Source of the DNA: Bugula neritina
Taxonomy: Eukaryota > Animalia > Bryozoa
Reading direction: 5' to 3'
Length of the DNA stretch: 64,000 bases
Assembly: GCA_964035545.1 (NCBI GenBank)
Contig: OZ037765.1
Coordinates: 34,533,504-34,597,503, forward strand
Shown: positions 1-64,000 of the stretch, piece after piece
Position numbering within the stretch: position 1 is the first letter of the stretch
Layout of the letters: every line of letters starts with the position of its first letter
Translations under genes and position numbers: made by a program
The notes under the pieces: model-generated
Database searches by the model: none
Told to the model about the DNA's origin: nothing
Seen by the model: the letters and a program-made list of their open reading frames with translations, nothing else

Positions 1-3000
1 TATCTCAGTATAATATTATAATATATCTCAGTATAATATTATAATATATCTCAGTATAACATTATAGTATATCTCAGTATAACATTATAATATATCTCAG
101 TATAATATTACAATATATCTCAGTATAACATTATAATATATCTTAGTATAATATTATATTATATCTCAGTATAACATTACAATATATCTCAGTATAACAT
201 TATAATATATCTCAGTATAACATTATAATATACCTCAGTATAACATTATATTATATCTCAGTATAATATTATAATATATCTCAGTATAATATTATATTAT
301 ATCTCAGTATAACATTATAATATATCTCAGTATAACATTATATTATATCTCAGTATAACATTATATTATATCTCAGTATAACATTATAATATATCTCAGT
401 ATACATTATAATATATCTCAGTATAACATTATAATATATCTCAGTATAACATTATAATATATCTCAGTATAACATTATAATATATCTCAGTATAACATTA
501 TAATATATCTCAGTATAATATTATAATATATCTCAGTATAACATTATAATATATCTCAGTATAATATTATAATATATCTCAGTATAACATTATAATATAT
601 CTCAGTATAACATTATAATATATCTCAGTGTAATATTATATTATATCTCAGTATATCATTATAATATATCTCAGTATAGTATTATAATATATCTCAGTAT
701 AACATTATAATATATCTCAGTATAGCATTATAATATATCTCAGTATAACATTATAATATATCTCAGTATAGCATTATAATATATCTCAGTATAACATTAT
801 ATTATATCTCAGTATAACATTATATTATATCTCAGTATAACATTATAATATATCTCAGTATAACATTATAATATATCTCAGTGTAACATTATAATATATC
901 TCAGTATAATATTATATTATATCTCAGTATAGTATTATAATATATCTCAGTATAACATTATAATATATCTCAGTATAACATTATAATATATCTCAGTATA
1001 ATATTGTAATATATCTCAGTATAACATTATAATATATCTCAGTATAACATTATAATATATCTCAGTATAACATTATATTATATCTCAGTATAATATTAAA
1101 ATATATCTCAGTATAACATTATAATATATCGCAGTACAACATTATAATATATCTCAGTATAACATTATAATATATCTCAGTATAACATTATATTATATCT
1201 CAGTATAACATTATATTATATCTCAGTATAACATTATAATATATCTCAGTATAACATTATAATATATCTCAGTATAATATTATAATATATCTTAGTATAA
1301 CATTATATTATATCTCAGTATAGTATTATAATATATCTCAGTATAACATTATAATATATCTCAGTATAACATTATAATATATCTCAGTATAATATTGTAA
1401 TATATCTCAGTATAACATTATAATATATCTCAGTATAACATTATAATATATCTCAGTATAACATTATATTATATCTCAGTATAACATTATAATATATCTC
1501 AGTATAATATTATAATATATCTCAGTATAATATTATATTATATCTCAGTATAACATTATAATATATCTCAGTATAACATTATAATATATCTTAGTATAAC
1601 ATTATAATATATCTCAGTATAACATTATATTATATCTCAGTATAATAATATAATATATCTCAGTATAACATTATATTATATCTCAGTATAATATTATAAT
1701 ATATCTCAGTATAACATTATATTATATCTCAGTATAACATTATAATATATCTCAGTATAACATTATATTATATCTTAGTATAATATTATAATATATCTCA
1801 GTATAATATTATAATATATCTCAGTATAATATTATAATATACCTCAGTATAACATTATAATATATCTCAGTATAATATTATAATATAATATCTCAGTATA
1901 ACATTATAATATATCTCAGTATAACATTATAATATATCTCAGTATAACATTATAATGTATCTCAGTATAACATTATATTATATCTCAGTATAATATTATA
2001 ATATACCTCAGTATAATATTATAATATATCTCAGTATAATATTATAATATATCTCAGTATAACATTATAATATATCTCAGTATAACATTATAATATATCT
2101 CAGTATAATATTATAATATATCTCAGTATAACATTATAATATATCTCAGTATAATATTATAATATATCTCAGTATAATATTATAATATATCTCAGTATAA
2201 TATTATAATATATCTCAGTATAACATTATATTATATCTCAGTATAACATTATATTATATCTCAGTATAGCATTATAATATATCTCAGTATAATATTATAA
2301 TATATATCAGTATAACATTATAATATATCTCAGTATATAACATTATATTATATCTCAGTATAGTATTATAATATATCTTAATATAACATTATAATATATC
2401 TCAGTATAACATTATAATATATCTCAGTATAACATTATAATATATCTCAGTATAATATTATATTATATCTCAGTATATCATTATAATATATCTCAGTATA
2501 ATATTATATTATATCTCAGTATAATATTATAATATATCTCAGTATAACATTATAATATATCTCAGTATAACATTATATTATATCTCAGTATAACATTATA
2601 ATATATCTCAGTATAACATTATATTATATATCAGTATAACATTATAATATATCTCAGTATAACATTATAGTATATCTCAGTATAACATTATAATATATCT
2701 CAGTGTAACATTATAATATATCTCAGTATAACATTATAATATATCTCAGTATAATATTATAATATATCTCAGTATAACATTATAATATATCTCAGTATAA
2801 CATTATAATATATCTCAGTATAACATTATAATATATCTCAGTATAATATTATAATATATCTCAGTATAACATTATAATATATCTCAGTATAACATTATAA
2901 TATATCTCAGTATAACATTATAATATATCTCAGTATAACATTATAATATATCTCAGTATAACATTATAATATATCTCAGTATAATATTATAATATATCTC

Positions 3001-3927
3001 AGTATAATATTATAATATATCTCAGTATAACATTATAATATATCTTAGTATAACATTATAATATATCTTAGTATAACATTTTAATATATCTCAGTATAAC
3101 ATTATAATATATCTTAGTATTATATTATAATATATCTCAGTATAATATTATATTATATCTCAGTATAATATTATATTATATCTCAGTATAGTATTATAAT
3201 ATATCTCAGTATAATATTATATTATATCTCAGTATAATATTATAATATATCTCAGTATAACATTATAATATATCTCAGTATAACATTATAATATATCTCA
3301 GTATAATATTATAATATATCTCAGTATAATATTATAATATATCTCAGTATAACATTATAATATATCTCAGTATAACATTATATTATATCTCAGTATAACA
3401 TTATATTATATCTCAGTATAGTATTATAATATATCTTAATATAACATTATAATATATCTCAGTATAACATTATAATATATCTCAGTATAACATTATAATA
3501 TACCTCAGTATAACATTATATTATATCTCAGTATAATTTTATAATATACCTCAGTATAACATTATAATATATCTCAGTATAATCTTAAAATATATCTCAG
3601 TATACATTATATTATATCTCAGTATAACATTATAATATATCTTAGTATAATATTATAGTATACCTCAGTATACATTATATTATATCTCAGTATAACATTA
3701 TAATATATCTCAGTATATTATTATAATATATTTCAGTATAATATTATAATATATCTCAGTATAATATTATAATATATCTCAGTATACATTATATTATATC
3801 TCAGTATAACATTACAATATATCTCAGTATAACATTATAATATATCTCAGTATAATATTATAATATATCTCAGTATAACATTATATTATATCTCAGTATA
3901 TTATTATAATATATTTCAGCATAATAT
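1..3927. repeat. 23-bp AT-rich tandem satellite (consensus ~TATCTCAGTATAACATTATAATA); continues off the left edge
   Basis: TATCTCAG recurs with period 23 (positions 1, 24, ...) with scattered variants. Confidence 0.98.
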
Positions 3928-4310
3928 TGTAGTGGGTCACGCGGTATCATAATGTAGAATTATCTCCTCTCCGTTCGGGGAATACTAAAGGCCCCAATGT
4001 ATTATCTAATAAGAAGTACCGGAAGATGATTTTCCGGCCCAGTGGCAGTTCCAGGGTAGTGAGCGGTTATCACGTTGTTGTGAGCGAGGACTCGAAGTGT
4101 GTACACGTATTATTAGATGACTATTGTATTACTATAATTTGATGTAATGTTTTATACTGTGTTTATTATGGATAATAAAGATTATTTTATGGCTACTACC
4201 CTAATAATTACTAGTTAGAAAAGCATACTGAATACGCAAGCAAAACCCACGCATAGTAATTGTGCAAATTACAACAGTGGTGGCAGCGGTGGGATCTTGC
4301 GTACATCAGG

Positions 4311-6029
4311 ATGGCAGAAGAAGGTACGGAGCTACCCATTCCACTGAATGAAGGTGAGGAAGACAATGTTGTGACACCCGTGGAACCCGTAGTGTTGGAA
4401 GAAGTGAGAGTTCTCAGAGAACCCAGTGAAAACAGGTACCGGCTGAAGGCGCCCACTTTTATTGATTAAAAAGAAATAGAGAAATTTATCCAAGAATTTC
4501 AAGATGTGATGGAAGTTGCACGGTGGCCACCAAGGGTGGCATTGCTCAAACTCAGAATGGCGCTGACGAACAAGGCTAAGCCCTACGGAGCGGGACCTGA
4601 CATTGACAGGATATTCGCTTCTCTGTGGGCCCGTATTGATGTCTCCGCCATAGATGCGCAGGCCCGCCTACAAAGGCTGCGACGTGATCTTCACATGCCG
4701 CTGCAGGAGCATGAGGCTGGCGCAGATCGCGTTCCGCGATCTGCCTCAAGCGAACCGTGAGAGGTATACTTATGATGCCTTCGTGCAATCCATTAACGAC
4801 TTGGGACTCCATCACCAGTTCCAAGCGAAAGCAGTCACCACAGTCGAGGGTGCCCTCGCAGTAGGAGAAGCTTATCTCCTGGCGAGTCACATGCACCAGA
4901 ACCGCGTGGCCTCCCCCCAGGTAGCCACGGAGCATTCTACTGCTCCTGCCAAACAAAATGCGGAACCCTCCGCGGTGGCTAATGTGACACAGATGACGGT
5001 GGCATGGAAGGTCGCTCAGATGACCGACATGCTAGCCAAACTGGTCTCCACGTTAGCTCCTTCAAGCCAGGTAGACACTGCCCGTGAGCCTTGCGGGCTG
5101 CCGACACAGTCACCAGGGCATAACTTCTGCTTGGAATGTGGAAGACTTAGACATTTCCAGAAATACTGCCCTCTACTCTAACAAGGGTTAAACTACCACA
5201 GATGTTCCCACCTCCTGCGGGCCGCCGGTGAATTACGCAGGGAGGACAAGGCGTCAGCCGCCCGCTGGGCATCACGCGAGGATACTGTGGAGTGGCGACT
5301 ATCGCGGCAAGTAGGCTGTTCAAGCCACTCACCACCTGGGTCCTCTATGCTACTCCGAAACAGGTCCGACGGGCTGTTGACCTCAGGGCCTGCGAGAAAA
5401 AGGGTACAGGCGCCGCAAGGCGTACCGCCCCAACCTCGGCAGCTGGTCAATAGCCGTTGCCAACCATGGACCCCTCGACCCACAGCGAGGGAGGTGCAAC
5501 CACGGCACGTACAGATGCAACCTCGCGGGAGTAGCTACTTCCTGCCAGGAAAGATAGCTAGCAAGCCTGCCAACTTCCTTCTAGACTCGGGTTGCGCCAC
5601 CAACCTCCTGAGCCGTCAGTTCTTTGACACCCTCAGCACTAAGGTCAGGAGCGGGTTGGCACAATCGTCACAAACAGGCTAGAAACACCACCCGTGAGAC
5701 ATAACAATCCACGGGTGAGCACACCGCCTCCCACAGTGATGATATCTCCAGGACCGCACACTAGGCAACCCCCAGCGTACCTCGGAGACTTCGTATATGA
5801 CTGCGCTACAAGCGGCAGTTATGAAAGTCTAACTAGGTATCGTAGGAGAAGACAAGCAAAGAAACGTGGGAGTTGTGAACACCACGAAAATATCAACTTT
5901 TGCTTTGGCAAAATCACGAATGAGATTCATCCGCCGGAAGCAAAAAGTCCGAGTCACGCTTCGCAACCACGCTGCCCGGTCTTTTCCTACGTTGATGCAG
6001 TCAAGAGTAGACGTGCCACGAAACAATAA
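4311..6029 (+). pseudogene. Disrupted gag-protease plus integrase C-terminal tail of G1
   Basis: YRLKAPTF..WPPRVALLKLRMAL, CxxC-H-C knuckle (CLECGRLRHFQKYC), FLLDSG and RQPPAYL..PRCPVFSY match G4 ORFs; stops and frameshifts. Confidence 0.9.
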
Positions 6030-6050
6030 TCAATACCACTCTCATTCAAA

Positions 6051-7092
6051 ATGTCTTACTATTTTGGATCGAAGGGTGAGTTAGTTATGTTTTTGGTACG
6101 GGAACTAAACTACATCAGTCAGCTCTAACTATACCGGTTAGCGAGCCGGAGATTCGATAATGAAACACAGTGGTGAGAACACACGTCGACTTAGATTCCA
6201 ATAATCTGCCATAGTGAGTGTGTTCTCGATCAACTATTCAATTAGCCTGAATCTCGCGAGTGTTTAACTGAACAGAGCACCTGTCAGGCTGTACATGCCG
6301 GCGGTACTTCAGTGTATAATCTTTAACACTGCTAACTCTTTCAGATAACACTCGAGTGACCACCTCCCGGTCACGGGACTAGCCAACCCCTCTGCCTATG
6401 GAGGAAGAACCAGAAATGGAACATGGCCTGCCCGTGGTGCTTTGCCGACGACACAGATGGGTGTCGCTAGCGACGGAACAGAGAATAAAAGAAGCCTGGA
6501 GACCCAGCAGACCCGCCAGACCTGTCAGGTCTGCCTCGAGGAATGCCCATCACACCGCTCCCTGCGTCTACATGTAGACGCACACTTCCTGCTGCACTTT
6601 TGCCCGTGCGGGTTCCATGACGTGTACCCGTAGCCAGTTATAGTACATAAGATGAGCTGCTTCGCAGGAGAAGGCCACGTCGTGGGCGGGGACAGTTTCC
6701 CCCAGTATTTGGATGTCATCAAGCCGGTTGTCAAGAAGGCTCTAACCCTGGCTACGCTAACTTTGGGTTTCCAAATACTACTGCTGTCTGCCCGTCAGAA
6801 GTCCTCCATGATAAAGGCCCCGTTAACTACCCCTGTTAATCCTAGTAGCGCCCCCGAACCAGAAGAAGTAACAACACCCCTCGCCCCAGAGATTACTCCA
6901 CCCCCAGGACCCAGCTGATTGGCAACAGTAGAAGAGCGGCTTCTGCGACTACAAGCCGAATTTACACAACTAGCTCCGAACCTGCTCGAAACAACGACAA
7001 GCCTATACCAACTAAAAGACTCTGTGGGGCGATTGAAGCTGAGGCTACGTGCCCGACAAGCTCGGCACAGATCGCGCTCACTACAGGAGTGA
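6051..7092 (+). pseudogene. Spliced accessory ORF3 of G1 (exon1 6051-6075, exon2 6345-7092): zinc finger + coiled coil, degraded
   Basis: ATG TCT TAC..AAG G|GTGAGT donor; CTAAC..TTTCAG|AT acceptor; CQVCLEECPSHRSLRLHVDAH..CPCG and LATVEERLLRLQAEF homologous to the G3/G4 ORF3; in-frame stops. Confidence 0.8.
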
Positions 7093-7758
7093 GAGCCTAC
7101 CTACATAAGCATGCCTGTTAAAGGCACCTTCTCGGTGGACTACATTATTGACGTGTAAATGAGGAGTTTCCCCGGCCATTGGCCATTGGCCATTGGCCAC
7201 TGTACAGCACCCTCTCTCTCTATAGTTGACCAACTGTGTGTTCGACCACTCTGTCTACATTATTGTATATATGCTTTTGTGTACACAACATTTCTCTTCT
7301 TTCTGTTTGTGAGTTTAATTATGTCCGTTTTTATATATAGACTATTATACTGTTTTTTTGTGTTTTTCTTTTGTTATCAGAAAGTAGGGCTTTCTGCTGG
7401 TGGGGGCGATGTAGTGGGTCACGCAGTATCATAATGTAGAATTATCTCCTCTCCGTTTGGGGAATACTAAAGGCCCCAATGTATTATCCAATAAGAAAAA
7501 CTGGAAGATGATTTTCCGGCCCAGTGACAGTTCTCAGGTAGTTAACAATTATCACGTTGTTGTGAGCGAGGACTCAAAGTGTGTACACGTAGTATTAGAT
7601 GGCTATTGTATTGTAGTAAATTGATGTAATGTTTTATACTGTGTTTATTGTGGATAATAAAAATTATTATACGGCTACTACCCTAGTAATTACTAGTTAG
7701 AAAAGCATACTGAATACGCAAGCAAAACCCACGCATAGTAATTGTGCAAATTACAACA

Positions 7759-8135
7759 ATAATATTATAATATATCTCAGTATAACATTATAATATATCT
7801 CAGCTAGTATAACATTATAATATATCTCAGTATAACATTATAATATATCTTAGTATAACATGATAATATATCTCAGTATAATATTATAATATATCTCAGT
7901 ATAATATTATAATATGTCTCAGTATAATATTATATTATATCTCAGTATATAACATTATAATATATATCAGTATAACATTATAATGTATCTCAGTATAACA
8001 TTATATTATATCTCAGTATATAACATTATAATATATATCAGTATAACATTATAATACATCTCAGTATAACGTTATAATATACCTCAGTATAACGTTATAT
8101 TATATCTTAGTATAACATTATATTATATCTCAGTA
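7759..8135. repeat. 23-bp satellite, continued
   Basis: same unit as 1-3927. Confidence 0.95.
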
Positions 8136-9313
8136 GGGGTAACGGGGGCACAACGGGCCGAATTTTGCATTTGTTGCTCTCATTCGTCTGTTTTTCAAGT
8201 TACTAGTTCAATAATCTCTAGTTTTAATGCTACATCTGTTGTCTATTACAGGTACCAGTTTGTTGTTTCTATCTTTTTCACAACTTTCAGAATAATGAAA
8301 TTTTCATGACGAAAAAATTGGCTCATTGTGCCCCGGTACCGGGGTACAATGGGCCACTGGGTGGAACACAACAAATATTTTGAAATTTTGCGTATTTTGT
8401 TGTATCTGATCTTTATTTATTTAATAATACAAATAAATAAAGATACTCTTTCAGATCTACAGCAAAATTCATGTTTTAGCTGTACGGTTTGTGCCACTAC
8501 GGATAGCAGAGGAAGGCAAAATCAAACGCACGTCACTCGGTTCTGCAGTGCCATCATCATTACTGTTTTAAAATAAAAATGTTTTGTTATTTTCACTTCA
8601 GAGGAACGTTTATTAAAAAAAACTTTACTAAAATGTACTACAAAAATTCTGAGTGAACTTTTTTCAATGAACTGTAGCTAAGGTGCATGCATGGCTGAGG
8701 TTTGTGACTGGAGTACGGAACGGAAAGGGGAGAGCGAATGAGCAAATCACAATTTATTTCAGTCAAATGCATGTATATTCCCTCAATGGTGTAATATATA
8801 ATGATTATCATGACTATCTACTAGTAGCAAGTAGCAACAGCGGAGTGTTTTGTATTATGTATAAAATGGCAAAGCTTCAACCTCACCAGATGTATGTATT
8901 AGGGGAGCTTCAACTTGTAGTTTTGTAGTCTTACCATGATGTCTTTGATATTTTACAAAAAGGTCAGAAATGGCTATATTTATAGATTTTAGTAACAGTT
9001 CAACAAACTTTTTGGGCAAACAAACTAATAACAGTGATCAGGGTGCAATAATCAGATGACCCATTGTGCCCCGGTCAGCGTGGCCCATTGTGCCCCGTGT
9101 GGCCAAATTGAAAATAAATGTGCCTCAAGAAAAATTTATTTCAGTGTTTGCTGTTATACTAGTTAAGCATTGTAGAGACAAGCAATGGCAACAATATTAG
9201 TAAAATCTAGGCTTCTTGCTTTTGAGTGTAAAAAGTTATAAGGCTTCAACGACATTCTAAAAGATTTACGCCTGCTTTTTGTACCCCTATGACCGTTGTG
9301 CCCCTGTTACCCC
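8136..9313. mobile_element. Non-autonomous DNA transposon (~1.2 kb) in the satellite
   Basis: TIRs GGGGTAACGGGGGCACAACGG / CCGTTGTGCCCCTGTTACCCC flanked by TA; internal CATTGTGCCCCG motifs at ~8325 and ~9062-9097; no transposase ORF. Confidence 0.85.
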
Positions 9314-9507
9314 TATATAATATTACAATATATCTCAGTATAATATTATAATATATTTCAGTATAACATGATAATATATCTCAGTATATATAGTATTATA
9401 ATATATCTCAGTATAATATTATAATATATCTCAGTATATAACATTATAATATATCTCAGTATAACATTATAATGTATCTCAGTATAATACTATAATATAT
9501 CTCAGTG
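9314..9507. repeat. 23-bp satellite, right end
   Basis: same unit; ends ~100 bp from an LRR exon donor. Confidence 0.92.
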
Positions 9508-9606
9508 TAGCAAATCTGTTAGAGTTTTATGAACACATGTAAAAATATATTTTTAATCTATATTTATTACAATAATTATCTTTCTACACTATTATGTAAT
9601 ACACAC

Positions 9607-9750
9607 CTGTTTGGTAGAGTTGACAGTTTACAGCTACCCATTTTCAACTTTCTCAATGATAGTAAGGATGTGAATATATTGTCAGGTAGACCTTCACATA
9701 GCTTATTCTCTGATATATCCAATACCTCAAGATTCTTCAGTGAAGATATG
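9607..9750 (-). CDS. LRR cassette exon 7 (ISSLKNLEVLDISENKLCEGLPDNIFTSLLSLRKLKMGSCKLSTLPN)
   Basis: 144 nt, CAG| .. |GTGTGT, phase 2-2, two LxxLxL repeats. Confidence 0.9.
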
Positions 9751-12700
9751 CTGCTATAAAATACAGGTAGAAAATCATCAAAGTCAATTTAGCTATAATA
9801 TGTATTAATACTCCACATTTTACTCAATAGCTCATTTATGTTCTAGTATAGTTTTATATTGCAACACATTCATACCTAGTCTCAATATAACATATTTCAC
9901 TGCGGAATAATTTAGTTGTCAACATATAGCAGAGTAATGAATGAGAAATTGTCATACCATTTCTATATATGTACATCTGATTCAATATTATAGTAATTGT
10001 CTTAAGAAATCTCGTACACACAGCGTTTAGTGTGGGGCCACACAACACATTTTACACGTGTGTGTGTTTCGAGTGCAAAAATTTATTAGACAATGATGTT
10101 AGCGTTAAACTTTACTGCTCCCCTACAGGCGTTTGCTTTTTAAAACTACGTCTTCGGCAAAGTGATTTTGATATTATAAAAGCGGAAATGCAAACTATAT
10201 AAAACTGTTTTAATTCAGCTGGGTAAAAGTTAAATCGTAAATTAAAATAAAAAAGTGTGCTCGCTAAATATTACATGGTAATAAGCCAATTAGATCAAAC
10301 ACGAACGAGCGTGTCGCTGAGCTCGCTCAGCATGCTAAACGCATGAAAATCCCGCTCTTGACGTCTAATCTTTGAGCTAAATGTCATTTCTCGCACGTCA
10401 CGCGCGTGTAAAACATGTCGTGTGGCCCTACACTTAGTATAGGCCTAATAAGGATAGTGCAGATAACTTCATTATATATAATGTCATAGTACTCATACAC
10501 ACCTGTTTGGTAGAGTGGGTAGTTTGCATCTCTCCATGTCCAACTCTCTCAATGATAGTAAGAATGTGAATATATTGTCAGGTAGACCTTTAGATAGGTT
10601 ATTCCTCGATATATTCAATACCTCAAGATTCTTCAGTAAAGAGATGCTGTAACATAACATACAGGTATGAAATGTTGCATAATATTTTAATAAGAACATA
10701 ACCACAGCGTGTAATTCATTGAACATGACATCAAATCTAGTTTTACGAACAGGGTATTGAGAGTTGTCATCTACCTGAATATTAAGTACACATGTACTGC
10801 ACCAATCACTCCAATAATAATATTTTAACAGCCAAGTCATGAATTAATATTGTATAGTTAGTAGAGTTTCTCCTATTCTATATTATTGCACACGTATTAA
10901 ATAATACACACCTGTTTGGTATAGTTGACAGTTTACAACTACCTATGCCCAGCTTTCTCAATGATAGCAAGGATACAAATATATTGTCAGGTAGATCTTC
11001 AGATAGGTTACTCTTTGATATATCCAATACCTCAAGATTCCTCAGTGAAGATATGCTGTAACATAAAAATATTATACAGGTAGAAAATAATCAAAGTTAA
11101 TTTAACCATACTACATATCATTACTATTACTGTACATTCTATACTTAACAATATGAGCATTGCATAATATTGTAACATATTTATAACTCAATTTAATATA
11201 ACTTATTTGACTTTGAATAATAGACCCTTTTCAGATGCCCGGGTATCTCTTTTACACTTGAGAGTTGTGTCCTCCCAAAGTCAGTAGGTTGAACCTTTGT
11301 ATAAAGAGCAAACTCATTCAAAATTTAATGTTTGGCTGCTACTTAAAATTATAATTATGTTATAGAATTGTTCTTTTAGGAGATGGATATTTTGGTATAT
11401 GCACACATATTAGCAGTTGAAAAAAATTTAAAAAAAATTTCTTCAAGAGAATTTTGAAAAAAAGTAAACTTGAAAGCATTTTTGTGGTTTTCATTACTGA
11501 GCAATGCTAAAGTGCCACTTCAGCATTGCTCAGCAACGAAAGTCACAAAAAGGAATTCAAGATTATTTTGTTCAATCTATTTTCTTTTTGGGAGGACACA
11601 ACTCTTAAATGTAGGGGGGACATTGAGGACCTCTGAAAGGGATCTATTGAGTTGTCCACATTTATTAGAGGAATAAGTGAGAAGTTGTCACACCATTTCT
11701 ATCTGAGTACATATCCAATAGAATAGAATAAAATAGTTGACTTGTGACATATAATATACATAGAGTCTAGTTGACTCAATAAAGATAGTGCAGATAACTT
11801 CATAATGTATGATATAATACACACCTGTTTGGTAGAGTTGACAGTTTACAGTTCTGCATGCTCAACTCTCTCAATGATAGTAAGGATGTGAATATATTGT
11901 CAGGTAGACCTTCAGATAGGTAGTTATCTGATATATTCAATACCTCAAGATTCTTCAGTGAAGATATGCTGTAACATATTAAATACAGGTATGAAATCTT
12001 GCTTCAGATGAATAGAGTATTACACTCGCAATATACCAGCTTATGCTTTAATCTCAATAACACATTGAGATTTAACGGCATAAATTCACAACATTATCAA
12101 ACATATAGAAATGTATGAAATGAAGTTATCAGGTGAGAGAGTATTCTTCTCACTCTTTGCATAAAAATGATCAAACTAAGAATTTGCCATTTTCATAAAA
12201 ACTTGCATAGCTTCTCAAGTTTTAATAGATCAGTCAAGTAATTGTTCAAGAATATATTTTCAACATAGTTTCAAAGCTGGGCAATGACCTATAACGGTAA
12301 AGCAAGGCAGGATAGTGTAATTCATTAAGTTGAGAGCCTTCAAACAGCTAACAAAATAAGTTGGTTAGGCTCAACCATGCTACTGTGTATTTTCTGATGT
12401 CATATGAGAGGACCCCATCTCATATCTGCATACATTGTTCAAGGATGAATTGCAGAAAGAGCTTCCTGCCAGTTTGCTGCTGCTGCTGCTGCTGCTTGGG
12501 TTTTAAAGTATCTACTTTGAGATGTTGAATGGTTACAATGACAGATCACATTAAGAAATTCTGTTATTTATTCTGATTTCTTTTAATGATTCTTATTGTT
12601 ACCTTTAAATAAGTCATTTTTTAACTTACAAAATAGATAAAACAAATTATATTATAGGATAAACTCCTTGATTCAACTTTCCCACAGGGCAGTTCAACCT

Positions 12701-15700
12701 GCCCCCTATTGGGGCTTGTTATGTCAAAAAACCCACAGTTTAAATTTGGCTCTATGTTAGTGAGTAAAATGTTTATGCATTTAGTTTTGATAGAAAAAAG
12801 CAGCAACATATGACTGACTTTTATGGTGCTGATCTTTGAACTGGCAAAAAGCTTCTTCAAAACTTGTACTCAAAAACGCAAGTTTTAGTTAAACTAGCCC
12901 CACGCTCTCTTATATCAAAATACCGTAAGCTTCCACACAATTATATTGGCAATATATTTTCATATTATATTTATTACAGCATCATTCTACATTACAATAT
13001 AATACACACCTGTTTGGTAGAGTTGACAGTTTACAGCTTTTCGCGTTCAACACTCTCAATGATAGTAAGGATGTGAATATATTGTCAGGTAGACCTTCAA
13101 ATATGTTATTCCTTAATATATCCAATACCTCAAGATTCTTCAGTAAAGATATGCTGTAACATAATATACAGGTATGAAATGTTGTATAATATTTTAGTAA
13201 GAATATAACCACAGCATATAACTCATTGAACATGACGCCAAATCTACTTTCACTAACAAAGTATTGAGAGTTGTCATCTACCTGAATATTAAGTACACAT
13301 GTACTGCACCAATCACTCTATAATCATATTTAAACAGCCAAGTCATGAATTAATATTGTATGGTTAGTAGAGTTTCTCCTACTCTATATTATTATATATG
13401 TAATTATATAATACACACCTGTTTGGTAGAGTTGACAGAGAACAGTCCCACATGTACAACTCTCTCAATGATAGTAAGGATGTGAATATATTGTCAGGTA
13501 GAGCTTCAAATAGGTAGTTATGTGATATATCCAACACCTCAAGATTCTTCAGTGAAGATATGCTGTAACATATAACACACGGGTAGAAAATCATCAAAGT
13601 CTATTGAACTCCTGGGTATTATCATTAGCACTCTACATTTCACTCAACAGTGTAATAGTAGTATAGCTTAATTTATATCAGTAGACCGTTTTCCAAGGAA
13701 TTGAAAGGTTAACAGATCTAAACAAAGTGGTGACAGTCAGCACAACAAATAAATAAAGGAATTCATACCTCAACTGCTCTTCAGCATTGCTCAATAACCA
13801 AAATCACGAAAATGCTTTCAAATTTACTTTTTTTCAAAACTTATTATGAAGAAATGTTTGTAAAATATTTCTTGAACTGCTAATATGTGTGCTATACCAG
13901 AATATCTATCTAATATAAGAACAATTCCATGGCATAGTTGGGATTTTAAATAACAGTCAAACTTTAAAGTTGTAATTAGTTTGTTCTCTATAAAACATGG
14001 TTTAACTCAATCCCTGTTGAAGAGGACTCAACTCCTAACTTGAAATTGAGTACCGGGGGGGGGGGGGGCATTGGAAAAGGGTCTGTATTATCACCTGTTC
14101 TCAATATAACCTATTTAATGCAACATAGTTATATAGTTATACTGCAAAATAATTTACTTGTCCACATTTATTAGAGTAATAAGTGAGAAGTTGTCATACC
14201 ATTTCTATCTGAGTACATCTAATAGAATAGAATACAATAATTGACTTGTGACGAATAATATACACAGAATCTAGTTGAGTCAACAAAGATAGTGCAGATA
14301 ACTTCATAATGTATAATATAATACACACCTGTTTGGTAGAGTTGACAGTTTACAGAGCACCATGTTCAACTCTCTCAATGATAGTAAGGATGTGAATATA
14401 TTGTTAGGTAGACCTTTAGATAAGTCACTGAATGACATATTCAATACCTCAAGATTCTTCAGTGAAGATATGCTGTAACATAATAATTATATACAGGTGT
14501 AACAGTATATTCAATTCTACATAATTATCACATACTATTATATTATTATATGTTTATTGATATGTTTGAAAGACACCAACTCAGTTTAAATTGAAGCGTA
14601 AATAGAAATACAATAAATAAGGTAAATAATACAAAAGTTGTTACTAAAGCTAGTGTTATTGTGAGGGGAGATTACTCCACATTCTACTACAAGATAATAT
14701 CTCACTTATTAATATAGTTTTATATTATAACAATATAATACCTGGTCCAGTCAGCATTACTCTCTACTTCAGATACCCTCAGATGTGTGAGATGAGGAAA
14801 CAGTTTGTTGATATTTGGAGGAATGTCATCCTTCAGTACAACATGAGTCACTGTATGATGTCTACTTATATCATTGATCTCTTCTATAGTGTAGGATGTA
14901 GTATCATTCTTCATCCACTCATTACCAGCCCCATCTATACTGGATGTGTTGAACCACACACTGTACTTATCTATAAAATATGTGCAACTTTATAAATAAA
15001 AGTTTATAATAATAGAATGTTTGTAAACACCATCAATGCATAGAACCATAACTGGCAATAGTTACACAATAAACATTTTATATTTTAACTACTTAAAATT
15101 ACAGACAATTAAATTGAAATCCTGTGATATAATCTGAATGTATATTCAAGTTGTGCCCACTTTGTCAGACTATACCTAAGAGTATGACTCATCCCTGTAA
15201 CTGGTGCAGACGTCAACTATAGCAGATGACAGGTAAAGGGTAGCCATGTTGTTTATACTTCTGTACAGTATGTGTTATAGTATTCTAGTGTAATATAATG
15301 TAATATAAAGCAATATAATGTAATATAATGTAATATAATGTAATATAATGTAATATAAAGCAATATAGGTCAGTAAAATGTGCATGTTATATAACAGTTA
15401 ACTAAGGTTACTACAATTATTGTAACGTAACATGATGTAGGTTAGTATAATTGCTACAATATAATATAAAATAATAATAACACTTTATAGTATAGGTCAG
15501 CATCATATTTGTGACATAATATAATATATATGTCAGTATAACAATATATTATACTATAATATAGTATAATATAAGTCAGTATAATAATAATATATTATAC
15601 TTTAATATATTATAATATAAGCTTCAGTATAATAACATTATACAATAATGCACCCAGTTGTGGTCAACACAAAGTTAGGAGCAAAGTATTAAAAAGTTGA

Positions 15701-16076
15701 ACAAAGCTTGTGTTTCTAGATCAGAAATGTAACAAATAGAGTTATGTTCTCGTGAGATTTTCAACCACACCCCAATGCAAATTTTTTTAAGAGAACTAAA
15801 GAACTAATGCTACTTCAATTTCTCTAGTGCTGCAACTGAATGTCATGTAACTCATAAAAGCGTATAATGTAAAAGTTCTGCAGCTACTGGTAGTATTTAT
15901 ATCCATATAATTTACTAACCTAACACAGACTGACCTGAAGGTGGAGGTGAAGGTGAAGGTGGAGGTCTAGGTGTAGGTGGAGGTGCAGGTGACGGTGGAT
16001 GTGGAAGTGTAGGTGTAGGTGTAGATGGAGGTGTAGGTGGAGGTTTGGGTCGAAGTAGAGATTTACGTTGACCCAT
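9607..16076 (-). CDS. Gene A, 5' part: N-terminus, cap and LRR cassettes of a probable LRR-Roc-COR(-caspase) protein; exons 16076-15935, 14970-14742 and seven 144-nt LRR exons; 3' end lies left of the window
   Basis: All exons have AG/GT boundaries and join in frame (phase 1, then 2-2); no stops in the hand translation. Confidence 0.85.
10030..10433. mobile_element. MITE (PIF/Harbinger-like) in LRR intron
   Basis: ~30-bp imperfect TIR GTGTGGGGCCACACAACACATTTTACACG / CGTGTAAAACATGTCGTGTGGCCCTACAC; TTA duplication; absent from the paralogous introns. Confidence 0.75.
10503..10646 (-). CDS. LRR cassette exon 6 (ISLLKNLEVLNISRNNLSKGLPDNIFTFLLSLRELDMERCKLPTLPN)
   Basis: 144 nt, AG/GT, phase 2-2; seen in ORF 10493..10840. 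Confidence 0.9.
10912..11055 (-). CDS. LRR cassette exon 5 (ISSLRNLEVLDISKSNLSEDLPDNIFVSLLSLRKLGIGSCKLSTIPN)
   Basis: 144 nt, AG/GT, phase 2-2. Confidence 0.9.
11221..11646. mobile_element. MITE/foldback fragment in LRR intron; related inverted copy at ~13682-14086
   Basis: Ends TAGACCCTTTTCAGA / TCTGAAAGGGATCTA; internal hairpin ~11470-11560; 11400-11510 is reverse-complement similar to 13780-13895. Confidence 0.6.
11825..11968 (-). CDS. LRR cassette exon 4 (ISSLKNLEVLNISDNYLSEGLPDNIFTSLLSLRELSMQNCKLSTLPN)
   Basis: 144 nt, AG/GT, phase 2-2. Confidence 0.9.
13010..13153 (-). CDS. LRR cassette exon 3 (ISLLKNLEVLDILRNNIFEGLPDNIFTSLLSLRVLNAKSCKLSTLPN)
   Basis: 144 nt, AG/GT, phase 2-2; seen in ORF 12982..13233. 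Confidence 0.9.
13419..13562 (-). CDS. LRR cassette exon 2 (ISSLKNLEVLDISHNYLFEALPDNIFTSLLSLRELYMWDCSLSTLPN)
   Basis: 144 nt, AG/GT, phase 2-2; seen in ORF 13379..13597. Confidence 0.9.
13682..14086. mobile_element. MITE/foldback fragment, same family as 11221-11646
   Basis: Ends TAGACCGTTTTCCAA / TTGGAAAAGGGTCTG; inverted internal similarity to the other copy. Confidence 0.6.
14329..14472 (-). CDS. LRR cassette exon 1 (ISSLKNLEVLNMSFSDLSKGLPNNIFTSLLSLRELNMVLCKLSTLPN)
   Basis: 144 nt, AG/GT, phase 2-2. Confidence 0.9.
14742..14970 (-). CDS. Gene A cap exon (DKYSVWFNTSS..INKLFPHLTHLRVSEVESNADWT)
   Basis: 229 nt, TTTTATAG| .. AG|GTATT, phase 1-2; LxxLxV degenerate LRR. Confidence 0.8.
15935..16076 (-). 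CDS. Gene A first coding exon: MGQRKSLLRPK + Pro-rich tract
   Basis: ATG at 16076 with in-frame stops upstream; acceptor at 16129-16130; phase-1 donor G|GTCAGT (alternative at 15920); probable 5'UTR exon donor GTAAGT at 16464. Confidence 0.7.
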
Positions 16077-17871
16077 CCTGTAGTCACAGGTTACAGCTCT
16101 AGTTGTATTCAATAGTCTTCATTCTCATCTGTAACAACTATATACATGGTAGAATACTAGAAACTAAAGCTAGCTTTTGACATTTCTGTATCATATCTAT
16201 ACTGATACCATGTATACCAGCCATATAGTTATATCATATAATATACTCTAGAAAGGATGTAAAATCAAGTAACACCTGTAAGATGATGTACTGAGAAATT
16301 TTATAACATCAAATAAATGTTAAACTCTCTTCATTTTCAGGTTAATCAACTCTGTAGATGTGTCCATATTCAACCTAAATTTACTCATTATGGGCCCACA
16401 CAGCACTAAAGTAAATTAACCTTTCAGTCATTTACATTTTTTATAATAAATAAATTATACTTACAGTGAATTAAAATGAAGTCAGCAGGTGAGTTGAGAT
16501 ACTCTTCACCATCTGCATATGTTACATAATATCCTCCATAAACTGACTTGATTATCTTCTCACTCTGACTAGGAAGGGATAAGTGACTTCCCTCTTAGTG
16601 TGTGCTAGTTAGTGCTGCACTGCAAGTAATAGTGTTTATATGATCACGTGATAGATTGTTGAAATTTATGCTCTTTGGTATTGGCGTTAGACACATTTAG
16701 AATAATGATATTCACCCAAGCTATGTATACTCTTTGGTATTAGTTCTAGTTTATAATGTAGTACCTTTGCGGTTGACAAATTAGCTATACTGCCAATAAC
16801 CAGTGAGAAATGTGAAGAAATGTGAACATGCTGGTATAATGAAAAGCTTTGTTAGCTGATATGATGATGGCTATAAGGGATAGATGAATACACGTATGGA
16901 GAGAGTTTTGTAGCTGTGATACACAGGTTATGCTCAACTTGTTTGTAGTATAATTCCTGATATTTGAATTTACCATTTTTGTCCCTAAACACACATGCAT
17001 AAACAAGTACACATACGAAAAAAGACAAAACACAGGGTCCTTGCCCTTTTCATTATCTATATGGAATCTTGTGAGAATGGATCATGACCTATGGAGAGAG
17101 TTTATTATTATTATATAGTATATACTTACTATTATTATATAGTATATACTTACTGTTATTATATAGTATATACTTACTGTTATTATAATATGTAAAACAT
17201 TTCATAAGATTAGGTTAAGAGATAATACAAATATATAAGTCAAATCAATTAATTAAACTGATTCATGGAATAATCTGTCACTAAAGGTACTCTGTTCAGG
17301 ACTTTACAACTCCAAAGATTCCCTCCAGAAACTTTTTTAATGAGGAAACTTTAGCAAGCATATTTCTGCTTTAGCTTTATTTGAAGCTTTTGGAAATAGC
17401 TGGGTTATTCAAGCTGGTCAAACCTGCAGGCAGATGATATGTTTATGTCCTTCTAGTCTTGGTTCTACAGATATAAAGCTATAAACCACTGGAATTATTA
17501 CGGCTGGCATATAATGTAGTTCATCTCTATAAAAGGGAGGGCATGGAATATAATGTGGTTTATAGTCTTTAGTAGATAAGCTACAAGCTAGCCTGAGGTG
17601 ATTGGCTAACTGCCTTACAGGCAACCAGATTTCCTACCAGCTTGTATGGCTTGCAGATATTGGCTATTGGAGTGGCACTTTATTATAGACTGTCGAGTTA
17701 GTAGAACCTTATATTGGCGCAGTAACATGTTTTTCTTATCTAGAACACAACCTTTCTCCATTATTATTATTATTCCGGTTAAAAATATATTTATGTCTAG
17801 GCCAACAACTGTGATGGTTTAAATCATTTAGAATTTGTCTGCATACACAGTGGAAAATGCTGTGTTGAGTA

Positions 17872-18146
17872 GTGGCCTTACTAGTCCCCTTGGTACTGGC
17901 CCTGGTACTAGCCCTAATACTGGTCCAGCTACTAGTCCTAATACTGGTCCAGCTACTAGTCCTAATACTGGCCCTGGTAGCCTACTAGTCCTAATACTGG
18001 CCCTGGTAGCCTACTAGTCCTAATACTGGCCCTGGTACTAGTCCTAATACTGGTCCAGCTACTAGTCCTAATACTGGTCCAGCTACTAGTCCTAATACTG
18101 GTCCAGCTACTAGTCCTAATACTGGCCCTGGTACTAGTCCCTAATA
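17872..18146. repeat. 24-bp minisatellite (ACTAGTCCTAATACTGGTCCAGCT)
   Basis: ~11 tandem units. Confidence 0.92.
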
Positions 18147-19710
18147 CCTTTGCATCTTTATGAAGACATATTATCATGAATTCCTCTACAGTAGCTTTAT
18201 GAGTAACTCAAACAGTAGCTGTGTTGCCTACAAACTAACCTCTCGTCTATTATAGTTTTTTGAAGGACTATTTTTGGTAATTTAAATGCTAATTTCTCCA
18301 ATGAAACTCTGGGTGAATCAATGTATATATTAAAATGATAATTATAGACTAATAAAAGCAAAGTACTAATAGTATTATCTGTAATGAGATGCCAACATGC
18401 AAAACTAGCCTTGTGGGACACACCAATCTCTGTCTTTCCATGTATCTATTTAATGCTCACCTTTATAAGTAAGCCAACATATTACTGGTTCCAATAAGCA
18501 AGTAATTATTAGTATCTAAGGGTTAAAATATAAGCTGAGGTCCTGAAGTCTAGACTCATGAAGTAGTAATATTCCAGAATTAACTCACCGATAGTAAATT
18601 TAGCCAGTTTTATCCTATGCACACATGTAATATAATCTGCCACAAAACAGAGTCCAAACCCTTCTCTTGAACTATAAGATACAGAGGGAGCATTTCTTCA
18701 AGACTAAAAGTTATGTAATTGACATATCATTGTGAAGAGCAGTATCTTTATAGTAGAGTAACAGCACCTGCTTCTTTCACAATTTGCAGTATATATGAAG
18801 CTCACTGATACCCAAACAGGAAGCAGTGTTCTTGCATGTTGACACCCCAACACTATTCAATCTAGTTTAGTGAGCACCTTTTAATACCTCATATATAATT
18901 CATTTCAAGTAGGAGTGATTTTTGTCAATTAGAATAAATTCAAATCAATGATTAGTAAGATAATTATCCCTATAGAATGATAATAGAAAATATATAAGAT
19001 ATAAAACTGTCATTTCCAGCTCTGAACTTAGATGCAGTTTATTCATTGCACTGCTTTACCCTCTGGTTGACCTTGAAATTGTAACAAATAAATAATAATG
19101 GCTGTGGTTAGCAACTCTTCATTGTTTATAATCCTATGAGAAGGTAAGGATGTGAGTAAAGTAGTATAGATATGTAATAGGATGTAATCAAATAGATTAA
19201 ATGTCTCTATTCATATAATACAGCATAGAGATTGCCTCAGTTTTATAAGTATTAGAGTGGTGACAAGGTCAAGGCATTTTGAAGTATTTTAATAAAATTT
19301 TGAATTCTAACAAATCTCTATGTTTAACTTACAGCAAAGAAAACTTAGATAATGACAAAACAACAACTTTCAAGTTCAAGTGTACTAAACTGTTGGATAG
19401 TTGCAATGTCACTGTCACTCACTAATTACACAATACAAATAACTAAATACATGTAATGCCTGTTGTTAGTGTTGGTGTACTAAACAGTAGATGTGAGTAT
19501 TGAGATATAATGATAGAATATATTCTAGTACAGATTACTACTGAGTGGACTGTAGTCATGTGACTGAGCTGGTGGTTTACTGTTCTGTCAACTCAGAAGT
19601 CAACTTCAAAGGACTTGCACATGATATCAAGCAAGTCCTATGAACTTGTAACAGTGAGTCAAACATATAAATACTCCAAGGTGTCTCTCCTCCAATAGTA
19701 CAGTTAGTTA

Positions 19711-19935
19711 CTACACTGCATCACCTAGCAACACACTGTCATCTAGAAACACACTGTAACCTAGCAACACAGCATCACCTAGCAACACACAATCACCTAG
19801 CAACATATCATCACCTAGGAACACACTACCACCTAGCAACACACTATCACCTAGCAACAAACTATCACCTAACAACACATCATCACCTAGCAACACAGCA
19901 TCACCTAGCAACATACTATCACATAGCAACACCAC
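19711..19935. repeat. 18-bp minisatellite (~CATCACCTAGCAACACAC)
   Basis: ~12 degenerate tandem units. Confidence 0.88.
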
Positions 19936-20482
19936 ACTGCCAACTCCCAACCAGCCTGCAGAAAAGAGTTTCAGCAGCTGGGATTAAGAAACCGAGGAGA
20001 ATTGTGTAGAATATATAGAGAAATGAGAAGGTGGACACATGTAATACATATTGAAGAATGGGGGAGTAACTCCACCTGTTAGAGTGAATTCATACCTTTT
20101 CTGAAAGAGTTCTGAGTTCAACTCACCTTATCGTTACTTGCTGCCATTTATTCAATGCTCTTGAAGTAGAATACAAATGACTAGATTCTGAGAAGAGCCT
20201 AGAAACTCATCACAGGATAAATTATGGTGCAGAGGACTTTGTGAGATTATGCTTCAGCCAGACTAGACTCTACTGAAAACATATAAACACACTTTCAGAG
20301 CTGGTCCAGTGGGAAGTGAAGGGCAACTCTAGCATCTCCTTTGGAATCAACATCCATGGCAAAATCAGACTGGAGGATAATTCTATAAAACACAAATTAG
20401 GTTGATATGCACTCTCGGGTGTTGGAGAAGTTTGAAAAAAAAAGCAATTCTTAAACCTCAAACTAAAATCACAGCAGTGCAA

Positions 20483-21003
20483 TCACTGAATAACCTGGTA
20501 ACTCACTGAATAACCTGGTGACTCACTGAATAACCTGGTAACTCACTGAATAACCTGGTAACTCACTGAATAACCTGGTAACTCACTGAATAACCTGGTG
20601 ACTCACTGAATAACCTGGTAACTCACTGAATAATCTGGTAACTCACTGAATAACCTGGTAACTCACTGAATAACCTGGTAAGTCACTGAATAACCTGGTA
20701 ACTCACTGAATAACCTGGTAACTCACTGAATAACCTGGTAACTCACTGAATAACCTGGTGACTCACTGAATAACCTGGTAACTCACTGAATAACCTGGTG
20801 ACTCACTGAATAACCTGGTGACTCACTGAATAACCTGGTAACTCACTGAATAACCTGGTAACCCACTGAATAACCTGGTAACTCACTGAATAACCTGGTG
20901 ACTCACTGAATAATCTGGTAACTCACTGAATAACCTGGTGACTCACTGAATAACCTGGTAACTCACTGAATAACCTGGTAACTCACTGAATAACCTGGTG
21001 ACT
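20483..21003. repeat. 20-bp minisatellite (TCACTGAATAACCTGGTAAC)
   Basis: ~26 near-identical head-to-tail units, no spacers. Confidence 0.95.
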
Positions 21004-21014
21004 GTAACACTTTA

Positions 21015-21601
21015 CTGACTGTCACAATGTAGACAATCTCAGTTCTATTACTCCATCTGTAAATTTTAAACTGACTAATCTCCACGTCAGCATCTCTCAG
21101 ATCTGGAGGCAGCAGATGAACAGAGAGTGAAGTGTCCTCCACATGAGACAACCAGCACACACAGTTATTAGATGTGACCACCAGTGGTTCTGTTTTCTCT
21201 ACTTCTACCAGTTCAGTCACCTCAGTTCATAACTACAACAGTTACACTTGTATTATGAACCAACCATCATTAGGTTATCATTCTCTATATTCTATTCTCA
21301 CTACTTCAACATTTCTAATGCTATAAATATACTCCACCAGATGACCAACAAATTGTGTTATTGTAAACATATTATCTTATAAATCACAAAACAACTGAAA
21401 TACTCAAAGTGAGAGATTTACCAGTTTCTTCTTCCAGTCCTTGTAGTTAGAAAGTTCATTTGTCCACACACAAAGTCTCTTCTTTCCAAGATTCTCAACC
21501 AAACCAACATAATGTTCTTCTTCGTGATCATAAACCACAGGCAGACAGAAACTGCTCTCTGATTTGAGAGTACAACTTGATACTGTCTGCTGATCACTCA
21601 C
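21015..21601 (-). pseudogene. NOL11: NOL11-like (nucleolar protein 11) N-terminal exons, probably pseudogenised; further degraded exons likely at ~20130-20435 and ~21710-21790
   Basis: Exon 21601-21422 VSDQQTVSSC..CLPVVYD..RLCVW and exon from 21232 L*TEVTEL..EKTEPLVV resemble the NOL11 N-terminus as I recall it (VSDQK..CPAV..LRIW..LSAEV..TEPLV); in-frame TGA at 21227-21229. Confidence 0.6.
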
Positions 21602-23381
21602 CTAAGTTCATCTCAACTCAAACTCCAGTATCTAATAATATTCTAAACAGAGAACTACTCTCATGAATGAAGCGTATAAACACATGTAGAGTTATTATTG
21701 CCTTAACTTTCAGTAATAATTTATTCCACAGTGAATTATATGAGAAAGAGGCTGTACTGCAGAGAATACTCATCTAGGCCGGTGAAACTCTGAAATAACT
21801 AAATTTATTTTCTCAACTCAATAGCAAAATTCTAAGATCGTTTCAAAAGTGATACAAACAACTCATCATAGCATAAATTTTAAGGCCATTTAGAATTAGT
21901 TTCGCAAATACATAAAGGCTATCTTGATTATGCATGATTTTAAATTGAACTACAATGGTTGATTTATGATGATTACTCGATAACTAGGTATGAATAAAAT
22001 AAATTTTAAAGTAATTAAAGGCTAAGTTAGTAAATGTGTGTCATCACATTTCAATACTTAATAGCTAGCACTGATATTTACTTTAAATATTTATTAGGAG
22101 TCAGTGCCATTCACCGAAAGACTTAATTAAAAAGTTAGTATCAACTGATTTAATCCAATACTTATAGTTATTACGAATTAGTCAATTCAAAATCAAGTTG
22201 AAAAAAAATTCCTGCGTATTTACATCGATTGTCATAATAATTAATAACTGGTTGACTCGGCATCACTCAGTGCTGCATTAGCCCTATGCTGAATTGATTT
22301 TACTATTATAGCACTATTCACTTTTTAGCGACCGTGAATGACTTTGACCGTGTGCTTAGTCAGTAAGAGTAAGTTTTTATTAAATTTTACTAAAACACTT
22401 TAACTCAGTTTCGCTTATAGTTATTGAGTTATTCATACTGTGATTATCACTATTCGTACAAATACAAGTCATGAAGTAGACTTTAACTAATAGTTAGTGT
22501 TACAGTAACTAACTAAAGTTGTGTTTTTACTAATCTTAGTTTAGATATACTTACACCAGTTTAAGTTACTAGAGTTAGTCAGTTACTGTTAGAAATAAAC
22601 TAGATTTAGTAGGAGTTACACTAGAACTACGAACACTAAAACTAGAAGCAAAAAAAATTGTATGTCAAAGTCTAATTACGTAATAAGTATGACTTTTACT
22701 GCAAGTCAAAGTACAGGTCCAACCAGTCTACCACTACTGCACTAGTAGTAGTAGTAGTACTAGTAGTGGTACTACTACAACGTCTGCTGCCTCTGGACCT
22801 GGCACTGGTTACTGTTTTAGCGTTTAGTACTAGTAGTAGTATTATTAGTATTACTATTACTAGTAGTAGTTATACTTATACTAGTGTCTAGTAGTACTGT
22901 ACTAGACCTAGTACAATAATTTATTAATTATAATATTAATTATATTATATTCGTTATAATTACTCAAATTAGCATTACAGAAAAGGAAATATGCTACCTT
23001 ATATATTGACATAGACTGCCTATTTGTCAAAATAACATTGCTAATGTCAAATGAAGAAAATGCCGAAAATTTCTTCGCCTTTGCAAAGGAAGCAATGGCC
23101 CAAGTATCATTTATTGTAGTTGCGGTTGTTTCACTGGTAGTAGCCATAACTTTTTACGCCGGAACTGCATAGGTAGTGTTTTTGTCCTGTCGTTCGCGTA
23201 CTACAATTATTCACAAATTCAGTTTTTATAGTCAAATTCACTAATGAATTTTTTTTATAAAAACGTGTTTTTATATATAAGTTGAATGCTATAAATTTTG
23301 TTGAAAACCATATATGAAGCAAAGTAAATTGTTACTTAAAAAGAATACAACTCCTAAAACATTTATTGCTTGTTGCCTAAA

Positions 23382-23630
23382 ACAGGGCTGTCCAACAGGT
23401 GGCCCCGGATGTGCGCCCCCCCCCCTCCCGCTGACATTCATGTGACCCTCAAATGCATAATAGATAAACATGCAGCTTGCAGTACCTAATTATTGGGACT
23501 TCATTGTGTAATGACTCACAGGCATTTGGAATAAAGTTATTTTAAATTACTGATGCTGTGGCCCCCAGCCGAAGTTAAATTTTACAATGTGGCCCTCGCC
23601 ATGAAATATTTCCTTTCAGTAGCCCTCGCT
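23382..23630. mobile_element. Possible hAT/Charlie-like transposon end fragment
   Basis: CAGGGCTGTCCAAC start and repeated GTGGCCC motifs; no matching second end found. Confidence 0.35.
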
Positions 23631-24371
23631 ATATGGTATAGAGTAGATATAGTATAGTGTACAGGGTAGATATAATATTATATATTTATAAAAACATACA
23701 ATCACTTTTGATATAAAAACTGCATAAGTGGCAACTAAAAAAAATCATTAAAACCACAAACTAATAATAAACCACAACTATATATTGATTGGCTGATCAC
23801 TGAGGTTTCCCCAACAGAAGTTAAAATACTGCTACAGTCTGTCAGTGTTTAACTACAACAGCTATAATTTGATAGATTGTACATAGCAAAGAAAAAGTTA
23901 CCTATTATTACCATCATACTTTTACATATTATATAATATAAATATTCATGAAATGCTTTGTGTAACCCATCATGTCTCTATTTATAGCAGCTAATAAACT
24001 GAAAAAGCAGTAATAATAAAAGTTGCTATTGACTTCATTAATAACTTAAATGTGGAGTCTAAGCATGACTTTCCACTCCCAGCAGATATTGATCAGGTCT
24101 TACAGTATGAAATAGCTACTGCTACCCAATATGTGATCACGTCTATCAACTGTTTACAAATAAATTGGTAAAACTAAAAAGCACGTATAAAAACTTAGCA
24201 GAATAAAAACAATGTCACGGTACATGAAAAATATATAAACTAATAAAATTAGAAATGATTGCATAAAATCAAAAGACATATGACAAGTCTGTCTAGCAGC
24301 TGCAAGTAACTAGCTAATATGGCAGGTCTGTGTCTGCTGCATGTGAACATGTGATGTGCTGCAGACGTCAC

Positions 24372-25582
24372 TCACTGTGGGAGTTGTCTGCCATGGAACT
24401 TTGGAAAGAAGAAAAGTTTTCTGAGGTGAGTGAAAGTACATTCCTGACAATTAGGTACATTACCACCAGCTGCTTCATCTCCTGTCTTCTTACAATATGC
24501 AATACTGACTCGTCTAACTCTGTCTTGTATCTGTAAGTATAAATGGAAGAGAAATATAAAGCTGATGACTCAACAGTCAACACACTCCACAGTATCATAA
24601 AAAGAGTAATACTGAAGTACTTACTATCCTAAACAGCTCGCTAACATCTCTGTGACAGCTGTGTCTGTAGAATGTAGCCACCAGTATTCTGATAAACCAG
24701 GTACCATAATTCTTATTCCTACCAGCCTTGTAAGCTGCAACACGTGAAAATGAGCAGTTAAATATGAATGTCAGACTATTATGTAAATTTGTTTATATTT
24801 AAAAATTGCAATAGCTTTATTTACATGCAACAGTTTAATTTGCACCAATAAAAGTTTCAGTCAACTCAAATATAATTTTCTTCTCACTAACTTTCTGTAC
24901 TTGGCTTCACAATGTAGAAGTCATCAGCATCTAGGTGAGTGAATCTATCAAAGTGAATATTTGGAGACACATGTTGACCTGCAGAAGACTCACTCCCAGC
25001 TGTCGCAGAAGATGAGGGTAGAGGGGTTGGTGTTGGTGGTGAAACGGTGTCTGGGCTTTGTGACTGTGCAGCATTACCAAAGTCAGTTCTGCCTGTGTTG
25101 AAATACATACAATGTAGACTCTGTGGTATGATGGTGAGTAATAAGTTGGGACTGGACTCACAGGCAGAACTCTATTACACAGCACTGGTTATTGGATTCC
25201 AGTTATGAGGTGTAGCTCACTTCCACATAGGCATACTCCAATAACATCAGGCATCTTGAAAATAATGATTCATCAAATAAATTAATGTTATAGTTATAGG
25301 AAATTATGCAATCTAACTGCTAGTTCTAGTAACATGAGGAACAACTCTGCATTACTCACTGCCAGAACAAGCATGGAAGATGATGAGTTTGGGTTTTCCT
25401 CTCATGGCAAGAAAGTTACTAGCTGCGAGTAAATCTTTGACTTCTGACAAGTTGACAGGTTTACAGTATTTGTCATAGAAGATGTTTCCAGAAGTTCCGT
25501 GTGACATGATGACTAGAATGAACATGCCAAGATCCTTGTGGTCTTTGTGGGTGGTCTCCTTCCTCACTTCTGATAATATCTC
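24372..25582 (-). CDS. Caspase catalytic p20 part, linker and p10 (4 exons)
   Basis: FILVIMSHG, LAMRGKPKLIIFHACSG, DDFYIVKPST, YKAGRNKNYGTWFIRIL, TFTHLRKLFFFP: C14A caspase motifs. Confidence 0.92.
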
Positions 25583-28500
25583 CTGGCAAAATAAAAGTAT
25601 ATATTGGTGTGTAAAATCAAGTTTGGATAAGTAAATGTGTCTACGCACGAGCCAAAGCTGCTTCAAAATTACGTTATAACATTTATAACAAAGATGACCC
25701 ATTAAGCAGTGCTGCTGTTTCTAAACTAAAACTCGGAACTGAGAAAAACTAATAATTTGAATACAAGTTAACAACATATTATTGTAGATTTGTTGGAATA
25801 CAATGCCTCGGTTCTGCAGTAAAAATACTTGCTATATATTGTTGTGAAATTATGCTTCACTGCAATCAATGGGTCTATTGAATGAAACCCACTTCGCCAG
25901 GTTTACTAATTGCTAAGAGTTTATTAACTTCAAATTACACCATAAAAGAATAACACCAACTAACACAAAACAATTACATAATTGAGAGCTCACTACACAC
26001 AACTGTACACTAACAAGTCCAAATCTTCTCTGCCGGCTACGCTGCCTAACTAGCTCCCACTACAGTTAGCAGCTACGCCTACTAATTAGCCTGTCAGCCC
26101 TCCTTGATTGGCCAAGACGATCAGGCCATCCTAGCAGCCTGACACCAGCTGCTTCACTCAACTGTCGGCGAGAAGTATCCTTTCGATACAAATACAAAAT
26201 ACTAATAATCTACTAATAATACAATTATTAATACTATTAACACACTATGAAAAACCCTTACACTCTCCCTTCCTATCAAAAGGTACTACTCAAAAAAAAC
26301 AAATAAAAGAAATATAAAATAATACAAGGGTAACACAATCAGAATAAATGTCACGTAAACTTTAAAACATTGAGAGCAATTAACAGCTCGCCAGCAGGGT
26401 TTGATGTGTCTCTTCACCAGATCATGTAGGGGAGCACGAATATAGGAAAAAAGGTTGTACGTTCACACATCTGGTCCTGTAGTCCTGGATGCAACCACAT
26501 GACGGGGGGGGGGTTTAGGAACACGCTCACCTAGTCAGAGCCAAGCACGCATCTCGCCGACGCCGGTGGTCCAGAAGAATCAAGCATGACAAAGAAAAAT
26601 TCCCCTAAGGAAAGGGGGGGGATCGTCACCATTTCCTTCCTCATAGGGTAGTGTCGAGCGCCAGCAGTCCATGCTGATTAGTCGGTCGAAATACCGAAGG
26701 GGGGATATAGAGTTCGTCCTCAGGCTATTTTTCTTTCTTCTATTATCATGATTGTTATTATTATAGTCCATCTTCGTATCGAGATGTAGTTACTTTCATG
26801 CAGTATTTTATATTACTATTAAATTGCGGTTATGTTTATTACTGTCATTACGATTACGATTCGCCTCCTTCAGCACCAATGTAAGGTGATCGAGCCACGG
26901 GCGAGAAAAGGGAAGAACTCCTTTTGTCTTTTGTTGGTTGCTACTGCTCATCACGGGGGTCGTAGGGCACCATCCGCCACGACAGTCACCAAGTCTGCTG
27001 TGCAGTCAAGCCAAGCAGTCAAGTCAAGCCAAGCAGTCATAATGTGAGTCAGCACCATGAGCACACGAATGCCAAGAGTCAGTGAACATGCAGATGAGAA
27101 TGATGGGTGACTGCGTGACGGTGGTGCAAAGAGAAAGAAATGCCGCTCCGCTAATAAAGTCTCACCTGCAACAGAATGCCAGAAACTGTTGAAGGGGTTT
27201 TTACCTGGTCAGTACGACACCTCGACTGAGTCTCGCAATCTAGTAACCCACTGATTCTTAACAAACCACGCGGGCGACTGCCTCACTCAAAGTCGTCAGT
27301 GAAATTACCTGACTTAGAAAACCAGCCTTATTGTTATGATAAAGCGAGACTGATTTTAAGCTACCAGTTTGAAATCCATTTAAATAATAGAATTATACTA
27401 GTAGACTTACCATAGGACAGCCACGACGTTAGTCTACTGCCCACTTAGGCCTCATAGTTTGCCAGCTTGCCAAGTGCGTGCTCGCACGTTGGCAGTTGAA
27501 ATAGAAAAGAACGCTCTTTGCAGTGAAAGTGATTACAACACACCCCCTTTCACTAGCGAGCTGGCTTCGCTCTTTTCTATACCCCGGTGGTGTTATTATG
27601 GTATATATTTACACCACTGGGTAAGCAACTCACAGTTGTGTTTCCTTGTACTTAGGAAATGCAACTCTCAGTTGCTTATCTCCCCAGATTTTTTTTTTAT
27701 GATAGCTGATGGATGTTTTTCCACTGCATCACACAAGAAATCTTTCAAATAAGATGGTGGCGCCCTAGTGCGTTGCCTACGCTCAAACTGCTCTGGGGAA
27801 TTTGCTGCTGCTGGTGACTCTTCCACCACGGGTGGTGTCACCAGTACGGGGGGGGGTCCACCAGTACGGGTGGTCCCTTCTCAGCTGCCTCTTCCTCATG
27901 AATTTGAGGAAATTCCATCTCATCCGGGACGACAGGGGTGTCGGCCCGCTCCACTGGTGGTGGGGCCAGCTGGGACCGGTCTTCCGGTGTGTCGGCCTCC
28001 TCCTCCTGGGGTGGAGGTGGCCGGGGCAAGTCGGGCGGCGCGTCGGCCGCCCTCTCCTGACCTGGCAGTATCTCCTCTATCTCTCTGTATGCCATGCCTC
28101 GCCCCCTCATAGGAGGGCGTCTAGCAGGCTCTAAGAGAGGAGGTGCTTGACCTGCTGCATCAGGGTTTGTCCAGTAAGGTTTCAGATGTGCTTCTTTCTG
28201 GACCGACACTTTTCCAGACCGATCCACTTTGTAGGTGTGATTGGGCATCACCTCAATCATGCAATAAGGACCCACGAACTTCGGCTGCAACTTAGCCACC
28301 TGTCCACGCTGCCGGCGATGACTGGTCATCCAGACCCAGTCCCCCACCTTGTACAAAGGGGGAGTCATCAGGATCACCACTCCTGACCTGCCACTGCTGC
28401 TCACGTAGCACCTCGTGAGCTGTCCTCATGCGTTTTACGAGCTCATCCACATAATCATGGACGCTGCTCTCTGGAGCCGGAACGTGGTAAGTTACGTGCT

Positions 28501-31500
28501 CAGGAACCCTTGTTTCTCTCCCCAGCATGAGAAAGTTAGGGGTCTTCAGTGTACTGGAGTGAGGTGTACTACGGTATGCTCGCATGATTTGCGGCAGTAC
28601 CAAGTCCCACTCTTCCTGGCTTTTACTGATAAGCAGGCTTCTCAATGAGTCCACTAGCGTTCGGTTGTTCCTCTCCACAACCCCATTCTCTTGCGGGTGA
28701 TACGGGGTCGTCCGACTCTGGTTTACCCCCCACGTTTCACAGAGATCGCTCATAAGTTGCGACTGAAACTGGGCGCCTTGATCAGAGTGTATTTGTTCCA
28801 GCAAGCCGAAATAACAGAACACCTGCTGATCCAAGGCTCTGGGCACCGTGACGGCCGACGTATCTGGAATAGCCAGTGCATCAGCCCACTGCGTGAAATG
28901 GTCAGTTAACACCAGTATCCAATTATTACCTCTCACTGTCGTGGGCATGGGTCCTACCAGATCTACAGCGACTACTTGCCACGAACGACCGGCATGGAGG
29001 CGGCGCCTCCTTGCGGTCTCAGTGGAGCGACCATGCTTGCTAGCTTGGCATATCTCACACTTCCGCACCCGGAGTCGGACATCCCGGGTCATACCGGGCC
29101 AAATCACTGGAGTTGAAGACACCTGGTCACCCGCCCAGCCCCTGCATGAGCTTGCTTATGGGTGTCCCAGATCAACTCCTGCCTCAGAGCGGACGGACAG
29201 ACTACCCTTTCTCGTTCCTGGCGATTGGTGCCCGCTGCTAGCGTTATCACTAACAGCCCATCGCCATTAAACCAGAGGGAGTCCCAGCGGTCGCAGAAAT
29301 ACTTAAACTCCGCACACCTGACCCGCTGTTCGGCCTCACTAGGCCGACGTCCCTCCTTCTTGGCCCAGACTAGATCAGCTACTACCCTTGGTAGCGTAAC
29401 TTGGAGCCGACACAGCTCCCTGACGTTCTTGAGCAGCGTGGGGTTTGCATGAAGGTTGTTAACAGCTTAACTAAGGGTTTCGGACCAAAGTTTTCCTTTA
29501 TCCCAGCTGTATATACCTGCTTTTCCCGCCTGTTCTTCAACGTCCGAGCGAGGAGGTCCGCCATCCCTACGCTCGATATGTTGGCATTGCTTACACCTAT
29601 CTGCCTGGCGGCGGCTCAGTCCGTCGGCATTACCGTGTTTCTTACCGGGTCGGTGCTCGATCCGATAAAAAAACTCTGCCAGGATTTCAAGCGAGCGCGC
29701 TACTTGGCTAAATGGTTCAGCCCGTCGACACAGCCATATCAAAGACGCATGGTCCGTTCTTAGCCTGAACGTGCGTCCGTACAGGTATAGTCTAAAGTGT
29801 TTAACCGCCTTGACTACTGCCAGGAGTTCTCTCCTGGTGGTGCAGTAGTTCTTTTCAGGCGCCAACAGGGCCTTACTATAGTAAGCTACCACCACCTTGC
29901 GACCATCTTGGACCTGAGACAGCACAGCCCCCACATTGTGGTTACTGGCATCAGTACCCAAAATGTACTCCTTCGCCGGATCAGGATACGCCAGGATGGG
30001 CGCCTCTACCAAGCGATCCTTGGGGTGGTCAAATGCCTGCGGTTCTGTCTGCGTCCACTGCCATTGCACCCTCTTTGCTGTCAGCCGGTTTAGTGGCTGT
30101 GCAACTTCTGCGAAGTTCGGTATGTACTGGCGATAGTACCCTACCAGTCCCAGGAATGCCCGCAATTCAGGGAGGTCGACAGGGACAGCTCAGTCCCTCA
30201 CAGCCCATACCTTCTCGGGGTCGGTGGGGACCCCAGCTCGACCAACTACATGGCCCAGGTATTTAACTTCTTGCTGCAACAACGTGCACTTAGAGGGCTT
30301 GAGCTTCAGACCAGCAGCTCGAAGTCTGTCAAACACCTCTCTGAGCCGACTGACATGTGTATCGAAGTCGGGGCAGATGACAATGACATAATCGAGATAG
30401 ATGAGCAAGGTCTTCCAGTGCAGCCCACTCAGGACCTGCTCCATGAGCCGCTGGAAGGTGGCCGGTGCAGACGTAAGTCCGAACGGCAGTACCTTCCATT
30501 TCCAGAGCCCATCCCGCGTAATAAACGCGGCCTTGTCCTGTGCATCAGGACTCAGGGGCACCTGCCAATACCCGCTTAACAAGTCCAACGTGCTGAAGAA
30601 CTTGCTACCAGCTAAAGCATCTAGCGACTCATCAATCCTAGGAAGAGGGTAACCATCCTGGATGGTCACGCTGTTCAGTTTGCGATAATCCACGCAAAAC
30701 CGCCAGCTCCTATCCTTTTTCCGAACCAGAACAACTGGCAACCTCCAAGCACCATCGGCTGGCTCAATCAGATCCCGGCTCAGAAGGTCTTGCACCTGTC
30801 TGCTCACTTCCTTTTCCTTCTCAGGACGTAACCGGCGAGTCGACTGCCTGGTAGGCACCGTCCCAGCCGCCAGGGGTATCTCATGACAGACAGCCTTAGC
30901 CAGGCCCATGTCGTGATCGCCACAACTGAACAAATCCTTGTACTCAGAGAGGAGCTGCACCTCTACTAGGCATTCCCGCTTGCTCTCACAGCCATCACAA
31001 GCATCCCCATACAATTCCACCAAGTGTTCAGGCACCGGCCCCCTGCCGTCCCTAATGGATACCCGTCGAGCCTCGTCCGCTGTTTCTAGGGCCGGACCAA
31101 CATCCTCTTTCTGTATGGAGTGGAATTTTCCCACTAGCGACTCAGCCGGCAATTCTACTGACTCCGTGAAAGGGTTTATGCACTGTACCAGGAACTCCCC
31201 CCGCTCATCCAGCCTATTCAGACTGTTAGCGAGCTGGACGCCCCCCAGTGCTTCCTCCACCACTCCTAAATCGGAGATTTCCCTACTGTTCACTTTGCAG
31301 CGTACTGTAGCCCGAAAGCGCCCAGGTACAGTACAACTCTGTACCACCTGCACTCCCCCCACCAAGGGTTGGCCAAATCGGTCGACACAGGCCAGCTCAC
31401 GTCCGGCCATCACCACCGCCGACTTGCTAAAGTCGATGTAGCACCTGTGTCACTTCAGAAATGGCATGCCCAAGATGGCGTCCTCCTTGAGTTGACTGAC

Positions 31501-34500
31501 GATAAAGGTCTCGCTGATCGTCTGATCACGGACTCGACCAGTCAACTCTATCACGCCATAAAAAGGAATACATGACCCGTCCGCCAACGTGCCATGCTCC
31601 CCATCATATGGCTTCAGGCTAGCCTGGTCCCCAGCATTGAGTGTGTCAAACAGACGCCGGCTCAGAAGGTTTGTGGTACACCCAGTATCCAATAGGAATG
31701 TGGCAGCTTTTCCGGGGAGGAAATAGCTGCTTCCATATGGCTGGGCGCTCATTGAGCAATTTGTCTGTGGAGGTGACACCTCGGGTGCATGGGCTTGGGA
31801 ATGCACCTGCGCTTTCCGGTTGCGAGGGGGTCGTCGACGTTGCGTGGGCAAGCGGGTTACATCTCGGTCTTTCTCACACACGGGCGGCCGAGTGAATGCT
31901 CGGTCCTGCGCTCGTGTGGGCAACCGAGGGTAATCCTTGTCTTGCTCCCACTCGTCGTACACTCCATCATCAGGCAAACCTTCAAAGTGGTTTTTGAGTG
32001 CTCAAGCCGGAGGTTTTGGCAGGCCTTGGAGCCTACTAACTCTCCTTGGGGCTTGCCACTTCAGTGAAGGCGGCCTCCTCACCCGATTGGGTTTGGGCCT
32101 TGGCCTTCGCCTCGGAGGGTTAAACCGAGGCCCACAGTTGGCGGAGTCTACCGTGGGCCGCTCCTTTAACTGCCTCCCTCTACCGTGGGGGCAGCTTTGC
32201 ATGAAGTGCCCACCACTACCACAACCCCAACATACGGGGCCGCCTCCTGTCGACAGCTGCCGACAACCTGGAGGGTTGCTCGACTGTCGTTTGTTGGCGT
32301 AGTTGCCTGATCTCAGCCAACAGCTCTTGAATCAAGCTTGTGGTTAAGCTAGTCGGCTGCCGCCGTGGCGACATGTACAGCTGTCTTGGCCGACCTCGTC
32401 GACGTCGACGCGTCGTCGTTGTCGGCCTCGACTTGCTGCAATGTTGCCCCAGGCCGGCACGTACTGTTGGCTTGGAAATAAGCATTCCCAAGCCTGAGAG
32501 CTCGCTCCATAGTCTCAACCTCAGCCACCAGCAGTTGTTGCTTCAGCCCTAGGTTGTTATTAGACTGGAGGAAAGCATTTAGCGCCAGACTCTGCCAACC
32601 ATTCGCAGGCAAATTGCCATAGGCGATTTGTGCTAGCCGCTCAACTACGGTGGCGTGCTCTCTCAAGGTAGTCTTAGGATTTCTCCTAAGTCCTTCGAGC
32701 TGCACCCGAGCATCCCGAGCAGTAAGCCCAAATCGAGCTCTTAACGCCTCAAAGATCTCGCCGATGTCCGGGCCAATCCCATAGGGTTTGGCCGGCCCGT
32801 CAGACACAACCGTAGCTGAATCAGAGTAACCCTGGCAGGCCATTGACAGATGGCCGCCACATCACTGAACTCAGTGATAAATTGCTCCACATCTTCTTCT
32901 CCAGAGAAGATGGGAGCGTGCAAGTGGTACCTGTCCATAGGCAGCGCTGGGCCGCCTATGCCGTCCTCCTCCATAGCTACTGGTTGTTGACGAGGTAGAT
33001 CCTTTTCGTCAGCCATCTTTCACTCCCTGGCTAGGAGCATTTACAATAATTAAATCCCACCGCTGCCACCACTGTTGTGAAATTATGCTTCACTGCAATC
33101 AATGGGTCTATTGAATGAAACCCACTTCGCCAGGTTTACTAATTGCTAAGAGTTTATTTGCTTCAAATTACACGCAAAAAAGAATAACACCAACTAATAC
33201 AAAACGATTACATAATTGAGAGCTCGCTACACACAACTGTACAGTAACAAGTCCAAGTCCTCTCTGCCGACTACGCTGCCTAACTGGCTTCCACTACAGT
33301 TAGCAGCTACGCCTACTAATTAGCCTGTCAGCCCTCCTTGATTGGCCAAGATGACCAGGCCATCCTAGCAGCCTGACACCAGCTGCTTCACTCAACTGTC
33401 AGCGAGAAGTGTCTATTCCATACAAATACAAAATACTAATAATCTACTAATAATACAATTATTAATACAATTAACACACTATGAAAAACCCTTACAATAT
33501 CACAGCTAGTTACAGCCTGGGGAGAATCAACTACAGGAAAGGATAAGAAATTGATACAGTAACCTGTTTACTCAGGTCAAACAGAGGATCATCTTCATGG
33601 GCTACAACAAATCCCATGTCTTTCAACAAAGTTTTGATGTTAACATAGTCGATGTATGAACCATCTCGGGTTGCCTTAGTCAGTTCACTGCCATCATCTC
33701 TAAAGAATCTCTCATTGTTTATGATCATGACACGACCTCTAACAGGGTCAGTCATCGCATAAACCTGTAAACCAATCAATTTTATCTCACTAAAAGTAGA
33801 CAACTGAAAATGGATGAATGAAATCAAATATGAAATGTAATAGAAACTAAATGGAGAGCCATAAAAGCAAAAAATATTAATAAATGATTTAAAAGAAATA
33901 AAAAAACTTGTTTTACCTTTCGGTGGTTGTCAAACAGGTGTTTCACTGGTTCATTGTTGGTAGGTTTCAGCTGCATACCCTCAACCTGACATATAAAAGG
34001 TTCAAGGTCATCTTTAGTAAAATCAGCATATCCTTCCTCTTCAACATCAGAGCATTCACTGATGTTGTCGTTTTCAACAAGGACTGAGGTAGTTTGAGTT
34101 AACAAATTCTTTTCTCCACCCATCTCTAAAATAAAACAAAAGGTGATATATTCAGTGCTAAGTAACAGATACTAAGTATCATAATAACTATAAACAATGA
34201 ACAGAATCAATACTTGAGTGTTTTTCTGTCAATAATTATACAAATGAATTGGAACAATTGAAGGTGTGTGAGCTTCGGCAGAGAGCCCACAGTTGGTTTA
34301 AGGTCATACTTTTCATTTTCTGGCTCTTTGCCAGGTGCTTTATGTTCTATATGAACAATGTTCCACTGATAGCTCGAACAGGTTGAATGTCACAGGAACA
34401 AAAAAAATATGAAAAGATAAAGAAACTTATGTTCTCCAATATACTTTTTTATTTTTTTCAAAAGCCAATTCATGTTTAAGTTATAGCTTGTTGAAAAACA

Positions 34501-37500
34501 TAGTCCCCCTTCCACATTCTTTTCAATTTATACGCTCCTGACTTGTTATTGTGTCTCAATATGCCTTGTATTTGAGTGCTTGTTAGTCTCGCTTCACTAA
34601 CTTTGCCTATACTTCACAAGTGCCAGTGCTGCTGGCTCAAAAGCTAAATGTTATAAACTGTCAGCTAAAACCCAATCTTGTATTCCTAGGTTGGTTGGCC
34701 TAAATAAAACAATAGTCAAATCATGATTTCATGTTTTAAAAATTTACTCTATTCTAACCTGCTGCCTAGCTAGTTCTATTTTTGATGTATAATTACAAAA
34801 TTTGTGATACATTTTTTTGGCAACCATGTGATTTATAAAATGCAGTAATGGTACTTATAATATTATATTATTATCATTATAATATATTATATAGTATTAT
34901 GTGTGTTTTTATTATACTGCATAATATCTATTTTATTATTGTTGTTGTGCAAACAAGTGCAATTAACCTAGTTTTCAAAATGTACCTCTAAATTATCAGA
35001 ATATCAGTTTAGATATTTTCATGCTTTGTAAGGTAAACCTAAAAAAAGAGGCTGTATTCCCAAAGTAAAGGGTGTTGAACTATGAACTATATTAGATTAG
35101 CCACTCTGCTACCAAGTGCATTAGTATAATATTATATGAATAGCTCTAATGCTTTGTCTCCGGTGGCTGGCTGCGATATGATAACTTGGCCAACTTCCAA
35201 GAGTTTAAAATTGGCGCAATTATTCAAGAGGTTACATACTGCACAGAGCTAGCAGTGATAGTAACCTTGCTATTGGCAGTACTTATTACAACTGCCAGCA
35301 TATAAGCTGCATTGTAGAATGCCGTTGGGGTAGGCTAGTAAAACCAAATTCTGCTCTCTAATATACCTTAGACACAATGCAGCAACATAATTGTTCATTT
35401 CAAATTACATTGCCACCCTTACATGAGCTGTGGGCTTCATAAAGATTCATATGATTAGAGATTTATGCTATAGGCTAGCTATGATGAAAATAACACACCA
35501 TTGTCAAAGTTAACTTCAAGTATGTTGTTTTCCAGAAACTCAGTAATGTCCATTTATCTCTCGCATACAAATACTTATGTAATAGCATACAGTTTAAGTT
35601 TTATTTTAGAGCACATCTGCAAACTCTACAATAAGAGCTTGCTTTACCAGTCTATTTCAGACCTGTTTTTGTAGCTAGTAATACGCAAGCTACTTATTTT
35701 TAAACTTTTGGGTTATTTGTTCAAAACCATTAGCTTTGCTAGTAACCCGAGACTATTGCAACAGTTGACTGCTATCAACATGAATTGACAGCCTAATAAT
35801 TATAACCCATTTGCGCGCGAAATATTTATGTAATGATAGTCACTCATATAGTGCGCGTCTTTTTAACGATGACTGCGTGGTCCAGAGGTTAGAGGCGTCA
35901 GCGACGAGTTGGTTGGTCAAGGTTCAACCCTGGTTGTTGCAATTTTTTTTGTCAACTTATGCAAATCCTACGCATGTATAATAAATATGGCTATAATTGT
36001 AAAGTTTTTTTTTTAACTTTTGTTCAACAGTAAGACAACATACATGCATAATAATTAGATACTGAACACTGGACTAAACCTTAAATTGATCTTATAGAAT
36101 ACAATGTACTTAAAATAATCATATGTGAATTAGAGAAACTGAAAGTATACACCTGCTGCGCTATAGACAGACCTTTACTGACAAGACTGCAAAGTGAAGT
36201 GATTTAGCTGAAATTAACTCTGCCAAACAAACAAAGAATTATGTTGTGCTGAGGCATTTTCAATATATTATTGTAACATAGTGAGATGATTCAGCTAAGT
36301 GCTAATGTAAAACAGGGAACATTATGTTGGCAGAAATCCAATAGATTGCCAATTTGTGCGAGAGGGTACTATATGTTATTGTGATAGCGCAGAGCGGCAA
36401 ACGTACTAGGAATGTTATAATTAGTCACAGGAGCGTAGCTAGAACCACCATATGATGAATTTAGAAAATTGCAGTGAAACTTGCAAAATGGTGTATGTTT
36501 TTACCAAATTGTGAAGAGCATAGACAGAATTTCAAAAAACAAAGAAAGTATATTAGAGAAAACATATCAAGGAATGTCAAGTTTAACTTTTAGACTTTAT
36601 AAAATGAATCCCCTGTGCTACAGCAGTGGAACATGGAGGGTGTAAAATTTTACTTATTATGCAACAACTTTCTCAGAAAATTTTTTATTGAAAAATTAAA
36701 AAAGTATATGAAAGAGGAATGCAAGAGCTATCTTTTCATGTAAAATTTGTTAATGTGAGACAAAAACTGTTCGAGCTATCCCCTGGAAACCGTTTATATA
36801 TAACATAAAGCAGTGCCTGAATCTGGAAAGTAATGACCTTAAACTAACTGTGCCTATCTAATTTGGTGTCATGGGTTCTTGTCTATTGCTGTTTACATAT
36901 GACTGAGCTCACGCAAAGGATGTTATTTGTAACAGTAACAGTTTATAATAAAAACCTGATCGTACCAGGGGCAGTTGAAGCAGTCTCTTCTCTTGCAGAT
37001 CTCAGTTTGTTGACACATTCTTTTATGTTATCAGCTTGTTCTGGAGAGAGGGGACTGCCTGGAGAACAAAACATTGCCAGTTACCACAAAAATTCTTATA
37101 ATAATAAAAGTTGATAAAAAAACAACAGAGAAACCGACTATTTCGCATGAAGTAAAATTACACGTACATGGATACAGAAGAGCACTGAGTATCTCCTCAT
37201 CACCACACAGGGTTGTTGAAGATCCACTGCACAGTCTGGGACTTGTTGGTGTGGAATGTTTCAAGGAACGAAGACACCATGGAGGATTCAGTACTTTCTT
37301 AGGACAAGGAAGTCCTAGCAGAAGGCAGTGAGCACAGTAGCATGTAGTGACTGGTCTACTTGCTGGCCAAGTTTGTAGAACAGGTCTAATGATGTTGTTG
37401 TTGGTGGTGATGAGTGTCTCCCACATTCTGCTGATGTTGGCAGCATTAGATGACACGTAGAGTAACACCTTTCTAGATGTATAATCGTGTACCAGCTGTG

Positions 37501-39173
37501 TGTAGATTCCATTTTGATAAACACTGGCTCCATTTCTTCTCACTTTAATCACAGCAAACTCATCAGGAAACGACTCCAGCAAACCAACACTCATCTGCTG
37601 ATAGACATAGTGTGGCAAGGCTAGACCATTGAATTTAGTTTCAACTCGAAGGAGCATGTTTTTTGGCGAGGAGTAAGAGGTATTAAAAAGGTCATTAGCA
37701 AACTGGGGAACAATAAAGCAGGGCTCCTTGGAATCACTAGGTAAAGGACCATATAACAAACGGAATGTTTGAAGCAAGCACACAGCAACTTCTACGTTTT
37801 CCAGACTGGTAAATGATGTTTCCTGTTTAACCAGATGAGTGAGAAGGCATTGCATCATCAAACCAGTCTCAGCGAAATGATTAACAAATTTCTCAAAGTC
37901 TTCTTTTTCAACAGGCATCCTATCCTCTGAAAAGTATGGCTGGAACTTGTCAACTCTACTCTGCCATATGTTAGCATCATGATGATACAAAACACAGAGA
38001 AGTTTGGTAACTTCTGAAATCTTGTGGAATATGTATGGCCGGAGAGAGCTGATATCTTTATACCACAAGACTTTGCCACAGTCATGCATGTATGTGAGGA
38101 TTATGTCTAGCTGACTCGGCTCAATGTGTTGATGTTGTGTTTGTACGTAGTTCAGTATCTCATCAAAAGTGCTGTACACAGAGGGAATAGACAGAACTTT
38201 TTCATTTACTTCCTCCCAGACCAGAGGTAAAGGTTTCACAAAATGGTGACTGCTTTGGAGAAGAGACTCCTTGATCAGGTCAAACACTTCATACTTATCA
38301 TCTTTCCCCACTTCATAAATGTCCTCATCAAAAAAGACTCCTTCAGTTGATTCAATGAAATGTTTGATTTGAGCAAATTCTCCACCCAATGCTTTCTCTT
38401 CTCTAATCATTGCTTCACACAGTTGATTGGAAGTTTCTAGAAAGTTTTTCCGAAGCTCCTGAAACTCCACATTTTGAAACTTATCTTTATGTGTGAAAAT
38501 AAGTTTTGGAGCACCCAGAGTTGGGTTAGCCAGATAGAGGTGAGACATGTAATCAAAGGCTAATCTTCTAACAGCTTCTCTGTGTGTTGATTCTCTTGAA
38601 ATCTCCTCATACTGCTCTATGTTGACTACTATGACTGGAATACAGTTCTGTCTCAGTGTCAGTTGATAGGTGATATGGTAGACCTCCTGGCCTCCCATAT
38701 CAATGAGACGGAGTACTGTACCATCCACCTCCACCTCTTCAACATTAAACACCTTTGTTGCCTCATCTCTCACAGCATCTGGCCCTCTGTCGGTCAGAAC
38801 TCTCTTTCTGTCAGCATTCTGTAATGTTCTGATTAGACTGGTTTTCCCAACCATGGTATTGCCCAGTACAGCTATAGTAGCAAATGGTAGACTTCTACCA
38901 GCACCTTTAGCCAAATCTGTGTAGTATTGTCTCACAGCATCTACTCCTCTCTCACATATTTCTAGTGGAGGAGATGTGAGAGCATTACAATATCTAACAT
39001 TCAGCATACGAAGTTGAGTTAGCTGTAGTATCTCAGGATCTAAAGATGTCAGGGAGTTATTAAAAGATATAGCCAGTATCTGCAGACTACTCAGTGTGTA
39101 CACAGGAGATGGTAAACTGGTGAAATTATTCCTGTATATGATCAGTTTCTTTAACTTCTGTAGACTCTGCATG
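24372..39173 (-). CDS. Gene B, 3' part: LRR-Roc-COR-caspase fusion; exons 39173-37168, 37058-36966, 34125-33917, 33764-33564, 25582-25360, 25092-24892, 24734-24625, 24530-24372
   Basis: Eight exons with AG/GT ends and matching phases (2|1|1|0|0|1|1|0), open frame to TGA at 24372-24374; Roc and caspase motifs present. Confidence 0.88.
25840..33496 (-). mobile_element. Ty3/Gypsy element G2, full length, decayed, in a caspase intron
   Basis: LTRs 25840-26262 and 33073-33496 (TG..CA); TSD ATAT; tRNA-Leu PBS 33054-33071; PPT beside 26263; gag-PR-RT-RH-IN order in broken ORFs 33016-27800 (RT motif YLDY). Confidence 0.97.
33564..33764 (-). CDS. Caspase p20 N-terminal exon of gene B
   Basis: VYAMTDPVRGRVMIINNERF..TRDGSYID..LLKDMGF; 201 nt, phase 0-0. 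Confidence 0.92.
34355..36795. mobile_element. Possible old DNA transposon in gene B intron
   Basis: Imperfect inverted ends sharing GATAGCTCGAACAG (~34368) and CTGTTCGAGCTATC (~36767); no ORF. Confidence 0.4.
35871..35950 (+). other. tRNA-derived (Pol III A/B box) SINE-like head
   Basis: TGGTCCAGAGG (35878) and GGTTCAACCC (35921) followed by an oligo-T run. Confidence 0.4.
37168..39173 (-). CDS. Large exon of gene B: terminal LRRs + Roc GTPase + COR
   Basis: LRRs then SPPLEIC..VRQYY cap; G1 GNTMVGKTS, switch-I EAT, G3 DMGGQEVY..T, G4 THKD; COR-type PLVW and LTYMHDCGKVLWY; begins AG|C ATG (phase 2). Confidence 0.93.
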
Positions 39174-39402
39174 CTGAGAGAAATACAAATACTGCTTTGT
39201 AAAAAAATTAATATAATTCCATATTATACTCTATAATATATATCATTATAATGACTATCTAGGATTCTGCAATTAAATTTATATTTATAGCTTTTCATAT
39301 AGATTTTAAACTGGTAGGAGTTATTTCCCTGGTGTTTGATACAAATTGGAGCAGGTAAATGATACAATATATCACCCAGTAACTGTAGATTGACTATCAT
39401 TG

Positions 39403-39446
39403 TAATATATCTCAGTATAACATTATAATATATCTCAGTATAATAT
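39403..39446. repeat. Two units of the same 23-bp satellite
   Basis: TAATATATCTCAGTATAACATTATAATATATCTCAGTATAATAT. Confidence 0.9.
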
Positions 39447-39775
39447 TGTAGTGCATTTCACAATTCACTATATTATGTGGGTCTACTTATACAAAGCTAC
39501 TTCATCAGGTTGATCACGTTATATAGAATTTATTATTTACAAAAAATACAATAAATTAAACTACTAAACTAATTACACGATTACATAATATTGAGCACTT
39601 TATACACAACTACTCTATGCCAAGTCCCAAGCTGCTCTGCTCGGCTAGCTGCTTAGCGTGCTTCCACTACGCGTAGCTAGCTCCACCTGGTCCTAATTAG
39701 TAGTCACTCCTGATTGGCTAGCATTAGTAGTGCCACTGTCGACTATAAGATGCTGTCGGATAGCAGTCGACGTAT
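39447..39775 (-). mobile_element. Partial Gypsy LTR inserted in the satellite and interrupted by G3
   Basis: Starts TG after ATAT; shares blocks with the G2 LTR (AAGTCC..CTCTGC..CCACTAC..CTAATTAG..TGATTGGC); other end not seen. Confidence 0.65.
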
Positions 39776-42700
39776 TGTTGTGACTTACACAATCTAAATG
39801 CGTGGTCCCTAGCTTGTAATTATACGCTAATTATTCGCAGCAGTAGAGGGTTTACAGTGGGATTAGAATATATTTATTTACAGTTACATAATAATAAAAA
39901 GATACATATAAAACGATTCCACTATTTAATTACATCCTTTCTAGTCTATTGCGCTCTCTACTATATACAACATCCTTCAAATTATGCATCGCTGGGGGTT
40001 GTCACCTGACACATCTCTAATTGGTTGGGGGACACGTGGAGGCGCGTATTGCGTGTTCCACTACACCGCCCCCTCCCCCAGCAGGAAGCCTACCTTCCTG
40101 ATAACACAGATAAAAAAATAAAAAAATATAATAGTAGAGAAAATAAAAAAAAGGAAGAGAGATGCGTGGTACGTGTATAAAAAAAACACAATTACAAAAA
40201 AAAACATAAAACCGTATGAACATGGCACCGCATTAATAATAGTGAGAGGCACTTATAGGCCGACGGCCCATACGACTAAAAAATACTCTTATGGACTAGC
40301 TACCAAATTGTCATAGTGGGAGATTTATTTATGGCACCGGGTACGAGATAGAGGCTGTAAGTGAGGCATCACCTGCGGTAGAGTAAGGAATGGGGGAGTA
40401 GGACGAGTAGAGAAAGGGGGTTTAGATACTCCGTCTTATGCGTTCTTCTTCAGTTGGGCTACAGAGTCGCGGAGAGCCCGGAGTTTGGAGGCGGCGGCAG
40501 ATATCCTAGGCGCCAACCTTTGCACTTCTCTCTCTAGTTCACGTATCCGTTCTTCTGTTTCCCTTAGGTTCCGGGCGGGGGCAGAGTGACGGTTGGGAGA
40601 TGAAGATAGTCAACGTCATTTACAGGAGGATCTTGGAGAAACGGGAGGAGAGGGACGCCATCGTTGGGGCACTTTGATGCGTTGCAGCACGACTCTGGGT
40701 ATGGAGTTGGGACGGGGCACTGTGTGAGCGGGGGGAGTGATGAACGAGGCGTGGGTGGTTTCTTAAACCCCGGGGGCTTGAGGCAGGGTCCTTGTGTAAT
40801 GACACGGGGTGCGAGGAACTCTTGACGCAGCCGTTCATAGCGAGCCAGGTCTGAGATAAATGGCCTGAAGAGATCGAGGAAATGAGAGAAAGAGGGTTTG
40901 TCGACTTCGTAGAGATGTCCAACATGACATCTCACGGTCCGCTGATGACGGAGGATGTAGTCCCTGTGGTAACTATATTCACCACAGGGACAGAAGGTGG
41001 TGACATAACGTTGGGGGACGTAGACCCTGAGTCTGCGAGGGGTGGTGAAATGAAGCTGACACAGACGGCAGGTGGTGCATTGGTCATCGCCTTTATATTC
41101 TCGAATAAGTGCTTCAGTGTCCTTGGTAATCCAGCATGACTGGGTTAAAAGTATTTCCGGCAGCGTGACGGGGGTCGGTTCCTCATCCCATGCCATCTCC
41201 AACGGCGGCATGTCACGAGGGAGAGGAGAGTGAGTGGTATCTAAAAGAGCAGAATTATTGTTAGATCGAGTCTGATCTTTACAGCATAATTCTGATGACA
41301 ACCGACTGTTCCTAGTCTGGGAGTCATGCATCTTTTCATACGGCACTCGAAAGACTGTGTCGTGGCATGTAGACTGACTGAAAGACATAGTGTCAAGCTC
41401 CAGATCTAGTAGATCGTCGGCCATTGTTATGTTCTCGTCGCCTTTCACGTATGACTCAGTCCCCAGTAGTTGTGATTCAATCAGTGCGATTAAATCAGAA
41501 CTAACTGATGTTAGACCTATCTCCATGGATGGGAATGTTAGGTCAGAGCAAGCTTACCTGGGAACCCGGTATTTGAAATCATACTCAGCGTTCAAGCTTG
41601 GATGTTAGTGAATTGGATTTGGATACGTCTGCCCTTGGTGATGTCAGCGTAGGAAAAGACCGGACAGCGTGTTTGTTGCGCACGGCTGGAACTATTTGCC
41701 CCGGGCGTAGTAGTTTTGTCCACTACTCCGCCTTCGCAAAAGTTAGTATTCCCGTGGTGTACACAACTCCCACGTTTTGCTGCCAGTCTTTGCGTACGGT
41801 GCCCAGCTAGATTTTCATAACTGCCGCTTGTAACGCGGTCACATAGAAAGTCTTTTAAGTAAGCTGGGGGTTTTCTAGTACGTTGTCCCCGTTCCAGGGG
41901 AGGTGACGTACTAGCTGGGGAAGATGGTGTAGTTGTTGGTCGGGGCGGCGTACTCACTGGTGGGCTATTTTGCTCCGCCGGTGGTGTTTCTGGCCCGTCG
42001 TTAGTGATGGTATTTTATTCCCCGACATTGCCTCCGGATGTAGCCCCTCCCGCGGGGAGGTTTTGCACTTCCGGACGCGGATGCGGACCCGGAAGTGGTG
42101 GTGGTAGGCTCGGTATTGGGGGCGATGGGCGCACTTCTGTCGATGGAAGTGGCCTTTCCTGCCTTACTGAGTCCTCCTCTCGCGGCACAACCACTTCGTA
42201 TTCTGGCCCATGCCGCCGCCCGCGCCTTGCTGTCTGCCTTCTGGGCTCCAACAACAGGGGGGGGGGGTTCTCCTGCCGCTCCTGGGCTAGCCCAATACGG
42301 TTTCAAGCGGGCTTCATTCTGGACAGAGACCTGTCCAGAATGCTCCAACTTGTACGTATGATTTGGCATCGCCTCAACTACTACGTAGGGTTCCACGAAC
42401 TTAGGCTGGAGCTTAGCCGCTTGTCCTCGACGCCTACAGTAGTTGACCATCCATACCCAGTCTCCAATTTGATAGAGGGGTGGTTCCTGAGAGACCTTTT
42501 GCCGTACCTGCCACTGCTGTGTTCGCAGTATTTCATGTGCGGCTTTCAGGTCCTCTATCAATTTACTGGCATATTCAATAATGGTGTAGTCCTGTTCGGG
42601 GATGCGGTATGTGAGGTGGTCGGGCACTCGCGTCTCTCGACCAAGCATCAGGAGGTTAGGGGCCTCCCTCATACTGGTATGCGGTGTACTACGGTAGGCT

Positions 42701-45700
42701 TGCATGATTTGCTAGTACCGTATCCCATTCCTCCTGACCCCGGCCGAGGAGCAGACTGCGGAGTGCGTCGCCCAACATGCGGTTGTTGCGTTCTACCACC
42801 CCTTTACCTTGAGGATGGTACGGAGTGGTTCTGCTTTGGTTTACTCCCCAGAGGCGGCAGAGATCGCTCAACAGTTGAGACTGGAATTGAGCTCCCTGGT
42901 CCAAATGTATCTGCTCGGGTAGTCCGAGGTAGCAGAATACATTTTGGTCTAGCACCCTGGCCACCGTTGGGGCAGACGCATCTTGAATAGCCAGAGCGTC
43001 GGCCCACCTGGTAAAGTGGTTCGGTCAATACTAAGATCCAACTGTTTCCTCTGGGGGTGAGAGGCATGGGTCCGACCAGGTCAACAGCTACCACTTGCCA
43101 TGGCCTTCCAGCATATAGCCTACGCCGTCCCGCTTCGCCAGGGAGACGGCCATGCTTGCTGGCCTGGCAGATTTTACACTGCTTTACTCTGAGTCGTACA
43201 TCACGCCCCATGCCGGGCCAGTACCATCGGAGCTGTAATTTGGTGAGCACCCTTTGGACCCCTGCGTGGGTCTGCTTATGGGTGTCCCATACTAACTCCC
43301 GGCGAATGGCGGCTGGGCAGACCACCCTCTCTCTCTCGTGGTGTCTGTTATAGTCGGCCACTGTCATGGTCAGCAGACTATCCGGCCCGATCCGCAGGGA
43401 GTCCCAACGTTGGCAGTACAGCCGTAACTCGGCGCATCCCTGCCGCAGTTGTTATTCGCTGGGTCGTCACCCCTGTTTCTTAGCCTGGTACACGTCGGCT
43501 ACGACCCCTGGAAGGTTTTCCTGGAGTTTTTGTAGCTCCCTGACGTTACTAGTCAAGACAGGGTTGGCGCGAAGGCTCTGTATAGCCTCCGGAGGCGTAT
43601 CAGCCTTCTGTCGGAGTTTACCCTGGTCCCAGTCATACTCCATGCTAGGGTGGTTCAGTGCTCTTAACTCGTATCTTGGGGAACCCTCGTCCCTCTTCTC
43701 GATGTTAAGGCATTGTTTACACCCCTCGTCCGGCCGCCGGCTCAGTCCGTCGGCATTGCCGTGTTTCTTACCGGGCCTATGTTCGATCCGGTGAGAGAAC
43801 TCGGCCAGGACCTCGAGCCACCTGGCGACCTGCTCTCTTGCATAACTAAATCAAGTACGCAGCCAGAACTTCCTGCCGTATAGATAAGGTCTGAAGTGCT
43901 TCACCGACTTGATCACTGCCAGCAGTTCCTTGCGGGCAGTGCAGTAATTTCGTTCGGTGGGTGAGAGAGACTTGCTGTAGCAGGCCACGACTACTTCGCG
44001 GCCCTCCTGCACCTGGGACAGCACAGCGCCGACGTTTTGGTCACTGGCGTCAGTATCTAGGATGTACTCCAGGGCAGGGTCTGGGTAGGCTAAGATGGGG
44101 GCCTCCAGCAGGCGGCCCTTGAGGCAGTCGAACGCCCTCTGTTCGACGGAAGTCCACTGCCAGGTAACCCCCATTTGCGGTGAGCCGATTTAACGGCTGT
44201 GCCACTCCCGCAAAGTCTGTTATGTATTGCCGGAAATACCCCACCAGCCCAAGAAATGCCCGAAGTCCGGTCAAATCCTTGGGGGTGACCCAGTGTTCTA
44301 TAGCTCGTACCTTTTCGGGATCTGTCGCCACACCGTGACGGCCGACGATGTGTCCCAGGTACTTGACCTCTGGCTGCAAGAGAGCAAACTTGGAGGGTTT
44401 GAGCTTCAGACCGGCACCTCTGAGTCGTTCGAAAACCTCCCGCAGACGACTGACGTGCGTCTGGAAGTCTGGGGAGATCACGATGACGTCATCAAGGTAT
44501 ACCAGCAGTGTCTTCCAGTGGAGTCCACTGAGGACCTGTTCCATGAGCCTCTGGAACGTGGCGGGGGCAGAACTTAGTCCAAAGGGTAGGACTTTCCACT
44601 TCCATAAGCCGTCCCGCGTGATGAACGCCGCCTTCTCCTGGGCGTCAGGACTGAGGGGGACCTGCCAGTAGCCGCTCAGCAAGTCTAGCGTACTGAAGTA
44701 CTTGCTGCCGGCTAGGGCGTTCAGAGATTCATCAATCCTGGGTAGGGGGTAGGCGTCCTGTATGGTCACGCTATTTAGTTTGCAGTAATCCACACAGAAC
44801 CGCCAACTGCCGTCTTTCTTTCGGACCAAGACCACCGGCGAGCTCCACGCACTATGTGCTGGCTCTATGTGCTGGCTCTATGAGGCCGCGGTCCAAAAGA
44901 TCCCGGACTTGTTGGCTAACCTCCTTCTCCGGTCCCAACCTCCGAGTGGGCTGTCGGATAGGGGCAGTCCCGGCAGCCAGTGTTATCTCATGACGGACAG
45001 CCGTTGTCAGGCCTACGTCATGGTCCCCACTGCTGAACACGTCACTATATTCGCGTAGCAACTGGGCCATGGCCTGGCGCTCTCCGTTGCTCGCGCAGCC
45101 GTCACACGGTGCCTGATATAGCTCTTGGACGTGTTGTGGGACGGTCCCCCGCCTAACTGACGGGCTCTGTTGGAGACCTTCCGCCGCAGCTCCCAGCGAC
45201 GGCCCTACATCTTTTTTCTAGATAAAGTGGAAACGGCTCAGCACGGACCCTGACGGTAGTTGTACCGCTTCAGAGAAGGGGTTGACGCACTGCACCAAGA
45301 TCTCTCCTCGGTCAGTCAGTCGGTTAAGACTGCTGGCGAGTTGGATTCTTGTGTGCGCGCCTTCGACAACCCCTAACCCCGAGAGTTGGCTATTGTTCAC
45401 TCTGCAATGAATGGTGGCCCGGGAGCGGCCGGGTATTGTACAGTTCCGTACTACCTGCACGCCTCCCACTAAGGGACGACCGAACTTGTCGACACAGGTG
45501 AGTTCCTTGCCGGCCATCAGCATGGCTGATTTGCTAAAGGTTATGCGGCAACCGTGTCTCTTCAAGAACGGCATCCCCAGTATAGCATCCTCTTCAAGTT
45601 GGCTGATGACGAAGGTTTCCTGGATGGCCTGGTCCCGGACGCGCCCAGTCAGCTCTGTATTACCGTAGAATGGAATTCGCAACCCGTCAGCTAGGGTGCC

Positions 45701-47384
45701 CGGTTCCCCGGTATAGAAAGCTAAGGCTCCCCTCTCCCTGGAGGGGAGGGTGTCAAAGACCCGACGGCTGAGGAGATTAGTGGTACACCCGGAGTCCAGT
45801 AGAAAGGTGACAGCTTTGCCAGCCACCTTTCCTGGCAAGAAATAGCTATCTCCATGAGGCTGTACCCGTACTCCCCCAGCGTGCTCGGTCTCGGCCGAAA
45901 GGGGTGGTGCCCGTTTGTTCCGCGGTTTGCGGGGCCGGTGAGAGTTTTTTTGCGGAGGGGTGGGTTAATCCCCTCCGATGTCCGAAGGGACCTCGCCAGC
46001 TGGCTCCATTTCTGGTAGCGGGCTAAAGCGGTTAGTGAGAGGCAGTGAGAAGGGTTCTTGTTGTCGGTCAGATTGACTGGTCCGACGAGGTGTTTGCCAC
46101 TGGTGGGGGGTATACCGCTGGGTCCGTGCGGACGCCTGGCGGTAATCATCCCGCTTTTCCTTCTTCTTTGGTTTGCGGAGTTCTGGGGGCTTCCGTGGGT
46201 TGTAGGATTTCCGCCGCTTCTTGGGTTGTGGACAGCTTGAGCGGAGGTGTCCCCTCATACCGCATCTCCAGCAAGTGGCAGCTGGTCTGGGGGTCTCTAC
46301 TCCTGGCCTCTTGTATCCCGTGGGGTTGCTGTGTGTTATGGTCGCCACCAGCTGTTCTAGCATAGTCATTAAGTGATCGACCTCCGTTTCCAAGGAGGGG
46401 CTGGTAGTAGCGGCGGCCACTCGGACCGGGTGGTCTGGTCTTCCGGTGACTCGCGGGGTAATCTCTATTGCTCGATAGAGTTGTTCGGCCCCCACATAAG
46501 CCTCGCTTTCTTGTAGCACAGCCTCTATCGTGGTCACTCCTCTCGCTTGTAACTGGTGGTGAAAGCCTAAATTGTTGAGGGACTGTACAAAAACCTCTAA
46601 CGTATAACGTCGTCTGTGTGTCTCTGGCAGGTCGCTATACGCGATCTGTGCCAGTCTCTTCACTAGGGTAGCATGGTCTGGGAGTGGTGTACATGTTTTG
46701 TGGAGCAGTCCTTGTAAACCGGCCCTGGCGTCTAAGACAGGTATGCCAAAACGGGCCCGTAGCGCAGCAATGATCCCGTCTACGCTAGGTCTCAGCCCGT
46801 ACGGCCTGACTTGTTCTGTCAGTGCCATCCATAGTTTTATCAGGGCTACTCTCGGCGGCCATCTTGTAATGGCTACAACTTCATTGAATTCCCGAATAAA
46901 TTGTTCAACATCTTCTAGGCCCGTGAAGACGGGAGCCTCTAAGGTATATTTATATGCCTCCTCTCCGGCCTCGAGAGGGTTTACGATAAATGTCTCGCTC
47001 ATCTTCTTCATTTGAAGCTGTACTTTCGGCCATGATGTTCTAATGTTCTTCCATCGTCTTTTACACAGTAGCTAGGATCTCACCGCTGCCACCACTGTTG
47101 TGATTTACAAAATCTAAATGCGTGGTCCTTAGCTTGTAATTATACATGAATTATCCGCAGTAGTAGAGGGTTTACAGTAGGATTAGAATATATTTATTTA
47201 CAGTTACATAATAATAAAAAGATACATATAAAACGATTCCACTATTTAATTACATCCTTTCTAGTCTAATGCGCTCTCTACTATATACAACATTCTTCAA
47301 ATTATGCATCGCTGGGGGTTGTCACCCGACGCATCTCTAATTGGTTGGGGACACGTCGAGGCGCGTATTGCGTGTTCCACTACA
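39776..47384 (-). mobile_element. Ty3/Gypsy element G3, full length, decayed
   Basis: LTRs 39776-40065 and 47096-47384; TSD GTAT; PBS 47077-47094; PPT beside 40066; gag 47011-45965, PR LLDSG, RT YLDD, RH, IN in broken ORFs. Confidence 0.97.
40436..41582 (-). pseudogene. Spliced ORF3 of G3 (exon1 41582-41558, exon2 41240-40436), one frameshift
   Basis: ATG..CCA G|GTAAGC; CTAAC..CTTTTAG|AT; CRLCQLHF..FCPCGEYSYHRDYILRH; C-terminal LRETEERIRELEREVQRL coiled coil in a shifted frame. Confidence 0.8.
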
Positions 47385-47649
47385 GTATAGCTTATTCACA
47401 CACGACGTTTTTTGTTCGTTGGGTCCGACGAATGCCCAACTAACAAACATCGCACCTCTTTGTCGCGCCAGCTGCAATAGTAGTGTATAGTTGCTTAGCA
47501 ACAGTGCTTTTACTCGCAAAGTTGTGACTAGTTAAATTTAGCTATAACCAAGTAAAAATTCCGAGTTAATAAAATAATTATAATCAAATCTGAAACATTT
47601 AGATTATGACAAATTTATTAGCTAAACAAAAGCTAAAGATTTAGTATAT

Positions 47650-48207
47650 TGTGGTAAATATTAGCAGTTATCCCCCTTGACACATTACTTATGGCTATTT
47701 GTCTAAATACTGTAATCATAGCTAAATATGTAGCTTAACTTTCTAATACCTTAAACACTATGGCTAATGTTGAGCTTTTAACATAGTAAATAGTTAATCC
47801 CCTTTCCCCCAATTACAAGTTACAATACGCATACACTTGGTTGGGTTCATTTTTGTTGATTCATGTAAACCGAAAGTTGGACCGATTTCGGCAGGTGGAT
47901 GCAGGCAGACCGAATGTCGGTTGCCGATATTTCCAGTGTCGGTTACCGACATGACGAATGTCGGTATCCCCTGCCGAACATCGGTCCTGCTGTCGGTAGA
48001 AGGTTCTAGAGGTCCTTTGTTCTACCAGTATAAAAGGACACGCATTTTAGAGCTTCAGTCACTTGCGGACTGGAGCTCACACTGGATACTTCTCACTGCT
48101 ACAATAAAGTACTGCAAACACACGGCAACCTCTCTCTCTTGTCTCTTCTACAACAAGGAGTTATGTTCTCTGCCTGATTTCATTCTATTACCCACAAAAC
48201 TACTACA
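47650..48207 (+). mobile_element. Solo LTR (558 bp)
   Basis: TG..CA, TSD ATAT, TATAAAA ~48029, AATAAA ~48103; absent from the mirror arm. Confidence 0.85.
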
Positions 48208-48287
48208 ATATTTATGTTTAACAACAGTTAGACTGTGAAAAGGAAATGAAAATGACACGTAAAACTACAATGCCGTAGTCGTGCTTT

Positions 48288-48959
48288 TGTGATATTTTTG
48301 TGGGTTGAATAGAACTAGTGCCTGAACATACTCTTTGTTAGAGAGAACAAGATGTATTGTATAGTTGAAGAAATCTTTATTTAGTCGAATAATATATAAT
48401 AGTGAAAGTCTTCTGCCAGTGAGCTCCAGTAGTAGACTGAACTACACTGGAGCTCACTGGCTTTTATATACAACAAGAGATAGGGTTTTTCCTTTGTTGC
48501 CGAGATCGGAGGTCCGAAACGCCGACTTTCGGCATTTCGGGGCTTTCGGTAGCCCGAACTGCCGACTTTCGGTATTTCGGCATTTCGGAAGGCCGAAATG
48601 CCGATCTCGGGCAACAGGAAATAAATACATGCAAAAATCTACTACACCATTACAGCATTAAAAACGATACGTAACAGTATTTATAATACTGACGCACGCA
48701 GTTATTTCAGAATAATAGAGGATGAAAATCTATTACAAAAGAACGCAACATTAGTACAAGAAATATTACATAACTTCAGAATGCGTATTTCAGTAAAATG
48801 ACATTATGTTGAAAGCTTTAACAGTAATTACCATACTTAGGCATTAGCAAGCTAGCTTACTTAACTATAATTACAGAATTAAAAACGATACGCAACAGTA
48901 TTTATAATACTGTTGCACGCTGTTATTTCAAAACTAATAGAGGGTGAAAATCCATTACA
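48288..48959 (-). mobile_element. Solo LTR (672 bp)
   Basis: TG..CA, TSD CTTT, TATA and polyA signals on the minus strand, internal ~80-bp direct repeat; absent from the mirror arm. Confidence 0.82.
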
Positions 48960-49910
48960 CTTTTATATCAAACTCAAACTGATTATTTATTTTTTCGTAG
49001 CCTTTCATTTCTTATTCTACTTATATTTTTTAGTGTTGCTAAATAAAAAATTAAAATGACCTGTTTTATAGTAGTTTTTCTATGAAAGAACTATAGCTAA
49101 AATGTTTCAGCTGAAACAATTAATATTATAAAATAAAATAAAAGTTGGTAGTGTCTACTTTAGGTAAAATGATTCAGTTGCCTCATTTTCAATTTAACTA
49201 CATTTTAACTTTTTTTCAAGTCACTGCTACTCATTGTGCACATCAACTCAGTTGCTTACGTGCATCTTTGTATTCAGGATCACAAAGATCATACTGATAC
49301 AGTGCAGCTGGTCAAGCTATTGTTATGTTTTTCAGATTTAGGGTTGATATGCTATCCAGAGAGCCTACTTATTTGCTATAGAACTGCACCAGGATAAGTC
49401 GAGTGAACGAGTATATTTTACACACAATTATACATTATAAAAACGATACAATACATCCAGACAAGTTATACATCTAATCTATTTGACACTCTAGCTTCGA
49501 CTGACTTAGCAGCGGGAAACTATAATTGCTGCTAACTATCAAATACGCCAATTGGCTATCCATTGTTCCGGGTCAATTACGCGACCCTACATGTTGTGCT
49601 GCTGGTAGTTCCACGAACCACCACACCGCCCCCACCAGTAGAAAGCCGTCTTTCTGATATATATAAAAAAAACATTCATTAGTAACCGCATACATCAGTG
49701 GACAAAAATAATACATAATATACAGGAAGAGACATAATAATAGGCAGAGTCATTATAACAATCCGTTACCTACAATTGACCAGCTATAGACGAGGAATAC
49801 CGGCTAACTGTGGTGTTAGACAGGGAATAACCTGTCAAGCAGTCAAGCATTTACATGACATCTTGGTTTCTCCCAAGAGGCGAAGTTGCGGAGTACTCCG
49901 GGTAGCCGAA

Positions 49911-50988
49911 CTAGAGTCCTTGTTGGGCACGCCGGTGCTTGGCTTGGCATGTACGCAGTTTCCGTTTCATACGGCATACGGATCCCTTTAGCTGGAAGAG
50001 TCCTGTTGTAGTGTTAAGTAGATCTGGTGCCAGCTGGGTGAATTCTTCTTGCAATCGCAGGAGGCGTTCTTCTACTGTGGCCAGGCGGACTGGGTCTGGG
50101 GACGGTGTCCGTCTGCGGCGCATGGGGGGACTGGGGGACCTGGTTCGTCTCTTCGTCGGGGTAGGGGAGATCTCTCCTTCTTCTGGATATGTAAACTCCT
50201 CGGGGGTGTATGTAATCTGAAGGCGGTCAGACACCAACGGGGATTGTTGGCGGGTGTTGTCTAATACACGTTGGAACCCCGAGGTCAGAACGGCTAACAG
50301 CATTGCCTTCTTCACCAGGGGTCGTATAAGTGTAAGGAACTCCGGGTAGAGCTTAGCGTCGACCACGTAGTTTTCTCCAAGGAAACAGCCCGTCGCTCGA
50401 TGTCTGGTGACGGGGTAGGGATAAACATCGTTGTACCCGCAGGGGCAGAATGTTAGTAGGAGATGAGCATTGACGTGTAGTTTCAGGGAGCGGTGAGAGG
50501 CGCATTCTTCACCACAAATCTGGCATCTCGTCCGTCCTCTGGACCCCCAGGCCGTTTCTATTTCTTCCTCTGTTTGTGGAGACACCCACCGCCAACGGCG
50601 GCATAGTGGCTCAGGCCGGTCACCACTAGCATACTCCTCCGGATGCGGAGCGGGAAGTGTTCTATCCCGTACCCTGGTTGTAGCGGGTCGAGTGTAATCT
50701 GAAAAAGTTTCAACAGTGTTAATACAGTACACTGCCGTGTTGTCAGCTTGAATAGCTTGGCAACTCCTAATTCAGTTACCTCGTAGAGATTTGTGGTAGT
50801 GAATAGTCAGATAGAACACGTATTGCAATGAGATTATAAAAATCTCTAAGTCAAACTGAGTTCTTACTACGGTATTTCACTAACCTATCTCCAGCTCGAT
50901 TGACTCAGTGAGTCGGAGCTGAGCGATGCAATCTAGTTTCGTATTAAGATATAGTTAACTCACCCCACGATCTGTTGTTGTAAGACAT
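49911..50988 (-). CDS. Spliced ORF3 of G4, intact, 270 aa (exon1 50988-50964, exon2 50698-49911): zinc finger + basic motif + coiled coil
   Basis: MSYNNRSW G|GTGAGT .. TTTTTCAG|AT; CQICGEECASHRSLKLHVNAH, CPCG..RH; RRTRSPSPPMRRRRTPSP; heptad C-terminus. Confidence 0.85.
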
Positions 50989-51012
50989 ACTGAATGTGTG
51001 AAATGGTTTGAA

Positions 51013-54000
51013 CTACTGCTTAGAAACACGTCTACTCCTGACTGCATCAGCGTATGAAAAGATCGAGCAACGTGGTTGGGGTGCGTGATTAAGACTTTGT
51101 GCACCCGGCGGATGAATTTTGTTTCTATTTCCGCCGATACAAAAGTTGATATTTCCGTGGTGTTGACAACTCCCACATTTGCTCGATACTTTTCTCGTAC
51201 GGTTTTCCCCTAGACTTTCATACACGCCGCTTCTAACGCAGTCGCATATGAAGTCCTTCAAGTATGCGGGGGGTTGCCTCGTACGCTGTCCCCTTTCTAG
51301 GGGGGGTGACACGCTTGCCGGTTCGTTAGTAGGGGCCTCTAATGGCGTCTCTACTTCACCGTTAGCGGTCACCTCTTCTTGTTCTCCGGATGGAGCCCCT
51401 CCCTCCGTGGGGGTTTGCACTTCCGGAACCGGTTCGGTTTCTGGAAGTGATGGAATTAGACTTGGCGGTGGTGGACACGCTTCTGTTGACAAAAGCTGCC
51501 GCTCCTCTCTCACCAAGTTTTCTTCCCGCGGTATGACCACTTCGTATTCAGGTCCATGCCGCCGTCGCCCGCGCGTTGTTGTCTGCCTCCTGGGCTCTAA
51601 CAACGGGGGGGGGCTTCTCCCACTCCGTCGGGGCTAGCCCAATACGGTTTCAAGCGAGACTCATTCTGGATAGACACCTGTCCTGAGCGCTCAATCTTGT
51701 ACGTATGGTTGGGCATAGCCTCGACGACCACGTAGGGGCCTACGAACTTAGGCTTCAGTTTATCAGCCTGTCCGCGACGCCTACGGTAATTGACCATCCA
51801 CACCTTATCTCCCGTTTGATAGAGAGGTGGTTCATCGGAATCTTCGTGCCGCACCTTCCACTGCTGTTGGCGCAGTATATCGTGCGCGGCCTTCATCCGT
51901 TCCACTAGTTCACTGGCATACCCGTGAACCGAGTTGTCTTGCTCTGGAACGTGATAGGTGAGATGGTCAGGGACACGAGTCTCTCTCCCGAGCATCAAGA
52001 GGTTTGGGGTCTCACCAGTATTGGTGTGTGGGGTGCTACGGTATGCACGCATGACTTGCGGCAACACCGTATCCCATTCCTCTTGACTTCGTCCAAGGAG
52101 GAGACTCCGGAGTGCATCACCTAGCATCCGGTTGTTGCGCTCCACCACCCCGTTACCTTGAGGGTGGTAGGGGGTGGTCCTGCTCTGATTTACTCCCCAG
52201 AGGTGGCAAAGGTCGCTCATCAGTTGAGACTGGAATTGAGCGCCTTGATCAGAGTGTATCTGTTCGGGGAGCCCAAAATAACAGAATACATGTTGGTCTA
52301 GTGCCCTGGCCACTGTTGGGCTGACGCATCTGGGATAGCCAGAGCATCCGCCCACCTAGTAAAGTGGTCGGTTAGTACTAGGATCCAATTTTTGCCTCTG
52401 GGGGTCAGGGGCATGGGTCCGACCAGGTCTACAGCGACTACTTGCCAGGGCCTACCAGCATATAGCCTCCGCCGTCCTGCTTCACCAGGGGGGCGGCTAT
52501 GCTTACTGGCCTGGCAGATCTCACACTGTTTGACTCTGAGCCGGACGTCACGCTCCATTTGTGGCCAATACCACCGGAGTCGTAATTTGGACATCATTCT
52601 CTTGACCCCTGCGTGGGCCTGTTTGTGAGTATCCCAAATCAACTCACGGCAGATGGCCGTGGGGCAGACTACCCTCTTCCTTTCCGGGTGTCTGCCGCTG
52701 GCAGCTAGAGAGATCGTTAGTAACCCATCCTGCCCGATCCGCAGCGAGTCCCAACGCTGACAGTATAGCCGGAACTCGGCGCATCCCTGTCGTATGCGTT
52801 CCTCGCTGGGTCGTCGCCCTTCCCTTTTGGCCCGGTATATGTCTGCCACGACTCCAGGCAGCTCTTTTTGGAGCTTCTTCAGCTCTCGAACATTACCGGC
52901 CAGTACAGGGTTGGCGCGGAGGTTTTGTACACCCTCCGGGGACTCATCAACTCCTTGCCTGAGTTGACCCTGGTCCCAGTCAAACGGTGCTCCGTGGTGA
53001 GCCAGCGTCTCCAACTCGCATCGCGGGGGACCTCCATCCCTCCTCTCGATGTTGAGACACTGTTTGCAACCTCCGTCAGGTCGGCGGCTCAACCCATCCG
53101 CATTGCTGTGTCTTTTGCCCCGTCGATGTTCGATCCGGTATGATAATTCAGCTAGGATTTCGAGCCACCGGGCGACCTGACTAGAGGGCTCTGCTCTCTT
53201 GCACAACCAGATCAGCGAGGCATGATCCGTACACAGCCGGAACTTCCTGCCATATAGGTATGGTCTGAAGTGCTTCACTGACTTGATTACTGCCAGCAGC
53301 TCCTTGCGGGTAGTGCAGTAGTTTCGTTCAGTGGGTGAGAGAGACTTGCTGTAGTAGGCTACTACTACTTCTCGGCCTTCCTGCACTTGCGACAGCACAG
53401 CGCCAACATTTTGGTTACTGGCGTCGGTGTCGAGGATGTACTCCAGAGTGGGGTCTGGGTAGGCCAAGATGGGCGCCGTTAGTAGGCAGCCCTTGAGGCG
53501 GTCGAACGCTTCTTGTTCGACTGGGGTCCACTGCCACGTCACTCCCTTTGCGGTGAGCCGGTTTAACGGCTGTGCTATGCCCGCAAAGTCTGGTATGTAT
53601 TGTCTGTAATACCCTACCAGCCCCAAGAAAGCCCGGAGTCCGGTCAAGTCTTGGGGGTGACCCAGTCTTCTATTGCCCGTACCTTCTCGGGATCCGTTGC
53701 CACGCCGTTTCGACCGACAACGTGCCCCAGGTACTTAACCTCTGGCTGCAATAGAGCGCACTTAGAAGGCTTGAGCTTAAGACCGGCACCTCGGAGTCTC
53801 TCAAAGACCTCCTGCAGACGACTGACATGTGTCTCGAAGTCTGGGGAGATCACGATGACATCATCGAAGTAGATCAGCAGTGTCTTCCAATGGAGCCCGC
53901 TGAGGACTTGCTCCATCAGCCTCTGGAAGGTGGCTGGGGCGGAGGTCAACCCGAAAGGCAGCACCTTCCACTTCCACAACCCGTCCCGTGTGATGAACGC

Positions 54001-55583
54001 CGCTTTCTCTTGGGCGTCGGGACTCAGAGGAACTTGCCAATAGCCGCTTAGCAAGTCTAACGTACTGAAGTACTTGCTGCCGGCCAGGGCGTCCAATGAC
54101 TCGTCAATACGAGGTAGAGGGTAGGCGTCCTGTATGGTTACGCTATTGAGTTTGCGGTAATCCACACAGAACCGCCAACTGCCATCTTTCTTCCGGACCA
54201 GTACGACTGGCGAGCTCCACGCACTATGGGCGGGCTCTATCAGTCCCCGGTCCAGAAGATCCCGTACTTGTCGGCTAACCTCCTTCTCTTTCTCCGGCCC
54301 CAGCCTGCGTGTGGGCTGCCGGACAGGGACTGTCCCTGCAGTCAGCGGTATTTCGTGTCTGACAATTCCAGTCAGTCCCACGTCATGCTCTCCGCTGCTG
54401 AACACATCACCGTAGTCGCGTAGTAACTTAGCCATAACTTGGCGTTCTCTGTTACTCGCGCAGCCGCTACAGGCTGTGTCATACAACTCCCGGAGATGTG
54501 CGGGGACTGCCCCTCGCCCTTGAGTAGGGCACTGAGGGAGTGCCTCTGTCGCATCACCCAGCGACGGGCCTACGTCTTCCTCCTGAACAGAGTGAAAACG
54601 GCCCAGCATCGACCCAGCCGGGAGCTTGATAGACTCGGTATAGGGGTTGACGCACTGCACTAAGATCTCCCCTTGCTCAGTCAGCTGATTCAGACTGCTG
54701 GCAAGTTGGATCTTTTCGTGCGCGCCTTCAACTACCCCGAGTCCAGAGATCCGGCTATTATTCACCCTGCAGTGAATGGTAGCCCGGGAGCGGCCTGGTA
54801 TGATACGGTTGCGTACTATTTGCACACCTCCCACTAAAGGGCGGCCGAACTTGTCGACGCAGGCGAGTTCCCGCCCGGACATCATCATTGCAGATTTGCT
54901 AAAATCTATGTGACATCCGTGCCGTTTTAGGAACGGCATCCCGAGGATGGCATCCTCCTTGAGCTGACTGACGATGAACATCTCTTGGATCGTTTGATCA
55001 CGGACTCGTCCCGTCAGCTCAATTATACCATAGAAGGGAAGGCACGACCCGTCAGCTAGGGTGCCGTACTCCCCTTCGTATGATTCCATCTCGCCCCTGA
55101 CCCTAGCACTGAGGGTGTCGAAGAGTTGGCGGCTTAAGAGGTTCGTGGTACAGCCCGAATCAATGAGGAAAGTAACAGCTTTGCCTTCCAGTTTACCGGG
55201 CAAAAAATAGCTGTTCCCATGGGGCTGCACCTGAACTCTCTCTTCAGGCCTTACTCTCGCAGGGAGTACCTCCTTCGCTTTGGGTCGCGAAGTAGGTCTC
55301 TTGGGGCGGTGGTAGGTAGGCCTCGGGGGTGCCGAGGCTAGATTCCCGGCTACCTTTGTGGGCTCCCATCCAGATTCTTGGGCTTGTAGCCCTGCGAATC
55401 TGTTGTGAAGGGGCATAGAAAAGGCAGCCGCGGGGCGAAGCCCCTTGCTGGTCCGTCGTGGTTGTTGCCACTGTTGGTTGCCAGTACGCGGTACCCGTCT
55501 GGGTGACCTGCGTTTCTTCTTTCCTGGGGTTTCATCGTCGGCCCGCAGGAGGTGGGAACATCTGCGGGCCGCGGTAGTTTAAC
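51013..55583 (-). pseudogene. pol of G4 (PR, RT, RNase H, integrase) with frameshifts
   Basis: FLIDSG, YFDD, TDAS, HHCC and DDE integrase in ORFs 53644..55416, 52298..53647, 51597..52355, 51013..51603. Confidence 0.92.
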
Positions 55584-56485
55584 CCCTGATTTAGGAAGGG
55601 ACAGTATCGGCGGAAATGCCCTTGATTTCCGCACTCCCAGCAAAAGCTGACTGTTTCTCCCTGTGGCGGCGCCGGTGGCCGCATGGGCTCAGGGGCGGTA
55701 CTCACTGGGGTTTGTGGTGTCAGTGTTGCTATCAGCTTGGCTAGCATGTCTGTCAGTTGAGTGACTTTCAATGCCGTCGCCAACTGGGACACGGCAGCCG
55801 CGGCGGGGGTTTCCTCCCCTTGTCCCGCGGCCGTGTCTGCGCGGTCTATCTCCACTTGACGGGAGCTTCCGCGACTTTTATGCATTTGATTAGCTAGGAG
55901 GTAAGCTTCCCCCTCAGTCAGAGCATCTTCAACGGTGGTGACTCCCCTAGCTAGAAACTGGTGGTGGAGACCCAGATCGTCGACAGATGCTATGAAAGCG
56001 TCGAGGGTATACCTCTCGCGGTTGACTGGGGGCAAGTCGCTGTACGCGATCTGTGCCAGCTTCATGACCGCGGCGGCGTGCTCCCGCAGCGGGGTGCGGG
56101 GATCACGCCGCAACCTCTGCAATCGGGCCCTGGCATCTGTAGCAGAGAGGCCGAAGCGGGCCCGCAGAGAAGCAAAGATATTATCAATGTCTACGCCCAG
56201 CCCATAAGGCTTGGCTTTGTCCATCAATGCCATTCTAAGCTTCAGCAAGGCCACCCTAGGGGGCCACTGGGCGACGTCCATTACGTCGCTAAACTCTTGG
56301 ATAAATTGTTCCACCTCCTCTTCACCCGTGAAGGTGGGCGCCTTTAACCGGTAGCGGTCTTCAGTTAGTTCTCGCGGAACCCTTCGCTCTTCTACTACAT
56401 GGTTAACAGGCATTGTCTCTACAGCATTGTCTCTACGCTCACCTTCTACTGCCGGTGGTTGAGTTCCAGCATTCTCAGTCTCCAT
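55532..56485 (-). CDS. gag: gag of G4
   Basis: 317-aa ORF with CWECGNQGHFRRYC knuckle, directly after the PBS. Confidence 0.92.
   Translation of the reverse strand: METENAGTQPPAVEGERRDNAVETMPVNHVVEERRVPRELTEDRYRLKAPTFTGEEEVEQFIQEFSDVMDVAQWPPRVALLKLRMALMDKAKPYGLGVDIDNIFASLRARFGLSATDARARLQRLRRDPRTPLREHAAAVMKLAQIAYSDLPPVNRERYTLDAFIASVDDLGLHHQFLARGVTTVEDALTEGEAYLLANQMHKSRGSSRQVEIDRADTAAGQGEETPAAAAVSQLATALKVTQLTDMLAKLIATLTPQTPVSTAPEPMRPPAPPQGETVSFCWECGNQGHFRRYCPFLNQGLNYRGPQMFPPPAGRR
55539..55583 (-). promoter_or_regulatory. -1 ribosomal frameshift signal (gag/pol)
   Basis: G TTA AAC + 5 nt + 10-bp stem CGGCCCGCAG/CTGCGGGCCG; the -1 frame is open (ORF 55350..55643). Confidence 0.75.
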
Positions 56486-58219
56486 CTTGGATGCACTATC
56501 CCACCGCTGCCACCACTGTTATGTTTTTCAGATTTAGGGTTGATATGCTATCCAGAGAGCCTACTTATTTGCTATAGAACTGCACCAGGATAAGTCGAGT
56601 GAACGAGTATATTTTACACACAATTATACATTATAAAAACGATACAATACATCCAGACAAGTTATACATCTAATCTATTTGACACTCTAGCTTCGACTGA
56701 CTTAGCAGCGGGAAACTATAATTGCTGCTAACTATCAAATACGCTAATTGGCTATCCATTGTTCCGGGTCGATTACGCGACCCTACATGTTGTGCTGCTG
56801 GTAGTTCCACGAACCACCACACCATGATAATTTCTATAAAAAAACGTACTTCCGCCATGAAAACTGCTTGAAATAATTTTAAGATGCTGCTGACTAGCAA
56901 AATAATATGCTTCCTATAAATTTGCTTATTTTAACTAATTAATATTTATTATTATCAATATTACTAAAATATTGACTATTTAATTTAGTTACAATGCCGT
57001 AATGTTTGCCATGTGCATTATGCCCGCGCTTTTTGCTTTTTTTCAATAAAAGCTTATTCACACGATCAACGAATTGGACAAATAGCGGACCAAAATGGCA
57101 CGACGAATACAAATTTTGTTAGTTTTGGATCACGTGATCGGACAATTGCGTCAATTGCGCCAAACTAGCGTTCTTTGATTGGTCTGACAGCAGAAAAGTT
57201 TGTTCGTTTTGGACCACGTGATCGACTTTTCACAGTTTCGTTGGAACCTGACCCAGCTAGGTTTCAGCTGACGAATTTTATCTGATCGCACATCATTGGC
57301 TTATTTAAAAAAGCAAAAAGCGCGGGCATAATGCACATGGCAAACATTGCGGCATTGTAACTAAACTAAATAATCAATATTTTAGTAATATTAATAATAA
57401 TAATTGCTAATTAATTAAAATGAGCAAATTTGTAGGAAGCATATTATTTTGCTAGTCAGCAGCATTTTAAAATTATTTCAAGCAGTTTTCATGACGGAAG
57501 TACGTTTTTTTTTTATAGAAATCATCATAGCTTGACCAGCTGCACTGTATCAGTATGATCTTTGTGATCCTGAATACAAAGATGCACGTAGGCAACTGAG
57601 TTGATGTGCACAATGAGTAGCAGTGACTTGAAAAAAGTTAAAATGTAGTTAAATTGAAACTGATGCAACTGAATCATTTCACCTAAAGTAGACACTACCA
57701 ACTTCTATTATATTTCATAATTGTTCCAGCTAAAAAGTCTTAGCTATAGTTTTTTCATAGAGAAACTACTATAAAACAGGTCATTCTAATTTCTTATTTA
57801 GCAACAACAAAATTATAAATAGAATAAGTAATGAAAGGCTATGAAAAAATAAATAATCAGTTTGAGTTTGATATAAAAACACGAACATGGTGATGGTATT
57901 GCAGTTTCACGTGTCATTTTTATTTCCTTCTAACAGTCCAACTTTTGTTGAACATAAATCTACTAAATTTTTAGCTTTTGTTTAGCTAGTAAATTTTAAA
58001 TTTGTCATCATTTAAATGTTTCATAGTTGATAATAATTATTTTATTGACGCAAAATTTTTAGCTGTTTATCGTTAAATTTAACTAGTAACAACTTTACTA
58101 GTAAAAGCACTGTTGCTAAGCAACTATACACTACTATTGCGACAAAGAGGTGCGATGTTTGTTAGTTGGGCATTCGTCGGACCCAACGAACATAAAAACG
58201 TCGTGTGTGAATAAGCTAT

Positions 58220-61200
58220 TGAAACATTAAGTATAGTGAGTATATAATTACCTGAGAGTTACTCGAAGTATATAGGCATGACACTGAAGTATCGAAAGAA
58301 CAATAAAGTGGGGTCTGGCCGGCCAGGGGAAATACAAGGACCAAACGTATAGTACTGATTTATAATTAATTTATCACAAAGTCTATCGGCGTGTTTATCT
58401 ACTGTAGGCTGACATCTTTCATCTCGTAGTCTCTCGTTCGTCCTTGACCCAATATGTATTTTAATAAACAAATGCACATGACATTATAACGTAGCATCTC
58501 GCTAGTCCGTAATTAGTGATAAACAAAAGACACATAATAATATAACATCTCCCTTCTTAAGCAGGTGACTTCCTTCTATAACATTGTGATTAAGGTTGCT
58601 GAGATTAATAATATGATACAAGTATACATGATTAATATGGATTGGGGATTAACAATGAAACTAAATAACTATGTACAGGGTGGGAAACGGCTAATAGCTT
58701 ATCCCATGTGGAAGTCCTTGTATTTAGCGGGGAGGACTCCACGGTTGCTTCTGGGTTGACGCTCTGGTGGTGGTGCCGCGTTCCTGAGAGGTGTTGCAGG
58801 CAGGGCAGGCATGTGGGGGGATTCATTAGGAGCATCCCCAACATCAGTATCAGCAGCATCAGCGACACTAAGGGTCTGTGTGTTATCTGGTTTGAGGTGA
58901 ACACGATTCCTACGCACTATAGACTGACCGTTGTCAACCAAGTAGGATCTGGGGGAGTTATGCTGTTCGACAATCATTCCTGGCGACCATTCTTTGTCAG
59001 TGCTTGACCTGATTAGTGCAGGAGTCCCAGGTTCCAGATCAGCCAACGGCCGTGCATGGCGGTCATGGTACTTCTTCTGCAAGTTTTGGTTGGCTATTAG
59101 CTGTTGGCTAGCCTCAATAACAACTGGTTTAAGCGACTCGGCAGTGATTGGCAAATCACTTCTTAGGGCTCTGTTGAACAGAAGCTCAGCTGGACTGAAA
59201 GCACAGCCAGTGATAGGAGATTGCCTGTATCTGAGTAGTGACCTGTATATATCCTCTCTTTCATCCTCACATTTTTTTAGAAAGGCTTTCATCGTTTGCA
59301 CATAACGCTCAGCCATTCCATTGGACTTAGGGTAGTGCGGACTAGATGTCACAATGGTGAAGCACCAGCTTGATGCAAAAGTCTGCATGACTCTACTGCT
59401 GAAAGGCATGTTGTCCGCCAGAATGGACACTGGTACCCCGTGTACAGCAAATATGGATTTCAATGCCAAAACCACGTCTTCAGCAGTCTTTCTCCTGAGT
59501 AATCTCAGCTCGGGGAAGTGAGAGTAACAGTCCACAACTACCAACTACCAAGTAATCATTATTCTTATAGGACAGTATATCCATAGCCACTTTATTTCAT
59601 GGTAGACTTGGCAGCTCATGAGACATTAACGGCTCTTTCTGTTGACGGTTGGAAAACTTAGCGCAGGTGAGGCAACTTGACACTTCATTCCGTATATCAG
59701 TAGATAGCCCAGGCCAATAGAATGATTTCCTCGCAAGCTCTCTGCATTTCTCAACGCCCAGGTGGCCCATGTGTAGCGACTTTAGAATGTGCTTCCTCTG
59801 TGACTTCCGAACTATAAGCCGCTCTTCAACGTAAAGAAATCCATCCACATCATAGATGTCAGATCTAACATTCCAGTAGGGTTGGATTTCTGTGGGGGCC
59901 TGACTCCGTCTACTCCATGACCAACCATCTTGCAGTGCTTTTTTCAGACTGTCCAGTGTCGGGTCTTCAGCATATGACTGTCTCATCTCATTCATGGTGC
60001 TATCATCGGTTTCTAAGTCATGAACCATCACAACTTCACCTTCGAGATCACACTGATCATTTGTAACGCGCTGAAGGTAGGCTCGGGATAGTGTGTCAGC
60101 AATATATAAATACTTGCCCGGAACATATGTGAACTCAGCTATCCGGTATCTTTGTAGTCGCAGAAGTAGTCTTTGCAGCCTTGGGATGCCTTGTGCAACG
60201 ACTTGTTCATTATCGGGACGAGAGGTTTATGATCCGTCTGTATGTGAACAGCACGTCCATAGAGGTAGCTGTGAAAGCGCTCACAGCCGAACACAACTGC
60301 TAGCAGCTCCTTATCTATTTGGGGATAGTTGCACTCAGTCTCAGTTAAGCTGCGTGAAGCGTATGCAACAGGTTTACCTTCCTGTAGTAACACTGCACCA
60401 AGTCCCGACTTTGAAGCGTCAACTTGTAAATGCGCATCCTTGGTAACATCAAAATACTGCAAGACAGGTTCGGATGTAAGCAAGCATTTAATTACCTGGA
60501 AGCTTTCCATTTGTTCTTTGGACCACACCCACTGACTATCACTCTTCAGTAGCACTCTCAAGGGCTCAGTACAGGCTGACATGTTGGGTATGTAGGCTCT
60601 TAGAAAATTGAGAGTACCAATCAGTCTTTGTACTCCCTCTCGGTCTGTTGGGTCAGGCATGGCCTCAATAGCAGCTATCTTGTCTGGGTCAGGACGCAGA
60701 CCATCTTTCGATACTATATGGCCTAAATAGCGTACCTCCGTCTGATTCAACTGAATCTTCTTGCGATTAAACTTCACATTAGCCTCTTTGGCCTTTACCA
60801 ATAGCTTTCTCAGATTGGCATCATGTTCCTGTTGTGTCTTTCCAGCTACAATGATGTCATCAAAATACACTGAGACACCAGGCAAGTCTCCAAATATTTG
60901 CTCCACCTTCTTCTCAAAGACTTCAGCACTTGAGTGAAGACCAAATGGAAGTCTATCAAAACAGTAGCGACCATATGGGGTGTTGAACGTTGTGAGCAGA
61001 CTACTCTCTTTGGTCAAGGCTACATGCCAGTATCCATGTTTCATGTCCATGATGGTGTAGTATTGCATACCATTGAATCTGAAGGCAATGTCTTCTAATG
61101 TGGGTATCTTGTGATGTTCTCGTCTCACTGCTCTGTTCAGGTCCTTGGGGTCTAGGCATATACGAACCGACCCATCTTTCTTTTCAACGCATACCATACT

Positions 61201-63055
61201 ACTCACCCAGTTGGTTGGTACGTCAACCTTAGATATGATTCCAGATGCCTCCATATCATCCAGCTCCTTTTTCACTTTGTCTAACATACTGAGTGGGACA
61301 CGTCTTGGATGATGAACCACAGGCTTCACACTCTCGTCAACACATATCTCGTGCTCTCCATCAAGTCTGCCAACTCCTTCAAACACCTCAGGGAACTCCT
61401 GAAGTATCGAGGTTGACAACTGATCAACTCTGCGGATCAGACCAAAAAATTCAGCAGCCTCGAGGCCAAGTATGGGAGGAAGGTCCTCATCAACCACCTC
61501 GAAGTGGACACTCTGGCTATGCTCCTTGTGGTTCACGGTGAGTTGAACTGCACCCACATTCTTGACCTTGGTCTTATTATAGCCGTAAAGGCATACAAAA
61601 GTGGGCTTTAGAGTAGCACCAAGTGACTGAACGGTTCTTAGGTTGATGCAATTTGTTTCAGCTCCAGTATCAATCTTAAACTGAATATCATTGGCCTTTC
61701 CTTTGTCACTGACCTTCATCGGAAGAATCTAAGATTTCAATTTAGATTCATTAGAAAGAGCACCAACAGCACCTATGAACAAGCTATTCATTTGTTTCGC
61801 TGCAAGAGCTTTGCCTTTGCAGACTTTCTCAAAGTGATTTTTCTTCCCGCAGTTATGACATGTCTGGCCATAAGCAGGACATCTACCTTTGGCATGTGTA
61901 TATCCACAAAATTTGCAATCTATGTTGTCCTTACGTGTGTTACTTCTGGTTTTATTTTGCGTAGCGCCAGGCTGACTCTGCACAGTGCTGACTGCAGCAT
62001 CATTTATCTCATTGACTGTCTTTATAGTAGTATCACCGGCAGCCATCCTTGACATCTGCTGTTTGGTAATCTCAGCAGCACGGATGTCATCTAAGGCACT
62101 CTCAAGTTTAACGTTTTTGTCACGGAGTAGCCGCTCCTTCAGCTTTCCATCAGTGAGTCCAAACACAATTCTGCAGAGAAGCATTCGGTCTCGCAATTCG
62201 CCAAAATCACATTTTGTAGCTTGAGTTTTTAGACGTTTCACAAAGGTGTCAATGGGCTCTCCATCACTCTGACTGAGAGACCAAAAAACAAACCATTCAT
62301 ACAACACGTTACGCCGGGGATTGCAATAGGCTTCAAACTGCTCCAAAACATCAGCCACAACATCCTTGCTTTTACCTGCGCGAAAGTCAAATTGACCATA
62401 AATCTCAGTAGCTTCCTCACCAGCCTGGTTCAGAAGTATAGCAACCTGACGTCTATTAATACCCGCATTCTCAGGAGGAGGCTCTTGGCCACTCTCTTGA
62501 GGCTTCAAAATCAAATCACTTGCAAGCAAATAATTTTCCAAGGCCCTTCTCCACTTCCTCCAATTGTCTGACACATTACCTTCAAATGATAATTCTCCAG
62601 GGGCCTTCAAACCTTCCATGACAGCTCCAAGGCAGACCAACACAGTCCACAACAACAAACAACTAAAAGCTAAACAATCACCACTCCAGTGGCAAAGTAG
62701 GGTGCGAGTACGATCTAGCTGCCACCATGAAACATTAAGTATAGTGAGTATATAATTACCTGAGAGTTACTCGAAGTATATAGGCATGACACTGAAGTAT
62801 CGAAAGAACAATAAAGTGGGGTCTGGCCGGCCAGGGGAAATACAAGGACCAAAAGTATAGTACTGATTTATAATTAATTTATCACAAAGTCTATCGGCGT
62901 GTTTATCTACTGTAGGCTGACATCTTTCATCTCGTAGTCTCTCGTTCGTCCTTGACCCAATATGTATTTTAATAAACAAATGCACATGACATTATAACGT
63001 AGCATCTCGCTAGTCCATAATTAGTGATAAACAAAAGACACATAATAATATAACA
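58220..63055 (-). mobile_element. Ty3/Gypsy element G5 (Mag-like, different lineage), young but disrupted
   Basis: 328-bp LTRs 58220-58547 and 62728-63055 (2 differences seen); 5-bp TSD GCTAT; PBS TGGTGGCAGC; PPT; gag with double Cys/His knuckle, IDTGA, YFDD, VDAS, integrase; stop at 61729 in frame with pol, further breaks at ~60180 and ~59550-59600. Confidence 0.96.
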
Positions 63056-63064
63056 GCTATAATA

Positions 63065-63907
63065 GCTTATTCACACACGACGTTTTTTGTTCGTTGGGTT
63101 CGACGAATGCCCAACTAACAATCATCGCACCTCTTTGTCGCGCCAGCTGCAATAGTAGTGTATAGTTGCTTAGCAACAGTGCTTTTACTAGTAAAGTTGT
63201 GACTAGTTATAGAAATCATCATAGCTTGACCACCTGCACTGTATCAGTATGATCTTTGTGATCCTGAATACAAAGATGCACGTAAGCAACTGAGTTGATG
63301 TGCACAATGAGTAGCAGTGACTTGAAAAAAAGTTAAAATGTAGTTAAATTGAAACTGATGCAACTGAATCATTTCACCTAAAGTAGACACTACCAACTTC
63401 TATTTTATTTTATAATAGTTCCAGCTGAAACATCTTAGCTATAGTTCTTTCATAAAAAAACTACTATAAAACAGGTCATTTTAATTTTTTATTTAGCAAC
63501 AATAAAAAGTATAAGTAGAATAAGTAATGAAAGGCTACGAAAAAATAAATAATCAATTTGAGTTTGATATAAAAGCACGACTACGGCATTGCAGTTTTAC
63601 GGGTCATTTTCATTTCCTTTTCACAGTCCAACTGTTGTTAAACATAAATCTACTAAATCTTTAGCTTTTGTTTAGCTAATAAATTTGTCATAATTTAAAT
63701 GTTTCATATTTGATTATAATTATTTTATTAACGCAGAATTTTTACTTAGTTATCGCTAAATTTAACTAGTCACAACTTTACTAGTAAAAGCACTGTTGCT
63801 AAGCAACTATACACTACTATTGCAGCTGGCGCGACAAAGAGGTGCGATGATTGTTAGTTGGGCATTCGTCGAACCCAACGAACAAAAAACGTCGTGTGTG
63901 AATAAGC
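63065..63907. mobile_element. Internally deleted second copy of the foldback element
   Basis: Same termini; ~145 bp of left arm joined to ~700 bp of right arm; 63911-64000 is the reverse complement of spacer 57215-57302. Confidence 0.82.
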
Positions 63908-64000
63908 TATAAGCCAATGATGTGCGATCAGATAACATTCGTCAGCTGAAACCTAGCTGGGTCAGGTTCCAACGAAACTGTGAAAAGTCGATCACGTGAT

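Follow-up and report, generated by a model that had tools for sequence, protein, structure and literature searches.

The closest described system to the locus reported here is the LRR-ROCO gene family of brown algae, known from Ectocarpus and Saccharina (Zambounis et al. 2012, PMC3341825; Teng et al. 2024, PMC11378527). Each leucine-rich repeat (LRR) of these genes has a 72-bp phase-2 exon to itself, the ROCOs of brown algae are described as keeping a simple LRR-ROC-COR arrangement, and up to nine splice variants have been reported for ROCO genes with LRR exons (PMC11378527). LRR domains of plant NLRs and of animal NLRs and TLRs, where under diversifying selection, have in common with the present locus that their multigene families are clustered, that unequal crossing-over occurs and that solvent-exposed LRR positions show omega > 1. 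In the VLRs of lampreys and hagfishes, the LRR modules are spliceless donor cassettes, which lymphocytes copy into a germline gene that is itself incomplete. Arthropod Dscam1, like the present locus, has tandem arrays of duplicated same-phase exons encoding a binding surface, and these exons are mutually exclusive. To our knowledge, bryozoan immunity and allorecognition are almost unstudied, and a literature search returned no description of an LRR-Roc-COR-caspase cassette family of the present kind in animals.

An array of two-LRR exons and its gene

In the window, the whole 64,000-nt stretch of Bugula neritina DNA that was analysed, the minus strand carries seven exons of exactly 144 nt at 9607-14472, all of phase 2-2 and bounded by AG and GT sites. 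The first-pass annotation had read them in this way; coordinates, splice sites and translations confirm it, and the translations reproduce in the same order every residue string quoted there. Each cassette encodes two 24-residue LRRs. All seven are preceded by ..cag and followed by gtgtgt.., and each ends in AG while the next starts with C (AG/C, Ser), which gives phase 2 on both sides. The cassettes lie at 14329-14472 (cassette 1, flank type A), 13419-13562 (cassette 2, type D), 13010-13153 (cassette 3), 11825-11968 (cassette 4, type F), 10912-11055 (cassette 5, type G), 10503-10646 (cassette 6) and 9607-9750 (cassette 7, the last of the array, type I, with the acceptor tatagcag). A repeat search of the window grouped them into a single family (7 copies, 79-89% identity over 190 nt).

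Cassettes 4, 5 and 6 duplicate the positions of cassettes 1, 2 and 3, respectively, and block alignment delimits two minus-strand copies of a three-exon block with its introns, the upstream copy at 12980-14512 (cassettes 1-3) and the downstream copy at 10467-12004 (cassettes 4-6), spaced by 2504-2507 nt. Between cassettes 5 and 6, the intron shares 90.9% identity with its twin in the other block, and the exons flanking it are 81.2% and 86.8% identical to theirs. Two MITE-like insertions, given without strand, are also present, one at 10029-10434 in the cassette 6-7 intron (45-nt inverted ends; high depth in both runs) and one at 11253-11613 in the cassette 4-5 intron (27-nt inverted ends and an inner palindrome). 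Directly upstream of the array is a minus-strand exon at 14742-14968 without a Pfam match, whose 3' end (14742, ..AG/gt) is in phase with cassette 1 and whose 5' end can be placed to within a few bases (14965-14968).

The array had been proposed to feed a ROCO-caspase. A Roc-COR exon followed by caspase exons does come after it, but these belong to the next paralogue downstream and not to the copy inside the window (Roc-COR exon 37034-39223). The Roc-COR exon read by the array lies 2.6-4.7 kb before the window start (L001 5294-7367), has 691 codons and begins with C after ..gtcag, in the same phase in which cassette 7 ends (AG), the splice between the two spanning an intron of ~12 kb. This phase match, together with an RNA contig that runs from 9607, an I-type cassette end, into 22 nt matching the start of the Roc-COR exon with 1 mismatch, places the LRR array and Roc-COR on one polypeptide. 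The exon matches Roc (PF08477) at E 4e-7 (30.7 bits, cut-off 27), and its COR-A match is weak (E 0.0095; 16.3 bits, below the Pfam cut-off of 35.3); PF16095 is on record for relatives at 33-40% identity. Further downstream in the same gene, caspase PF00656 is matched by two exons, one at E 6.4e-11 (42.8 bits, cut-off 21.4) and the other at E 9e-4, and the His and Cys catalytic motifs, SHG and HACSG, can be read in the ORF. Judging from order and strand, caspase and Roc-COR would share one transcript.

With the brown-alga LRR-ROCO genes, the locus has in common an LRR arm N-terminal to Roc-COR, tandem same-size phase-2 LRR exons, clustered and expanded genes, exon shuffling between loci and positive selection on a handful of concave-face sites, and the parallel with Ectocarpus drawn in the first-pass annotation was correct (PMC3341825, PMC11378527). 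Unlike in the algae, the host is an animal, a C-terminal caspase is present, and two LRRs rather than one occupy each exon (144 nt = 2 x 72, phase 2 being shared), the second having Cys in place of Asn. The locus can be described as an animal variant of the LRR-ROCO design with two-LRR exons and a caspase end. Compared with plant and animal NLRs, its switch is Roc-COR instead of NB-ARC or NACHT, and it further differs from these and from TLRs in a caspase effector that is fused rather than recruited and in a strict exon-per-module layout.

The cassette family and the possible serial use of its exons

The seven exons probably form the sensor arm of a gene from a large and clustered LRR-Roc-COR-caspase family encoded in the germline. 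Such cassettes number at least 139-190 in the genome (190 candidates or more), and a scaffold 17-mer occurs 139 times genome-wide versus 3 times for its reversed control, which indicates a repeat family far beyond chance. For analysis, 87 cassettes were extracted, with the arrays at C1 34.6-34.97 Mb, C3 and C5 left out; all 87 are 144 nt long, free of stops and indels and have an AG acceptor, 86 have a GT donor and one a GC, and ~15 nt of intron on either side is conserved throughout. Divergent relatives have two-LRR exons of 138, 141 and 144 nt. Single cassettes match Pfam LRR_1 above the cut-off (cassette 4, E 8e-7) and LRR_8 and LRR_4 slightly under it, and among solved structures they match LRRC15, lamprey VLR-A and VLR-B and repebodies (E 1e-11 to 1e-14); with a motif every ~24 residues and a profile match, they are typical 24-residue LRRs. 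A protein search for named homologues returned unnamed metagenome ORFs only and no transcript-derived full-length protein.

The RNA evidence consists of short contigs from one run whose RNA origin is a guess, some junction contigs being derived from paralogues. Contig depth is enriched over exons, and the junctions found, partly from paralogues, are first exon to cassette (14472 to 14742, with GT..AG ends), cassette to cassette and cassette to Roc-COR. Loose-end sequences at 14967/14968 and 9607 have no exact-string match in the array's gene and thus originate from paralogues or alleles. With contigs that are short and partly from paralogues, this particular gene copy may be expressed. Two further joints (9466 to 11808 and 12405 to 12516) lie in repeats, have no GT..AG ends and were rejected.

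Each exon is a two-LRR module complete in itself, and its phase 2-2 keeps the frame intact when modules are gained, lost or recombined. The first-pass annotation had seen in the array a receptor-diversification system in which any exon could be skipped, duplicated or swapped. The frame-neutral modularity stands for duplication, loss and recombination between paralogues, while exon skipping, alternative cassette choice and somatic change, that is, diversification beyond germline evolution, were not shown. If cassettes were nevertheless diversified within the animal, by regulated skipping or choice as in Dscam or by somatic rearrangement as in VLRs, one gene would yield many receptors. This is in our view improbable, even though phase 2-2 symmetry keeps every cassette combination in frame and the brown-alga genes are reported to be spliced alternatively. 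The counterpart here, in short contigs, is one ambiguous skipping-like joint, from 9750 to 14742, which would skip six cassettes; it was rejected as evidence of a skip, because the first 31 nt are common to cassettes 1 and 7 and the 20 nt on its cassette side fit 14472 equally well. Splice sites are equally strong in all cassettes, with no competing signals seen, and DNA run X2 contains no joint that removes a cassette. Instead of one exon per transcript, as in Dscam1, a serial joining of cassettes is weakly indicated by a cassette-to-cassette junction in short family-level RNA contigs. Although the cassettes share with VLRs 24-residue modules of similar sequence, VLR-A and VLR-B being among their best solved-structure matches, and hypervariability at the same strand and loop positions, they are ordinary exons of a complete germline gene, each in frame with its AG and GT and with canonical introns, and not spliceless donors. 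An individualised bryozoan LRR-GTPase-caspase repertoire, arising by combinatorial cassette use within an individual or colony (regulated skipping or choice, or somatic recombination between the near-identical scaffolds), is likewise doubtful; if true, it would possibly be a basis of colony self/non-self recognition or symbiont control.

In DNA run X2, variants number none in the cassettes and ~22 in introns; exon contigs are shared among paralogues and contigs drop rare variants, and no weight was given to these counts.

Diversification and recombination of the cassettes

Each cassette contains two LRR motifs, LEVLDISxNxL and LRELxMxxCxL, and variation is concentrated at x3/x5/x7/x8/x10 of LxxLxLxxN/CxL. 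Among 84 distinct cassettes, amino acids 15, 39 and 40 each show 11-14 residue types (3.1-3.3 bits), whereas L11, L33, L36, C41, L43 and P47 are invariant; codons for structural Leu, Cys and Pro never change while the x positions vary. In a single-cassette fold, strands form at VLx and ELx, and the variable sites fall on the strand end and the following loop. Confidence in this 47-residue model is moderate (pLDDT 71, against 46-52 for the four other models); together with the LRR motif register, the model makes the variable sites a putative binding face.

The number of cassettes in paralogue arrays ranges from 2 to 9, and the modules that these arrays have in common stand in mosaic order. Written by flank type, the window's array is A D. 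F G. I, and the others are ADOFGPHI (L013), ADOFGPHHI (L016), A..K (L019), J..K (L020) and JR (L021). Individual modules are chimeras as well, with breakpoints in the invariant scaffold or in the conserved intron ends: in cassette L019_3667 an exon body of type F follows an upstream intron of type A, and the first half of cassette 1 is 1 nt from L013_932 and its second half 1 nt from L008_8008. The correlation between exon halves is lower than for random site partitions (p 0.03). A PHI-type recombination test was uninformative, neighbouring sites being more incompatible than shuffled sites because the hypervariable codons are physically adjacent. Unequal crossing-over or gene conversion is the likely source of the chimeric cassettes.

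Such exchange also lends itself to an explanation without positive selection, in which conversion homogenises the scaffold, the surface drifts and the apparent excess of replacements reflects a deflated neutral yardstick. Conversion and chimeras are evident in the family, all 87 cassettes are almost the same in the scaffold and in ~15 nt at each intron end, and the nearest relatives of an exon frequently sit in unrelated introns; concerted evolution of this kind is nevertheless a little less probable still than diversification within the animal, as judged from a yardstick independent of exon synonymous sites. For 25 independent pairs of cassettes whose introns could be aligned over 400 nt, K_intron was 0.042 and pS 0.044, whereas pN was 0.226 at the test sites (x3/x5/x7/x8/x10, fixed beforehand from the LRR motif) and 0.036 elsewhere; pN at the test sites was 5.4 times the intron divergence (bootstrap 4.3-6.8) and exceeded it in 22 of the 25 pairs, it being understood that gene conversion inflates exon divergence in flank-matched pairs. 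The three duplicated pairs within the window gave 0.352 at these sites against 0.099 in introns (Fisher p 1.5e-7). Drift is unable to carry nonsynonymous change past the neutral rate; conversion moves existing variants about but cannot generate 11-14 residues at a single site; and stops or indels occur in 0 of 87 cassettes.

Codon-based tests, whose tree assumption is broken by gene conversion, gave the same picture. Substitution counts by Fitch parsimony were N 266 and S 36 at the test sites (omega 2.5-3.6; binomial p 2e-9), with omega ~0.8 at the remaining sites, and the GY94 codon model yielded omega 3.0 versus 0.87 (2dlnL against omega = 1: 38.8 and 1.3, respectively). Synonymous change was also higher at the variable codons (0.104 versus 0.033), which is partly a path-counting artefact. 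In parsimony, codon model and intron comparison, variation is focused on the strand and loop x positions, as the first-pass annotation had it, with a dN/dS well above 1. At the putative binding-face codons, amino-acid changes become fixed at about five times the rate of linked introns or synonymous sites, as is seen in immune receptors.

State of the gene copy and its proposed role

Positions 1-9520 (minus strand), the greater part of the LRR region's last intron, consist of a 23-nt minisatellite and a GC-rich insert. The minisatellite occupies 1 to ~4000, 8016-8150 and 9290-9520 as well as ~2.3 kb before the window, ~7.5 kb in total, and is interrupted by a GC-rich stretch at ~4000-8000 with retroelement-like ORFs (by the ORFs alone); minisatellite and insert could impair this gene copy. 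The view that the array is part of a decaying or non-functional pseudogene copy in a gene-rich, transposon-invaded cluster, which may draw on this ~12-kb intron, on a Gypsy insertion among the caspase exons and on RNA junction contigs that differ by at least 1 nt from the window's copy, is the least probable of all, in that each of the seven cassettes has an open, in-phase frame, as do the exon upstream of them, the Roc-COR exon (691 codons) and those caspase exons that were checked, every insertion is intronic and 343 of 663 RNA contigs are at least 99% identical.

The preferred reading, a germline-encoded family member with a diversified sensor arm, suggests the following course. Unequal crossing-over and gene conversion between near-identical scaffolds would reshuffle the modules, and diversifying selection would retain and add binding-face variety; the variety seen among cassettes is made in the germline, and mixing within an animal was not shown. 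The protein might act as an intracellular receptor of one chain whose LRR arm, on binding a ligand, controls the Roc-COR switch and, through it, the caspase, and it may serve immunity, symbiont control or self/non-self recognition in this colonial animal.

If this reading holds, a lophotrochozoan animal would have arrived at, or kept, the brown-alga design of a Roc-COR switch with frame-neutral, recombining and diversifying LRR exons, and would have wired the switch directly to a caspase. Such a one-chain sensor, switch and executioner would be a possible counterpart of NLR-caspase inflammasomes. The family is also a tractable system in which to study how receptor evolution is promoted by exon phase and invariant scaffolds, and it provides a defined locus for asking whether invertebrates individualise their receptors.

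Cassette anatomy and the gene carrying the array

A repeat search of the window (C1:34533504-34597503 of the 216-Mb assembly) recovered a ~190-nt repeat in seven copies at 9607-14472, with 79-89% mutual identity, and each copy contains a minus-strand exon of exactly 144 nt. These exons, referred to as cassettes 1-7 (14329-14472, 13419-13562, 13010-13153, 11825-11968, 10912-11055, 10503-10646, and 9607-9750), are bordered by ..(t)tacag or tatagcag upstream and by gtgtgt.. downstream. Since each cassette ends in AG, the next one starts with C, and both borders are in phase 2, neighboring cassettes share the serine codon AGC. The symmetric two-LRR module proposed in the first-pass annotation was therefore confirmed as seven 144-nt exons, as was the phase at both borders (an AG|C splice codon in each exon), and translation returned all of its LRR strings, from RELNMVLC through RKLKMGSC, in the same order. 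Each cassette encodes two 24-residue LRRs, LEVL(D/N)ISxNxL..LPDNIF followed by LRELxMxxCxL..LPN. Searched one at a time, cassettes hit the Pfam families LRR_1, LRR_8, and LRR_4 as well as LRR proteins of solved structure, among them LRRC15, lamprey VLR-A/B, and designed repeat proteins.

Cassettes 4-6 represent a three-exon block duplication of cassettes 1-3, with a spacing of 2504-2507 nt. MITE-like elements, which show high depth in both sequencing runs, are located in the cassette introns at 10029-10434 (45-nt inverted ends) and 11253-11613 (27-nt inverted ends), with a related copy at ~13690-14090, and explain much of the length gap between the duplicated blocks. A (CTG)7-like microsatellite at 12477-12497, where reads break in both runs, lies in the long cassette 3-4 intron.

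Upstream of the array lies a minus-strand exon (~14742-14968), the 3' end of which is in phase with cassette 1. Further upstream, a proline-rich stretch at ~15935-16070 (minus strand), with 12- and 18-nt repeats (PPTPPSTPTP..) and a possible donor at 15934/15933, is probably another exon of the receptor gene, because RNA loose ends at 14967/8 run into a similar repeat from a paralogue. Cassette 7 is followed by an intron of ~12 kb, ~7.5 kb of which is occupied by an AT-rich 23-nt minisatellite (unit like TATATCTCAGTATAACATTATAA, GC ~0.17; window 1-4000, 8016-8150, and 9290-9520, and ~7700-10000 of L001, the stretch just before the window), interrupted at ~4000-8000 by GC-rich sequence that contains retroelement-like ORFs. 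Beyond this intron lies the Roc-COR exon of 691 codons, which precedes the window by 2.6-4.7 kb and starts with ..gtcag|CATACAG.. in the same phase as the cassettes. It encodes additional LRRs and scores as Roc (PF08477, E 4e-7) and, weakly, as COR-A, and it is followed by caspase exons (PF00656, E 6e-11) with SHG and HACSG motifs.

The Roc-COR exon inside the window (37034-39223) and the caspase exons spanning ~34.2 to ~24.4 kb belong to the next paralogue upstream, whose own four cassettes are located just past the window end. Thus, the earlier proposal that the array feeds a ROCO-caspase was right in kind but pointed to a different copy. The caspase active-site stretch FHACSG is present in both paralogues (window 25352-25702 and L001 839-1123, both minus strand). 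The entire ~41.7-kb gene unit is tandemly duplicated (window 16400-24300 against positions -19000 to -11000, in L002/L001), and the duplicated unit takes in conserved intergenic ORF pieces, e.g., 20966-21226 matching -13610 to -13287, which may be either 5' receptor exons or a separate gene. The receptor genes, themselves AT-rich (0.31-0.37), are interrupted at 27800-32900, 40000-47000, and 50000-56000 by GC-rich (0.50-0.58) retrotransposons of the Gypsy type, which have ORFs for RT, integrase, and gag. The upstream paralogue has such an element between its caspase exons, and so does the studied gene, where a related copy is located before the window. Satellite-like ORF text at 39227-39457, followed by the Gypsy element at ~40-47 kb, suggests that the 23-nt minisatellite also flanks the Roc-COR exon of the upstream paralogue.

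Family extent and cassette exchange

A genome search with one cassette gave at least 190 candidate places, the 40 scored being 92-100% identical, and a scaffold 17-mer occurs 139 times in the genome versus 3 for a control, mostly clustered within ~1.1 Mb of C1 and otherwise at other places on C1, on C3, and on C5. All 87 cassettes extracted from the window plus 20 further stretches are 144 nt without a stop and have AG acceptors, while the donors are GT in 86 and GC in one, and ~15 nt of intron is nearly invariant on either side. Two metagenome contigs from other samples, L023 and L024, carry Roc-COR exons of ~40% identity plus caspase exons; upstream of their Roc-COR exons lie two-LRR phase-2 exons of 138, 141, or 144 nt (L023 499-639; L024 222-359, 688-831, and 1610-1750), which argues that the two-LRR design is old within the family and predates the 144-nt subfamily.

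When cassettes were assigned type letters by flanking introns of at least 90% identity, the studied array read A D. F G. I, and the others read ADOFGPHI (L013), ADOFGPHHI (L016), AD (L018), AK (L017), A..K (L019), J..K (L020), JR (L021),.Q.R (L022, the upstream paralogue), and CNCNC.C.E (L010/L011). The listed arrays hold 2 to 9 cassettes, and first and last types are common to several of them in differing combinations. The first cassette of L019 has an A-type upstream intron and flanks 96% identical to those of the A cassette of L017, but its body shows 21 differences from that cassette over 144 nt against only 3 from an F-type exon located elsewhere, with the switch placed beyond the initial 46 exon bases, which are invariant; this pattern is what unequal crossover of cassettes A and F would leave. 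Similarly, the first 72 nt of cassette 1 are A type (1 difference), whereas the second 72 nt show 10 differences from A and only 1 from a cassette belonging to an unrelated array. Distances calculated for the two halves of the exon are less well correlated than those for random site partitions (r 0.54 vs 0.63, p 0.03); exchange therefore takes place among both whole exons and single LRRs. The shuffling seen is germline history and does not bear on events within an animal.

Variation and selection at the predicted binding face

Among the 84 distinct cassettes, L11, L33, L36, C41, L43, and P47 never change, while residues 15, 39, and 40 take 11-14 amino acids (3.1-3.3 bits) and residues 12, 17, 37, 42, and 44 take 6-10. 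In the LxxLxLxxN/CxL register, the variable positions are x5, x7, x8, x10, and x12 in both repeats and x3 in the second. In solved LRR proteins, such positions make up the strand and ascending loop lining the concave face. A 47-residue AlphaFold model from an 83-cassette alignment (pLDDT 71) has strands at VLx and ELx, and the variable sites are predicted to lie at the strand end and directly after it. The same concave-face assignment was reached for the LRR-ROCO proteins of brown algae (PMC11378527). The hypervariable binding face suggested at first reading is therefore upheld, since variation is concentrated at LRR x positions and the scaffold Leu, Cys, and Pro are fixed.

To avoid circularity, the class of sites under test was set from the motif only, before rates were viewed (x3, x5, x7, x8, and x10 of both repeats; residues 10, 12, 14, 15, 17, 35, 37, 39, 40, and 42). 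Parsimony counts on an ML tree, which is weak and built from short recombining exons, gave 36 synonymous and 266 nonsynonymous changes at class sites (binomial p 2e-9), corresponding to an omega of 2.5 against their own synonymous rate and 3.6 against the global rate, with ~0.8 at the remaining sites; structural Leu codons showed up to 15 synonymous changes and zero replacements. The GY94 model in IQ-TREE estimated omega at 3.0 in the class and 0.87 at the remaining sites, and fixing omega at 1 gave 2dlnL of 38.8 and 1.3, respectively.

As a tree-free yardstick, 25 non-overlapping cassette pairs were used in which both 200-nt flanks align at 80% or more. Intron and synonymous divergence were 0.042 and 0.044, and nonsynonymous divergence was 0.036 outside the class but 0.226 at class sites, i.e., 5.4 times that of introns (bootstrap 4.3-6.8) and above it in 22 of the pairs. 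Within the window, the intron separating cassettes 2 and 3 shares 90.9% identity with its duplicated twin, compared with 81.2% and 86.8% for the flanking exons, and across the duplicated blocks class-site pN (0.352) exceeds the divergence of alignable intron (0.099, p 1.5e-7) and synonymous sites (0.159, p 0.004). As a caveat, synonymous change was also somewhat raised at class codons (0.104 vs 0.033), in part through averaging over paths where a codon was hit more than once. With a class omega of 2.5-3.6 and focused variation, the outcome that the first-pass annotation named as refuting its idea (dN/dS of 1 or less, spread evenly) was not obtained.

Transcripts and relation to known systems

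In X1, a run labelled symbiont-metagenome RNA-Seq and presumed to be RNA, depth piles up in bins holding exons and is absent or nearly so in most intron bins, the deep intron bins being those with repeated elements, which are deep in the DNA run too. X1 contains the joint 14472->14742 (upstream exon to cassette 1) with GT..AG ends, a cassette-to-cassette junction, and a contig in which cassette 7 is continued at its end by 22 nt that match, with one mismatch, the start of the Roc-COR exon. As several loose ends lack an exact match to the studied copy, and the last cassette of the nearest paralogue differs by 1 nt, this evidence is valid for the family and perhaps for the studied copy. A further joint, 9750->14742, could be read as a skip of six cassettes, but it rests on 20 nt, and the first 31 nt are common to cassettes 1 and 7; it was thus not counted as skipping. 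Of the modular receptor-diversification system initially envisaged, germline shuffling and positive selection stand, while an active system goes beyond the evidence, the sole skipping-like joint being ambiguous.

No description of LRR-exon-cassette ROCO-caspase genes in bryozoans or other animals was found in the literature searched, and a protein database search returned only unnamed ORFs as relatives. The cassettes are ordinary exons, unlike the VLR mechanism, and, to judge from short family-level RNA contigs, are spliced in series, unlike Dscam. The closest described system is the brown-alga LRR-ROCO family, in which clustered genes carry one LRR per 72-bp phase-2 exon, with exon shuffling, positive selection at about four concave sites, and reported splice variants (PMC3341825, PMC11378527, PMC4104024). 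The Bugula array resembles it in phase, 72-nt periodicity (2 x 72), Roc-COR partner (its COR signal weak), shuffling, and selected face, and differs in its animal host, two LRRs per exon, and caspase end. The best reading of the array is a sensor arm that recombines, has diversified in the germline, and is under positive selection, as part of a candidate intracellular receptor for immunity or recognition. On the same reading, it is a new animal version of the design described in brown algae.

Follow-up and report, generated by a model that had tools for sequence, protein, structure and literature searches.

We analyzed a stretch of 64,000 nucleotides from the bryozoan Bugula neritina (contig OZ037765.1, hereafter the window). 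On its minus strand, positions 24372-39172 hold eight exons that form a single reading frame of 3201 nt, or 1066 codons, whose sole stop codon is terminal (Table 1). Every exon has an AG acceptor and a GT donor with matching phases. As an earlier note made from the letters of this DNA had claimed, the exons are in frame, and the encoded chain, referred to here as the Roco-caspase, runs from LRRs through Roc, COR-A/B and an acidic linker into a caspase with its His and Cys. The exons were put in series only for counting the frame, substitutions and possible nonsense changes; domain and homology searches were run exon by exon, and the scores given below for this gene refer to single exons.

Table 1. 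Features of the Roco-caspase gene and of its introns (positions within the window)
Feature	Position	Strand	Remarks
Exon 1 (internal exon of the full gene)	37168-39172	-	LRR end, Roc, COR-A, COR-B, Cys/His-rich tail
Three terminal LRRs, exon 1	~residues 1-90, 38903-39172	-	Pfam LRR_4/LRR_8
Roc G domain, exon 1	~residues 91-262; P-loop GNTMVGKT 38840-38863	-	Pfam Roc
COR-A and COR-B, exon 1	~residues 263-600	-	
Conserved Cys/His-rich tail, exon 1	residues 601-668	-	
Exon 2, first linker exon, 31 codons	36966-37058	-	In frame
Non-autonomous transposon, ~2553 bp, ~125-bp imperfect terminal inverted repeats	34300-36852	.	Exon 2/exon 3 intron
Exon 3, acidic linker exon	33917-34125	-	In-frame ATG at 34123
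Exon 4, caspase p20 start (VYAMTDPVRGRVMIINNERF; S1-pocket Arg in TRDGS)	33564-33764	-	Peptidase_C14 positions 1-46
Gypsy/Ty3-type LTR retrotransposon	25840-33499 (7.66 kb)	-, same orientation as gene	Exon 4/exon 5 intron
Exon 5, p20 core	25360-25582	-	His (SHG, codon 25499-25501), Cys (HACSG, codon 25367-25369)
Exon 6, Ser/Pro-rich intersubunit linker and p10 start	24892-25092	-	Several Asp sites; in frame
Exon 7, p10	24625-24734	-	AGRNKNYGTWFI, counterpart of the caspase-3 SWR..GSWFI motif
Exon 8, p10 C-terminus	24372-24530	-	Stop TGA
26.4-kb intron, exon 1 to LRR cassettes, in-window part	39174-64000	-	

While the eight exons of the earlier gene model proved correct, its start did not. The border at 39172/39173 is an internal acceptor (ctctcag|C) and the ATG there an internal Met; the phase of this acceptor fits that of LRR cassette exons lying about 26 kb upstream, past the end of the window (extended coordinates 65589-67430). 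In full, the gene consists of the eight exons described here, preceded by four double-LRR cassettes of 144 nt each and an N-terminal exon, amounting to at least 13 exons, approximately 43.5 kb and about 1350 residues, and the larger part of the LRR sensor lies beyond positions 24372-39173, to which the gene had been assigned.

Five transposons are located in the introns, and no exon has been harmed by them. The Gypsy element between exons 4 and 5, despite which the frame had been described as intact, indeed damaged no exon; its 434-bp LTRs (25840-26269 and 33070-33499) differ at 25 of 433 aligned positions, its target duplication is 4 bp long (ATAT), and it has the domain order PR-RT-RNaseH-INT with a pol broken into several frames. 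The intron filled by the 2.55-kb transposon separates the Roco part of the gene from the caspase part. At least 40 copies of this transposon, 97-100% identical, are present in the genome, so its insertion is very young, and contig depth over it was very high in all runs. No tRNA-like parts turned up when the intron repeat was searched for them. The 26.4-kb intron contains three Gypsy-type elements (approximately 40-47 kb, 50-56.5 kb and 58-62.7 kb), and no LRR exon was found in its in-window part.

Pfam identified Roc in exon 1 at 1.6e-7 (32 bits, with a cut-off of 27 bits), together with LRR_4/LRR_8 and a weak COR-A match (E = 0.0024). The Roc domain carries the G1 motif GNTMVGKT, the switch-I Thr139, the G3 motif DMGGQ (DxxGQ) and the G4 motif THKD, and the GTP-binding residues G104, G109, K110, T139, D158, G161, T227, H228 and D230 vary little or not at all across 41 homologues. 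COR follows directly C-terminal to this Roc with its intact GTP-binding motifs, an arrangement that places the protein among the ROCO proteins. A family profile matched LRRK1 (529-923), LRRK2 and the Roco protein of C. tepidum, and in the amphioxus relative P0133, alignable over its whole length, Pfam recognizes COR-A and COR-B. An AlphaFold2 model of the 668 residues of exon 1 reached a pLDDT of 88 and a pTM of 0.86, and Foldseek with this model returned LRRK1 (9.4e-23), the C. tepidum LRR-Roc-COR structure 6hlu (1.7e-20) and the isolated COR domain 3dpt (1.1e-10, TM by target 0.63). GTP binding and hydrolysis, as well as a nucleotide-dependent dimerization mediated by COR, are the activities predicted for the Roco-caspase; a homodimer prediction for two copies of the COR part (residues 300-668), with scores of 0.00 and 0.00, speaks neither for nor against such a dimer. 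The C. tepidum Roco is said, in work from 2017 attributed to Deyaert and colleagues, to be dimeric without GTP and monomeric with it, so the switch could run in the direction opposite to that proposed in the earlier note.

In the other half of the chain, Peptidase_C14 was detected by Pfam on exons 4 and 5, searched apart, at 7e-11. Exon 5 aligns to residues 97-165 of human caspase-3 p17, with His121 (IMSHG) and Cys163 conserved; together with the Roc and C14 matches and the invariant GTP residues, this bears out the Roc motifs and the p20/p10 His/Cys dyad noted previously. Exon 4 is collinear with residues 1132-1193 of the Watersipora protein P0069, and exons 7 and 8 can be aligned with its p10 (60% identity between exon 7 and residues 1340-1381); the entire caspase domain of P0069 scores 1.5e-36. 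As a C14A caspase, the chain thus contains both p20 and p10 and the catalytic His-Cys dyad. Judged from the sequence, both Arg residues of the S1 pocket appear to be kept, in TRDGS of exon 4 and AGRNK of exon 7, whereas the pentapeptide reads HACSG, compared with QACRG in caspase-3, replacing the S1-pocket Gln with His. Because HACSG is common to the closest paralogues, this change is not a sign of decay. It may alter the cleavage preference, and the Asp specificity of the caspase, and even its activity, are accordingly putative. The window copy stands out within the family in combining transposon-filled introns with the HACSG active site.

The nearest named relatives are proteins of Watersipora subatra, of which P0069 is collinear, exon for exon, with the Roco-caspase gene, starting at its LRR cassettes and ending at exon 8. 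Single polypeptides with LRR, Roc/COR and Peptidase_C14 are present in RefSeq and UniProt for W. subatra (at least nine, such as XP_067947674.1), Branchiostoma floridae (C3XQ16, BRAFLDRAFT_67388) and B. belcheri (isoforms), mostly labelled "MFHAS1 homolog", the RefSeq naming for Watersipora. The identity of the Roco-caspase to annotated animal Roc-COR-caspases is 23-45%, and the pentapeptide differs among them, being QACRG in amphioxus, QACSG or QACGG in Watersipora and HACSG in the subfamily of the window gene, whose sister subfamily has the E(T/V)CSG type. In the annelid Owenia fusiformis, a caspase with a ROC pro-domain has been mentioned (PMC11463336). Bacterial proteins composed of LRR, AP-GTPase (Roc), COR and caspase were described in silico by Kaur, Iyer, Burroughs and Aravind in 2021 (PMC8195603) as predicted counter-invader switches with fast-evolving N-terminal LRRs, possibly in several copies per genome; the sole metazoan effector named there at the same position is a kinase (DAP kinase). 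Our literature search found no paper on a bryozoan expansion and no functional test of animal Roc-COR-caspases. The statement in the earlier note that this architecture had not been characterized in animals therefore holds for function and is too strong for existence, given the annotated Watersipora and Branchiostoma chains, the Owenia caspase and the bacterial proteins; the last two temper its claim of novelty.

To place the gene in its genomic context, we scored 66 Roc-COR exons in the genome, and for 63 of them a caspase exon lies downstream on the same strand. The genome encodes at least 63 such Roc-COR-caspase genes, in tandem clusters. All eight exons are collinear in the paralogues L001 and L008, with exon 6 being 91-98% identical to both and the exon 8 protein 100% identical in L008, a neighbor of the window gene. 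Five metagenome contigs, 40-80% identical, likewise keep the order of Roc-COR and caspase. Relative to L001, exon 1 has a dN/dS of 0.19, the caspase one of 0.22 and the linker (exon 3) one of 0.37. Since the Gypsy inserted, no codon has turned into a stop, compared with 4.3 nonsense changes expected under neutrality (P = 0.014), although the low dN/dS and the lack of nonsense changes could both also result from gene conversion by paralogues that are intact. With this proviso, the substitution pattern showed all parts of the Roco-caspase to be under purifying selection, and the frame that stayed intact after a Gypsy inserted into the caspase-coding region suggests that selection still maintains the window copy. 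In the LRR cassettes, the overall dN/dS was 0.98, with the variation concentrated at the x positions of LxLxxN/C. Pfam found no NACHT or NB-ARC on the exons of the window gene, and genome-wide NACHT was matched once, in part, and NB-ARC not at all.

We also searched four sequencing runs, kept as Logan unitigs of 80-170 nt and accepted at a likeness of at least 95%, for the joints 37168>37058>34125>33764. In the RNA-labelled run X1, one contig contains the exact 34125|36966 joint of exons 2 and 3, with the intron ends CT..AC corresponding to GT..AG on the minus strand, indicating that exon 3 was not the first exon in that RNA. The joint of exons 3 and 4 was matched approximately, the letter count being right and two letters differing, while that of exons 1 and 2 is absent from the listed joints; an X1 contig spanning 36972-37063, with two unaligned end letters, fits the spliced form and is ambiguous. 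Several positions in all four runs differ from the window, and the closest paralogues have identical junction letters. Splicing support from RNA thus appears to hold at the level of the family only and not for the window copy specifically. A search for long transcript-derived Bugula-like proteins with a full-length Watersipora protein as query returned only Watersipora and amphioxus proteins, and the close homologues were all single-exon calls on genomic contigs.

We consider it highly likely that these genes constitute a true fusion gene family. If the locus instead held two adjacent genes, an MFHAS1-like LRR-Roc-COR gene would end by read-through past exon 1 (stop at 37031) and a short-prodomain caspase would start from the ATG at 34123. 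The open reading frame list does show this ATG heading exon 3 and the read-through stop 137 nt past the exon 1 donor, and the missing joint of exons 1 and 2 is in keeping with such an arrangement. However, the X1 contig has exons 2 and 3 spliced together precisely at their GT-AG borders, the phases agree across eight exons, and the splice sites of the 109-nt intron between exons 1 and 2 are conserved in paralogues, the exon 2 donor and acceptor being kept in two of them. Order and strand are moreover retained in 63 of 66 copies, and the relatives in RefSeq and UniProt are single polypeptides from two phyla, which makes two separate genes very improbable. The single-chain architecture, noted from the sequence at the outset, is likewise upheld: LRR, Roc, COR and caspase share one frame with no CARD, DED or death domain, and this composition is kept in paralogues and other species.

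Another reading is that the family is functional and the window copy itself is silenced or dying after five transposon insertions and a shortening of its LRR array. Its distance from the Roc-COR exon to the caspase p20 exon, 11.6 kb, is the longest of the 63 pairs (median 1.6 kb), one intron has grown to 26 kb with its Gypsy-type elements, the linker intron holds the very young insertion, there are four LRR cassettes compared with seven in the neighbor, and RNA support is at the family level; given these insertions, including the sense-oriented Gypsy, expression could be impaired. On the other hand, the 1066 codons, the four cassettes and every splice site are intact, and the dN/dS values and the lack of nonsense changes argue against decay, with the reservation about gene conversion made above; we regard a dying copy as improbable. 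To much the same degree unlikely is a real fusion with a non-immune role, either in developmental or housekeeping death, such as polypide regression and metamorphosis, or as a non-lethal signaling protease with an LRR autoinhibitory lid as in LRRK2. In solved LRRK structures, the LRRs lie against the effector domain, and LRRK structures are the best fold matches of exon 1; furthermore, a ligand of the Roco-caspases and a response to infection are putative. Against such a role, more than 60 clustered paralogues varying at solvent-exposed LRR positions form the pattern of recognition receptors rather than that of a housekeeping switch, and NACHT and NB-ARC matches are nearly absent from the genome.

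On the explanation that we favor, with moderate confidence overall, the window gene is one intact copy in a large family of LRR/Roc-COR/caspase proteins, each a single chain, whose genes are specific to this lineage and tandemly clustered in a bryozoan genome. A ligand, or else a self protein that is guarded, would be bound by the LRR cassettes at their concave, hypervariable face. The nucleotide state of Roc, together with a COR dimer interface such as LRRK2 and the C. tepidum Roco have, would then bring together or release two caspase domains, and paired caspase domains would be activated by proximity and autoprocessed in the Asp-rich intersubunit linker without a CARD or DED adaptor. It is the size of the family, its clustering and its LRR variability that suggest an immune role; pathogen sensing, inter-colony allorecognition or regulated cell death would be the most likely roles. 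A function of the family as GTPase-gated receptors in cell death or immunity is a tentative proposal, to which we give slightly less than even weight. If so, it would represent the simplest known wiring from sensing to death in an animal, with one chain and no adaptors. The control of an attached enzyme by the nucleotide state of Roc-COR, an open question for LRRK2 in Parkinson's disease, would also become directly testable, with a readout by proteolysis or cell death that is far easier to score than kinase signaling.

A broader and more doubtful possibility is that bryozoans, almost without NLRs, use 60 to 150 LRR/Roco GTPase/caspase proteins as their main intracellular system of recognition and execution, directed at pathogens or at allorecognition. 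A Ras-like GTPase with COR would then stand in for the STAND ATPase in setting the threshold of the switch, and the attached caspase, its S1 pocket re-tuned with His or Glu for Gln, would cut new substrates. Such a system would be a third, independent solution for linking sensor, switch and caspase, beside inflammasomes and apoptosomes, and the equivalent in animals of the AP-GTPase conflict systems of bacteria. It would show what can substitute for NLRs in an animal lineage nearly without them, and would tie animal innate immunity to the bacterial systems built from LRRs, AP-GTPases and effectors.

Compared with known systems, the Roco-caspase shares with the animal ROCO proteins MFHAS1/MASL1, LRRK1, LRRK2 and DAPK1 the order of LRR, Roc and a COR-A/COR-B tandem, and the best fold matches over exon 1 were to LRRK1, LRRK2 and the C. 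tepidum Roco. The output domain is different, being a caspase here, a kinase in LRRK and DAPK1, and lacking altogether in MFHAS1, and the more than 60 copies with variable, cassette-built LRRs contrast with one to two conserved ROCO genes in vertebrates. The bacterial AP-GTPase conflict proteins (PMC8195603) have the same order of LRR, Roc-type GTPase, COR and C-terminal effector, whereas the Roco-caspase is an intron-rich animal gene with at least 12 spliceosomal introns, and its effector, unlike bacterial caspase-like domains, is an animal p20/p10 caspase aligning best to caspase-3. In its logic, the protein resembles the NLR inflammasomes and the Apaf-1 apoptosome, which likewise combine a repeat sensor, an NTP-dependent oligomerization switch and caspase activation by proximity. 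In contrast to these, its switch is a Ras-like GTPase with COR in place of a NACHT/NB-ARC STAND ATPase, and its caspase is part of the same chain, with CARD, PYD and DED adaptors lacking; the stoichiometry would be expected to be that of a dimer rather than a wheel. Since NACHT and NB-ARC are absent, the Roco-caspase may act like an NLR but is not one.

The focal gene, a fusion of LRRs, Roc-COR and caspase, is distributed over three groups of minus-strand exons, recognized by reading the raw sequence alongside its ORF list: one 2-kb open exon, three short exons and a further four. Borders were fixed by script, with AG acceptors and GT donors at every border of exons 1-8 and agreeing phases; joined in series, the exons comprise 3201 nt, or 1066 codons, with a sole, terminal stop. 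An alternative donor of exon 5 at 25356 was rejected because the frame is lost. The earlier note had read eight exons in frame from the LRRs into the caspase, and a frame left intact by a Gypsy element in one intron; both readings hold.

Features of the focal gene and its introns (window numbering; extended coordinates carry this numbering past 64000, upstream of the gene)
Feature	Position	Strand	Remarks
N-terminal exon	~67880-67617 (extended)	-	L007; precedes four cassettes
Four LRR cassettes, 144 nt	67430-67287, 66833-66690, 66241-66098, 65732-65589 (extended)	-	L007
Exon 1	39172-37168	-	2-kb open exon
Exon 2	37058-36966	-	
2553-bp non-coding element	34300-36852		Intron between exons 2 and 3
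Exon 3	34125-33917	-	Linker exon; begins AG/ATG GGT
Exon 4	33764-33564	-	Pfam Peptidase_C14 profile start
Gypsy/Ty3-type element	25840-33499	-	Same orientation as gene; intron between exons 4 and 5
Exon 5	25582-25360	-	Pfam Peptidase_C14, 7e-11
Exon 6	25092-24892	-	
Exon 7	24734-24625	-	
Exon 8	24530-24372	-	

The acceptor at 39173 (ctctcag/C) is in phase with 144-nt LRR cassette exons, whose first letter is C and whose last letters are AG; translation does not start at the ATG at 39172, which specifies an internal Met. No LRR exons were found between 39173 and 64000; four cassettes and an N-terminal exon were located in L007, the stretch of 10 kb that follows the window end. The neighbouring paralogue has a corresponding N-terminal exon (14989-14741; 86% identity) upstream of its own cassettes at 9607-14472. 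With these parts included, the gene comprises at least 13 exons, spans ~43.5 kb and encodes ~1350 residues, a predicted size that agrees with the Watersipora proteins. Thus, the eight exons placed at 24372-39173 by the earlier note are real, but the gene extends further, with cassettes and N-terminal exon outside the window. Across nine cassettes, the overall dN/dS was 0.98, and variation was concentrated at x in the LxLxxN/C strands, where one column can hold as many as seven residue types, a pattern typical of a binding face that is diversifying. Minus-strand positions 9607-14989 hold seven 144-nt LRR cassettes and the N-terminal exon (14741-14989) of the next paralogue downstream, L008; its Roc-COR and caspase exons are found immediately outside the window, before position 1.

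Pfam searches, run on each exon separately, returned for exon 1 Roc at 32 bits (cut-off 27), LRR_4/LRR_8 and a weak COR-A. Alignment of exon 1 to 40 homologues showed invariant or nearly invariant GTP-binding residues in the P-loop (G104/G109/K110), switch I (T139), DMGGQ (D158/G161) and THKD (T227/H228/D230), and a profile of this alignment matches LRRK1 529-923, LRRK2 1246-1607 and Roco of C. tepidum. The top Foldseek matches of an AlphaFold2 model of exon 1 (mean pLDDT 88, pTM 0.86), all near full length, were LRRK1 (9.4e-23), C. tepidum LRR-Roc-COR 6hlu (1.7e-20) and LRRK2; a further match (1.1e-10) was 3dpt, a COR domain in isolation. On the basis of the Pfam matches, the conserved GTP residues, the profile reach and the structural matches, exon 1 contains the ROCO-defining Roc-COR tandem. 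After COR-B, at residues 601-668 (window 37169-37372), 41 homologues share two invariant residues, C613 and C616, and two nearly invariant ones, H615 and C656; this Cys/His pattern has no Pfam entry and may form a small metal-binding knot.

Peptidase_C14 was recognized on exons 4 and 5 (table), and alignment of exon 5 to caspase-3 p17 revealed equivalents of His121 and Cys163. In place of QACRG, the pentapeptide reads HACSG. Because HACSG is common to the closest paralogues, its His is a subfamily trait and not decay; the sister subfamily has E(T/V)CSG, whereas Watersipora has QACSG or QACGG and amphioxus QACRG. As read from the sequence, both S1-pocket Arg are apparently retained, in TRDGS (exon 4) and AGRNK (exon 7).

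The main alternative is a separate caspase gene starting at the ATG at 34123, a potential start codon supplied by the head of exon 3. However, a contig from X1, a run labelled metagenomic RNA-Seq of a symbiont metagenome, joins 34125 to 36966, omitting 2840 nt with ends CT..AC (GT..AG on the minus strand), which is the exact splice of exon 2 to exon 3. A second joint agrees in letter count with the splice of exon 3 to exon 4, with two letters differing; the joint of exons 1 and 2 was not among the RNA contig joints listed. Because these contigs, all short unitigs, were admitted from a likeness of 95% upwards and the junction letters are common to close paralogues, the RNA support applies to the family rather than to the focal copy.

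Genomic evidence also argues against a separate caspase gene. From 150 candidates in the 216-Mb genome, 66 full-length exon 1 matches were scored (64 without a stop), and 63 of the 66 are followed on the same strand by a caspase p20 exon at a median distance of 1.6 kb. The same order is kept in metagenome-sample contigs that are 40-80% identical, the eight exons are collinear in the paralogues L001 and L008, and the 109-nt intron that follows exon 1 has conserved splice sites. Single annotated polypeptides with LRR, Roc/COR and Peptidase_C14 exist in two phyla: in the bryozoan Watersipora subatra, with at least nine that include XP_067947674.1 (1419 aa) and XP_067948342.1 (1413 aa), and in Branchiostoma, where Roc, COR-A, COR-B and C14 each exceed the cut-off in B. 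floridae C3XQ16 (1609 aa) and B. belcheri has likewise annotated polypeptides. A Watersipora protein is collinear with the focal locus from the LRR cassettes through the last exon. Relative to L001, dN/dS was lowest in exon 1 (0.19), followed by the caspase exons (0.22) and linker exon 3 (0.37), and all parts of the fusion appear to be under constraint.

The Gypsy/Ty3-type element has the order PR-RT-RNaseH-INT, a pol split over several frames and a target duplication of ATAT; its 434-bp LTRs differ from each other at 25 positions (K = 0.060). Taking neutral change since insertion as half of the LTR divergence, 4.3 nonsense changes were expected in the 1066 codons and 0 were observed (P = 0.014); the intact frame is therefore evidence for continued selection, or for gene conversion from intact paralogues. 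The 2553-bp element has ~125-bp imperfect terminal inverted repeats, no long ORFs and at least 40 genome copies (334 first-look candidates) that are 97-100% identical, one of them 100%. These features resemble those of a non-autonomous DNA transposon that was active until very recently, and the insertion is evidently very young. The Roc-to-caspase distance of the focal copy is the longest among the 63 pairs. The 26-kb upstream intron contains three further Gypsy-type elements. Two upstream Gypsy-type elements carry minus-strand, Cys/His-rich ORFs of 320 (40564-41526) and 273 residues (49911-50732) on their 3' side, the position of an env-like accessory gene. Window positions 1-4000, with a G+C of 17% against 31-37% in TE-free host DNA of the window and a strong negative GC skew, are probably a simple or satellite repeat.

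The genome contains at least 126 caspase p20-like exons in its 216 Mb, and the family forms tandem clusters on contigs C1 (33.8-35.1 Mb) and C6 (2.5-6.3 Mb). Paralogues with a Roc-COR exon 88% identical to that of the focal copy have a p20 exon at either 91-97% or just 46-47% identity (loci compared: C1 33.8-35.1 Mb; L005 13270-13497 and L002 13788-14015 of the same genome), and both caspase types among close paralogues, HACSG and E(T/V)CSG, retain His and Cys. This decoupling of Roc-COR and caspase identities suggests that the effector half has been exchanged between paralogues. Relative to L001, dS was 0.16 in the caspase exons, about half that of the Roc-COR exon (0.35), and the exon 8 protein is 100% identical to that of L008, which together hint at gene conversion at the 3' end. 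Searches of the genome, with sensitivity reduced by exon-split genes, gave no NB-ARC matches and a single NACHT match, a partial one at profile positions 3-47. Family size, tandem clusters, LRR variability and this near absence of NACHT/NB-ARC suggest a recognition role for the family.

In a single frame, the gene encodes a variable, sensor-like LRR array, Roc with intact nucleotide-binding motifs, COR, an acidic linker of ~100 residues, and a caspase in which the catalytic dyad is present and the intersubunit linker is rich in Asp. ROCO proteins form COR-mediated dimers whose state is set by the Roc nucleotide, and initiator caspases are activated through induced proximity. On these grounds, we propose that the LRRs would bind a ligand or guardee and alter the Roc-COR state, which would let two caspase domains pair and then autoprocess. 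The switch could run in either direction: Roco of C. tepidum is dimeric in the absence of GTP and monomeric in its presence. An equally good variant is that the LRRs would cover the effector as a lid, in the manner of LRRK2.

No animal Roc-COR-caspase was found in ROCO reviews or in a first paper search, nothing relevant in the literature on bryozoan immunity and caspases, and no description of the bryozoan expansion or of any function in the literature searched. The amphioxus caspase study (PMC3196919) mentions novel architectures, Roc-COR-caspase not among them, and a 2024 study of lophotrochozoan apoptosis (PMC11463336), with bryozoans outside its sampling, mentions a ROC pro-domain in one caspase of Owenia fusiformis. 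Given the database annotations and passing mentions, the architecture is already on record. The single-chain LRR/Roc-COR/caspase proposed by the earlier note is real, and its statement that this architecture is uncharacterized in animals stands as regards functional description, but not as regards annotation, which exists in Watersipora and Branchiostoma, with a ROC-caspase in Owenia. The focal gene is predicted to encode an animal ROCO protein with a caspase output, part of a large expanded family. In bacteria, Kaur et al. (2021; PMC8195603) described proteins that combine fast-evolving LRRs, an AP-GTPase (Roc) and COR with a C-terminal effector of at least 24 kinds, caspase among them; the only effector they named for the metazoan counterpart is a kinase.
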